This document shows positions 1 to 64,000 of a DNA stretch of 64,000 nucleotides, piece after piece. Below the pieces are notes generated by a model. That model saw only the letters and a list, made by a program, of their open reading frames with translations, was not told where the DNA came from and searched no databases. The DNA is taken from the NCBI GenBank assembly GCA_000004695.1, contig CM000155.2:1120001-1184000 (forward strand). Direction: 5' to 3'. Origin of the DNA: Dictyostelium discoideum (taxonomy: Eukaryota). Numbering within the stretch: position 1 is the first letter of the stretch; each line of letters opens with the position of its first letter. The position numbers and the translations under genes are program-made.

Positions 1-1605
1 GGTAGTAATAGTATAAGAAGGCCAACAAAATTGGAATCATCATTACATCAAAGTATTTCAATGAGTAATTTAGGTCAAATTCCTTCATCTGCCTCTTCAT
101 CATATTCACAAACTTCACCATCATTACCATATAATCAACTCTATCATCAAACCACTTTACAAACACCATCATCACCATCATCACAACAACAACAAATACA
201 ATTTTATCAACAACAAGCATTACAGCTACAACAACAACAACAACAGCAACAACAACAACAAAGAGAAATTCAATTTAAACAAACTCAATTAATACAACAA
301 GCACAAATTGAAGATAATGGTTGGCCAAATCATGCATTAGGTAGAAAATTAGTAAAATCATTAATTGATTACTATAAGAAATTGGAAGATGTTCAAACAT
401 TGGCTACAATATCTTGTATTTTAATTTTAGCTGCAAATCAATTACAAAAATTGAAAAATGGTGAATCGATAACCTCAATTGGTTCATCGTCTTCATCATC
501 ATCATCTTCATTGGCATCTTCACCTTTAACATTTTCTGCTGGAGGTGGTGGTGGTGGTAGCTACTCACCAATGTTTAATTTCTCTGCAATTTCAATTAGT
601 GCTCCAATGGGTATTGATGATATGGTTTCAAAACAAAAAGGTCATCTTTATAACTATTATGGTCAGCAACAACATAGCCACTATCATCATGGATATCAAC
701 ATCATAATATTCACCAAACCTATGGTAGTCATCCAAATGATGTCATTACCTATGATCCAAATCTTTGTTTATTAGATCCAAATAATTCAAAAATTTACGA
801 TTACTATAGACAACAATATTCAGATTTATTATATCGTTGGGGTCTTTTAGAAAAGAGAGCAGAGGTATTGAAATATATTCAACATAAGGAAGTAGATAAG
901 GGTATTAATTTCTCAATTGAATGTATAAAATGCAATAGAAAGTTAAATAACTTTTATTGTAACAATTGTAAGATATATGCCGTTAAATGTTCAATTTGTA
1001 ATATTTCAGTACGTGGTCTTTCAAGTTTTTGTCTTTATTGTGGTCATGGTGGTCATACTAATCATATTAAAGGTTGGTTTGAAAAACAAACCAAATGTCC
1101 AACTGGCTGTGGTTGTACTTGTTCTTTTAATTTACCTTTTATTCAACAACAACAATATCAACAACAATTACAACAACAACAACAACAATTACAACAACAA
1201 TTACAACTACAACAAACACAACAACAACAACCACAACATTATCAACAACATCGTCATAGTATGAGTGGAACTTCACATTATCATCAACAACAACCACATA
1301 CTCATAATTATCAACAACATATTTCTTCATACGCTCATACAACTTATCAACCACATACTCCAAGAAATAATGGTCAACCAGTTCTACCACAACAAAGAAG
1401 ATATAGTATTTCAACATTTGATCCACAACAAGAACAAGACCATGAAAAATTTAATCATGGTGGTGGTAGTGGTGGTGGTGATGCCATTTTTCATGATATT
1501 TTATTTTCACCAAATTCATCATCATCCTCTTCTTCTTACCAACAACAAACTAAAAATAGTCATCAATATCATCACCCAAGTAACCCATATATGTTTTCAA
1601 ATTAA
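1..1605 (+). CDS. 3' part (probably the last exon) of a GATOR2-type WD40 protein gene (WDR59/WDR24/MIOS family). It carries a C-terminal RING-like zinc finger and poly-Q tracts. The frame is open from base 1, so the gene continues upstream of the window.
   Basis: The frame is open from position 1 (the ORF track starts at a TTG at 31). The C-terminus reads CIKCNRKLNNFYCNNCKIYAVKCSICNISVRGLSSFCLYCGHGGHTNHIKGWFEKQTKCPTGCGCTC. This matches the conserved C-x2-C...VRG...C..CGHGGH..H...W......CP.GCGC.C signature of the GATOR2 WD40 subunits. The poly-Q tracts are encoded by CAA repeats. The stop is at 1603-1605. Confidence 0.5.
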   Translation, partial: GSNSIRRPTKLESSLHQSISMSNLGQIPSSASSSYSQTSPSLPYNQLYHQTTLQTPSSPSSQQQQIQFYQQQALQLQQQQQQQQQQQREIQFKQTQLIQQAQIEDNGWPNHALGRKLVKSLIDYYKKLEDVQTLATISCILILAANQLQKLKNGESITSIGSSSSSSSSSLASSPLTFSAGGGGGGSYSPMFNFSAISISAPMGIDDMVSKQKGHLYNYYGQQQHSHYHHGYQHHNIHQTYGSHPNDVITYDPNLCLLDPNNSKIYDYYRQQYSDLLYRWGLLEKRAEVLKYIQHKEVDKGINFSIECIKCNRKLNNFYCNNCKIYAVKCSICNISVRGLSSFCLYCGHGGHTNHIKGWFEKQTKCPTGCGCTCSFNLPFIQQQQYQQQLQQQQQQLQQQLQLQQTQQQQPQHYQQHRHSMSGTSHYHQQQPHTHNYQQHISSYAHTTYQPHTPRNNGQPVLPQQRRYSISTFDPQQEQDHEKFNHGGGSGGGDAIFHDILFSPNSSSSSSSYQQQTKNSHQYHHPSNPYMFSN

Positions 1606-1897
1606 TAATTATATTAATAAAAAAAACAAAAAAAAAAAAATTTAAAATCCAAGTTTTATCTTTTGTCTATTGTTTTTTTTTTATTTTTTTTTTTTTAATA
1701 ATCCAAAGTTTCCTTAAAAATACCATCAATATTGAGTCATCCAGTTAACATATACTATGGAATTTTAACATGTTTAAAAACAAATAAAATATATTATAAT
1801 TTTAGAAAATAAATAAACTTTATTTAAGTTATTCAAATATTTAACAGTCGATTTTGTATATATATATAATTATATTAAAAACTTGATAATCAAGGAA

Positions 1898-3685
1898 TTA
1901 AGCTGATCTACTTCCCTTTACACGGTATTTGGAATTAAATCTCTTACTTCCTAAGATACCAGTAATACCAAGTCCAGTTAATAAAATGGCAAACACTGCA
2001 GTTGGAGCTATTAAGAGATCTAAAGAATTAACTTCATCAACGCAAACAATATTTTGAACTTCATCTATGAATGGCATAAGATATGAACATTTAATTAATG
2101 GTACAACTTTATCAGTCCAAAGAGTAGTGAGTGAAGTTAAGATATCATAAAGTTGCATAATTTGTTTTGTAGTATTTACAACTTGTTGGTTGTATTGGCA
2201 ACCACCTTGAGAGCAAGAATTAACAGAACTAACATCTACCCAATCACAAGACATAACTTCGGTAAGAATGGATGGATCACAAGTTGATAAATCACCACAA
2301 GTTGGTGCATTCTTACATTTAACATTAAAGTCATGGACAGTAGTATTGAATAAATAAATACTTAATGTTGTATTGCTACAAGTTAGAGTTGGTGGACAAT
2401 CTAAAACATTTTGTTGATATGGTACTGATAATGGGTTATCATTAGGATAACGTGGGAAAGCCAATTGGCAAGCGTCATTGATTTTATCACAACTTGTATC
2501 GGTTGCATTCTGGAGTAGATTATTAACCAATGATTGTAAATCCTCGAAAACAGAGATGGTATTATTGTCATTTTGACAGCCTTCAAAGACCTGTTCGATA
2601 ATTGGATTTGTAAAATTTGATAATTGTTGTACACCAGTTGTATCATAACTTATACAAATATCAGCAACGACACTATTGATTGGATAATGAACAGAGAAAA
2701 CGATCCACATGAATGGAATTAAAATTACCAAAGCGATAGAGGCTGCACGTGAAATTCTTGGTAGACCAATTAGTGCTGATACACCAATGAGGCCTGCCAC
2801 TACCATGCAAAATACTAAACCGACGATAATGATCTTTGTTCTAATATTATTTATATCCTTTGCGTTGGAACTGATATCCTCGCCTTTACTCTCGAGTTCC
2901 TCACCATCGCTAATCAATTGGGTCAATTGTGATTGAATCTCTTGTTTTTGATCAAATTGTTGATATTTAGTCTCATTTAATTGATTACTAATCTCAATCA
3001 ATTGTTCTAAAGTGTATGAGGTTTTATTGAAAACAGTGTCACTCAAATTGTTAATACCAGAGGTCACAGAGGAATTACCCTTTAAACTTGTAATGAAAAC
3101 TGCAACACAACCTGCAACCATAATTAATGTAACCAATTTTAATATAAAAACTCTACCCTTTGAGTAACCTTCACCAATATCTGGGTCATATTTTGGACCT
3201 GGACAAAGAATACCATGTGTTGGTTTACAACCACCAAAACAAAGACATCTAAAAATCCAAAATATTATACCAAAAATTAATGTAATTGCTGCAATTATAA
3301 AGGTAATTCCTGATAATAATATTACTGCTTCAATATATTCATCCCATTTACAATCTTCAATTGTTGTACCACCACAAAATCCTGATGGATATTTTTCAAG
3401 CTAAAAAAAATAAAATAAAAATAAAAATAAAAAAATAAATATAAAAATAATAATAATAAAAAATTAATAAATTAATAAAAATTAATTTTTCAAATTAATC
3501 AATGAATGAATGATTAAATAACTTACATGACCATCAGTTGTAAAAAATGTATATCTTGCAATATCACGATATCTATTTATAATATCCAATGCTTTTGATT
3601 CTGCATCAGCTTTTACAAATTGATAATTACAATTAATAATTAATAATATGATTAATAATGATAAAATTTTATTTATTTTTATCAT
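1898..3685 (-). CDS. Five-pass transmembrane glycoprotein with a signal peptide and tweety/prominin-like topology. It has 2 exons: 3685..3527 and 3400..1898.
   Basis: Exon 1 is MIKINKILSLLIILLIINCNYQFVKADAESKALDIINRYRDIARYTFFTTDGH, followed by a GTAAGT donor (phase 0). The acceptor is ttttttttag at 3401-3402. Exon 2 (LEKYPSGFCGGTTIEDCKWDEYIEAVILLSGITFIIAAITLIFGIIFWIF...) joins in frame with the 412-aa ORF 1898..3136. Hydrophobic segments give an SP-TM1-TM2-(~90 aa loop)-TM3-TM4-(~230 aa Cys-rich N-glycosylated ectodomain)-TM5 layout. Confidence 0.6.
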
Positions 3686-4939
3686 TTTTTTTTTTATTTT
3701 TTTTTTTATTTATTTTATTTTGTTTTTTTTTTTTTCTAATCTTTTTTTTTTTTTTTTTAGTATAATAATTAAACTATATTATATTATTTTTAAAAATAAA
3801 TAAATAAATTAATGAATAAATTGAAATTATAATAATGATTATATTTGTGGTAAAATAAAATTAAAATAAAAAAATAAAAATAAAACTTTTTTTTTTTTTA
3901 TTTTTTTTTTTTTTGAGTGATATCAGACGTGTGAAATTATAATAATAGAATGAAAAAAAAAAACAAGGGGTTATCAATTGTAAAAAAAAAAACAAAAATA
4001 AAATAAAATAATAAATAAAAAAAAAAATGAAATTATAAATAAAACAAAAATAAAAAAAAAAAGAAAAGAAAAATCAAAAAAATGAAAAAAGGAGTTTGAA
4101 ATCTGACAATCGGTTATTAAAGATAGTGTGATAAAAAAATAAAAAAAAAAATCATAAAAACAACTGACCACCTGTCATTTTTTTTTATTATTTTGAAAAT
4201 TTTTGTGCATTGCCAAAGTGTTTTTACAAAATTGTGTTTTTTTTTTTGGTTGTTTTTTTTTTGGAAATGCCAAAATGTCTTAAAGAAATTTTTTTTTTGT
4301 TTTCTTTTTTTTAACTTTTTTTTATTTGTTTTTTTTTTTTTAAAAAAACCGTCACAAAAAATTGTATTTTAAAACTTAAATATTTGATGTAAAAAATAAA
4401 ATAATATTGGGGAAAACACCACACACTTTGGTTTAAAAATATGAATTTTTCTTAAAATTTAAAGAACTTCTTTGTGTACAATTCTTTTTGGTTTAAAGAG
4501 AACACGACTTGAATTCTTTTTTTTTGTGGCACAATTTTATTAAAAAAAAAATGGTTATTGGTTGGGTATTTGTTTTGGATTCAATCAAAAATAAAATATA
4601 CTTTATAATTGTTTAAAATTATCTTTATTCAAAAGAGATAATATTTTAATAAATTATTGTTTTTTTTTTTTTTTTATATAATCATTTAAATTAAATAATA
4701 ATTAACTTTTTATTTATAAACTATAATTATAATTAAAATTTGATATCACACCTATTTATAAATTAAAATTTTTTTATTTTTTTATTTTTTTTTTTGAATT
4801 CCTTTGTCTTCTGGAAATGTTAAAGGATATTGCTTTTATTGTTTGAAGTTTACTTTTTAATATTGATTAAAGGCAATAAACAATAATAATTGTTTTATGA
4901 AAAAACCTAAAGCAGCTATAAATTTTGATTTTCATCAAA

Positions 4940-5021
4940 GACATCGTAGCGAAGTGGTCTAACGCGTTTGACTTGAAATCAAATCTCCTAGGAGGCGCAG
5001 GTTCGAACCCTGCCGATGTCG
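4940..5021 (+). tRNA. tRNA-Ser (anticodon UGA), 82 nt with a long variable arm.
   Basis: GACATCG...CGATGTC+G forms a 7-bp acceptor stem. The anticodon stem is TTTGA/TCAAA with loop CTTGAAA, giving anticodon TGA. The long variable arm is TCTCCTAGGAGGC. The T arm is GCAGGTTCGAACCCTGC. Confidence 0.9.
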
Positions 5022-5070
5022 ATACCTTTTCAATGGAATAGCAGGTTTACGAACTTCGGATATATCATAC

Positions 5071-7637
5071 AAAGGCTCAAGCTAAGAAAAACAACAGCTA
5101 ATCACTATTGTATTCCAGAATCATCTCTCCCAAATATTATCTCATTACGAAATGTTGGAAAATTGGACAGTGACCAGGGACTCAACATGGGACAACCTTG
5201 AAAATGAATTCACCTCACAAGAAATCCTTGAAGTAATAAAACAACTGAACCCACACAAATCTCCAGGTCCAGATGGAATTCCAAACTTATTCTACATAAC
5301 ACACAAAGAAAAACTAGCTCCAATACTGGCCTCAGCATTCAACGACACTCTAAGAAATCCTCATCTAATTAGCAAAAATTACAAAGAAGGCCTCATTATC
5401 ACGATACCTAAAAAGGGAGACCCCGAACTAATCAAAAACAGAAGACCAATTACACTGGCTAACTGTATATATAAAATCCACTCAAAGCTAATAAACAATA
5501 GAATAATCCCAATACTAACGAAAGTGATCAACCACAATCAAAAAGGTTTCGTACCAGGCAGATTCATTCTAGATAATATCATATCAATGAACGAATTAAT
5601 CAACTATTGTAATGATAAAAGAATTAACGGAATAATTACACTATATGATTTCGAAAAAGCTTTTGACTCGATCTCACACGGTTCAATACTTAGATCACTA
5701 CAACACATCAACATTCCAACCAATATAATCAACCTGATAATGAATCTACTCACCAAATCTGAAGCAAGAATTGAAATTAATGGTAGAACTACTATACCCT
5801 TTGAGATCAAAAGAGGAGTTAAACAAGGAGATCCACTATCACCCACCCTGTTCGTCCTTGTAATAGAGGCTTTAGCTAGAAAAATTTTACAAGATGACCG
5901 AATTACTGGCCTTCCTCTAAACAACAGCAACCACAGAGAGAAATTCCCAAAGCTTTGCAGACGACTCGGCTTCAATGGTCCCAGACTCTCAACAACTTGA
6001 ATTAGTACTACAACACTTCAATTCATTTTGCAAAGCCACTTCCTCAAAACTTAACATCGACAAATCTTCATCAATTCTTATAGGCAACCCAGACAATACC
6101 AACCAAAGAATTCCAATATCTACAAATCCAGAAAGATACTTGGGATACTTCTTCACAGGTAAAGGGATAACAAGAAAAATGCCAGAAATATTAAACACAA
6201 TAAGATCATCCTTAGTACTATGGAAAACCACTGACTCAACAATCAAAACCAAAACCAACATCCTCAAAGCATTCGCACTCTCTAAATTAACCTACTATTC
6301 ATATGTAGAGAACTTTAAGGAAGAGGAATTAAACCAAATCAATAAATTAGTCGAATGGTTTTTATCGGCACCAAACAACAAAAATGCTAGTGGATTTCAA
6401 GTTATTAATTTAATGAGAACCAAAAGAGCAAGATACCCACTAAAAGTAGGGGGCTGGAACATTTGGAATATAGAATTGAGACAACTGGCGCAGAAACTTT
6501 GGATCATAAACCAGTTCATCCTAGCACTAGAAACCAAACAAACAAACTCATCTCATCACAAAAGCTGGGAATATCAGATCCAAAAAAACAAATTCACATC
6601 CAGATACCTAAAAGAAAACTTAGATGAATGGAACAAAATAAGAATAAAAAAAGCAATCTTCAACAATAATCTCACATCCATAAAAAACGAAAATGGACAA
6701 CCACTTTCACTGGCAGAATGGTATACCACAATTCAAGACCAAAATCCAACCATCCCTAAAACGGAATTCCAATCATCTCTAAACTTAAGAGGCTACAGCT
6801 ATAATCAACTCTTCAACAACATACTGAAGATAAAAGACCCTAAAACAAGAGACACAATGTTTAGATTCCATGCCAGATGCCTTCCAATAAACTACCTTCA
6901 CAACAAACAATGCCCACTCTGCAAAGAAGATATGAGCAAAGACCCATACGGTCACCTGTTCTTCTCATGCAAGAAAACAAAACAATTCATAAAAATAAAT
7001 AAACTCAAAAATTTCATCTATATTACCACAGGCAAAGGTAAAAACTGGCACCATACAAGAATTAGGCAAAATAACAATTTCATTAATAGAATAACTCCAA
7101 AATTATCACCGACAGCCAAAAAAGATCAAGAAGTGAATGCAGATTACGCCAACCACAGATTCCACAAAGAATACTTTGAATGGAACTATAAAGCAATAGA
7201 CTATGATCTAACCAGATCATTCGCATATAGAAACCTAATGGCCCTTATCCTCCACAACATTTGGATTTGGATTTGCAATCAAATATACAGTGAAGATCCT
7301 TTAACAAATGAATCACTATCATACAGCTCCCTTCTAAAGAAATGGCACAAATTGGCCACTCTAGAATACATCAAAAAAGCAAAAGATCTGAAAAACTTAT
7401 CAGCAAAAGACCATAATAATTTCAAAGATCCTAAGATCCTTCTCACCTCAACGATCAAGCTAAGAAAAACAACAGCTAATTACTATTGTATTCCAGAATC
7501 ATCTCTCCCAAATATTATATCTTTTGATCAATTCATATGATTAAAATAACCCTTCAGCTTAAATGATAAGCCTATAAATAAATATTAAATAAAACTCGTA
7601 TTAACACAGATGGACATATATCAATCTTGTTAATCCA

Positions 7638-7681
<44 letters not shown>
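5071..7681 (+). mobile_element. 5'-truncated and rearranged TRE3-like non-LTR (LINE) retrotransposon. Its first base is 49 bp downstream of tRNA-Ser #1, and it ends in a 36-nt poly(A).
   Basis: The reverse-transcriptase ORF carries FxxGR, LYDFEKAFDSISH and KQGDPLSP motifs. The C-terminal Cys/His motif is HARCLPINYLHNKQCPLCKEDMSKDPYGHLFF. The first ~65 bp (5080-5145) duplicate the element's own 3'-terminal region (7455-7520). Poly(A) runs 7646-7681. The position and orientation relative to the tRNA match TRE3-class behaviour (established knowledge). Confidence 0.7.
5152..7540 (+). pseudogene. Non-LTR retrotransposon ORF2 (RT plus C-terminal Zn-finger-like region). It is frameshifted: ORFs 5152..6000 and 5975..7540 overlap in different frames.
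   Basis: RT domain 5152-6000 (PITLANCIYK, GFVPGRF, LYDFEKAFDSISHGSI, KQGDPLSPTLF). Translation continues in a different frame from about 5975. No EN/APE domain is present, consistent with 5' truncation. Confidence 0.75.
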
Positions 7682-7683
<2 letters not shown>

Positions 7684-8087
7684 AAAGGTTCGAAACTCGG
7701 TCGATTCCCCAATTCTGGGGACATTTCCTTTTATGGATAATGTTTTCTTTCTTTCTTTTGTTGTCCCAATTTTCAAATCAGGATTTGTTTTGATATTTAG
7801 ATGTGGATCTATTTTTTGTGAACTTTTCCAGCTTTTATGGTCAAAGTAAATTGTATTCATTCTCGAAGTTCTTTTCTACTTCGACCAATTCATCTAATCA
7901 ATTACAAGCTTACTTGATTATTTATTTAATTTAAATAATTTTAAATACTAACCTATTTAAAAACTGGATATTAAAAAAAAAAAAAAATTGTTTCTGATGT
8001 GGTTAATAAAAAGCACAAATGGAAATGGTAATACTCCAAAAATACGCAATCTAAATAAAAATAGGATAGAAATTCAATCCAACAATT

Positions 8088-9580
8088 ACACTTTTTTTTT
8101 TTTTGATATAAATAAACTATTGTAGTATACAATTAGTATGTTATTTTTATTTATTTTAGGTTTTTTAGTTTTTGTGAATTTAAAATGGTATGTTATTTTA
8201 GATTAGGTAATTAATAATTAATTGGTTCATTTGTGTTTATGCTCCATTCTTTTTTAATTTTTTTGATGGTTTCAGACCATTCGGTTTCTTTTTGAGTTTT
8301 TGTGAGGTTGTTTTTAATTGAGTATTGGTTAAAGTTTGATAATGTTCTTGAATATTCCAATCTTATTAGCTTGTGCCATTTTGATTTTAATATATCATAA
8401 TCTAGTGTTGTGTTGTTTATTTGGTTGTTCCAATTGTCAATTGATTGAGTTATATTGATGTCAAATAATGATTTGTATAACCATATCCATATTTGGTGAA
8501 TAACTAATGAGATTATGTTCCAATATGCATGTGTTCTGACTAGATCAAGATTTGTGTTTATATAATTCCAGTTGAACCTGTATTTTTTATATTGTGCGTT
8601 TTCTGCAAAATGGAAATTAATATTGATAGTTGGATCTGGTTTAAATGCTTTGTTGTTTGTTTGTGGTTTATAAATGAGTGTGTATAATTTTGTTGTTTGG
8701 TTTTTTGTTAGTGACCAGTTTTTGATTCCATTGCAATTTTTATATATAAAATTTTTTAATTTGTCGTGGTTTATGAAGTTGATTGTGTGCTGACAATTGA
8801 AAAACAAATGACCATAGGGATCATTATTCATTTCATTGTTGCAAATGGGGCAAACATTGTTGTGTAGATGATTAATCGGAAGACATCTAGCATGGAATCT
8901 TTGCATTGTATCACGGCCTTTTGGATCTTTTAGCTTTTGAATTTTGACAAATAGTTGGTCGTATGTGTATTTCCATAATAGTTGTATTGATTGTTGGTGC
9001 GACGTAAGAAGTAGATCTGAATATTTCTTGCCAATATAGTCTTTTGATTTACATTGATGATTGTTGAGTATTGTCGAGTAGATTTCTTTGAGTGTTGGTG
9101 GTAGTGAAATATTATTTGTGGTTAATGTTTGAGAGGTTTGGTTTTTTATTAATATTGGTTGAAGGGTTTGAACTTTATCTTTTAGATGTCCAATTTGAGT
9201 TGCATAGTTTTCCCATTCTTTTTTGATTTTTATAAGGTATGGAGAAGAGATTGATTTGTTGATGATTTGATCCATCCAACTTATCATGTATATTGAATTG
9301 TTTGCAGATTTATGCATTTGTAAAAATCTGTTGTATATCCAAATCTTTTGAGCAACTTGTCGTAATTGTATATTCCACATACCCCAACCACCTTCTTTTA
9401 ATGGTTTTAATGATCTATCATAACACATCAAAGGTATTTTTGCACGTGAATGGATGGTTGATGTGTTGTTTTCAATGGAATTGGTATTGAGAGTTGGTGA
9501 TTCAGAATTTGCGGAAGAATTCATAAACCATGAGATTAATTTATTAATTTGAATTTCTTCATCTTTTGTAAATTCTTCAA
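8088..9580 (-). mobile_element. Second, diverged TRE3-like fragment, 5'-truncated. Only about 1.3 kb of the ORF2 3' end plus the 3' UTR remains. It begins 49 bp downstream of tRNA-Ser #2.
   Basis: Minus-strand ORF 8211..9524 has HARCLPINHLHNNVCPICNNEMNNDPYGHLFFNC and GGWGMWNIQLRQVAQKIWI, paralogous to the element at 5071-7681. A T16 run on the + strand at 8088-8104 is the poly(A) tail. The junction with the conserved tRNA flank (...GATATATCATAC) is at about 9581. Confidence 0.65.
8211..9524 (-). CDS. Retrotransposon ORF2 C-terminal fragment (TRE3-like).
   Basis: See the mobile element above. The C-terminal Cys/His motif and upstream region are homologous to the copy on the + strand. Confidence 0.65.
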   Translation of the reverse strand: MNSSANSESPTLNTNSIENNTSTIHSRAKIPLMCYDRSLKPLKEGGWGMWNIQLRQVAQKIWIYNRFLQMHKSANNSIYMISWMDQIINKSISSPYLIKIKKEWENYATQIGHLKDKVQTLQPILIKNQTSQTLTTNNISLPPTLKEIYSTILNNHQCKSKDYIGKKYSDLLLTSHQQSIQLLWKYTYDQLFVKIQKLKDPKGRDTMQRFHARCLPINHLHNNVCPICNNEMNNDPYGHLFFNCQHTINFINHDKLKNFIYKNCNGIKNWSLTKNQTTKLYTLIYKPQTNNKAFKPDPTININFHFAENAQYKKYRFNWNYINTNLDLVRTHAYWNIISLVIHQIWIWLYKSLFDINITQSIDNWNNQINNTTLDYDILKSKWHKLIRLEYSRTLSNFNQYSIKNNLTKTQKETEWSETIKKIKKEWSINTNEPINY

Positions 9581-9629
9581 GGTATGATATATCCGAAGTT
9601 CGTAAACTTGTGATTCATTCAAAAGGAAT

Positions 9630-9711
9630 CGACATCGGCAGGGTTCGAACCTGCGCCTCCTAGGAGATTTGATTTCAAGTCAAACGCGTTAGACCACTTC
9701 GCTACGATGTC
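9630..9711 (-). tRNA. tRNA-Ser (UGA), copy 2.
   Basis: Exact reverse complement of the 82-nt gene at 4940-5021. About 28 bp of 5' flank (cagctataaattttgattttcatcaaag) and 49 bp of 3' flank are shared with copy 1. Confidence 0.9.
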
Positions 9712-9760
9712 TTTGATGAAAATCAAAATTTATAGCTGAAATACTATTAGAAATAGGGAG

Positions 9761-10423
9761 ATCGAAAAAAACAAACAACAACAACAATCTCTTTTTTTGA
9801 TTATTTCATTTTTCATATAAAAAAGACTTAAAAAACAAATAAATAAATAAATAAACTATTTTAAAAAGCCATCTTTTTACTTTATTGTAATTTATTATTT
9901 GTTTCGTTTTGAGAATTTTGCGTAGCAAAATTTTCAAAAAAAAAGCAAAAAATAATCAGATCGAAAAAAACAAACAACAACAACAATCTCTTTTTTTGAT
10001 TATTTCATTTTTCATATAAAAAAGACTTAAAAAACAAATAAATAAATAAATAAACTATTTTAAAAAGCCATCTTTTTACTTTATTGTAATTTATTATTTG
10101 TTTCGTTTTGAGAATTTTGCGTAGCAAAATTTTCAAAAAAAAAGCAAAAAATAATCAGATCGAAAAAAACAAACAACAACAACAATCTCTTTTTTTGATT
10201 ATTTCATTTTTCATATAAAAAAGACTTAAAAAAAAAATAAATAAATAAATAAACTTTTTTAAAAAGCCATCTTTTTACTTTATTGTAATTTATTATTTGT
10301 TTCGTTTTGAGAATTTTGCGTAGCAAAATTTTCAAAAAAAAAGCAAAAAATAATCAGATCGAAAAAAACAAACAACAACAACAATCTCTTTTTTTGATTA
10401 TTTCATTTTTCATATAAAAAAGA

Positions 10424-10480
<57 letters not shown>
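9761..10480 (+). repeat. Tandem repeat of ~198 bp (A-module-like unit), 3 full copies plus a ~70 bp partial copy ending in A~55.
   Basis: Units begin at 9761, 9959, 10157 and 10355 with (G/C)AGATCGAAAAAAACAAACAACAACAACAATCTC.... The copies are almost identical. Confidence 0.85.
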
Positions 10481-10484
<4 letters not shown>

Positions 10485-10559
10485 GGAACCAAGTTAATTA
10501 GAAAATTTCCAGATTTTTAACTTTTTAAAGAAAAATAAAAAAGATAGAAAGAAAATAAA

Positions 10560-11894
10560 ATGAAAATCACAAACAACACCACAAATATTAAGCAACACAA
10601 ATGCCTACAAAAAATAAGCGAAATTGTGGATAAAACTCAATTAAAAAAAAAACAATTCAAATACGTCATAAACATCAATCACGAACCAGACGATAAAATA
10701 AAAAAAGATTTAGAAAAAAGTTTGGACAAAAAAGATGTTTTAATCAAAAGTAATAATACATTCAAAATTCTCACAGACAGTATTAGTACAGTAATCTATT
10801 TTGTAAATATGTTTGATGCAGAATTAAAAGGACAATTTATAACCACTATAAGACCAAAAAATATGTATACAGATTTTGATTGGTATAAATCACTCACAGA
10901 AATAGAATGGGTAATAGAAAATGAAGGATGTAAACTAATTAAATCAGAAATTAAAGGCGAAACTCTAATTATCAAAACAGTGAAAAGAGTCGTAGAAGAA
11001 TTTGACACTATCATTGAACTAGACAATCTAACATTAATTGGACACTCCAACAAAGGATGGAGAGATCAAACCTCATTACCAGAAAATCAAGAAGAAAACA
11101 AAAATAAAAAACAATCAGATGAACAACAACCACAATCTACATCAGAACAAATACCAAAACAAGGAAAAAGAACAATCATTATCCCACCAATCACATCCTC
11201 ATCTAATGATAAAACATTTATGGCCCTAGATGATACAGCTCAAAAGGTAATAGAAGCATCACTAGAAAACGTAGATGAACTAACAAGAATAGAGAATGAG
11301 ATCAATACACAATCGATAAACAATCAAGAAATTAAAACAAAATCAGAAAAACCTATCGAACCACCATCTCCATACAATACACCAATAAAACAACACGGCG
11401 AAACAAAGGGACTAACAACGGAAGAAAAACTTAGAGAGGCAAATGATATCTTCGACTTCACCAGCCCAAACACTGATGCAATAAGAAAAATAGAATTCCC
11501 ACTTTCAATCCCTTCAAATCAATGGTTCTTCTCCTCTCCAATAAAACATATCATGAGTTTCAGCCCAACCTATGGTACACCATCGAAAATTATCGATTCA
11601 CCAAGTAAATTGTTAAACACACCAAAAAAGAAACAACAAGACAAAACAAACAAGACCAACAAAACACCAGTCAAACCAAAATTGGGTGAATATGGACAAA
11701 AAAGCATAAAAACAAAAATGGATGAAGATATAGACAACTTCAACAAGGAAATTCTAAAACAAATCAATAAATCAAAAAACCCCACAAACACACAAGACCA
11801 ACAACACAATGAACAAAGTAAAGATCAGTTAGAAGACAAAATAAACCAGAAACTTCAAAAGGTAGATAAAAATCTACCCCAAATAAAACTATAA
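10560..11894 (+). CDS. Retrotransposon ORF1 protein, 444 aa (~51 kDa), Ser/Lys/Gln-rich.
   Basis: Continuous ORF lying between the A-module repeats and an ORF2 start (IRIGVWNVQGSNT...ALLTETN, an apurinic/apyrimidinic (AP)-endonuclease N-terminus) at 11900-12190. Its size matches the ~51 kDa ORF1p reported for TRE5-A (established knowledge). Confidence 0.6.
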   Translation: MKITNNTTNIKQHKCLQKISEIVDKTQLKKKQFKYVININHEPDDKIKKDLEKSLDKKDVLIKSNNTFKILTDSISTVIYFVNMFDAELKGQFITTIRPKNMYTDFDWYKSLTEIEWVIENEGCKLIKSEIKGETLIIKTVKRVVEEFDTIIELDNLTLIGHSNKGWRDQTSLPENQEENKNKKQSDEQQPQSTSEQIPKQGKRTIIIPPITSSSNDKTFMALDDTAQKVIEASLENVDELTRIENEINTQSINNQEIKTKSEKPIEPPSPYNTPIKQHGETKGLTTEEKLREANDIFDFTSPNTDAIRKIEFPLSIPSNQWFFSSPIKHIMSFSPTYGTPSKIIDSPSKLLNTPKKKQQDKTNKTNKTPVKPKLGEYGQKSIKTKMDEDIDNFNKEILKQINKSKNPTNTQDQQHNEQSKDQLEDKINQKLQKVDKNLPQIKL

Positions 11895-11899
11895 AGAAA

Positions 11900-40194: not shown

Positions 40195-40758
40195 CTTTCT
40201 TCCCTACAGGCTAGTGCATTATTATGGTTAGACTTCAAAGTTGTTGTTTGGGGTACTTGGAATTCTGATCTTATGTGTAAAGTTTGTATGGGTCAAATTC
40301 CAATGGATTCAAACTATATTTTCTCACGTTACTATGGTGTTAGAGCAACTCCACCAACTTTAATTGGTGGTATTCTTCGTAATGAAACTGATGCTTGGTT
40401 CACACCATATTGTAATAACCCAGCTTCACCATACTATGTTAAACCAAAATGTGCATGTTACAACTCAACTTCACCATTGGTAATTAATCAAGTCTCTTCC
40501 TCTACTTGGTATGAAGGCCCAAACAACACCAAATACAGTCAATTCGATGGTAAAATCTTAAACAATGCTAATTACGCTGTTAACAATCCAACTTTCACAT
40601 CCTCACCATCAGGTGTTAAACCACGTACTATTTGGGGTTTAAAGAATGAAGGTGGTGATATTTGGTCATTATCATATTACCCAGTCATTAGCGGAAATGG
40701 TGGAGCTTTCCCATTTGGTTATATTAGCACTCAAGAAATTACCTTTAAAGCTAATTAA
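39633..40758 (+). CDS. Secreted CDA/TadA-fold zinc deaminase with a novel Cys-containing C-terminal domain, paralog 1. Exon 1 is 39633..40073 and exon 2 is 40210..40758. The intron donor reads TTAAGT instead of GTAAGT. As it stands the sequence encodes only a 154-aa deaminase-domain protein, ending with the stop at 40095-40097.
   Basis: Signal peptide MKLIISLLILICTLKLSFG. Helix-1 HEHRMAYILAISK. Zinc ligands HGEVAAINNC ...(28 aa)... YTTGEPCAMC, i.e. the [HC]-[AGV]-E ... PCxxC CMP/dCMP/tRNA-adenosine deaminase signature. Several N-glycosylation sequons are present. Exon 2 begins ASALLWLDFKVVVWG, the continuation of the PCxMCxxAllw helix. It is in frame only if the 136-nt TT...AG interval is removed. 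Confidence 0.6.
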
Positions 40759-40867
40759 TTATTTATTACCAATTAAAAAGTCTTACCGACTTTATATAAT
40801 CATAAAAAAAAAAAAAAAAAAAATTAATCCGAATAAATTAATAAAAAGTAATACCTTTTTGTTCACA

Positions 40868-41160
<293 letters not shown>

Positions 41161-41453
41161 TAATATCTTAACTTCACTATTTGGAGGTGAAATTTTACCA
41201 ATTGTTGGGGTAACATCTGGCTTAGTAAATGGAGCAATCGAAGGCTTTACAAAGGGGGTTTTTAATTGGTAATTTAATTTAATCTACAAATAACTAACCA
41301 ATTCTCATCAATATTTTGGACTGAAAAAAAAAAAAAAAAAGAAAATCTATTGAAATAGTAAAAATAATTGGAGAATTGGAATATTAAAAAAAGTAATATA
41401 AAAAGTATTTAATTAAATATAATAATAAAAAAAAAATCCGCATTTTTTATATT

Positions 41454-41990
41454 TTATTTAATATAAAGAGATATAATTAACATAAGTTTATGCAGTTGGT
41501 TGGAAAGCAATTTGGTCTTCACCATCGATGATGTAACCGAATGAGAAGGTTTGACCTGTTGGATGACTGGATACCATTGGAGAGCCCAAGTATTTTTGGT
41601 TTCATCAACAGCAAGACCCCAGATTGAGTTTGGACGGAGTGGAGATGAGGTGAAGGTTGGGTTGGTGACGGTTACTGAACCAGTGTTGGTGATGATACCA
41701 CCGAATTGAGAGACAGTTTTACCGTTTTCGAACCATGAGGAGTAAAGAGTTTGATCGATCTTTAATGGTGAAGTAGTGTTGGTACAGACACATTGTGGTT
41801 TAATGTAATAGATTGAAGTTGGTTTGCTACAGTATGAACCGAAACAGGCGTCAGCTTCAGTACGTAAGACACCACCGATAACTCTTGGTGGGCTAGCTCT
41901 TAAACCATAGTAACGACCCAAGATGTATGAGGAATCCATTGGGATGTTTGACATTCAGATTTTGCAAAGTAAATCACTGTTGAAGGTACC
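41454..41990 (-). pseudogene. Truncated, frameshifted 3' copy of the deaminase gene, C-terminal domain only.
   Basis: Identical to 56701-57240 apart from a 1-bp deletion (cctgttgg here versus cctggttgg there) that shifts the frame (...WYPVIQQVKPSHS). The homology breaks at 41990. The shared 3' flank is AAAATCCGCATT...ATAAGTTTATGCAGTTGG. Confidence 0.8.
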
Positions 41991-43269
41991 CCAGACAATG
42001 TGCTGAATGGTCTATTCGTGCAAACCGGGTAATAAAAGGTATTTTTTTTAAAAAAAAAAATGGACTACATGGGCTGAACTGTTTATTAGTGCCAACCGGG
42101 CTGATACAAGGTTTTTTTTTTTTTAAAAAAAAATAAATTGACTGCAAAGATTGACTGATAAAAGGTTTTTTTTTTAAAATGGGCAAAAATAAGGTTTTAA
42201 ATTTTTGATACGGACTGCACGGGCTAATCGAGATAAAAAAAAAAATATCACACTGACTACAAATTATTTTTTTAAAATAAAAAAGGACTACACAGGCTTA
42301 TAAAAAGGTTTTTTTTTAAAAAATTAAAAAAAAAAAAAAATAAAAACAATAAAAAAACGATAAAAACATTACAATTTTTTAATTTTTTTATTTTTTCTTT
42401 TTTAAATGTATTTAAAAAATAAAATATATTTAATAAGAAAATATGAATATATTGTTTGAGACTTTGCAAAAAAAAAAAAAAACCTGAATGTATGTAGTAT
42501 TTTTTATTATTAATTTTTATTTTTTTTTATTTTTATTTTCTGGAAAATTAAAATAAAAAATCACTTTGCATATTATTTTAAGTTTTGTATTATTAATAAA
42601 TAAATAAATTATTTTACATTCTTATTTAGGAGAAAACCAATAAAATAAAAAATAATAAAATGAAATAATAAATAACGTTAATTTTTTTTTTTTTAGGTAA
42701 TGTGTGGTAAATTTTGAAAAAAAAATAAAATTTAATTAAAGTAATAACTAACAATTTTACATTTATATTTAGGAGTTTAAATCAAAAAAAATGAAATTAA
42801 AAATAATCAAATTAATAATATTAATAAATAAATAAAAAAAAAAAAAAAAAAAAAAATAAAATTACCGCATTATTTCATTTTTATTATTTTTTATTGAATA
42901 CTTTTTTTTTAAAAATAGATGGTTTTTTTAAAAATATTTAAGCCCACGTATATCCTAAAAAAACCTTTAAATAAATAACCGTTTCAAAAAAAGACGGTTA
43001 TTTATTTAAATATCTAAAAAAATAATTTTGTAAGGGCTGTACTCAACCCTTTAAAGTGCTGTACGGGCTATGCCCAAAATTAAAAACTTTGAGCACAACC
43101 CGCACAGCACTCTTAAGTGTTGCGCACAGTCCTTACAATGTTTTTACAATTTTGTTTGGGCTGTTGGGGCTTATAGTGCCAAAGTTAAAATTTTTCTCAG
43201 TGGTCGTGTATCTTTTTATATATATATGTTTTACAATTGAACTATACCAGATTATTTAATTTATCTAAT

Positions 43270-44220
43270 TGTTAGCTGGTTGTAAAGAAATACCTTCTAA
43301 TAATTCTTCATTTTCATCGGTATAATCGACCAAGTCCAAACCAATTTTATTACTCTTGTCTTTATGAATTTGTTTTTTACATGAACGTTCAGTTCTGATA
43401 GCTTCAAAATACTTTGATAATATTAGTACTGCTAATGATGCTTTATTTTTATAGGTGGAACTAAAAACATTCTTTACAATACTAAGTTTGCTCTAAGGTG
43501 TAACATTTCTTGAATTCCCAGAATCTTTTTTTAATTTTAAACCTTGCTTTAAAGGTTGATTTTGAATTTGTTTACATGTTGCAGTGATACCATGATTTGA
43601 TAATAATTTATCTCTAATAGTTGATACACTTGGATCATCTTCAAATAATTTTTTTAAATGGAGTTGATTGGTTTCATCCCATAATTGATCACCAATAAAT
43701 TTAAAATTTGGAAGTTTAGTTAAATTATAGTTTCTTCCATCAACCAAAGTTGTGAAGAATTTTGATTAGCAACATTTTCCATCATTTGTGGTCTGTTAGC
43801 ATATGCAAAGAGAGCAGTTACAAAAAGATTTTCTTGATGCATGTCCCATGCTTGGCCAACCTTAGTACCATTATTAAATTTAACCTCTTGCAAGATTGGA
43901 ATTTCTTTCTTGGCACCTTCTATTCTGTCAACAAAACTATTAACTTGAGTACTATTAATGTTGATACCAGAGCACTTCATTTCAACAGAGGTATGAATAA
44001 TTTCCACCATGCATGACGAAGGCTTTAACAAAGGCTTGGATTGATGGCAAACTCCAGAGATATGCATCTTTGCCAGAGTAAACAAGTTGGCAGATACTTT
44101 GATAGAATGAGAACATTCGGTTATCGAAATTTAACTTTCCTTCAGGTTGTTGAATACCTTCACACAAATTATTAGGAATTAAACTAATATTTGGATTATC
44201 AAAAGTACTAAAATCAACAA
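43270..44220 (-). pseudogene. Degenerate copy (multiple frameshifts) of the 345-aa gene at 50735-51772.
   Basis: ORF fragments 43493..43747, 43720..44085 and 43982..44167 each align to successive parts of the 50735-51772 protein (KLPNFKFIGDQLWDETNQLHLK..., GTKVGQAWD.HQENLFVTALFAYANRPQM, CEGIQQPEGK). A T~110 homopolymer lies upstream at 44222-44350. Confidence 0.75.
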
Positions 44221-44257
44221 AATGAACATTTTTTTTTTTTTTTGAAACATATTTATT

Positions 44258-44352
<95 letters not shown>

Positions 44353-44565
44353 TTTACATGTATGTTTATTTATTTATTTATATTTATTTATTATTATATT
44401 CATTTGAAACCTTTTATTCATTATATTTTTTTTTTTAATAAATTATAGATATTATATATATAGAATACTATGGGTAAAAGGAAATAATAATGTTTGTTTG
44501 TAGTTGAAAATATTAAAATTAAAAATAAAAAAAAAAATATAACAAAAAAGATTTTATTTTAATAA

Positions 44566-44606
<41 letters not shown>

Positions 44607-45562
44607 CTTAAAATTTTTTTTTAAAAATTGTGTTTTTATATTTTCCAAACATACTTCATTTAAGGGGGGTCAGATTTACAATCATTTTAAAGGAATGGGG
44701 TTATAAATTTTCTTAAAATAATATTTTAAAATATCTTTGAAGTTAAACATATTTATGTATTTATATAATGATACGATTAGTTTATCAAAATGTGTTTGGT
44801 TGTTTATTATTATAATTGGTTGTTTATTATTATTATTATTTTTTTTAATTAATTACTGCATTTCTTTATTAGATTTAATAATAGTTTAGAAATAATAAAA
44901 TAATATATAAAAAATAAAAAAAAATAATATTAGTTGAAATAATAAAATTTTATATGGTATAATAAATAATTAAATAGTTTGAAATAATATATTAGTAAAA
45001 TTAAATAGTAAAATTAAAATAATAATTTGATACATATATTATTTTATAGATAAATAGTTCAATCATTGAAATAATAACAACAACAACAATAATAATAATA
45101 ATAATTATATATATATCATATTAATAATTAAAACTAGTTTGAAATTAATGGTAATTTAAAGGTTGATATAAATAAATTCAAAAAAATTTGTATGTATTAT
45201 TTTAGTTACTACCTACTACTTTTAAACATGTTGTATTAACATTATATTCAAATTTTTTATTACAATTCCTATAGATACAACTGTCTTTGATAAAAACATT
45301 TCACCTCAAATTAGTAAGTATTTTATTTTTATTATAGTATAGGTAACACTAGCGTTATTCTACAACTTTTTATATATTAACCTTGATAATAAATAATTCT
45401 TTAATCCGATTACTATAAAGATGAAATTTTAGATCTATTTGAATTTGGTATGTTTTAAATTTTATTATTATTATTTATAATTGCAATTATTAATTCTCAA
45501 CATTGGTGTATTAATATAAATTCAATAATTATTTAGATACTACAAAATCATCATATGAAGAT

Positions 45563-46070
45563 GTGATTGAAGAATACAGTAAATTTGAAAATGATTCTCT
45601 TGGATCATTTGAATATCTTGATTACAGTGATTTACGTTTATTATCTAAAAGAAAGTGGAATAATAAAGAAGCTTTAATCATAGGTAATGGTAAAAGTAAT
45701 TATAAAACAACTGTACAAATAAAAGGTGATTTGTTAGATAAAGGTTATTTTAGAACTGAACTTGCTATTGATACATAGTTTGATAGAAATAAGTATTAAT
45801 AAATAAAATGGTTAAAAATTTTAAAAGTACTCAAGAAACCATCACCAGTCATTTCAAGAAATTGGAGTCCAGATGAACAAAAAGCATTAATGGTTGAAGT
45901 TTCTACACTTGGTAATAAATCTGAAATCAACTGGTTTTTCATTTCTCAACAACTCTTTTTAAAAGGTATTAGTAGAAATGCAAGAGAATGTCAAAGAAAA
46001 CATGAATCAATCCAATATGTTGGTCTTTCAGGTAATCCAAAAGCTAAATTTAAAGGAACTTTTGATTAGT
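45563..46070 (+). pseudogene. Disrupted copy of the Myb/SANT-like gene at 53788-54303.
   Basis: Same N-terminal sequence (IEEYSKFENDSLGSFE). A stop follows ELAIDT, and there are frameshifts through the SANT-like region. Confidence 0.7.
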
Positions 46071-46359
46071 TTGTCATATATTTTAAATAAATAACATCTT
46101 CAATATAAAAAATTTCCAATAATTTTATTTTCTTTTTTTTTTGTTATTGATAGTACTTATAACAAAAAATGAATGATAAATAATTAAATTCTAAAAATAA
46201 AATTTTTGATTTAAAAAATAAAATAAAAAATTCAAAAAATAGAATGATTACACGGTGTTTATGATAATAATTTTTTTTTTAATTTTAAAAATTTTTTTAT
46301 TTTAATTTTTAATTTTTTTTTTTATTTTTTTTACCAATTCCAGTCTGTAAACAACATTC

Positions 46360-46696
46360 ATGTATCGATCGTTGTCTACTGGTCCATGTCGATCATGTAA
46401 GTTAAAAACAAGTCCATATGTCGTTGTGGAAAGACCATTGAAAATAGACAATGTGGTTCAACAAGATATGACAAAGCATTTACTTGTGATGTTTGCAAAA
46501 TTCATGAATGTTGTCCAAGCACACCAACACATGATGAAGCAGGTAACCAAGATTGTATAATTTATTCTACATTTTCTTCACTCGATCCAAATTCACAAGA
46601 ATATGCAAATAAATTACAAATTGAGCCATTACAGTCTATATCAATAGTATCACCAAAAATTATTAAAAAAATTGAACCAATCCTTATAAAGATTGT

Positions 46697-46785
<89 letters not shown>

Positions 46786-46790
46786 TTTAA
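46360..46790 (+). CDS. Cys-rich, poly-Ser-tailed ORF fragment(s). The exon structure is unresolved.
   Basis: One frame reads SICRCGKTIENRQCGSTRYDKAFTCDVCKIHECCPSTPTHDEAGNQDCIIYSTFSSLDPNSQEYANKLQIEPLQSISIVSPKIIKKIEPILIKIV(S)n. The same coding block recurs at 55562-55894. A different frame, ...CIDRCLLVHVDHVS, precedes a GTAAGT. Confidence 0.3.
46690..46786. repeat. (AGT)n microsatellite, about 32 units (poly-Ser in frame).
   Basis: A perfect agt periodicity is visible. Confidence 0.9.
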
Positions 46791-47970
46791 TAAATAATAA
46801 AAAATGAATTAATAATAAATTGTAAAGATAAAAAATTAAATAAATTTAATAATAATGAAATTAGAGTAGTATGTTTGCATTCTAATGAATCGATGTATTG
46901 TTGATATGTTAATCTTGATAATGTATAGGTTTTCAAAATTGTCATCCTTGCTATTGTGATCGCTTGACTTTTCCATTTGCTAAGATTATCTTTGATTGCT
47001 GTCAATTTTGAATTTAAACCTATTTTGGTGAAATTGAGACCTAAATATCTTTCTGGTGCATCGCTTAATTTGAATGGTAACCTTGGAGGTATGTCCCCAA
47101 TTACCATCAGGAAATCCCAAATACTTAATTCGGTTACTTATTTTAAATATGGAGTTAATATTTTGAAAAACTCTATAAATTGGATCATCTGGTAGTTGTG
47201 TTGAAGCAGTAGTGGTATTTGCAGTTGGTTTGTTTAAATTAAAAGTTGTTGGAGTATTTGAGGTTTGACCAACTGAATTATGGTTAGCAGAATTAGTATT
47301 GGTGGTGTTACAGGTAGCCATTATTTGATTAAAAATTTAAAATAATTATAAAAAATAATTTTACAATAAAATGAAAAATTTAATTTGTTATTAATATATT
47401 ATTATATTATTGTATATTAAAAAAAGATTGATTATTATTTTTTTTCAGAACCAATTAAAAAAGTACAAATCAGGTGGTAGTATTAACCAATTTGTATTTC
47501 ATCAGATGAAGGAGAATCATCAAACAAATATGATAATTATGATGATTATGAATCAGTCCTTAATCACCAATTTTACTAAAAAAGATGTTCCAACACAATA
47601 CCAACATTATTTGATAATACTAATTCAAGCAAATGCCCTGGTGTTTTTTTTCCAATACTTCAAATTTAAAACTTTATCGAAAATAATATTCGTTAAATTA
47701 TTAAATTAAGTAATATTACCATTTGAGCCTTAAAAAACACAATAGGTATTATCATCTTTGAAAAGTAAAAACATCCCTGCACAAACTGGGATATACAATT
47801 TAAAAAAAAAAAAACATTTTAGCTTTTTCTTGTAATTAATTTATTTTGTTATTTTGTATTATGTTTTGTATAAAAAGAAATTCCAAAAATAAAAAAGTTA
47901 TTCCAAAAAAAAAAATCGGCGTTGTTGTTTATATTTTATTTAATATAAAGAGATATAATTAATTATAAGT

Positions 47971-48477
47971 TTATGCAGTTGGTTGGAAAGCAATTTGGTC
48001 TTCACCGTCGATGATGTAACCGAATGAGAAAGTTTGACCTGGTTGGATGACTGGATACCATTGGAGAGCCCAAGTATTTTTGGTTTCATCAACAGCAAGA
48101 CCCCAGATTGAGTTTGGACGGAGTGGAGATGAGGTGAAGATTGGGTTGGTGACGGTTACTGAACCAGTGTTGGTGATGATACCACCGAATTGAGAGACAG
48201 TTTTACCGTTTTCAAACCATGAGGAGTAACGAGTTTGATCAATCTTTAATGGTGAAGTAGTGTTGGTACAGACACATTGTGGTTTAATGTAATAGATTGA
48301 AGTTGGTTTGCTACAGTATGAACCGAACCAGGCGTCAGCTTCAGTACGTAAAACACCACCGATAACTCTTGGTGGGCTAGCTCTTAAACCATAGTAACGA
48401 CCAAAGATGTATGAGGAATCCATTGGGATGTTTGACATACAGATTTTGCAAAGTAAATCACTGTTGAAGGTACCCAT
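47971..48477 (-). pseudogene. Second truncated 3' copy of the deaminase gene (C-terminal domain, frame intact, no deaminase exon).
   Basis: Near-identical to 56701-57210. The homology breaks at about 48476 (gaaggtaccca|tcttataag), and Trp is replaced by an ATG at the breakpoint. More than 170 bp of shared 3' flank (47800-47970 versus 56530-56700). Confidence 0.8.
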
Positions 48478-49191
48478 CTTATAAGACCAATTAATTCCAA
48501 TGTGGCTTCATCTGTTGCAAATCGATTTTCATTTATTAACTCTTATAATAATCTATCAAAAATTAATAAAATTTCTTTTTTTTTAACATATTTTAAAATT
48601 ATTTATTAATTTTTAATAAATTTTATTATTAGTATTATTTTTTTAATATTAAAATTATAAATAAATGATTAATAAATTATTATTATTCACTAAATAATAT
48701 TATTTTTTGATTAATAAATAATTTCTATAATAAATAAGGAATATATTATTTGAAAAAAAATAAAAATTCTTATATTTTAAAATTTTTTATTTACACCCAT
48801 TATTTTTTATCATTTTATTATAGTTTTTAATAATATATAATATCATATTGTAACTCAAAAATATCTTGTTTATACTAATATTTATTTAATTTTATGAAAT
48901 GTTCTAAATAGAACATTTAAAAATAACTATTAATATTGAATTAATAATTCAATATTAATTATTGCTAACTTAATTTATTTTAATAAATTGTTTCATTTTA
49001 TATAATAAACTCACTAAACACAACTAAATAATAATTCAAAAATAAATAATAATAATTTAGAATATAGTTTTGTTTCAACATTTTATTATAACACATACAA
49101 TTCAGAAAATAATAATAATTTATTTTATTGTTTTGTTTAAAGGGGTTTTCTCCCGTTGTAATTAAATTTAATTAATTTTAAATTTAATTTT

Positions 49192-49233
<42 letters not shown>

Positions 49234-49414
49234 TTAATTTGAATTTCACAAAAGTTTTCATAATAGATATTAGATACCAGATATTAAAAATGTCACACAA
49301 AATCACCATATAAAATAATAATATAAATTTAAAAATAATTTAATTAAAAAGAAAATAATAATTAATTAGAATAAAATTAAAATAATATAATATTGTAGTT
49401 TAAATTGGATCTAA

Positions 49415-49542
49415 CCCTATCGGCTGAGGTTGGAGTAGTTAACAGATTTGAGTCTGCTCAAATCTGAGGACTATAAAAGGAAACTAGGTTTCTAATTCAA
49501 CCTCAGTAATAAATATATACAAATAATAAAAACGCGATAGGG
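49415..49542 (+). ncRNA. Candidate structured RNA or MITE-like nested inverted repeat (~128 nt), copy 1.
   Basis: Outer stem CCCTATCG/CGATAGGG. Inner stem CTGAGGTTG/CAACCTCAG. Internal hairpin CAGATTTGAG-TCTGCT-CTCAAATCTG and GAAAC-TAG-GTTTC. Duplicated at 54876-55000. Confidence 0.35.
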
Positions 49543-49701
49543 CTACGGTCATTAATTAAATACATGTGTACATTTATTTCTTAAATAATTAATCATTTAT
49601 TTTAATAATAAAATAAATAAATTGAATAATAATAAAACAATAAATAAAATTAATAATAATAAATAATCAAATTTTATTAAATAATTTATTAAAAAAAAAG
49701 A

Positions 49702-50070
49702 ATGTCAACTAATAATAATAATAACAACAATAATAATAATGAAGATATTGATAATGATGAATTGCAACAACAGGATAATGAGGAACAACAACAACAACCA
49801 CAGGTATCAACTTTCAATGAACAGCAACGTCAAATAAGGGAACAGCAACAGGTAATAGATAAACAAAATCAACTTCTTCAACAACACATTCAATTAATAA
49901 ATCAACAATCTCAACAACAATTAAATAACCATTCGACACCACCATCATCACCCAACATTACAACACCAATAACTTCAGCAGCAATAACCAACACAATAAA
50001 GAAATCATTAGGAAAAATTAACACTGATGACACCGACCACCAGTTGTTACACATATATGATAAACTATAG
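49702..50070 (+). CDS. Small poly-N/poly-Q protein (122 aa).
   Basis: MSTNNNNNNNNNNEDIDNDELQQQDNEEQQQQPQVSTFNEQQRQIREQQQVIDKQNQLLQQHIQLINQQSQQQLNNHSTPPSSPNITTPITSAAITNTIKKSLGKINTDDTDHQLLHIYDKL. A rearranged second copy lies at 55163-55688. Confidence 0.45.
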   Translation: MSTNNNNNNNNNNEDIDNDELQQQDNEEQQQQPQVSTFNEQQRQIREQQQVIDKQNQLLQQHIQLINQQSQQQLNNHSTPPSSPNITTPITSAAITNTIKKSLGKINTDDTDHQLLHIYDKL

Positions 50071-50734
50071 TTTTATGTTTTAAAAAATGAGAAATTACAA
50101 TAGTATTATTTCCTATTAATTGTTGTATATTATTAAATTATAGGTTTATGTTTTAAAAAATGAGAAATTACAATAGTATAATTTCTCAAAATATGGTAGA
50201 TAAATAAATTTTTTATAGTTTAATGACAAATTAATATTCAATTTTAATTAAAATATTATTAGATTTTATCAATTTTTAATTTATATTAAAATATATTTTT
50301 ATTATGGCCAGATTCTTTTTTATTATTTTATGATAATTTAATAATAAAGTGTGATTAATTATTAATTAGAAATTAATATTAGTTTGTTATAAATTTTATT
50401 AAATTATAATATCATTTCTTAAAATATAAGTTTTTGCGGGTTTAATTTCTCACAAAATAGTAAAATTTCTTAGTTTTTTTTCTCTGGTGAAATAAAATAA
50501 TATAAAATAAAATAAAATAAAATAAAACAAAATAAAACAAAACAAAACAAAACAATTTGAACCCATTTCATCTTCTAAATACACGAAAATTAAAATAAAA
50601 AACACATGTGTTGCAACACTTTTTTTTTTTATTACTTTTTTTATTATTTTTTTTATTATTTTTTTTTTATGATCTTTTTATATATATATTTTACAATTTT
50701 ACTATTCTATAATACCAGATTATTTTATTTAGAT

Positions 50735-51769
50735 CTAATTGCTAGCTGGTTGTAAAGAAATACCATCTAATAATTCTTCTTCATTTTCATCGGTATAATC
50801 GACCAAGTCCAAACCAATTTTAATACTCTTGTCTTTATTAATTTGTTTTTTACATGAACGTTCAGTTCTGATAGCTTCGAAATACTTTGATAATATTAGT
50901 ACTGCTAATGATGCTTTATTTTTATAGGTGGAACTAAAAACATTCTTTACAATACTAAGTTCTTCTTTGCTCCAAGAGGTAACATTTCTTGAATAAGTAG
51001 AAACTTTTTTTAATTTTAAACCTTGCTTTAAAAGTTGACTTTGAATTTGTTTACTTGTTACAGTGATACCATGATTTGATAATAATTTATCTCTAATAGT
51101 TGATACACTTGGATCATCTTCAAATAATGTTTTTAAATGGAGTTGATTGGTTTCATCCCATAATTGATCACCAATAAATTTAAAATTAGGAAGTTTAGTT
51201 AAATTATAGTTTCTTCCATCAACCAAATTTGTGAAGAATTTTGGACTTAAATTATAACCATTTAAATGAAAAATGTTGCTAATCATTTGTGGTCTGTTAG
51301 CATATGCAAAGAGAGCAGTTACAAAAAGATTTTCTTGATGCTCGTCCCATGCTTGGCCAACCTTAGTACCATTATTAAATTTAACCTCTTGCAAGATTGT
51401 TGGAATCTCTATCTTGGCACCTTCTATTCTGTAAACAAAACTTTTAACTTGAGAACCATTAACGTTGATACCAGAGCACTTCATTTCAACAGAGGTATGA
51501 GTTTTATTTCCACCATGCATGACGAAAGCTCTAACAAAAGCTTGGATTGATGGCAAAGTCCAGAGATATGCATCTTTGCCAGAGTAAACAAGTTGGCAGA
51601 TACTTTGATAGAATGAGAACATTCGGTTATCGAAAAAAAATAATACCTTTCCTTCAGGTTGTTGAATACCTTCACACAAATTATTAGGAATTAAACTAAT
51701 ATTTGGATTATCCAAAGTACTAAAATCAACAACATGAACATTTTTTTTTGTTTTTGAAACCTTTTTACT

Positions 51770-51772
<3 letters not shown>
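50735..51772 (-). CDS. Hypothetical 345-aa protein with a C-terminal Myb/SANT-like segment.
   Basis: Intact ORF. The C-terminus reads TSWSKEELSIVKNVFSSTYKNKASLAVLILSKYFEAIRTERSCKKQI (W-x...-RxxxxCxxQ SANT-like pattern). The degenerate paralog is at 43270-44220. A poly-T lies upstream at 51775-51820. Confidence 0.5.
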
Positions 51773-51821
<49 letters not shown>

Positions 51822-52607
51822 TTAATAAATTATTGATATTATATATATATAATATTATGGGTATAGTTGAAAATATGAAAATTAAAAATAAAAAAAAAAT
51901 ATAACAAAAAAGATTTTATTTTAATAACAAAAATAAAAAAAAAAAAAAAAAAAAAAAAATCTTAAAATTTTTTTTTAAAAATTGTGTTTTTATATTTTCT
52001 AAACATACTTCATTTAAGGGGGTCAGATTTACAATCATTTTAAAGAGATGGGGGGTTATAAATTTTCTTAAAATAATATTTTAAAATATCTTTGAAGTTA
52101 AACATATTTTAAAATAATATTTTAAAATATCTTTGAAGTTAAACATATTTATGTATTTATATAAATATATATAATGATACGATTAGTTTATCAAAATGTG
52201 TTTGGTTGTTTATTATTATAATTGGTTGTTTATTATTATTATTTTTTTTTTTTTTAATTAATTACTGCATTTCTTTATTATTAGATTTAATAATAGTTTA
52301 GAAATAATAAAATAATATATAAAAAATAAAAAAAAATAATATTAGTTTGAAATAATAAAATTTTATATGGTATAATAAATAATTAAATAGTTTAAAATAA
52401 TATTAGTAAAATTAAATAGTAAAATTAAAATAATAATTTGATACATATATTATTTTATAGATAAATAGTTCAATCATTGAAATAATAACAACAACAACAA
52501 CAACAATAATAATAATAATTATATATATATCATATTAATAATTAAAGCTAGTTTGATAAATTATTATATATTAGCATATTAAATAAAATTAATAATAATT
52601 TATAAAA

Positions 52608-53354
52608 ATGGATGAACCTTCAACAGATAAAATTTTAATTGGTGCTCAAATCATTACAACAGTTATAACATTGTTCACTGGTGTTTTTGAATTTATTATT
52701 GCTGCAAAAAGCAAAATGAAAAGAATGAAAAGTGAACAAATGTTTTCAGTAAATCAAGATGGATTAATACATATTATTAAATCACTATTACCAGGTCGTA
52801 ATATAATTTTCATCAGCAATGCACCAACCAGCACCACAGATCCATCATTCAACAGCCAGACAATGAAAAACTTTTTAAAAGTAATATTTAGATTACTACC
52901 GTTTTTCATTGGTGCTGTCTTTATACATTTAAATATAATACCGTTTCATCATTTAATTATTTTTACTGAAAATGGTAAATGGTACTTTGATAGTATACAA
53001 GAAGAATTAATACCTATTGTAAAAGAAAGATTAAAGCAAATAATGTCATCTCAACCTGATGTCATATTTGCATGTGGTGCTGTGGTAAGGGATATATTTT
53101 ATATGTATCTTGAAGAAGGTTCAATTGAAATGGTTGGTAATAATATATTCGTGTATATAAATAAAGATGGTACGAAAAAAACTATTATTTGTTTTGTTCC
53201 ACACTTTTGTACTCGTAAAGATCATTGGAAGTTTATTGCTCAAGGATTATTATTTATTCATACTCATTTCAAATTATCAACATTCAATACAAATTATTTT
53301 GAAAAAAACAAACCAGAAATTAATTTTAAAGATATTAGATATATAGTTCTTTAA
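52608..53354 (+). CDS. Hypothetical 248-aa protein with an N-terminal TM helix. It is encoded inside an ~0.8 kb copy-specific insertion flanked by a 9-bp direct repeat.
   Basis: Intact ORF. 52557-53364 is absent from the paralogous block at 45130-45145. CTAGTTTGA occurs at 52548-52556 and 53356-53364. Confidence 0.45.
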   Translation: MDEPSTDKILIGAQIITTVITLFTGVFEFIIAAKSKMKRMKSEQMFSVNQDGLIHIIKSLLPGRNIIFISNAPTSTTDPSFNSQTMKNFLKVIFRLLPFFIGAVFIHLNIIPFHHLIIFTENGKWYFDSIQEELIPIVKERLKQIMSSQPDVIFACGAVVRDIFYMYLEEGSIEMVGNNIFVYINKDGTKKTIICFVPHFCTRKDHWKFIAQGLLFIHTHFKLSTFNTNYFEKNKPEINFKDIRYIVL

Positions 53355-53787
53355 ACTAGTTTGAAATTAATGGTAATTTAAAGGTTGATATAAATAAATT
53401 CAAAAAAATTTGTATGTATTATTATTTTAGTTACTACCTACTACTTTTAAACATGTTGTATTAACATTATATTCAAATTTTTTATTACAATTCCTATAGA
53501 TACAACTGTCTCTGACAAAAACATTTCACCTCAAAGTAGTAAGTATTTTATTTTTATTATAGTATAGGTAACGCTAGCGTTATTCTACAACTTTTTATAT
53601 ATTAACCTTGATAATAAATAATTCTTTAATCCGATTACTATAAAGATGAAATTTTAGATCTATTTGAATTTGGTATGTTTTAAATTTTATTATTATTATT
53701 TATAATTGCAATTATTAATTCTCAACATTGGTGTATTAATATAAATTCAATAATTATTTAGATACTACAAAATCATCATATGAAGAT

Positions 53788-54303
53788 GTGATTGAAGAAT
53801 ACAGTAAATTTGAAAATGATTCTCTTGGATCATTTGAAAATCCTGATTACAGTGGTTTCCATTTATTATCTAAAAGAAAGTGGAATAATAAAGAAGCTTT
53901 AATCGTAGGTATTGGTAAAAGTAATAATAAAACAACTGTACAAATAAAAGGTGATTTGTTAGATAAAGGTTATTTTAGAACTGAACTTGCTATTGATACA
54001 TACTTTGATAGAAATAAGGTATTAATAAATAAAATGGTTAAAAATTTTAAAAGTACTCAAGAAATTATAAAACCATCACCAGTCATTTCAGGAAATTGGA
54101 GTCTAGATGAACAAAAAGCATTAATGGTTGAAGTTTCTACACTTGGTAATAAATCTGAAATCAACTGGTTTTTCATTTCTAAACAACTCTTTTTAAAAGG
54201 TATTAGTAGAAATGCAAGAGAATGTCAAAGAAAACATGAATCAATCCAATATGTTGGTCTTTCAGGTAATCCAAAAGGTAAATTTAAAAGAACTTTTGAT
54301 TAG
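53788..54303 (+). CDS. Myb/SANT-domain protein, one exon of a multi-exon gene. The displayed ORF starts at an alternative GTG start.
   Basis: GNWSLDEQKALMVEVSTLGNKSEINWFFISKQLFLKGISRNARECQRKHESIQ is a SANT/Myb repeat. Upstream, DEILDLFEF is followed by a GTATGT donor at about 53675 and a tatttag acceptor at about 53762, and it splices in frame (DTTKSSYEDVIEEY...). No in-frame ATG lies immediately upstream. Confidence 0.55.
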   Translation: MIEEYSKFENDSLGSFENPDYSGFHLLSKRKWNNKEALIVGIGKSNNKTTVQIKGDLLDKGYFRTELAIDTYFDRNKVLINKMVKNFKSTQEIIKPSPVISGNWSLDEQKALMVEVSTLGNKSEINWFFISKQLFLKGISRNARECQRKHESIQYVGLSGNPKGKFKRTFD

Positions 54304-54641
54304 TTTGTCATATATAAATAAATAACATATTCAATATAAAAAATTTCCAATAATTTTATTTTCTTTTTTTTTTTTTATTGATAGTACTTTTAACAAAAAA
54401 TGAATGTAAATAATTAAATTGTAAAAATATAATTTTTGATTTAAAAAATAAAATAAAAAATTCAAAAAATAAAATAATTACACCGGGTGTCTAATTTGAA
54501 TGTTACTATTAATAATTTTTTTTTTAATTTTAAAAATATTTTTATTTTAATTTTTTATTTTTTTTTTTATTTTTTTTACCAATTCCAGTCTGTAAACAAA
54601 ATCATTAAATACTTAATTAATTTTAAATTAAATTTAATTTT

Positions 54642-54686
<45 letters not shown>

Positions 54687-54875
54687 TTTGAATTTCACAA
54701 AAGTTTTCATAATAGATATTAGATACCAGATATTAAAAATGTCACACAAAATCACCAAATTTATATATTTTATAAAATAATAATATAAATTTAAAAATAA
54801 TTTAATTAAAAAGAAATAATAATTAATTAGAATAAAATTAAAATAATATAATATTGTAGTTTAAATTGGATCTAA

Positions 54876-55000
54876 CCCTATCGGCTGAGGTTGGAGTAGT
54901 TAACAGATTTGAGCGAACTCAAATCTGAGGACTATAAAAAGAAACTAGGTTTCTAATTCAACCTCAGTAATAAATATATACAAATAAAAACGCGATAGGG
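54876..55000 (+). ncRNA. Candidate structured RNA or MITE-like nested inverted repeat, copy 2.
   Basis: Same stems as 49415-49542. The internal hairpin loop differs (CAGATTTGAG-CGAAC-TCAAATCTG) while the pairing is preserved. Confidence 0.35.
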
Positions 55001-55162
55001 CTAGGGTCATCAATTAAATATATGTGTACATTTATTTCTTAAATAATTAATCATTTATTTTAATAATAATAAAATAAATAAATTCAATAATAATAAAACA
55101 ATAAATTAAATTAATAATAATAATAAATAACCAAATTTTATTAAAAAAATTTATTTTAAAAG

Positions 55163-55688
55163 AATGTCAACTAATAATAATAATAACAACAATAATAATA
55201 ATGAAGATATTGATAATGATGAATTGCAACAACAGGATAATGAGGAACAACAACAACAACAACCACAGGTATCAACATTCAATGAACAGCAACGTCAAAT
55301 AAGGGACAGCAGCAGGTACTAGATAAACATTACCACAAGTAAATACATTGTCATATCTTGTTGAACCACACCACATTGTCTATTTTCAGTGGTCTTTCCA
55401 CAACGACAGATGGACTTGTTTTTAACTTACATGATCCACATGGACCAGTAGACAACGATCGTGTAACAACTGGTGGTCGGTGTCATCAGTGTTAGTTTTT
55501 CCTAATGATTTCTTTATTGTGTTGGTTATTGCTGCTGAAGTTATTGGTGTTGTAATGTTGGGTGATGGTGGTGGTGTCGAATGGTTATTTAATTGTTGTT
55601 GGGATTGTTGATTTATTAGTTGAATGTGTTGTTGAAGAAGTTGACTTTGTTTGCAAAATTCATGAATGTTGTCCAAGCACACCAACAC
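55163..55688. pseudogene. Second copy of the poly-Q gene, broken by an internal inversion.
   Basis: The 5' half is on the + strand (MSTNNNNNNNNEDIDNDELQQQDNEEQQQQQPQVSTFNEQQRQIRDSSRY*). The 3' half (LLQQHIQLINQQSQQQLNNHSTPPPSPNITTP...TDDTDHQLLH) is encoded on the minus strand (55422..55688) and fused to DRCLLVHVDHVS, which is homologous to 46390-46430. Confidence 0.7.
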
Positions 55689-55894
55689 ATGATGAAGCAG
55701 GTAACCAAGATTGTATAATTTATACTAGATTTTCTTCACTCGATCTAAATTCACAAGAATATGCAAATAAATTACAAATTGAGCCATTACAGTCTATATC
55801 AATAGTATCACCAAAAACTATTAAAAAAATTGAACCAATCCTTATAAAGATTGTAAGTAGTAGTAGTAATAGTAGTAGTAGTAGTAGTATTTAA

Positions 55895-56012
55895 TAAATA
55901 ATTAAAAATGAATTAATTCATTAATTATAATTAATTATAATTAATTCATTAATTATAATTAATTATAATTAATTCATTAATTATAATTAATTATAATTAA
56001 TTATTTATATAT
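55895..56012. repeat. Tandem repeat of ~29 bp (ttaattataattaattataattaattcat), about 3.5 copies.
   Basis: A direct periodicity is visible. Confidence 0.8.
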
Positions 56013-56700
56013 ATAATATATAAAGAAAACAAACAATTAAATATTTAATTGATTCAATTCAATTATTTTAATTCAAATGGAACTATCAAATGAAATATAG
56101 AGAAAAGAAAGCATTAAATAAAATTTTTTAAGAAATCATCTTATCAAATACCATCACTAAGATTAAGTGAAACTGTTGGAATAGGTACATCAGGTAATAG
56201 TTCAAGTAATAGTATCAACAATAACAACAGTAGTAATGGCCAAAATTATGCATCCATTAAGTCCAATTCGTTGTGGTGGTATTAATAATCAAAAACAACC
56301 AAAATTAGAAGTTTTATCACCTGCTTTATTATTTAGAGAATTTTAGAAATTTAGATTCAATTTTAATATACCTCTCAAATTAAAATCATTTTAATCAATA
56401 TGATCCATCCATGTTTTATACAACTAATAATATTAATAATGAATCTACTAAAAGACACAATCAACAAAATTAAAATCATTGACTGTTTTTAGTAGATAAA
56501 ATCATTTTTAAAAGATTGTTGGTGAAAAAAAAAAAAAACATTTTAGCTTTTTCTTGTGATTAATTAATTTATTTTGTTATTTTGTATTATGTTTTGTATA
56601 TACAAAAAGAAATTCCAAAAATAAAAAAGTTATTAAAAAAAAAAATCCGCATTGTTGCTTATATTTTATTTAATATAAAGAGATATAATTAATTATAAGT

Positions 56701-57335
56701 TTATGCAGTTGGTTGGAAAGCAATTTGGTCTTCACCGTCGATGATGTAACCGAATGAGAAAGTTTGACCTGGTTGGATGACTGGATACCATTGGAGAGCC
56801 CAAGTATTTTTGGTTTCATCAACAGCAAGACCCCAGATTGAGTTTGGACGGAGTGGAGATGAGGTGAAGGTTGGGTTGGTGACGGTTACTGAACCAGTGT
56901 TGGTGATGATACCACCGAATTGGGAGACAGTTTTACCGTTTTCAAACCATGAGGAGTAACGAGTTTGATCGATCTTTAATGGTGAAGTAGTGTTGGTACA
57001 GACACATTGTGGTTTGATGTAATAGATTGAAGTTGGTTTGCTACAGTATGAACCGAACCAGGCGTCAGCTTCAGTACGTAAGACACCACCGATAACTCTT
57101 GGTGGGCTAGCTCTTAAACCATAGTAACGGCCAAAGATGTATGAGGAATCCATTGGGATGTTTGACATACAGATTTTGCAAAGTAAATCACTGTTGAAGG
57201 TACCCCAGACAATGGTTTTGAAGTCAGCCCACAAAAGAGCAGCTGAGCACATGGCGCATGGCTCTATAGGAGTTTGTTAGTTGTTCAATTGATTGATCAC
57301 ATGATCATTCATTATTATTTTTTAAAAAAATAAAA

Positions 57336-57395
<60 letters not shown>

Positions 57396-57843
57396 AGTAT
57401 TTGTAGATTAAAACATTATTATTACATATTAATTACTTACCTCCAGAAGTGTAAAGAGTGTAGTTGGTGAAAGAGGTGATACCGTGTAAAGCAGTACAGT
57501 TGTTGATGGCAACGATTTCACCATGTGAAATGATATTTGGTTTACCAGTGTTGACACCAAGACACATTAAAGTACCATTTTGGTGGTAGATTGAAGCAAC
57601 GAATTTCTTATTTTGTTGTTTGGCGATGGCAAGGACGTAAGCCATACGTTCTTCGTGCATACCTAATTCTTGTGGATCGAGATCAGCTGGAGTGAGAACT
57701 TGAGCATTGTCGGTTGGTTTCCAGCTTACTTTTTGAGTGGCTGTACATTCACCGATGGTTGAAATGTTTGGATTGAATTCATCGCATGCAAATGATAATG
57801 CAATAAATGCGAGTAAAATAGTTAATAATAAAGCAATCTTCAT
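56701..57843 (-). CDS. Secreted CDA/TadA-fold zinc deaminase with a Cys-containing C-terminal domain, paralog 2 (intact). It has 2 exons: 57843..57441 and 57263..56701 (321 aa).
   Basis: Signal peptide MKIALLLTILLAFIALSFA. HEERMAYVLAIAK. HGEIVAINNC...YTLYTSGG|EPCAMCSAALLWADFKTIVWG spans the intron, with a GTAAGT donor in phase 1 and a cctatag acceptor. The C-terminal domain is NSDLLCKICMSNIPMDSSYIFGRYYGLRASPP...CSKPTSIYYIKPQCVCTNTTSP...WYPVIQPGQTFSFGYIIDGEDQIAFQPTA. Confidence 0.8.
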
Positions 57844-58098
57844 TTTGAATTTGTTTTATTATATAATTTTTAAATTTGTTTTAATAATAGTACAAAAGGT
57901 AATGTTAACAAATATAAGAATGTATATAAGAGAGATGTTTGTTTGTTTTGAATGATTAAAAAAAAAAAATTATTTTAAATTTATACAAAAAAAAAAATAA
58001 AAAACTTTTCGAGATATTTCCAAACTGTCACAAACGAAAATTTAATTTGGTGTTTTTTGAGCTTGTTTTTTTGAAAAAAATATCAAAAAATAAAAAGC

Positions 58099-58130
<32 letters not shown>

Positions 58131-58317
58131 GTTATTTTTTGTTGTTATTTTTAGAGCCATATAATAAAAATACAATAAAACGACCACTGCTCGTTTTCTA
58201 TTGGTAATTAAAAAAGAGTTTTCATTATTTTTTTATTGGTTTATTGTTTTCTTTTAAAAATAAAAAAACCATATGGCACAATTTTATACAAACTGCCAAA
58301 TTATTAATTGAGGCACT

Positions 58318-58355
<38 letters not shown>

Positions 58356-59220
58356 TAACCTCCATATTTTCGATTTCAATTGTTAATCGACAATCATTTT
58401 TCACACAGAGTTTCACTAAAATACTCGAATAAATTAGAAAAGAAAAAAAAACAGATCATCAAAGATTAAAAATGAGATAAAATAATGATTTGAATAATTT
58501 TCATTTTATTTCAAAAAAAAAAACTGATAAAAACGATTAAAAATTTCAATCTCCTACAATCTAATTTTAACAAGAGATAAACTACATTTATGTATTAGTA
58601 CAAGTTCAACATAATTGTCACAAAAAAAAAAAAAAAAAAATATAAACTTTCAATGAATTTTTAAATTTTAAACAAAATTTCATTACATATCTTTTTTTGA
58701 AGATATCTTTTTTTTTTTTTTACAATAAAATTAATTCTTTCATATTTAAATAGTTTTTTTACTTTATAATTTAATTAAATGTTGTAATTTAATTTAATTA
58801 AAAAAAATAAAAAAAAGTGTAGAATCAAATTCATTATGATAATGCAAATATGATTGAAAATTCTTGCTTTAAAATAAAAAGTTTTAATTAAAAAGAAAGA
58901 AAATGATTGGTCAAAGTGGTTGATGCTATTTTTGAAACCCATGTTTTGATTTTACTAAAAAACTGTTTTAAAGTGTAAAACAATATCGTCATTTAATTTT
59001 AGACTAAAATTTGCGTATGCTTTTTATTTTTAATTTTTTTTATTTTTTTTTTTATTTTTTTTTTTAATTTTTTTTTTTTTATTTTTATTTTTTAACTGCA
59101 ATGAAAAAAATCTTTTGAATACCAATAGGTTATAACAATTTATTAATTTTTATTTATATTCCAATAATAATAATAAGATAATATTATCTTTGACCATTCA
59201 TTTTCAAATTTGAATAAATG

Positions 59221-59254
<34 letters not shown>

Positions 59255-60006
59255 AAACTTAATTTTAAAAATAATGCAATTTCGGTTTCTCTCATAAAAA
59301 ATTGAAAAGTAATTTTATGCGGCACTGGGTTTGTCTCTTTTTTTTACTTTTATTTTTTTATTTTTATGTGACTCCCTTAAAATATCTTTGTGATTACAAA
59401 TTTTTTTATTTTATTTTTATTTTATTTTTATTTTTTATTTTTTTTTTTTTTATTTTATATTTTATTTTATTTTATATTTTATTTTATTTTTTTTTTACTC
59501 AAAAAAAACCGTGTTTTTTGAATCTAACAAATAACCAATTCAATGAGATTCAATTGGTGGCCAAAATGTAATAATTTTATATTTATTGAAATTTTAAATA
59601 GAGTAATCCAAATACTATCAATTTATTCAATAGTTGAAAGAATGGTAATAGAAAGGTAGTGAGTTATTAAGATAGTTGTATAAAGAAAATAATGGTATTA
59701 AAAATAAAGAATCTATAATTTCAATTTTATCAAATATAAAAAAAATATGTCGTAAAAAAATTTAATAAAAATTAATTAAAAATAAAATAAAACCTAACAA
59801 AATTCAATTTAAAGCGTTTAACCAAATAGTGTTGGTTTTTTTTTTTTTTTGAAAAATTTTATTATTTTTTTGATAAGTTTCAAAGTAAAAAAAACTGCAA
59901 AAAAAAAAATCATTCCGATGCGGCAAGAGATCATTTTTTATTAAAATTTTTTTTTTTTTTTAGTTTTTAAATTAATTTTATATACATAACATTTTAATTA
60001 ATCAAA

Positions 60007-60332
60007 ATGAAATATTATTATATTTTAATTGTTTTTTTATATTTAATATTTTCAATAAATATTAGTTTTTCAATTGATGTTATAAGTAGTCAAGGTAAGT
60101 TTTTTTTTTTTTTTTTATTTAAAATTTAATTTATATTATTATTATTTTCTAATTTTATAAAAAATACATATAAAAAAAAAAAAGTACAATGTTTAAATAA
60201 TATTGCAATAAATACTGGTGATGTTACTTTAAATCCAACAAATGGTGCTGAACTTAAAACAATATTTTGTGGTTTAGGTTCTAATTTATGTCATGATAAT
60301 GGTTCAGTTTCACAAATGTAAGATTAATAATA

Positions 60333-60369
<37 letters not shown>

Positions 60370-60761
60370 ACATATTAATTTAAAAAAATTTAATTTTTTT
60401 TAGATCAATCACTCAAGTTACTCAATATTCATTATCAAGTGCTGATATCCTCTGTTTTCCAAATTTAGTATATTTTAAAGGAAAAAAATTGACAAGTATT
60501 AGTCCAAGTTTTTTTATAACTTTTAATCCTTCAATTACAGATATGTAAATATTTGTTTATATTATATATGTATATTAATCTATAAATATAATTGATTACT
60601 AATTATTCCATATTTAGGGATATTTATGCATCAAATTTAGTTCAATTGGATTTCCCAATTAACCCATTGCGTCAATTATTATTTGGTGGAGTATCATTAA
60701 TAAAAATGACATCATTAAATAATGTTAAAAGTTTGTATGTATTAAAATATTTTTATTATAA

Positions 60762-60795
<34 letters not shown>

Positions 60796-63700
60796 TGTAT
60801 TAATTTTAATTTTAAAAGTGGTGCATATGATGATTCAGACATTACAATTGATACTAGTGGTGATACAAGTAATAGTGTTTTATGGAATTTTGGTTGTTAT
60901 ACTAATAATATACCGAATTTTTCAGTTGGATTACCATTATTAACATCACTTAGTTTTGGAATTGGTAGTGCATTTGTTGAATCATCATTGGATAATGTTA
61001 TATCATATGATGGTAAAATAAAATCATTAGCATTTTCTGGTGCTGGAAAAGAGATTCCATTTCCAATGAAATTATCAGAATTACAAAATTGTAAAATTAC
61101 TACTTTGTAAGTACTTTGTTGAGTGATTTGATGTATTTGAAAAAAAAAAAAAAAATTATATAAATTATTAATTGTTTTTTTTTTTTTTTTTTAAAAATCA
61201 GAAATTTCCAATATGGTGTTAATCTTAAAACAAGTAATTATATTGATTTAAGCAATATTCCATTTTTAAATACATTTTACATTTTAGAAGCAGGTCCAAA
61301 CTTTAATATTAATGGTAATTTCCCATTTAAAGCATTACCAACTACTGTAACTGATTTGTAAGTTGTACCATTTTAATATTATTTCAAAATCTTTTTAAAT
61401 ATTAACAAAAATCATCTTAATTATAATAATTTAGGGAAATTAATAATGGTAATATTCCAAATTTTCCAGATTTAAATATTTTTAATAGTACAAGTTATGT
61501 AATGTTACAAAATCTAAAAATGACAGGGTCATTACCAGTAAATCCATTAAAAAATACAAATACTATAAATTTAAGTCAAAATTTGATAAATGGTACAATT
61601 GATGATTCATGGTGTAATATATTTTTAACAATAAATAACAATCAATTAACTGGTTCAATACCAGATTGTAATTATTGTTATTTAAAAGATTCATCAGTAT
61701 ATCTTAGATTTGCAGGTAATAATTTTAATAATTATTTACCAGGTACTGCAACATGTGATCATTGTATGTATAATTATAATTAAAGAAATTTAAATTTATT
61801 ATTAAAACACACACACACAAACTAACACACACACACACATATCAATTTAATTTTAGCAAAAATTATTGCAAGTTTTGATAAAAATTCAAAAGGTTTGATT
61901 TTACATGGTAAAAACTTGGGAACATTACCAACAAATATTAAATCAAAACCAAGTTGTACATTTACATATGATTGGAAAACATTAAATTATACAGCATCAT
62001 GTAATGATGATCCAGATAAAGTCGAACTTTATTTTGTTCCACCAAATGTTAATTTTACACTTTCAACTGGTAAACTTGCACCAATTATTACTAGTATGGT
62101 TCAAGATAATGATACATTTACAATTGAAGGTTCCTATTTATCATATATTGGTTCAGAGGTTAAAGTAACCATTGGTGATACTCCAATTCAATGCATGGTA
62201 ATTGACGATGATCCAATGAATACAAGTTTTTATCAAGCAAAATGTAAAATTAATTATCCAATTGTAGAATATGGTGAAAAATTAGTATCGGTTTCAGTTT
62301 ATAATAAAGTTGGTACTATTAAAATTAATTTAAAACATACACCAGTACCATGTCCAATTGAAGATTGTAATGGAAATGGTATTTGTAATGATCATATTGG
62401 TGTTTGTGAATGTAATGAAAAATGGGCAACTGTTGGATCAAGTATTTGTACTGTTGCAAATCATTATGTTTCATCCTATGTACCATTGGTTGATGATGAA
62501 ACTGTAATTTCATTTTATGGTTGGTTTGGTTTGTCTTATAATAACCTTTCAATTACTATTGGTGAACAAAATTGTGGTAATAATATTTTTATAAATCAAA
62601 CTTTTTTCAATTGTACATTATTACCATCTTCATCACCATCATTGTTGGATAAAGCATTCACTCAACAATTATTAAATGTTACACAAAATGGAATTTCATG
62701 GTCCTCTTTAATCTATCCCTATGTAAATCCAATTTTATCATGTCCAAATAATTGTGGTAATAATGCAACCAATGGTCGATGTGATACAAAAACTGGAAAT
62801 TGTTGGTGTAATACTGGATTTACAGGTTTAGATTGTTCACCAATACCATCAACAAAATCAGATATACCAACTTCAAATACAAATGTCGATAATGTTGGTG
62901 TAGTTGGAATTTCAAATGAACAAAGTCAATTTTCAATTTCAATTGATTCCATTTTAGAGATTGATTTTTATGGTAATCCAGTAGCAGGTAAATCAAAAAT
63001 ACTTTCAAAAAATTGGATTTTATCACAATCTAAAGATAATCAAGGTATTACAATTTTCAAACAAACATTTGATACAGCAATAATGGAATTAAAAATTCAA
63101 GAGGTTCAACAAACTACATTATTCACCTTTGCAAATAATCAATTTACAGTTCAATCTGGTGGTATTAAAATTTCAATGTCCATTTCAAATTGGAATTTTA
63201 CAAATACTTTAAACACATTGGATATTAAATTATCATCAAACTCAACCATTAATCCAAAAGCAACCACTGAAAACAAATGTAATGATGATGATTTATTTAA
63301 TGTTGAATCTGAATCTAATAATAAATTTATTTCAAGTTTAAATTATATTAAAATTTCAAAACAAGGTAAACAATTATATGGTCGTTTTCAAGATAAATTC
63401 CTTAGTGATGGTAGACCAACTATGTTGACAACCAAATTATTATCATTTGATAATGAAAAAGTAATAATGGTAATTTCATTACCACATTGCGAAAACAAGT
63501 GTGAATTAGATCCTGGTATGTATAGGCTATTCTTTTATTATTATAATTTTTACTATTATTTTCAAATATTAATATTTTAAAATAATTTTATTTCCAAGAC
63601 TTTTCTGTATTGGTTTCACCAAATTTCAAATCATCAGATTCTTGTATTTCAAATAATCAAAATGGTGGTAAAAATAAACCATGGTTAATTCCAGTTGCTG

Positions 63701-63816
63701 TGGTAATTCCAATCGTTGGTGTTTGTTTAATTGCTGTCATAGTTATTATAATTATTAAAAAGAATTCAATCGCTATTAAAATTGGTTTAAATAGTATTTC
63801 AATGAAAAGAAGATAA
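60007..63816 (+). CDS. Type I membrane receptor-like protein with a signal peptide, a plant-type LRR region, an IPT/TIG-like domain, two EGF-like modules and a C-terminal TM helix (~1026 aa). Exons: 60007..60094, 60184..60317, 60404..60544, 60618..60734, 60819..61106, 61202..61357, 61435..61715, 61857..63515, 63599..63816.
   Basis: All junctions are GT...AG with consistent phases. The exception is exon 2, which is out of frame by 1 nt at an A5 run (60237-60241). LRR motifs: LKMTGSLP, NLINGTIDDSWCN, NNNQLTGSIPDC. TIG-like: VELYFVPPNVNFTLSTG...IQCMVIDDDP. EGF: CPIEDCNGNGICNDHIGVCECNEKWATVGSSIC and CPNNCGNNATNGRCDTKTGNCWCNTGFTGLDCS. TM: WLIPVAVVIPIVGVCLIAVIVIIII. Confidence 0.65.
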
Positions 63817-64000
63817 ACTAAAAAAATAAATATTAAATCTTTTTTAAACTTTTTTTATTTTAAATCTTCAGAATCATCTAAATTTGAAATTATAGGTGTT
63901 GTTGTTAAATTACTACGTTGTAATTGTTGGTTGTTGCTGTTGTTGTTGTTGATTATTATTTACAATTATATTATTACTATATATAACACGTGAAATGACA

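Follow-up and report, generated by a model that had tools for sequence, protein, structure and literature searches.

The 3'-type tRNA-gene-targeted retroelements (TRE3) of Dictyostelium discoideum, families TRE3-A to TRE3-D, are non-LTR retrotransposons that carry an ORF2 with a reverse transcriptase (RT) domain and a C-terminal Cys/His motif, end in poly(A), are frequently 5'-truncated and insert repeatedly to form tandems. [quoted passage not shown] TREs are also known to strike the same tRNA sequentially, forming tandems (PMC5006619). TRE5-A elements have the structure AB-ORF1(/ORF2)-BC and lie ~50 bp upstream of tRNA genes, 5' end to 5' end, and the TRE5-A authors discuss microhomology-based 5' truncation as a general non-LTR mechanism (PMC3159450). 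The same paper cites Zingler et al. 2005 and Martin et al. 2005 on how L1-type elements terminate prematurely and attach their 5' ends by microhomology, Gilbert et al. 2002 on L1 insertions with large target-site deletions, and Bibillo and Eickbush 2004 on non-LTR reverse transcriptases that jump or switch between templates.

Here we describe two 5'-truncated TRE3 elements within a window of 64,000 nt of Dictyostelium discoideum AX4-type chromosome 6, the locus being identified by its adjoining gene, DDB_G0292058 (411/412 aa identity). In our view the locus is likely an ordinary landing zone for TRE3, where a pair of tRNA genes was struck independently and in the same orientation by two TRE3 families, and the +49 offset that the two copies appear to share is not one coordinate.

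A duplicated and inverted tRNA-Ser(UGA) locus

ARAGORN identified tRNA #1 and tRNA #2 as a convergent inverted pair, confirming the opposite orientations in the first-pass annotation, and also a third gene, tRNA #3 (Table 1). By self-BLAST, an inverted block (4913-5070 versus 9738-9582; 96.2% over 158 nt) spans the tRNA with 27 nt of its 5' flank and 49 nt of its 3' flank (-27 to +49), so the common 49-nt flank described after both genes is real. The upstream flank of tRNA #1 is orthologous to that of the gene-proximal tRNA in other strains; its downstream flank contains a conserved ACGAACTTCGG motif and a Pol III terminator-like TTTT at 5027-5030.

The spacer that separates the inverted pair is polymorphic among strains for an inversion. 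It holds an old TRE3 3' fragment (frag a) that terminates in A15 (7973-7987) behind the decayed remains of a ...FDQFI* coding end, of which the counterpart in L004 keeps CIPESVFPNLFSFDQFI*; being common to other strains, this fragment predates both young copies. A unique piece, S1, comes after frag a in all strains, and in the window it is immediately adjacent to the poly(A) of TRE3-y. A putative TRE5-A, recognized from module structure and position, stands head to head with tRNA #2, its start 46 bp upstream of the gene. It contains 3.5 copies of a 199-bp repeat (9751-10452), a ~290-320-bp module present twice, at 10426-10749 and at 12192-12479 (self-BLAST), and a 444-aa ORF1 with no ORF2, and it is bounded by a 14-bp target-site duplication (TSD), CTATTAGAAATAGG, at 9744-9757 and 12573-12586.

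Table 1 Features of the tRNA-Ser(UGA) locus, in window coordinates
Feature	Position	Strand	Basis or remark
27-nt flank 5' of tRNA #1	4913-4939	+	inverted match at 9712-9738, 5' of tRNA #2
tRNA-Ser(UGA) #1	4940-5021	+	ARAGORN
Internal B box of tRNA #1, GGTTCGAACC	5000-5009	+	motif position
True downstream flank of tRNA #1, +1 to +54	5022-5075	+	
TRE3-x, 5'-truncated, dead	5076-7682	+	ORFs, RVT_1, protein matches
TSD copy 2 and external-B-box-like GGTTCGAAAC	7682-7688, 7687-7696	+	overlap each other
frag a, old degenerate TRE3 3' fragment	7720-7987 (start approximate)	+	collinear with L004 607-1020 and L003 7761-7878
S1, unique spacer piece	7988-8091	+	matches L004 1185-1293 and L003 8044-8128
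TRE3-y, 5'-truncated, dead	8092-9581	-	ORF; match to full-length member in L008
8-nt microhomology TATCATAC	9582-9589	-	tRNA #2 flank +41 to +48 equals TRE3-y internal sequence; ambiguous 5' junction
Unambiguous downstream flank of tRNA #2, +1 to +40	9590-9629	-	
tRNA-Ser(UGA) #2	9630-9711	-	ARAGORN; sequence same as tRNA #1
TRE5-A (putative)	9758-12572		module structure and position
tRNA-Ser(UGA) #3	13095-13176	-	ARAGORN

Two independent TRE3 insertions

Each copy lies 3' of its own tRNA and in the same orientation (TRE3-x, +/+; TRE3-y, -/-), with its 5' end toward the tRNA. Of the two hallmarks of target-primed reverse transcription, poly(A) is present in both copies but a TSD in TRE3-x only. 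The Cys/His ('HC') motif that follows the RT is found in both ORFs (RFHARCLPIN-LHN--CP-C...DPYGHLFF-C in the alignment); no Pfam model matched the Cys/His region of either. At the protein level, both are 96-99% identical to RT-domain proteins of D. discoideum AX4: TRE3-x matches DDB_G0285835 and DDB_G0274837 at 99%, and TRE3-y belongs to the cluster of DDB_G0274673/DDB_G0278633. Database homologues are titled 'hypothetical protein' or 'Reverse transcriptase domain-containing', and an entry in the y cluster carries only the annotation 'similar to HC domain of Tdd-3 and DRE'. TRE3-x and TRE3-y are working labels for the two families, independent of the names TRE3-A to TRE3-D; neither element differs in any essential way from described TRE3s.

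The ORF2 of TRE3-x begins just 5' of the RT domain (Pfam RVT_1, E=1.2e-27), is broken by a +1 frameshift from an extra C at ~5946-5948, immediately 5' of the FADD motif, and stops at 7538-7540, followed by the 3'UTR (7541-7642) and poly(A)40 (7643-7682). A longer copy in L002 is 99.1% identical to it. L008 contains a full-length member of the TRE3-y family, with 96.2% identity to TRE3-y across 1526 nt and an ORF that contains Exo_endo_phos and RVT_1; truncation downstream of the RT has left TRE3-y the C-terminal part of ORF2 with the Cys/His motif (stop, 8211-8213), a 3'UTR (8105-8210) and poly(A)13 (8092-8104).

Identity between the two is 37% over 427 aa and 68% over 217 nt (self-BLAST), which assigns them to different TRE3 families and makes their insertions independent events. 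The first-pass annotation was thus right to see two diverged ORF2 remnants joined at different internal points, and repeated insertion at a tRNA-Ser(UGA) locus that is duplicated and inverted. It had itself raised the converse case, that a single ancestral insertion was duplicated together with the tRNA block and then diverged. The block is clearly duplicated and inverted, as such an origin would have it, but it is hardly conceivable for copies this dissimilar, with different ORF2 truncation points, a TSD in one and none in the other, and each matching its own family at other genomic sites with 96-99% identity. The family assignments rule it out.

Integration points of the two copies

The TSD of TRE3-x is ACAAAGG, found at 5069-5075 and again directly after the poly(A), from which its first A is indistinguishable, and at no third position in 5001-7800. 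At 7 bp it is shorter than the 8-13 bp of other TRE insertions inspected, which, with the ambiguous first A, counts against our reading. Empty-site alleles from other strains, which are paralogous or orthologous flanks from strains with the inverted spacer and not the AX4 orientation, read CA(T/C)ACAAAG(G)TT... (L004, ...ATCACACAAAGGTTAAATTCCTTTTATGGATAATG; L004_B, ...ATCATACAAAGTTCGAAACTCG; L003_A, ...ATCATATAAAAGTTCGAAACCC) and run on in L003 and L004 as ...CATACAAAG(G)TTCGAAAC. Together, the TSD and these alleles place the start of TRE3-x at +55. This point is ~75 bp past the internal B box and at the 5' edge of GGTTCGAAAC, which has one mismatch to the published external-B-box consensus.

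At its 5' end TRE3-x has an extra C (5076) and then a 65-nt copy (5077-5141) of 7455-7519, and this copy meets ORF2 at an internal position with 2 nt of overlap; self-BLAST aligns 5077-5146 with 7455-7524 at 95.7%, of which 65 nt are the true copy. This self-duplication had been recognized in the first pass, as had the RT behind it, while the leading piece, then taken as 3'-UTR-like, is coding sequence from the very end of ORF2. Template jumping, also suggested there, fits the arrangement. Ordinary target-primed reverse transcription at +55, leaving the 7-bp TSD, would have halted within ORF2 and switched via the 2-nt overlap onto the 3' end of TRE3-x RNA; 65 nt more would then have been copied and the 5' end sealed with one extra C. 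As in known template jumping, the 5' end carries sequence from the element's own 3' coding end, although this is one copy only, and an already rearranged source element would look alike.

For TRE3-y, set against L008 and the flank of tRNA #1, the window shows ATATATCATACCTTGAAG where the element has TTTATCATACCTTGAAG and the flank ATATATCATACAAAGG. Because TATCATAC is common to flank and element, the junction may lie anywhere from +41 to +49. No TSD was found for TRE3-y against the tRNA #2 flank, and its poly(A) end adjoins spacer belonging to the other tRNA's side, which suggests that target DNA was lost or rearranged and that the first-strand nick was not beside +49. With a microhomology 5' junction, no TSD and a non-continuous 3' flank, the offset of TRE3-y is unusable as an integration coordinate measured from the tRNA. 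The 3' side could reflect deletion at integration, later deletion or a composite origin with tRNA #2.

TRE3-y would be the older, irregular event: the 8 nt at +41 to +48 would have served to attach its cDNA, or to close a later deletion, at the tRNA #2 flank, and no TSD would remain because target sequence beyond the poly(A) was lost or rearranged. Its junction resembles L1-type microhomology attachment in that element and target are joined by nucleotides common to both; it differs in its unusual length of 8 nt, in the missing TSD and in the target loss. A later microhomology-mediated deletion could also account for it. In having neither a TSD nor the expected flank, TRE3-y is likewise comparable to L1 insertions with target-site deletions, except that at TRE3-y we infer the deletion.

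The first-pass annotation had put both elements at exactly the same offset (49 bp) and read this as position-specific targeting relative to the tRNA gene, presumably through the B box. Placement downstream and in the same orientation stands, as published; the exact coordinate does not, since junction mapping gives +55 with a TSD for TRE3-x and +41 to +49 without one for TRE3-y, and no common integration point. Judged from the alignment, +49 is just where the two flanks cease to resemble each other, their likeness being due to the duplicated tRNA block and to a TRE3-y junction 6 nt short of that of TRE3-x. A single coordinate at +49/+50, set for both elements by TFIIIC or the B box, would agree with flanks that match up to +49, with the published targeting of TRE3 3' of B boxes and with TRE-type 5' ends close by (+51 and +54 in L008; +55 and +56 in the window). 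We regard it as very unlikely: the TSD and empty-site alleles of TRE3-x, the ambiguous junction of TRE3-y, the lack of a TSD and the unrelated spacer at its poly(A) end, and TRE3 insertions elsewhere at ~+87, +109, +115 and +160 all speak against it, and at the single-nucleotide level it is contradicted.

Among the few loci inspected, 5 of ~10 TRE-type 5' ends fall at +50 to +56, a group that takes in one 15-nt remnant without TRE family assignment, and the rest at ~+85 to +160. Those in L008, both canonical insertions, are the full-length y element, at +54 of a tRNA-Phe with a 12-bp TSD (TCTAATTGGTAA), and a y fragment at +51 of a tRNA-Asp with the TSD ATGCATCC. There may therefore be a fairly sharp preferred position at +50 to +56 and, if so, the near-coincidence of the two junctions would not be purely accidental.

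Origin of tRNA #2

In L002, a near-identical strain, a new insertion of TRE3-x (TRE3-x') has removed tRNA #2, which gives a precedent for loss of target DNA. Its poly(A) junction is 109 bp 3' of tRNA #2 and its 5' junction at -3, with ~192 bp deleted including the gene, a further likeness to L1 target-site deletions. TRE3-x' has deleted its own target tRNA gene, so 'safe-haven' integration is not always harmless.

tRNA #2 is also absent from L003-L006, four other strains with only two tRNAs each. This would be expected if the TRE3-y event had itself made tRNA #2 and its -27 to +49 block. TRE3-y would have been reverse-transcribed at a nick 3' of tRNA #3; the cDNA end would have annealed via TATCATAC to the tRNA #1 flank, as transcript or fold-back DNA; and the reverse transcriptase or a repair polymerase would have copied through the tRNA to -27 before joining. 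Chimeric retrocopies of L1 represent a template-switching analogue, and the product would be analogous to L1-U6 chimeras. The 8-nt microhomology lies exactly at the boundary of block and element, the block is short (158 bp) and sharp-ended, the upstream and distal downstream flanks of tRNA #2 are of the tRNA #1 type, and TRE3-y lacks a TSD relative to tRNA #2 and sits 3' of tRNA #3 in the same orientation. However, no TSD surrounds the composite unit (8092-9738), a 320-bp segment and the TRE5-A separate the unit from tRNA #3, and the six differences between the two blocks cluster at +3 to +22, a pattern that points to gene conversion among older copies rather than to one round of copying. A Pol III transcript, moreover, is not expected to start at -27 or to run past the TTTT at +6, and plain DNA duplication followed by microhomology-mediated deletion gives the same structure. 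We therefore rate this origin as unlikely; if true, TRE3 could duplicate functional tRNA genes and so create its own landing sites.

Discussion

Independent strikes by two TRE3 families on one tRNA pair, the reading we favour, make up an ordinary pattern: TRE3 placement, 5' truncation and tandem insertion have all been published. The importance of the locus as found is small, and it serves mainly as a worked case: the 5' offsets of truncated LINE-type elements can be taken as targeting coordinates only after correction for TSDs and microhomology. For the genome dynamics of Dictyostelium, the spacer inversion, the TRE3 insertion that deleted a tRNA gene and the possible sharp mode at +50 to +56 are somewhat more useful.

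The duplicated tRNA locus

Three tRNA-Ser(UGA) genes, here tRNA #1, #2 and #3, lie in the window (G+C content 23%), and comparison of the ARAGORN genes found their sequences identical to one another. Nearby, a gene at ~1786-3600 (-) is the same over 411/412 amino acids (aa) as D. discoideum AX4 DDB_G0292058 on chromosome 6. By self-BLAST, the convergent tRNA #1 and #2 sit in an inverted block of 158 bp (4913-5070 versus 9738-9582, 96.2%) that spans -27, upstream of the tRNA, to +49, counted downstream of the tRNA end; tRNA #3 has only -12 to +14 in common with this block. Each gene of the pair is followed by a LINE-type ORF2 remnant oriented as its own tRNA, with the working handles TRE3-x (after tRNA #1) and TRE3-y (after tRNA #2). 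The oppositely oriented tRNA pair with its shared 49-nt flank and both remnants had been reported in the first-pass annotation and were confirmed.

Newer D. discoideum and sister-species assemblies, reached via look-ups of neighbouring genes, served as the comparison sample (loci L001 to L006 and L008, with _A and _B for individual tRNA flanks). Strains L003 to L006 have just two convergent tRNA-Ser(UGA) genes each; the flanks of tRNA #2 are of the tRNA #1 type, and this gene appears to be specific to the AX4 lineage.

Features of the window and TRE-type 5' ends in the window and comparison loci (offset in nt downstream of the tRNA end)
Feature	Position	Strand	5' end offset	TSD	Remarks
tRNA-Ser(UGA) #1	4940-5021	+			ARAGORN
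tRNA-Ser(UGA) #2	9630-9711	-			ARAGORN
tRNA-Ser(UGA) #3	13095-13176	-			ARAGORN
ACGAA(C/G)TTCGG	5048-5058, 9593-9603, 13045-13055				
TRE3-x (copy 1)	5076-7682	+			5'-truncated, 40-nt poly(A) at end
TRE3-y (copy 2)	8092-9581	-			5'-truncated, 13-nt poly(A)
TRE5-A-type element	9758-12572	+			No ORF2; head to head, 46 bp upstream of tRNA #2
Minimal TRE-type remnant after tRNA #3	13000-13052	-	+56	13 bp	15 nt ACACCGCTTTTAGGT + A11
L008 tRNA-Phe			+54	12 bp	
L008 tRNA-Asp			+51	8 bp	
L003_A			~+87		
Old TRE3 fragment			~+85-95		
L001			+115		
L004_B			~+160		

Two TRE3 families

The C-terminal ORF2 parts of TRE3-x and TRE3-y share 37% aa identity, and their nucleotide identity is 68% over the best 217 nt (self-BLAST). 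TRE3-x matches the AX4 RT proteins DDB_G0285835 and DDB_G0274837 at 99% identity and a longer copy from a different assembly at 99.1%, while TRE3-y is a member of the DDB_G0274673/DDB_G0278633 cluster and matches a full-length element in L008 at 96.2% identity over 1526 nt. Because the two elements belong to different families, a single insertion that was later copied, the scenario named beforehand as fatal to the idea that TRE3 elements struck a duplicated tRNA locus independently, is excluded, and the independent hits are borne out.

The TRE3-x insertion

The heptamer ACAAAGG is found directly before TRE3-x (5069-5075) and directly after its poly(A) (7682-7688), with no others in 5001-7800. 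Flanks of tRNA-Ser(UGA) genes without an insertion at this site read ...CGGATTTATCACACAAAGGTTAAATTCC (L004_A), ...CGGATATATCATACAAAGTTCGAAACTCG (L004_B) and ...ATCATATAAAAGTTCGAAACCC (L003_A); since these flanks from other strains are uninterrupted there, the pre-insertion site can be reconstructed as ...ATATCATACAAAGGTTCGAAACTCGG. By the same comparison, ACAAAGG is a target-site duplication (TSD), which places the start of TRE3-x at +55. An external-B-box-like GGTTCGAAAC, with one mismatch to the published consensus GTTCRAnYC, lies directly at the insertion site, after the poly(A) (7687-7696), and the internal B box (5000-5009) is ~75 bp upstream. Another candidate external B box, GTTTACGAACTTCGG in the flank, was rejected as a misfit to this consensus, GGTTCGAAAC being the better candidate.

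A near-palindrome, ACGAA(C/G)TTCGG, is conserved at ~+27 to +38 past the end of all tRNA-Ser(UGA) genes across seven assemblies, other species included. It is no match for the B-box consensus; in L008, tRNA-Asp is followed by the similar CCGAAGTTCCG. The flank's distal 26 nt were also considered as an element 5' end; this was rejected, since six other assemblies have the same motif beside each of their tRNA-Ser(UGA) genes.

At its 5' end, TRE3-x has an extra C, then 65 nt equal to 7455-7519, then ORF2, which resumes from slightly upstream of the RT domain (junction sequence CCAAATATTATCTCATTA) through a joint with a 2-nt (AT) overlap, judged against the L002 copy, in which ORF2 is contiguous. 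The first-pass annotation had noted this 65-bp self-duplication and called the piece 3'-UTR-like; the duplication is real (5077-5146 versus 7455-7524, 95.7%, 65-70 nt by self-BLAST), but its source (7455-7519) is the ORF2 coding end, not the 3'UTR. On the simplest reading, the piece would derive from template switching during reverse transcription. An extra C at ~5946-5948, just before the FADD motif, shifts the frame.

Missing target DNA at TRE3-y

The TRE3-y junction was compared among a full-length relative (...ACATATTTATCATACCTTGAAGAATTT...), the tRNA flank (...CGGATATATCATAC(AAAGG)) and the window (...CGGATATATCATACCTTGAAGAATTT). TATCATAC (9582-9589), the 8 nt with which the 49-nt flank ends, matches the element too, with 10/11 nt in agreement, and because these 8 nt are equally the element's, the 5' junction may lie anywhere within +41 to +49. 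No TSD was found for TRE3-y. Directly beyond its 13-nt poly(A) is a spacer piece, S1 (7988-8091), which in every strain comes after an old, degenerate TRE3 3' fragment (~7720-7987, A15). In all strains the fragment and S1 form the downstream flank beside a single tRNA of the pair, so that, judged by this arrangement, the DNA expected past +49 of tRNA #2 is absent.

Integration itself may have deleted the target DNA, and such loss has a clear precedent in L002, whose identity to the window is 99.86% across 9.5 kb. In that assembly, a 3.44-kb copy of TRE3-x (TRE3-x', L002 735-4175) stands in place of ~192 bp (window 9522-9713). The poly(A) of this copy joins at window 9521, 109 bp downstream of tRNA #2, and its 5' junction is at -3; the replaced DNA comprises tRNA #2 with its flank as well as the initial 60 bp of TRE3-y. 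A TRE3 element thus appears to have integrated recently and removed its own target tRNA gene. Microhomology-mediated deletion after integration may instead have trimmed TRE3-y and the flank. The tRNA #2 block and TRE3-y may also have arisen together, but a TSD flanking this composite unit was sought and none was found.

Neighbouring elements

The spacer DNA separating the convergent tRNA-Ser(UGA) genes has one orientation in the window, L002 and L006 and the opposite one in L003 and L004 (window 7683-8091 versus L003 7761-8128, L004 607-1293, L006 8187-8427). Flanking gene orientation is unchanged in all strains compared, as expected if the inverted tRNA blocks recombined, and the flip looks like a product of such recombination.

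The TRE5-A-type element comprises 3.5 tandem copies of a 199-bp A-module (9751-10452), a long internal A-run (~10427-10480), an ORF1 of 444 aa (10560-11894), a duplicated B-module (the second at 12192-12479), a C-module and a poly(A) tail, and has a 14-bp TSD, CTATTAGAAATAGG (9744-9757 and 12573-12586). A G+C-richer segment of ~320 bp (12587-12905) separates this TSD from the flank downstream of tRNA #3. Its ends may be TG...CA, and it is a candidate solo LTR; as a test of the latter, further copies were sought, with none in any fetched locus or the rest of the window. The remnant downstream of tRNA #3 is flanked by its TSD, GAAGTTCGGTTTT, and its ...CACCGCTTTTAGGT(A)n end recurs in L008 near 10785. 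Elsewhere in the window, a tandem duplication of ~1.6 kb with short ORFs (14416-16058 versus 16875-18459) has 83% identity, and repeats that are 90-97% identical, probably other transposable elements, cluster at 41427-57214.

Insertion offsets

Both elements had been described as joined at exactly the same offset, 49 bp from the tRNA. This proved to be an alignment artefact: TRE3-x is at +55 when its TSD is considered, and TRE3-y is at +41 to +49, in microhomology. The published TRE3 target range is 40-150 bp downstream of tRNA genes, and junctions 6-14 bp apart are therefore unsurprising. The TRE-type 5' ends listed in the table, taken from the fetched loci and the window, give a hint of a peak around +50 to +56 and do not establish one common coordinate. 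They fit the published 40-150 bp range, and the biology here is already published TRE3 behaviour.

Follow-up and report, generated by a model that had tools for sequence, protein, structure and literature searches.

Between two secreted deaminase genes on chromosome 6 of Dictyostelium discoideum AX4 lies a 16-kb mosaic of repeated and broken sequences, which raises the question of what was duplicated there and by which route it arrived. The 64,000-nucleotide stretch that we analyzed (the window) comes from this chromosome and carries the genes DDB_G0292084-DDB_G0292096. Here we report that the mosaic consists of tandem, decaying duplicates of a small mybR cassette located between the two deaminase genes in laboratory strains. 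Structural variants of this type are ordinary; the history of this one is unusually clear. In the history that we favor, with a probability of roughly 0.6, the cassette was relocated through ectopic recombination between deaminase paralogues and multiplied by unequal crossing-over, after which the copies decayed. The region is not mentioned in the literature that we searched.

Repeat structure of the block

Off-diagonal matches were collected by self-BLAST of the window, with which a repeat search agrees. The original prediction of a mosaic of segmental duplications, inversions and decaying gene copies was borne out: extended off-diagonal identity is present, and every repeat that had been listed was recovered, at 85-98% identity and with E-values of 1e-47 to 0, far beyond chance. 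Repeats of 1.1-1.3 kb at 90.6-94.4% and of 0.57-0.68 kb at 97% identity qualify the block as a segmental (tandem) duplication, for which at least 1 kb at ~90% is required. Read in the orientation of the intact deaminase gene D1, the order is D1-full, cassette B, a partial X-Y piece, the truncated deaminase copy Dt-2, retrotransposon debris, cassette A, element u1, the truncated copy Dt-1, native flank, and D2. The block comprises two cassette copies diverged by ~2-5%, a third partial piece and transposon debris; paired sequence totals ~5.5 kb per cassette copy, the copies also differ by structural changes, and direct repeats of 0.4-0.6 kb bound each unit.

The block is placed exactly between the convergent paralogues D1 (DDB_G0292096; 56701-57843, minus strand; exons 57843-57441 and 57263-56701) and D2 (39633-40758, plus strand), which share ~70% nucleotide identity. 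D1 is an intact secreted deaminase-CBM49 gene; D2, the left boundary, carries the Pfam domains dCMP_cyt_deam_1 and CBM49 and is a 326-aa gene model in AX2. Both cassette copies terminate in a 5'-truncated last exon of D1, namely Dt-1 (DDB_G0292084; 41427-42000, minus strand; a 166-aa ORF with a 1-bp deletion) and Dt-2 (DDB_G0292090; 47802-48475, minus strand; a 168-aa ORF whose ATG arises at the junction), which are 2.0% and 1.2% distant from AX4 D1, respectively. The predicted threefold occurrence of the deaminase 3' region holds (41427-42000 = 56636-57214, 97.1%; 47802-48475 = 56526-57205, 97.2%; 41427-41991 = 47906-48475, 96.7%), but the ~170 bp of flank assigned to all three copies follow only D1-full and Dt-2, where a poly-T run ~70 bp beyond the stop codon leads into cassette sequence. 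Dt-1 shares ~60-75 bp of flank and then continues into the native D1 downstream flank, as in wild strains. Element R, a short repeat at 41157-41437, has a second site upstream of D2 (38788-39083). The native D1-D2 intergenic region also contains an (AAT/TAT)n microsatellite of ~330 bp (40860-41200), which yields spurious poly-Y and poly-N ORFs.

The cassette, 5-7 kb long, consists of a 345-aa orphan ORF, an AT-rich spacer, mybR, and a poly-Q/Cys-rich segment. The 345-aa ORF is intact in copy B (DDB_G0292094; segment 50672-51823, minus strand; ORF 50735-51772) and, as predicted, has a frameshifted pseudogene twin in copy A (43210-44311, minus strand; 90.6% identity, 54 gap positions), which is split into ORFs of 84 and 121 aa; no homologue was found in the protein search. 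The duplicated AT-rich spacer likewise matches between copies A (44412-45147) and B (51799-52563) at 85%. The Myb/SANT ORF at 53788-54303, taken in the original prediction for a whole gene, is the last exon of the multi-exon mybR (Myb-like protein R in the source annotation, from which the name is taken; 52608-54303, plus strand), whose exon 1 is a 248-aa ORF (52608-53354). Its disrupted twin in copy A stands (45102-46357, plus strand, = 53321-54602, 94.4%): the Myb exon carries stop codons and a frameshift, and exon 1 is missing through an ~800-bp deletion at a 9-12-bp microhomology, AA[AG]CTAGTTTG. Pfam scores of mybR fall below the gathering score for both PF00249 (18.5 bits, cut-off 24.4) and PF13837 (19.5 bits, cut-off 27). 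It is the only conserved cassette gene, occurring in two lineages only among the protein matches of a search that was not exhaustive and missed the AX2 models of the pseudogene twins.

The remaining segment was rearranged differently in each copy. Copy A has lost the poly-Q part (X-Y) between mybR and the Cys-rich/poly-Ser part (P+Q, 46366-46731, plus strand), while a partial third copy retains X-Y (49161-50070, plus strand) with an intact 122-aa poly-Q ORF (49702-50070). In copy B, X (54604-55329, plus strand; 49161-49865 = 54604-55329, 92.2%) is followed by reversed Y+P and then by Q (55648-55889, plus strand). The recurrence of the poly-Q gene with an inverted 3' half is confirmed; the supposed fusion of this half to sequence resembling 46390-46430 is instead a single 328-bp inversion (55325-55652) covering two adjacent segments (49861-50052 = 55652-55461, 97.4%, and 46366-46494 = 55461-55325, 90.5%, both inverted), and the ancestral order was probably X-Y-P-Q. 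Recurrence of the Cys-rich/poly-Ser block was also found (46490-46731 = 55648-55889, 97.9%). The D1-proximal cassette end (u5/z, 55890-56635) includes a part common to the cassette of the wild isolate ACTFIR (55956-56153) and a part that recurs after Dt-2 (56526-56635), and meets the native D1 flank at the poly-T run ~70 bp past the stop codon.

Chromosomal setting and strain distribution

Conserved, syntenic single-copy genes flank the block, a ComC-like gene on one side and COMM-domain and squalene/phytoene-synthase-family genes on the other. The suggestion of a subtelomeric-like region, which would call for a chromosome end within tens of kb or for adjacent telomere-associated repeats, is not supported, as the locus is chromosome-internal, 1.16-1.25 Mb into contigs of 2.4-2.6 Mb in two assemblies and ~1.2 Mb from either end; in the AX2 contig it lies ~270 kb from the end, contig ends not being proven telomeres.

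An AT-rich, homopolymer-rich and repetitive region of a Sanger-era reference invites the suspicion of mis-assembly by collapse or expansion. GCA_054883475.1 (inferred to be AX2) is a de novo Nanopore+Illumina assembly (PMC12745789). It is collinear with positions 40657-61816 of the window and recovers the full structure; over these 21 kb there are 3 mismatches, the remaining differences being gap positions. Because this independent assembly is collinear, and since substitutions of 1-5% and structural changes between copies are not produced by assembly errors, an artefact is effectively refuted.

Our comparison covered the two deaminase loci in seven assemblies. Both block flanks are syntenic in three wild or cryptic members of the discoideum clade (GCA_054859385.1, GCA_054859355.1 and GCA_054859205.1), where the order is ComC-like, D1, D2, COMM-domain, squalene-synthase-family, D2 directly adjoins D1, and the D1-D2 spacing is 0.7-2 kb. 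The ~15-kb block is absent from this site in all three, which leaves ~15.2 kb of AX4 sequence lineage-specific relative to these assemblies. The block represents a structural variant specific to the lineage of NC4-derived laboratory strains (AX4 and the inferred AX2). Its absence from this site in the three assemblies, together with a protein search that found mybR in two lineages only and no homologue for the 345-aa ORF, supports the predicted accessory (dispensable), fast-evolving region.

The same cassette beside a deaminase gene on another chromosome

The bracketing of the block by deaminase paralogues, the truncated local exon ending each unit, and the occurrence of the cassette beside a paralogue on a different chromosome go beyond the original prediction. 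GCA_054859385.1 has, in this order, PIG-H, urea transporter, the complete deaminase paralogue D3, cassette, truncated deaminase copy, retrotransposon, and tRNA-Arg, and its mybR protein is 463 aa long with 75% aa identity. In the wild isolate the D3-side cassette ends in a D3-type truncated copy, which in ACTFIR differs by 1.5% from ACTFIR D3 but is 12-13% away from the D1 group; an inversion of ~410 bp lies in the 345-aa ORF region of the ACTFIR cassette. Scrambled cassette fragments occupy the D3 locus of GCA_054859205.1, a cryptic sister species, and AX2, GCA_054859355.1 and D. citrinum have no cassette at this site. At both loci the insert lies between one complete and one truncated deaminase copy in direct orientation, as expected of homology-mediated insertion. 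The truncation points of the three truncated copies (Dt-1, Dt-2 and ACTFIR) fall within 17 bp and join three different upstream sequences; therefore, a single inherited breakpoint would need secondary changes at the junctions.

Sequence comparison indicates clear interlocus gene-conversion tracts in D1 and D3: the D3 genes of AX2 and of GCA_054859355.1 each contain 19-25 consecutive diagnostic sites of D1 type, with D3-type sites on both sides. The chromosome-2 cassette of ACTFIR is bracketed by element R as 188-bp direct repeats, R having been copied from locus-1 (D1-D2) sequence, and its end is a ~640-bp copy of the locus-1 region upstream of D2, 88-97% identical to the native one. Judging from these tracts and from the locus-1 sequence in the chromosome-2 cassette, ectopic exchange between the D1 and D3 loci does take place.

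A rival reading is an old presence/absence polymorphism, in which the discoideum-clade ancestor had deaminase, cassette and truncated copy at both loci, or segregating as alternative haplotypes, and the arrangement was repeatedly lost by recombination between complete and truncated deaminase copies without relocation, AX4 keeping locus 1 and CR116C-like strains keeping locus 2 (the D3 locus). Deletion between the 0.4-0.6-kb direct repeats would restore exactly the empty allele of wild strains, cassette remnants in two divergent lineages show that it is old at locus 2, and the ACTFIR cassette includes locus-1-derived sequence. This reading is nevertheless unlikely: of the four lineages compared at locus 1, three lack the cassette, and cassette divergence between chromosomes (pooled mybR dS, AX4 versus ACTFIR, ~0.11; non-coding identity 82-87%) is far below that of D1 and D3 (dS 0.26-0.6, flanks unalignable). 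Therefore, the cassette cannot date from the D1/D3 duplication, and by these divergences it appears to have moved after the D1/D3 split.

Passive carriage by a transposon, such as a tRNA-targeted non-LTR retrotransposon acting by 3' transduction or an element of the u1 type that captured the cassette, would make the deaminase link coincidental. A non-LTR retrotransposon reverse transcriptase fragment in two frames (46787-47321, minus strand; best matches with RVT_1, one also with Exo_endo_phos) lies at the A/Dt-2 boundary within unique segment u2 (46732-47801), with no tRNA gene within 33 kb. In ACTFIR a full-length retrotransposon adjoins the cassette, 44 bp upstream of tRNA-Arg. Element u1 (42001-43209), a dispersed, transposon-like repeat with (A)nCCTTTTATCAGCCCGTGCAGTCC(T)n arrays and a palindromic end module, is cut off where it meets Dt-1; its family also occurs in L008 (11170-12390) and L010 (1904-2101), and beside D1 in GCA_054859205.1. 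Against these associations, the AX4 fragment, debris outside the cassette core, has no similarity to the ACTFIR element, for which ordinary tRNA targeting accounts; mybR retains its introns; no poly-A tail, terminal inverted repeats (TIRs) or target-site duplications are seen at the cassette ends, where 78% A+T masks short TIRs and duplications; and two chance landings at deaminase paralogues, each with a truncated deaminase exon, are improbable. We consider such carriage quite unlikely. Long inverted repeats were absent from the cassette ends in the repeat search. An autonomous transposable element was rejected: in Pfam and protein searches the cassette ORFs have no transposase, integrase or reverse transcriptase domain, no homologue of the 345-aa ORF turned up, and mybR is found in two lineages only.

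Proposed history and comparison with known systems

In the favored history, recombination between deaminase paralogues followed by amplification and decay, the arrival step is one that we infer, and the later steps are read directly from the repeat structure. The cassette would have arrived at D1 by ectopic recombination or repair primed by deaminase-paralogue homology, whether by gene conversion/SDSA, by Campbell-type integration of an excised circle through a single crossover, or by template switching during replication, so that an intact D1 borders the cassette on one side and a 5'-truncated exon on the other. The AX4 deaminase copies contain no D3-type patch and the AX4 block no locus-2 flanking DNA; therefore, we infer both direction and mechanism of transfer. 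The truncated copies, ~1-2% distant from the local full gene, may have been made from it or homogenised by local gene conversion. Unequal exchange between the direct repeats of complete and truncated deaminase copies then produced a tandem array of two, possibly three, units. Redundant copies decayed through frameshifts in the 345-aa ORF, microhomology-mediated deletion of ~800 bp with mybR exon 1, loss of X-Y from copy A, the 328-bp inversion in copy B, and insertion of repeat elements.

The block resembles the products of non-allelic homologous recombination (NAHR) between low-copy repeats (segmental duplications/CNVs), of which the chromosome-2 duplication of AX3/AX4 and the tgrBC hotspot (PMC12745789) are Dictyostelium cases. 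Shared features are units repeated in tandem (≥1 kb, 85-98% identity), direct repeats at the boundaries, presence/absence among strains, pseudogenised extra copies, small inversions and junctional transposon debris. Unlike in those cases, the boundary repeat is a truncated exon of a neighboring gene family, not a transposon, and the same cargo is also found beside a different paralogue on another chromosome.

Template-switching processes (FoSTeS/MMBIR) share with the block the insertion of a distant template along with duplicated local sequence, small inversions (that of 328 bp in copy B and that of ~410 bp in the 345-aa ORF region of ACTFIR) and junction microhomology, such as that at the exon-1 deletion and TT[CT]AAAACC, which at the ACTFIR junction occurs in both the deaminase exon and the R-like sequence; these features would also fit later independent small events and do not demonstrate one complex event.

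Campbell-type (single-crossover, 'ends-in') integration of circular DNA is the route of insertional plasmid integration in yeast and Dictyostelium. Here too, the insert lies in direct orientation between an intact target gene, which is kept, and its truncated 3' part, and tandem multimers are possible. The likeness is one of product, not mechanism, as the locus has no known recombinase, att-like core or circular intermediate, and the ACTFIR cassette, which begins 1.1 kb downstream of D3 and not within it, fits a simple single-crossover integration poorly. Bacterial genomic islands integrate at the 3' end of tRNA genes, and the arrangement at the deaminase genes resembles theirs by analogy.

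Architecture of the block between D1 and D2

Self-BLAST of the whole window, combined with repeat finding, reproduced all repeat pairs of the original prediction, which had described a mosaic of segmental duplications, inversions and decaying gene copies; G+C content is 17-30% across the window, with very long homopolymers. The block is bordered by D1 and D2, two paralogous genes for a secreted deaminase. Exact-sequence look-up placed the window on chromosome 6 of D. discoideum AX4 (a record of 3,602,379 bp) and identified D1, spliced from 57843-57441 and 57263-56701 on the minus strand, as DDB_G0292096. The N-terminus of the D1 protein resembles a signal peptide, and its domains are CMP/dCMP-deaminase and CBM49. 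D2 (39633-40758) is a ~70%-identical paralogue on the opposite strand, convergent with D1, so the mosaic sits exactly between two paralogues.

The deaminase 3' region is present three times, at 41427-42000, 47802-48475 and 56526-57214 (96.7-97.2% identity); the first two are 5'-truncated copies of the D1 last exon, termed Dt-1 and Dt-2. Most of the remaining repeats make up two copies of a gene cassette around mybR, a decayed copy A on the left and a copy B on the right. The 345-aa gene region (50672-51823) pairs with 43210-44311 (90.6%, 54 gap positions), the AT-rich spacer (51799-52563) with 44412-45147 (85%), the Myb region (53321-54602) with 45102-46357 (94.4%), the Cys-rich/poly-Ser block (55648-55889) with 46490-46731 (97.9%), and the poly-Q region (54604-55329) with 49161-49865 (92.2%). 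The predicted partial inversion of the poly-Q copy was recovered as two adjacent inverted pieces, 55461-55652 against 50052-49861 (97.4%) and 55325-55461 against 46494-46366 (90.5%). The claimed decay of the left-hand twins also held, since the twin of the 345-aa ORF is broken into ORFs of 84 and 121 aa, and the Myb twin is disrupted by stop codons and a frameshift. In substitutions alone, divergence between the copies is ~1.3-5%, and near 2-3% for most segments.

Read in the orientation of D1 (right to left in the window), with X-Y denoting the poly-Q pieces, P-Q the Cys-rich/poly-Ser pieces, u1-u4 the segments between repeated pieces, u5/z the cassette end nearest D1, and R a short repeat near the deaminase genes, the block starts with intact D1, 70 bp of its native flank and a poly-T run, z/u5, Q, an inverted (Y+P), X, mybR, the AT-rich spacer and the 345-aa ORF. 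These are followed by u4, Y-X with an intact 122-aa poly-Q ORF, u3, Dt-2, the same 70-bp flank, poly-T and 110 bp of z as after D1, and u2. The last part consists of Q then P, a mybR remnant, the spacer, the pseudogene of the 345-aa ORF, u1, Dt-1, native flank with R and (AAT)n, and finally D2. This order is the expected outcome of unequal exchange between a full-length and a truncated deaminase copy in an ancestor with a single cassette. The X-Y piece at 49.2-50.1 kb, whose divergence from copy B equals that of copy A, may be what is left of a third unit.

Mis-assembly as a source of this pattern was refuted, the structure being matched in GCA_054883475.1, which is collinear with window 40657-61816 with 3 mismatches, all remaining differences being gap positions; its contig JBTAPE010000034.1 also encodes the 345-aa protein. 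The assemblies of PRJNA1300491, among them that of the laboratory strain AX2-214, combine Nanopore and Illumina reads and were built de novo (PMC12745789). Because GCA_054883475.1 is almost identical to AX4, we infer that it is probably the AX2 assembly. The wild isolate NC4 is the ancestor of both AX2 and AX4, and the structure, found in both, therefore belongs to the NC4 lineage; its internal divergence of 1-5% makes the block long older than laboratory culture.

Absence from relatives and a homologous cassette on chromosome 2

The view of this region as accessory was upheld by comparison with relatives, as the block is absent at the syntenic site in ACTFIR (GCA_054859385.1), ACTFIW (GCA_054859355.1) and ACTFIY (GCA_054859205.1, 'cf. 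discoideum'), where D1 and D2 are just 0.7-2 kb apart. Both flanks are kept in all three, with a ComC-like gene on one side and COMM-domain and squalene/phytoene-synthase-family genes on the other; in the BLAST comparison with locus L004, positions 4132-11241 match window 63836-56635 plus the deaminase copies, and 11485-21140 match window 41206-31522. In AX4, Dt-1 is followed by the ~100 bp that follow D1 in wild strains; D1 and Dt-2 have just the first ~70 bp of this native flank, then a poly-T run and then a different sequence common to both. This pattern defines ~15.2 kb of extra DNA, 42001-57214 or, equivalently, 41427-56635, with a 574-bp direct repeat of D1 sequence at both ends. The block is a lineage-specific tandem duplication with direct deaminase repeats at its unit boundaries, and among the genomes examined the cassette occurs at the D1 locus in the NC4 lineage only.

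A homologous cassette was found at the locus of a third paralogue, D3. In ACTFIR, D3 encodes a 322-aa deaminase and is flanked by two genes, one for a urea transporter and one for a small secreted protein, with AX4 orthologues DDB_G0277263 and DDB_G0277261 on chromosome 2. Downstream of D3 are 1.1 kb of its own flank, the cassette homologue (u5, Q, mybR of 463 aa with 75% identity, the spacer and the 345-aa ORF region), a 425-bp truncated deaminase exon, and a retrotransposon ending 44 bp upstream of a tRNA-Arg gene. An internal ~410-bp inversion distinguishes the 345-aa ORF region from both AX4 copies (L003 8147-8562 against window 51118-51527), so this ORF is not conserved even in an otherwise intact cassette. 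No cassette is present at the D3 site of AX2, ACTFIW or D. citrinum, and in ACTFIY the site holds scrambled pieces of the 345-aa ORF region, mybR exon 1, the spacer and the Myb exon; the intact and scrambled versions together indicate that the cassette is old at the D3 locus.

Comparison with the ACTFIR cassette allowed us to polarize the changes within the block. In copy A, a deletion of ~800 bp has removed mybR exon 1, and the junction motif, AA[AG]CTAGTTTG, occurs on both sides of the corresponding copy B segment; exon 1 is present in ACTFIR, and copy B thus represents the ancestral state. The ACTFIR cassette also runs ~100 bp from the mybR downstream region into X, and hence the ancestral order is mybR followed by X; X-Y is gone from copy A, and a 328-bp segment, Y+P, is inverted in copy B. 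Re-inverting 55325-55652 did not restore a single ORF from poly-Q to the Cys-rich part.

Transposon debris adds to this microhomology deletion and inversion. Segment u2 holds a non-LTR retrotransposon reverse-transcriptase fragment with 10 matches among 1.8 billion representative proteins, the best of which carry RVT_1, one with an AP-endonuclease domain too. Segment u1 (42001-43209) is a dispersed repeat with (A)nCCTTTTATCAGCCCGTGCAGTCC(T)n arrays and, at its end, a palindromic module richer in GC; it has no ORF and is cut off where it meets Dt-1. Other members of the family are found at L008 11170-12390 and L010 1904-2101. In ACTFIY, a u1-family copy is located ~100 bp downstream of D1, near the position of the AX4 insertion junction. 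The ACTFIR retrotransposon is a full-length non-LTR element (L003 10356-13618) with an RVT_1 ORF and a 285-aa ORF from a 14-member cluster, head-to-head with tRNA-Arg(ACG) at L003 13662-13735. TRE5-type elements, which target tRNA genes, classically sit at this position, so the simplest account of the element is an independent insertion. A common identity of this element and the AX4 fragment was rejected, their tblastx matches being low-complexity alone.

Exchange between the loci and origin of the cassette

At 93 sites diagnostic for D1 versus D3, the D3 gene of AX2 (L006 6500-7605) contains a contiguous D1-type run of ~25 sites and that of ACTFIW (L007 10001-11130) a run of ~19, flanked by D3-type sites on both sides and covering the intron plus the 5' half of exon 2. 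These runs are textbook gene-conversion tracts of chromosome 6 type within a chromosome 2 gene, and they explain why AX4 D3 is 7.7% from D1, compared with 13% for ACTFIR D3. Beyond this interlocus conversion, the ACTFIR cassette ends on its right in ~640 bp copied from the locus-1 sequence directly upstream of D2 (97% and 88-93% identity to the native copies), and 188-bp direct repeats of R (94%), derived from the D2-upstream region, lie on either side of the cassette. A search for R at the empty chromosome 2 site and beside D1 in AX4 gave AT-rich noise only.

The three truncated exons start within 17 bp, at the equivalents of window 57222, 57214 and 57205, and each is joined to different upstream sequence; at the ACTFIR junction, the deaminase exon and the R-like sequence before it have TT[CT]AAAACC in common. 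Each truncated exon is similar to the complete deaminase gene at its own locus: Dt-2 and Dt-1 are 1.2% and 2.0% from AX4 D1 and 1.4-2.6% from wild D1 genes, and the truncated exon of ACTFIR differs by 1.5% from the D3 gene of that assembly, as against 12-13% from all D1 genes. Most of the changes that separate AX4 D1 from its truncated copies are synonymous (synonymous to non-synonymous, 5:1 and 6:3), and dS rises from 0.045 (Dt-2) and 0.055 (Dt-1) to 0.074-0.093 for AX4 against wild D1 and 0.26-0.6 for D1 against D3. Pooled mybR dS between AX4 and ACTFIR is ~0.11, and non-coding cassette DNA is 82-87% identical between the two chromosomes while the D1 and D3 flanks are unalignable; the common ancestor of the cassettes is thus much younger than the D1/D3 split. 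On these comparisons, the cassette appears to have moved or been copied between the D1 and D3 loci. A long-lived presence/absence polymorphism, repeatedly lost, is a possible account of the polarity, but it cannot place the origin of the cassette at the D1/D3 duplication.

We propose that the cassette was brought to the D1 locus through homology between the deaminase paralogues, with gene conversion/SDSA, template switching and Campbell-type integration as candidate routes, and that unequal exchange between full-length and truncated deaminase copies then amplified it. Counting against such an arrival, the ACTFIR cassette starts 1.1 kb downstream of D3, and the AX4 block shows neither a donor-type tract nor chromosome 2 flank: the three AX4 deaminase copies, with few differences to judge by, gave no D3-type patch, and locus-2 flank DNA including tRNA-Arg, sought as a sign of transfer direction, was not found in the block. 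A rival to homology-guided arrival is transduction of the cassette by a transposon, which is opposed by the introns kept in mybR, by the lack of visible element termini and by the unrelatedness of the AX4 and ACTFIR reverse-transcriptase sequences.

The block represents an NAHR-type segmental duplication and structural-variant hotspot, of the same kind as the AX4 chromosome 2 duplication. The tgrBC locus is an NAHR-type structural hotspot in the same genome set (PMC12745789), and the present locus is a second well-resolved one, as well as a compact, datable case of paralogues on different chromosomes exchanging sequence. Conversion tracts, a promoter-region copy and, probably, the whole gene cassette were exchanged between the loci, and the direct repeats resulting from exchange then drive amplification and loss. 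Dictyostelium is an amoeba with very efficient homologous recombination, and the locus could be used as a natural assay for ectopic recombination. It is unlikely, in our estimate, that the cassette is a non-autonomous 'homology-hitchhiking' unit, hopping between deaminase loci on different chromosomes via host homologous recombination; such a unit may carry or regenerate a deaminase-CBM49 last-exon fragment, and each hop may spare the target gene and make a truncated direct repeat, followed by amplification or clean excision. If real, it would be a eukaryotic counterpart to the genomic islands targeting the 3' ends of tRNA genes. The products at the block resemble those of Campbell-type integration and, by analogy, of bacterial islands, but no recombinase was seen at the block. 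A still weaker corollary is that the recurrent deaminase-mybR linkage is functional, not merely mechanistic.

Genes of the block and other repeats of the window

Exact-sequence look-up identified the 345-aa ORF as DDB_G0292094 and the partial deaminase copies as the annotated genes DDB_G0292090 and DDB_G0292084; the latter two arose by duplication of DDB_G0292096, are truncated, and do not count as carbohydrate-binding genes in their own right, and DDB_G0292094 and mybR each have a second copy that is a pseudogene. A protein search with the 345-aa sequence matched nothing except itself, and the literature searched contained no mention of the gene identifiers of the block. The start codon of DDB_G0292090 arises from the u3/Dt-2 rearrangement junction at 48470-48480 (...ataagATGggtacc...), and the protein encoded by its ORF would have CBM49 as its only domain and lack a signal peptide. 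In D2, no in-frame GT-AG intron was found at 40040-40215 that joins its two ORFs and keeps the PCxxC zinc motif; the obvious donors lead to stop codons or loss of the second Cys, and the AX2 annotation still has a 326-aa product. This could stem from a splice site that is non-canonical, from faulty annotation or from a defect in the gene.

The predicted Myb/SANT gene proved to be the last exon of the multi-exon mybR ('Myb-like protein R', 52608-54303), the first exon of which is a 248-aa ORF at 52608-53354. Enumerated single- and two-intron GT-AG sets totalling 322 bp gave an open frame in none, and the exon structure was taken from database gene models. A motif-based guess that the 248-aa N-terminal domain is uracil-DNA-glycosylase-like, which if true would pair suggestively with a deaminase, was unsupported; the domain has no Pfam match even at E<=10 and no PDB sequence match, and the AlphaFold model is unreliable (mean pLDDT 48). 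Between AX4 and ACTFIR, exon 1 has a dS of 0.16 and an omega of 0.34, and the last exon (53788-54303 against L003) a dS of 0.05 and an omega of 2.45 with 49 non-synonymous and 5 synonymous differences, by the Nei-Gojobori method, which is crude in an AT-rich genome. The high omega of the Myb-like exon could reflect positive selection or relaxed constraint, and mybR, seemingly absent from most sequenced relatives, is dispensable and fast-evolving.

A second, older local duplication of ~1.9 kb lies in an 18%-GC region (14416-16058 against 16875-18459 and 16075-16292 against 18614-18840; 75-83%) and has no relation to the mosaic. Three tRNA-Ser(UGA) genes, at 4940-5021 (+), 9630-9711 (-) and 13095-13176 (-), are each contained in a 108-158-bp repeat that is 96-100% identical among copies. 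One of them adjoins a tandem repeat at 9751-10452 with a period of ~199 bp (~3.5 copies, 92-98%), to which another repeated piece is related (10426-10749 against 12192-12479, 88.6%). Near this tRNA cluster, window 7155-7658 matches D. citrinum L009 13710-14218, between D3 and a CfaA-like gene, at 94% over 0.5 kb, and is probably a conserved repeat or mobile element.

Follow-up and report, generated by a model that had tools for sequence, protein, structure and literature searches.

The window, i.e. the whole 64,000-nucleotide stretch of Dictyostelium discoideum DNA that was analysed, harbours two copies of a GC-rich nested hairpin, at 49415-49542 and 54876-55000 as given in the preliminary description, and this hairpin is, with little doubt, an internal module of a D. 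discoideum mobile element. The carrier is a low-copy dispersed element of ~1.0-1.2 kb with the ends TGTAACAAGATCTC...TTGTTACA, i.e. TGT...ACA, and an 8-bp terminal inverted repeat (TIR; TGTAACAA/TTGTTACA). A complete copy of 1203 bp (copy A, + strand) spans 48849-50051, starting with TGTAAC... and ending in ...CCAGTTGTTACA; its boundaries were placed by alignment to two other copies, L004 and L005, against which the homology boundaries are sharp. It is flanked by the 5-mer CATAT as target site duplication (TSD), at 48844-48848 on the left and at 50052-50056 on the right. The left terminus (48849-48875, + strand) corresponds to the family consensus TGTAACAAGATCTCAAAAATATCTTGTT, which includes a small palindrome (AACAAGAT/ATCTTGTT), with a 6-nt deletion in copy A that joins TGTAAC to TCAAAAAT..., and the right terminus TTGTTACA (50044-50051, + strand) is the inverted repeat of the left-end TGTAACAA. 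An internal run of 37 A residues (49193-49229, + strand) has a position conserved in all subfamilies. Perfect 5-bp TSDs, every one different, border seven of seven complete copies (four assemblies), while a match by chance is expected at ~0.003 per 5-mer; sharp inverted-repeat ends together with a TSD of fixed length that varies by insertion agree with a non-autonomous cut-and-paste TIR transposon.

The motif is seen twice in the window because one complete insertion is accompanied by a truncated, partly inverted copy. Specifically, the 5'-truncated part of copy B (54604-55329, + strand) is equivalent to 49161-49865 of copy A, and its inverted 3' part (55461-55652, - strand) is homologous to 49861-50052, with the right terminus at 55462-55469. 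Copies A and B are 92% identical members of a dispersed family, rather than the product of a simple local segmental duplication on which the structure had been suggested to ride, and copy B has some states in common with L005 and not with copy A.

An N/Q-rich ORF lies at 49702-50070 (+ strand), where the window sequence gives it a length of 122 aa. Within the element there are 116 codons and no stop codon, and the ORF therefore continues past the right terminus into flanking DNA; in copy B it is truncated because the 3' part is inverted. Relative to a D. cf. discoideum copy, the ORF has a dN/dS of ~0.23 over its length and of 0.40 for the C-terminal part, with dS of 0.7-1.3, and by these ratios it is under purifying selection. 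The protein family comprises 11 members, none above 330 aa, and the protein has neither rve nor any other significant Pfam match; among 1.84 billion representatives searched, no protein >330 aa bears the N-terminus of the ORF.

The module and the left end of the element are separated by 528-659 bp (about 550 bp), and the module is upstream of ATGTCAAC in all copies that retain the ORF start, with the ATG 93-159 nt downstream. Fold and alignment place the nested hairpin of copy A at 49415-49542 (+ strand). The outer 8-bp stem (CCCTATCG/CGATAGGG; 49415-49422/49535-49542) is as first described, and the inner stem CTGAGGTTG/CAACCTCAG (helix 2, 49423-49434/49496-49507) is present but longer than the 9 bp assigned to it, i.e. 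12 bp counting G.U pairs. The lower part of helix 3 comprises 49435-49440/49469-49474, and both of the expected internal hairpins are present, hairpin 1 with its stem at 49443-49452/49457-49466 and the loop TCTG at 49453-49456, and hairpin 2 at 49479-49484/49488-49493; the A-rich 3' strand at 49508-49534 is unpaired. The module of copy B (54876-55000, + strand) has the hairpin 1 loop CGAA at 54914-54917. The sequence TATAAAAG is located at 49472-49479 (+ strand) of module A, and TATAAAA-like strings are frequent in a genome of 80% AT. Were transcription to start ~30 nt past TATAAAAG, the 5' half of the module would be left out of the RNA, which would then have no hairpin.

The predicted minimum free energies of the two modules as + strand RNA are -47.2 and -47.4 kcal/mol, with a mean of ~-20 for shuffled sequences (z = -7.9 and -8.8; 0/200 shuffles reach these values), and with DNA parameters z is -7.6. 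The + strand fold is 5-8 kcal/mol more stable in all long copies but the decayed L012; two G.U pairs are invariant in the long copies and two more predominate (5/7 copies), while A.C and C.A mispairs occur as singletons only, in L004 and L012. The module does stand out from its AT-rich surroundings, as had been noted for the arms, with a GC content of 0.36 vs 0.19 in the remainder of the ~1.2 kb unit, and CCCTATCG is confined to these modules (4 matches in 64 kb where 0.13 are expected).

Modules A and B had been described as more than 95% identical with a compensatory difference in hairpin 1. Across 128 alignment columns they are 93.75% identical (120/125 if the 3-nt indel is disregarded), which is not clearly above 95%. 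The loop does differ between the copies, but it is 4 nt in both (TCTG vs CGAA), not 6 vs 5, and the change compensates nothing since all four differing bases are unpaired; the sole difference at a paired position, G.U vs A-U, is found where hairpin 2 begins. Copy A departs by two substitutions from the family loop, TTCG, and the loop of copy B is the exact reverse complement of TTCG with the stem unchanged (GAGTTCGCTC in L004 and L005 vs GAGCGAACTC in copy B); the covariance model also matches 54897-54934 of copy B on the minus strand. Loop inversion between perfect inverted repeats is a classical signature (flip-flop; quasi-palindrome template switching). The flip in copy B, which has the exact reverse-complement loop and unchanged stem of small hairpin-loop inversions, would have originated by intrastrand template switching or recombination between the perfect arms. 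Such inversions account for the A/B difference only and do not explain why the module exists and is conserved. Two-sided changes in a DNA palindrome can also come from template switching without RNA selection.

Comparison across subfamilies indicates that the hairpin module is very probably under selection. In an alignment of four subfamilies from two species (D. discoideum and D. cf. discoideum), the 19-nt block that covers the left arm and its unpaired flank (GATCTAACCCTATCGGCTG; 49408-49426, + strand) is identical in all 8-9 aligned copies, and its 19-nt counterpart at the right arm, likewise with an unpaired flank (AATAAAAACGCGATAGGGC; 49525-49543, + strand), is identical in 8 copies, an alignment that left out the decayed L012 as well as L005, which departs upstream of the right arm (ATAAAATCACGATAGGG). 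These are the longest invariant runs of the whole upstream alignment; the next longest, TATAAAA (7 nt), is also within the module. Helices 2, 3 and 4 are retained in copies that are 23-27% diverged, and the same fold is predicted for L011 (-37.9 kcal/mol; unit 77% identical) and for the long D. cf. discoideum copy L010b (-49.8 kcal/mol), where hairpin 1 has a new sequence that pairs perfectly over 14 bp. In the helix alignment of module copies 96.2% of the cells are paired. Covariation, which had been proposed as a check, is seen as five two-sided pair changes (equalled by 3/500 shuffles; 0-1 in slid controls) that stem from two sequences, L010b and L012, in a model-fitted alignment, but RNAalifold returns the same structure with a covariation term of ~0. 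The outer stem is invariant and therefore uninformative on pairing. Among close D. discoideum paralogues there are uncompensated stem substitutions (C7>A in L005, two in L004), and within the young D. discoideum subfamily the conservation of the module is no higher than that of neighbouring sequence. The short subfamily of D. cf. discoideum lacks helix 3 and hairpin 1, so that the part stressed in the preliminary description is dispensable.

Tdd and Ginger elements are known to have TGT...ACA termini with a TGTNR pattern and, in their Dictyostelium members, 5-bp TSDs (PMC2836005). Compared by description, Tdd-4 and Tdd-5 (Ginger2/Tdd) thus resemble the ~1.2 kb unit in TSD length, termini and host. 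However, Tdd elements are 3.8 kb long with TIRs of 145-297 bp and an integrase-like transposase, whereas the unit has an 8-bp terminal repeat and a 116-aa N/Q-rich protein without a Pfam domain; the long TIRs (about 50-300 bp) and rve transposase by which Ginger2/Tdd elements are recognised are lacking. The element thug-S, likewise a small Dictyostelium DNA transposon, has an ORF and contains a hairpin from which miRNAs derive (PMC4894637, PMC6161686). The published miRNA sequence miRNA_can_D3, whose tie to thug-S we infer, has no match to the ~1.2 kb unit and matches another element in L004 (1930-3910) that has different palindromic ends. As to identity with H3R, this was excluded, H3R being the DGLT-A solo LTR found upstream of tRNA genes.

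Our data suggest, with a probability of roughly 0.45 for the statement as a whole, that the module is the transposon's own cis-acting control module, a role whose mechanism we infer. It would act as a control element for the transposon's own transcription unit, with the invariant arms as putative sequence-specific protein-recognition sites held together via pairing, and with the variable inner helices as a structural spacer that may fold on the + (ORF-sense) strand, either in an RNA leader or as an extruded hairpin. The basis for a control function is the conserved TATAAAAG in the module, the constrained ORF and the ATG downstream. That the module acts on ORF expression, as promoter or leader, is put forward tentatively, at somewhat less than even odds, and that the folded form of importance is the + strand RNA, as the folding models suggest, more tentatively still.

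Least credible among the other explanations is that the 128 nt represent a free-standing structured ncRNA gene or an independent MITE, both of which had been proposed. The fold is strong, and the 8-bp inverted repeat CCCTATCG/CGATAGGG borders the unit as the terminal repeats of a MITE would. However, Rfam 15 gave no match at E<=10 on either strand of 49300-49700 (and, at the gathering score, nothing in the whole window except three tRNA-Ser genes elsewhere), neither ARAGORN nor the Rfam tRNA model detected a tRNA cloverleaf in the module, and inspection by eye revealed no DUSE-type promoter at the proper distance. A mobile element is indeed involved, but the 128 nt do not constitute a MITE in their own right, since no TSD borders them (left flank GATCTAA..., right flank ...C(T/C)A) and homologous flanks surround all 11 module copies examined, each of them within a ~1.2 kb unit; no further module copies were found in 168 kb searched by the covariance model, and one metagenome scan gave a single chance match in a bacterial coding region. 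It is also very improbable that the module is an incidental palindrome, i.e. a functionless passenger of the element kept perfect by DNA-level template switching alone. The loop flip of copy B demonstrates DNA-level hairpin events, and the uncompensated substitutions in young copies and the covariation term of ~0 are as expected for such a passenger; yet the arms do not vary among subfamilies or between the two species and the helices are maintained, and template switching is insufficient to account for the 19-nt blocks because their unpaired flanks, invariant while synonymous sites diverged by 0.7-1.3, cannot be conserved in that way. A further suggestion is that the stacked + strand helices 2 and 3 (28-33 bp) form a small-RNA precursor diced by DrnB/RbdB to ~21-nt RNAs, which would silence the element or serve as miRNAs. 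The long stable hairpin retained in three long subfamilies, the G.U pairs on the ORF-sense strand and the precedent in this species of TE-borne miRNA hairpins (PMC4894637, PMC6161686) are consistent with this, but the 3' arm bears a 21-nt branch (hairpin 2) that is unusual in a Dicer substrate, helix 3 is wholly absent from the short subfamily and the invariance of arms and unpaired flanks is left unexplained, and we regard a precursor as quite improbable. The module sequence is present neither in the 2018 miRNA catalogue supplement nor among the miRNAs of PMC4894637.

That the carrier is a solo LTR, with the module at the U3/R junction and the ORF as the beginning of gag, a layout like that of yeast Ty1, appears about as improbable as a Dicer substrate. 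The TATA box would be followed by the start site, and AATAAA poly(A) signals would lie in the A-rich 3' strand of the module. Solo LTRs of Ty3/gypsy elements (Skipper, DGLT-A/H3R) share the TG...CA ends, the short TIR (here 8 bp only), the 5-bp TSD and an internal TATA and AATAAA with the unit, where TATAAAAG and AATAAA are central, and the lack of an ORF stop codon within the unit fits as well. Against this, the unit is not tRNA-associated and is three to six times the length of any known D. discoideum LTR (208-390 bp; PMC5006619), and a search of copy flanks and proteins found no full-length LTR-type partner: 0/11 copies are paired with a second unit around an internal gag-pol region, and a protein >330 aa with the ORF N-terminus is missing from the 1.84 billion representatives. 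Unlikely, but less so, is a DNA-level role in transposition, with the arms as internal sites for a transposase or host factor and the pairing irrelevant or incidental; such sites may be likened to a transpositional enhancer or synapsis site. The cis-needed sequences of a non-autonomous element are expected to be the best kept, and beyond the termini these are the arm blocks, whose flanks are conserved even though unpaired, a pattern more indicative of sequence recognition than of pairing; AGATCT moreover is shared by the left terminus and the flank of the left arm, and hairpin 1 of L010b has it twice. Except for AGATCT, however, the arms barely resemble the termini and have no likeness to the right end, and the two-sided changes in the inner helices and the strand-asymmetric G.U pairs are left unexplained.

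Taken jointly, the cis-acting control module and its carrier may represent a mobile-element family of Dictyostelium that is undescribed and that has a new kind of transposon-borne structured RNA in its centre, a combination that we consider unlikely as a whole. In such a family an integrase-type enzyme would move the element, requiring just the 8-bp TGT...ACA ends, and an evolvable three-way hairpin would clamp the two invariant 19-nt arms as putative protein-recognition sites. The RNA would then control expression or processing of the element transcript, possibly as a branched Dicer-like substrate.

Both copies of the GC-rich nested-hairpin module lie where the preliminary description had placed them, at 49415-49542 (copy A) and 54876-55000 (copy B), and both fold with the architecture claimed there, i.e. 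an outer stem, an inner stem and two internal hairpins. The outer stem is 8 bp (CCCTATCG/CGATAGGG), helix 2 is 12 bp and contains CTGAGGTTG/CAACCTCAG, a 6-bp helix 3 runs into the 10-bp hairpin 1 with its 4-nt loop, hairpin 2 is 6 bp, and the 3' strand of the module has 27 nt that are A-rich and unpaired. In the window there are four matches to the string CCCTATCG where 0.13 are expected, each of them within a module. As RNA, the + strand of copy A was predicted to fold at -47.2 kcal/mol (z = -7.9) and that of copy B at -47.4 kcal/mol (z = -8.8), with 0 of 200 shuffles as stable in either case, while the - strand of copy A gave -39.3 kcal/mol.

Other parts of the description had to be corrected. 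The two copies were said to be more than 95% identical and the measured value is 93.75%, including a 3-nt indel; the loops of hairpin 1 are TCTG (A) and CGAA (B) and not TCTGCT and CGAAC. The compensatory difference proposed for this stem-loop falls away because the four differing bases are all unpaired, and the sole difference at a paired position is a G.U versus an A-U at the base of hairpin 2. Read on the opposite strand, the sequence GAGCGAACTC of copy B is exactly GAGTTCGCTC, and the loop difference is a flip of the loop between perfect inverted arms; a covariance model matches the copy B hairpin on the minus strand too, consistent with a flip. Intrastrand template switching, or recombination within one molecule, is expected to yield such flips, and the flip is a DNA-level event that provides no evidence for RNA pairing. 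In related copies the loop is TTCG (loci L004 and L005), CTCG (L011), CTTG (the decayed copy L012) or AGAGAG (L010b). For genome scans it is of note that loop differences among copies may be DNA-level flips and not covariation, and that GC-rich palindromes in AT-rich genomes can be cores of transposable elements.

An open reading frame (ORF) at 49702-50070 begins 160 nt 3' of module copy A. Assembly GCA_054883475.1 carries it on contig JBTAPE010000034.1, the annotated sources of its relatives are D. discoideum and D. cf. discoideum, and in every relative locus that was fetched the module is situated directly upstream of the ORF. Homology between the loci reaches beyond the module, over approximately 1.2 kb, and breaks off sharply on either side. 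The left end reads TGTAACAAGATCTCA... and the right end ...(C/T)A(G/T)TTGTTACA, together forming an 8-bp terminal inverted repeat (TIR), and perfect 5-bp direct repeats, different at each site, flank seven of seven complete copies (chance per site ≈0.003). These target site duplications (TSDs) are CATAT for window copy A, AGTTT and AATTG for L004 and L005 in the assembly shared with the window, ATTTA for L011 (D. discoideum, another assembly), and AAATA, ATAAA and AAGTA for the D. cf. discoideum copies L009, L008 and L010a. Sharp ends and differing TSDs mark the unit as a mobile element, of which the module is a constant internal component. The element is small and recently mobile, and forms several subfamilies, with long or short forms of the module, in D. 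discoideum and D. cf. discoideum.

The complete copy A spans 48849-50051. In the element, the left terminus contains a small palindrome; AT-rich sequence is followed by a conserved A-run (49193-49229 in copy A), the module lies 528-659 bp from the left end, and an AT-rich, poorly conserved spacer of 93-159 nt separates module and ORF. Copy B starts at 54604, the equivalent of 49161, exactly at the edge of another duplicated block; its last 190 bp are inverted (55461-55652 versus 49861-50052), which truncates the ORF, and the other strand of the inverted part is fused into a predicted ORF at 55562-55894. Being 92% identical to A and having some states in common with L005, copy B is not a recent copy of A. 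The block whose right edge (54604) copy B adjoins is a mosaic duplication, 43210-46357 and 50672-54602 (85-94% identical), with a 345-aa ORF (50735-51772, - strand; no Pfam match) and a 457-aa gene (52608-54303, + strand; weak Myb-like match). Other repeats in the window include a tandem array at 9751-10452 (period ≈199 bp, copies 97-98% identical), a 1.6-kb direct duplication at 14416-16058 and 16875-18459 (83% identical), a long (TAT/ATA)n microsatellite at 40646-41272 (poly-Tyr on one strand, poly-Asn on the other), and a CBM49 (cellulose-binding) gene fragment in three copies that are 97% identical (41427-42000, 47802-48475 and 56526-57214), the third of which adjoins a cytidine-deaminase-like ORF (57433-57843), the two forming a single 321-aa gene in the annotation of the assembly.

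The ORF of the element has approximately 116 codons, is N/Q-rich with a conserved C-terminal ITNTIKKxL...DDTDHxLL, and is without a significant Pfam domain. An exhaustive HMMER search of 1.84 billion representatives returned only 11 members, all ≤330 aa, and those with a source name are all from D. discoideum or D. cf. discoideum. Compared with the D. cf. discoideum copy, the ORF has a dN/dS of 0.23 as a whole and of 0.40 in its C-terminal part, at a dS of 0.7-1.3, i.e. it is constrained between well diverged lineages, and the module lies directly upstream of this constrained ORF. The ORF crosses the right terminus without a stop codon and the tail of each copy is therefore encoded by its flank and different. 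A literature search for the AX4 copy, DDB_G0271474 on chromosome 2, returned nothing.

Elements with 5-bp TSDs and TGT...ACA ends have been described, viz. Tdd-4, Tdd-5 and the Ginger elements (PMC2836005). The unit has both features; however, these elements carry TIRs of 145-297 bp and an integrase-like transposase, and the unit neither. The end features also fit a solo LTR, and an ORF leaving through the 3' end recalls a gag that starts in the LTR; the module would then mark the U3/R junction. Yet in the flanks of 11 copies no second unit was seen across an internal region, no long protein with the N-terminus of the ORF was found in the HMMER search, and known D. discoideum LTRs are shorter, 208-390 bp (PMC5006619). 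We favour a non-autonomous TIR element (probability roughly 0.65) and consider a solo LTR, and with it a U3/R role of the module, unlikely. H3R, a DGLT-A solo LTR, is not the unit, and the H3R, Skipper and DGLT-A LTRs are ruled out by length and tRNA association. Nor do A and B represent the LTR pair of a single element: A is flanked by a TSD of its own, B is incomplete through truncation, and the intervening 4.5 kb is without RT or IN matches and is duplicated elsewhere without units. Should the family prove to be one already catalogued, DDT-S or thug-T, the analysis of the module alone would be new.

Several copies have other elements as neighbours. L004 opens with the 3' end (1-1556) of an element that encodes an rve integrase core, contains repeated CACTACGCTACTGTAGTG palindromes and terminates in ...TTCCCTACA; it is possibly a Tdd-type autonomous element and hence a candidate mobilising partner. 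At 1930-3910 the same locus has a different transposon with palindromic ends CCCATGCCAAAATTA...TAATTTTGGCATGGG, presumably thug-S-like. These ends contain sequences one mismatch away from miRNA_can_D3-5p and -3p (PMC4894637); the published miRNA sequences thus fall in this other element and not in our unit, and identity of the unit with thug-S was rejected. A DDE_Tnp_1/DDE_Tnp_4 (PIF/Harbinger-type) transposase gene (L006, 6891-8538) lies 1.3 kb upstream of a D. cf. discoideum copy, and the copies at L008 and L010 sit among retrotransposon gene clusters (RVT_1, RNase H, tyrosine recombinase), in agreement with reports that Dictyostelium elements tend to insert into one another.

Among the young D. 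discoideum copies the module shows no sign of selection: variation is seen in 9 of 128 columns, on a par with the segments on either side, so that conservation above its neighbours is rejected, and none of three stem substitutions is compensated. Across subfamilies (eight copies aligned upstream of the ATG) the longest invariant runs are GATCTAACCCTATCGGCTG and AATAAAAACGCGATAGGGC, 19 nt each and composed of outer arm plus unpaired flank, followed by the 7-nt TATAAAA, also within the module. The module arms are thus under strong constraint, and invariance of the unpaired flanks argues for blocks that may be recognised by sequence and not merely as helix formers. A functionless palindrome, compatible with the young copies, is improbable given these arms.

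The helices are maintained in most subfamilies. L011, whose unit is 77% identical, folds identically to the window copies, and L010b, of the long type in D. cf. discoideum, has in hairpin 1 a perfect 14-bp stem of other sequence, GTAGTTGCAGATCT-AGAGAG-AGATCTGCAACTAT (-49.8 kcal/mol, z = -8.5); the decayed L012 gives z = -0.5. With the seven long copies aligned under guidance of a model, 96.2% of cells pair, and two-sided changes occur at five pairs (reached by 3 of 500 shuffles; 0-1 in slid controls), with a covariation score of 0.102 versus 0.078 (9 of 500 shuffles). RNAalifold recovers the structure, but with a covariation term of ≈0; the two-sided changes stem from only two sequences, the outer stem never varies, and two-sided changes in a DNA palindrome can arise by template switching. 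The short subfamily of D. cf. discoideum (L006, L008, L009 and L010a) lacks helix 3 and hairpin 1, a 42-nt difference flanked by CTGAG direct repeats, and retains the arms, the CTGAG/CTCAG base of helix 2, TATAAAA and hairpin 2. The part of the module that first attracted notice, hairpin 1, is consequently the dispensable one.

The + strand folds better by 5-8 kcal/mol in all long copies but L012. Of the G.U pairs, two are present in all seven long copies and two further positions are G.U in five of them; A.C and C.A pairs are singletons, in L004 and L012. Energies and G.U pairs thus favour folding of the ORF-sense strand, though they amount to approximately four inherited events (roughly p = 0.06); the asymmetry is absent in short copies.

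The proposal of a free-standing ncRNA gene or MITE has a stable fold in its favour; with no Rfam match between 49300 and 49700 even at E ≤10 and no tRNA predicted by ARAGORN at the locus, it is very improbable. At the gathering threshold the Rfam matches in the window are three identical tRNA-Ser(UGA) genes elsewhere (4940-5021, +; 9630-9711, -; 13095-13176, -), the first two within a 158-bp inverted duplicate (4913-5070 and 9738-9582); adjoining large ORFs (5152-7540, 8211-9524 and 10560-11894) may be tRNA-targeting retrotransposons. By eye, a hammerhead core (CUGANGA...GAAA) is contradicted by stem II and by the cleavage triplet, there is no RUGAUGA of box C/D RNAs, and for a class I RNA only a 7/8 DUSE-like string was seen, ≈120 nt upstream at a distance variable between copies. 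Resemblance to pol III A/B boxes is weak: the first T-run terminator comes no earlier than 49603, and the short subfamily is devoid of the A-box region. Full-text literature searches with 13-15-mers of the module matched only unrelated human primers and miRNAs, and the single match of the arm pattern in a metagenome scan was due to chance and fell in a bacterial coding region.

The module is not a new class of RNA; we infer that it is a promoter-proximal or 5'-leader control region of its element. The invariant arms would be putative protein-recognition sites held together by pairing, with the inner helices as an evolvable scaffold folding on the + strand. Were transcription to start upstream of the module, an RNA leader hairpin would result; with a start ≈30 nt after TATAAAAG the module would be a promoter. 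Folding with DNA parameters gave z = -7.6 for the + and -6.3 for the - strand. An internal transposase-binding or enhancer site acting at the DNA level might use the same arms; we regard this as unlikely. A Dicer-like substrate, as in thug-S, would suit a hairpin of this stability and is likewise regarded as unlikely.

The nested hairpins are real and explained at the level of what they are: an apparent ncRNA or MITE candidate has become a defined mobile element with a conserved internal module, a moderately interesting part of a small Dictyostelium transposon for which annotation is probably absent, and no major surprise in scale. Expression and cellular control of Dictyostelium DNA transposons have been little studied (2017 review, PMC5633606). 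The module, with its two invariant 19-mers, is a compact, testable candidate cis element, and it joins thug-S as a further candidate for a hairpin that a transposon supplies to the RNAi machinery.

Follow-up and report, generated by a model that had tools for sequence, protein, structure and literature searches.

The locus described here lies in a 64-kb stretch of Dictyostelium discoideum DNA (the window, meaning the whole stretch that was analysed), which has a GC content of ~15–30% and carries Dictyostelium-type genes for Kelch/F-box, CH-domain, ComC-like and secreted deaminase-CBM49 proteins. Two regions of the window, copy A (43210–46357) and copy B (50672–54602), are paralogous in self-BLAST on both sides of an indel. 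The sequence that distinguishes copy B had been described, in the initial annotation, as a gain or loss inside an "accessory block"; the locus, on D. discoideum chromosome 6, is instead that of mybR, a eukaryotic gene with spliced exons. In copy B, mybR lies on the forward strand and begins with an intact, ATG-started open reading frame (ORF) of 248 codons (52608–53354), which is exon 1 of the annotated gene (Q54DP7/XP_629825.2), followed by exons 2 to 5 (53360–54303), the last of which bears a weak Myb/SANT-like match. Transcribed divergently from mybR, on the reverse strand, is DDB_G0292094 (50735–51772), an intact gene whose product of 345 aa is an orphan protein for which no homologue was found.

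Both genes have degenerate counterparts in copy A. The mybR counterpart (45138–46069, forward strand) corresponds to exons 2 to 5, has neither exon 1 nor a start codon, and shows in-frame stops together with 1-nt and 8-nt deletions in its exon-5 equivalent. The DDB_G0292094 counterpart (43268–44260, reverse strand) has lost its ATG and displays a stop, frameshifts and eight small deletions relative to copy B. All of the coding-region indels in the two copy-A genes (10/10) correspond to bases missing from A, and since the frames of copy B are open, these ten indels are polarised as deletions in A. Copy A is a degenerate tandem duplicate, consisting of a pair of pseudogenes. In the newer D. discoideum assembly (GCA_054883475.1), a gene of 320 aa is annotated over the copy-A pseudogene (positions 2190–4212 of the corresponding locus, L001, or ~44768–46790 of the window); this model takes an ATG mini-exon of the intergenic flank as its start, extends into a downstream Cys-rich/poly-Ser ORF, and is probably a chimera of gene prediction in which the stops are bypassed by splicing.

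The indel between the two copies is delimited by a 9-mer, CTAGTTTGA, which is found exactly three times in the 64 kb (starting at 45134, 52548 and 53356); dinucleotide-preserving shuffles would give 0.31 occurrences per window. In copy A, the single CTAGTTTGA (45134–45142, forward strand), which would be the junction of the deletion proposed below, is immediately followed by AATTAATGG, and in copy B the order is CTAGTTTGA, 799 bp (52557–53355), CTAGTTTGA and AATTAATGG. The spacing of the two copy-B repeats is 808 bp, which is also the size of the indel when one repeat copy is counted in. The copy-specific segment of 799 bp, on the forward strand, is made up of an AT-rich leader of 51 nt, the ORF of 747 nt and 1 nt beyond it. 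The left repeat (52548–52556) is located in intergenic/leader DNA of 9% GC, 52 nt upstream of the mybR ATG, and the right repeat (53356–53364) contains, at 53358–53359, the AG used as acceptor of RefSeq intron 1, exon 2 running from 53360; both are on the forward strand. The 9-mer layout, the length of 799 bp and the intact ORF of 248 aa are as initially described. No filler interrupts the junction, a clean one at which the exact microhomology amounts to 9 bp, and the chance of finding an exact 9-mer at both breakpoints, calculated from base composition, is ~5e-6 per site, which ties the 9-bp repeat to the indel event. The base at position –1 of the repeat is an A in copy A and at the right repeat of copy B, and a G at the left repeat of copy B; given this shared A, the homology may at first have extended to 12 bp (AAACTAGTTTGA).

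The presence/absence difference between the paralogous copies holds both in self-BLAST and in the second D. discoideum assembly, where the same empty/filled layout is found at locus L001, with 99.7% identity over 21 kb. An assembly artefact was considered and is ruled out by the identical configuration of this independent assembly. The comparison of other strains that had been recommended covers this one assembly, in which the layout is unchanged. Around the indel, the divergence between copies is uneven: a tract of ~750 bp with the junction at its centre (44869–45620 in copy A, equivalent to ~52280–52547 plus 53365–53845 in copy B) has ~1.2% mismatches, versus ~6% farther out. This low-divergence tract suggests a recent non-allelic gene conversion, stopping at the heterology or predating it. 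Since conversion across the site would either copy or erase the segment, the indel is probably younger than the tract, and the 808-bp difference would probably be a young one.

As judged from sequence, the 0.8-kb segment corresponds to the predicted 5' leader, start codon and first coding exon of the already annotated mybR. Over the exon-1 portion of each model, the product of the ORF shows 100% identity with the N-terminal part of MYBR_DICDI (Q54DP7)/XP_629825.2 and with that of KAM9944905.1, the protein from the newer assembly GCA_054883475.1. More generally, the window exons reproduce the annotated proteins of mybR (Myb-like protein R of Dictyostelium discoideum), with no sequence difference. 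The ORF had first been viewed as a gene standing on its own, a view with which the public annotations disagree, as it is exon 1 of mybR in every one of them. All three public models start at 52608 and then splice to the downstream Myb/SANT-like exons, as established by exact spliced mapping, and they differ in how exon 1 is joined to the rest of the gene. The RefSeq/UniProt model, also mapped exactly, comprises 52608–53132, 53360–53411, 53500–53538, 53646–53672 and 53762–54303, with a first intron of 227 nt (53133–53359, GTTGGT...CTAG). In the newer-assembly model, exon 1 extends to 53345 and coding resumes at 53384, continuing as in RefSeq, after a first intron of 38 nt (53346–53383). In the older model, exon 1 ends at 53214 and coding resumes at 53646, leaving a first intron of 431 nt (53215–53645). 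The exon-1 junction thus has a donor that is weak in one model, and an intron of 38 nt or 431 nt in the others. The donors of exons 2 to 4 are strong and canonical (GTATGT, GTAAGT and GTATGT). The median D. discoideum intron is 104 bp (PMC4683709), and the same source also deals, as background, with the lengths and the loss of Dictyostelium introns and with direct repeats; a literature search for mybR itself returned nothing relevant.

Does the ORF necessarily act as the first exon of the Myb gene? There is no in-frame ATG within exons 2 to 4, and the frame of exon 2 is shut just upstream by the TAG within CTAGTTTGA, so that the Myb exons need an upstream start exon; the ORF is the sole coding material upstream of them, as counted for this exon-1 role. 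RefSeq intron 1 (53133–53359) is open throughout in frame (73 codons), with a coding-like codon score resembling that of exon 1, and the chance of such an open frame across the intron is ~5e-4 as estimated by shuffling. Given this open intron and three models that disagree, it is not secured that the Myb gene must begin with this ORF as its exon 1. The splice pattern annotated for mybR is doubtful, and either the protein sequence on record is probably in error where exon 1 is joined, or a stand-alone product of 248 aa exists. In addition, a candidate upstream ATG mini-exon is found in both copies (at ~44768 and ~52176 of the window), which may leave room for the ORF to lie inside a first intron. 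The transcript structure of mybR needs checking before the predicted protein is relied on. The match to Myb_DNA-binding (PF00249) is Myb-like only, with a score of 16.9 bits (E = 0.007) under the gathering cut-off of 24.4, and it maps to residues 325–370 of the predicted window protein P0002, in exon 5 and outside the 808-bp segment.

The ORF product has two hydrophobic stretches (approximately residues 9–33 and 88–119, by hydropathy), after which an alternating alpha/beta region is predicted, and it carries two motifs, FACGAVVRDIFYMY and CFVPHFC, the first of which had been called Gly-rich and contains a single Gly. The product had also been qualified as membrane-anchored: the two hydrophobic stretches are indeed present, the anchoring is what hydropathy alone would indicate, and a membrane-tethered Myb-like factor is, read in the same way, a possible product of the gene. 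No Pfam family was recovered for the ORF product, even at E values up to 10. Exhaustive phmmer searches of 1.84 billion representative proteins retrieved no relative beyond mybR itself, one further match being a low-complexity false hit. The profile and structure searches advised in the initial annotation were equally blank, with no match by phmmer against PDB and single-sequence AlphaFold2 models of low pLDDT (45 for the full length and 44 for residues 47–248). Exact-sequence look-ups gave no record for P0002 or for the bare ORF. A reading of the NAP...HFC motifs as pointing to a uracil-DNA-glycosylase-like (UDG-like) alpha/beta fold was a guess that found no support. The GC content of the ORF (28.6%) and its codon score are in line with those of neighbouring D. 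discoideum genes.

The likely origin of the difference between the two copies, and the one we favour with good confidence, is a recent deletion in pseudogene copy A, mediated by microhomology, that removed exon 1 together with the 5' leader. In this scenario, a chromosome 6 block of ~3–4 kb, containing the divergent pair DDB_G0292094 (reverse strand) and mybR (forward strand) and forming part of a repeat unit of 6.5–8.7 kb, would have been duplicated in tandem, after which copy B (50.7–54.6 kb) would have been kept intact and copy A (43.2–46.4 kb) would have turned into a pair of pseudogenes. Later, copy A would have lost 808 bp via recombination between two CTAGTTTGA repeats (possibly AAACTAGTTTGA at first), one of them situated 52 nt 5' of the mybR start codon and the other at the end of the exon-1 ORF, where the RefSeq intron-1 acceptor is found. 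The event could have proceeded through replication slippage, microhomology-mediated end joining (MMEJ) or single-strand annealing (SSA), each of which would leave one repeat and a clean junction, and the piece removed would have comprised the 5' leader, the start codon and the entire first coding exon. If the deletion took place in copy A, the apparent insertion in copy B is the ancestral state.

This deletion resembles microhomology-mediated deletions in duplicated pseudogenes in that two repeats are present in the full copy and one at the clean junction of the short copy, and in that copy A has many small deletions and disabling mutations. That the other copy had undergone a deletion between direct repeats was one of the two options of the initial annotation, and it gains support from the pseudogenisation of that copy and its run of other deletions; the 808-bp loss is the largest of this deletion series in the decaying duplicate. 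We infer from parsimony that the event was a deletion, not an insertion, and we likewise infer its repair pathway, slippage, MMEJ and SSA being indistinguishable here from sequence; no orthologue of the ORF (phmmer, 1.84 billion representative proteins) or of DDB_G0292094 was found in other species. One feature fits this deletion less easily, namely the tightness of the breakpoints around the ORF (51–60 nt before the ATG and 1–10 nt past the stop), a fit that a random deletion would not quite be expected to produce, and that would come naturally with a gene-sized insertion.

Such an insertion, in which the 51-nt leader and the 248-codon ORF would have entered copy B at CTAGTTTGA after the duplication with a 9-bp target-site duplication (TSD), was the other option initially put forward, as the footprint of a mobile element, and we consider it very unlikely. 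The same holds, with the same low probability, for the version in which the inserted segment came to serve the Myb exons as a new start exon or became a nested gene in their first intron, to which the candidate ATG mini-exon common to both copies would lend itself. The 9-bp repeat exactly flanks the segment and is present as a single copy at the empty site of copy A, but a deletion between repeats predicts the same flanking layout, so that the TSD-like repeat does not discriminate between the two. The segment ends hug the ORF (51 nt ahead of the ATG and 1 nt beyond the stop), and this orphan ORF resembles a complete coding unit up to its own stop, with no kinship to the remainder of the locus. 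Against this, the segment lacks the other hallmarks of a mobile element: it shows no terminal inverted repeats beyond those expected at random (with up to 2 mismatches allowed, the longest such pairing in the 10 possible registers spans 7 nt, for null 95th and 99th percentiles of 6 and 9, and the other inverted repeats around the segment are AT-rich and only ~75% matching), no long terminal repeats, no A-run at either end on either strand, and no similarity in Pfam to a transposase, reverse transcriptase or integrase. A search for further copies, also recommended at the outset, found no second copy of the 799-bp segment in the 64-kb window, no copy of the segment or the ORF in metagenome, viral or prokaryote collections, and no extra copy of the ORF in protein collections with the annotated proteins of two D. 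discoideum assemblies. As the low divergence of the flanks marks the event as recent, an insertion should still have a recognisable donor, and the lack of one in these collections disfavours this reading. Moreover, the composition and codon usage of the ORF are native to D. discoideum, the copy devoid of the segment is the one visibly decaying by deletions, and the recognisable retroelement sequence of the window lies beside tRNA genes, 40 kb off. Some DNA transposons, such as Mutator-like elements, have 9-bp TSDs; like them, the segment is flanked by a 9-bp repeat and absent from a paralogous empty site, but unlike them it lacks terminal inverted repeats, a transposase and other copies, and its content is the first exon of a host gene. 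Were the insertion true, it would be an exon or gene acquisition caught in the act, creating a putatively membrane-tethered Myb-like protein, and its delivery would require a mechanism that needs no terminal repeats.

Two further histories can be weighed against the deletion in copy A. Non-LTR elements such as TRE give target-site duplications of variable length, and the ORF could in principle be a processed, intronless mRNA copy inserted by a reverse transcriptase of this type. The ORF is indeed intronless with a short leader, the flanking repeat is short, as repeats left by target-primed reverse transcription typically are, and the window holds a retroelement-like ORF with a reverse-transcriptase domain; but the segment has neither a 3' UTR nor a poly(A), stopping 1 nt past the stop codon, and no parental gene was detected by phmmer among 1.84 billion representative proteins, D. 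discoideum included, which makes retroposition extremely improbable. A more complex history, in which gene conversion or unequal exchange itself made or removed the 808 bp, for example through template switching during repair, would be compatible with the dip in divergence from ~6% to ~1.2% over the ~750 bp centred on the junction, and with the irregularity of the array, whose units measure 6479 and 8730 bp and include internal and inverted sub-duplications. A conversion tract over the junction would nevertheless copy or erase the ORF, leaving the indel as a separate and later event, and a simple microhomology deletion suffices to account for the exact 9-bp repeat, so that we hold this alternative to be unlikely as well.

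If the deletion in copy A is the right reading, the locus provides an example of the decay of a tandem duplicate in the AT-rich D. discoideum genome, in which a start exon has been lost by deletion between short repeats, on top of smaller deletions. The segment itself is the already known first exon of an annotated gene, and its absence from the paralogue most likely reflects the ordinary decay of a pseudogene.

Several other features of the window may be mentioned. The tandem array to which the two copies belong has been rearranged more than once. Sub-duplications are seen in its second unit, in direct orientation (49161–49865 versus 54604–55329, and 46490–46731 versus 55648–55889) and inverted (49861–50052 versus 55652–55461), and a Cys-rich/poly-Ser ORF (55562–55894) is included in them. 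The boundaries of the 6.5–8.7 kb tandem units are marked by the deaminase-CBM49 genes, which form a small family (39633–40758 on the forward strand, and 41454–41954, 47971–48477 and 56701–57843 on the reverse strand) with a common architecture, consisting of a hydrophobic, signal-like N-terminal leader, a cytidine/dCMP-deaminase-like domain and a CBM49 carbohydrate-binding domain; two of the copies look truncated. A 208-codon "ORF" at 40646–41272 consists mainly of a poly-Tyr run from a TAT-type simple repeat and almost certainly does not represent a gene. Three identical tRNA-Ser(UGA) genes are located at 4940–5021, 9630–9711 and 13095–13176; a reverse-transcriptase ORF (5152–5997) directly adjoins the first and a 199-bp tandem repeat (9751–10448) adjoins the second, surroundings that match the pattern that would be expected of tRNA-targeted Dictyostelium retroelements. 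Finally, a separate tandem duplication of ~2.4 kb occupies 14651–18385, in which 14777–15989 and 17221–18385 share 91–96% identity, and it contains two paralogous ORFs of ~195 aa (14651–15241 and 17104–17688).
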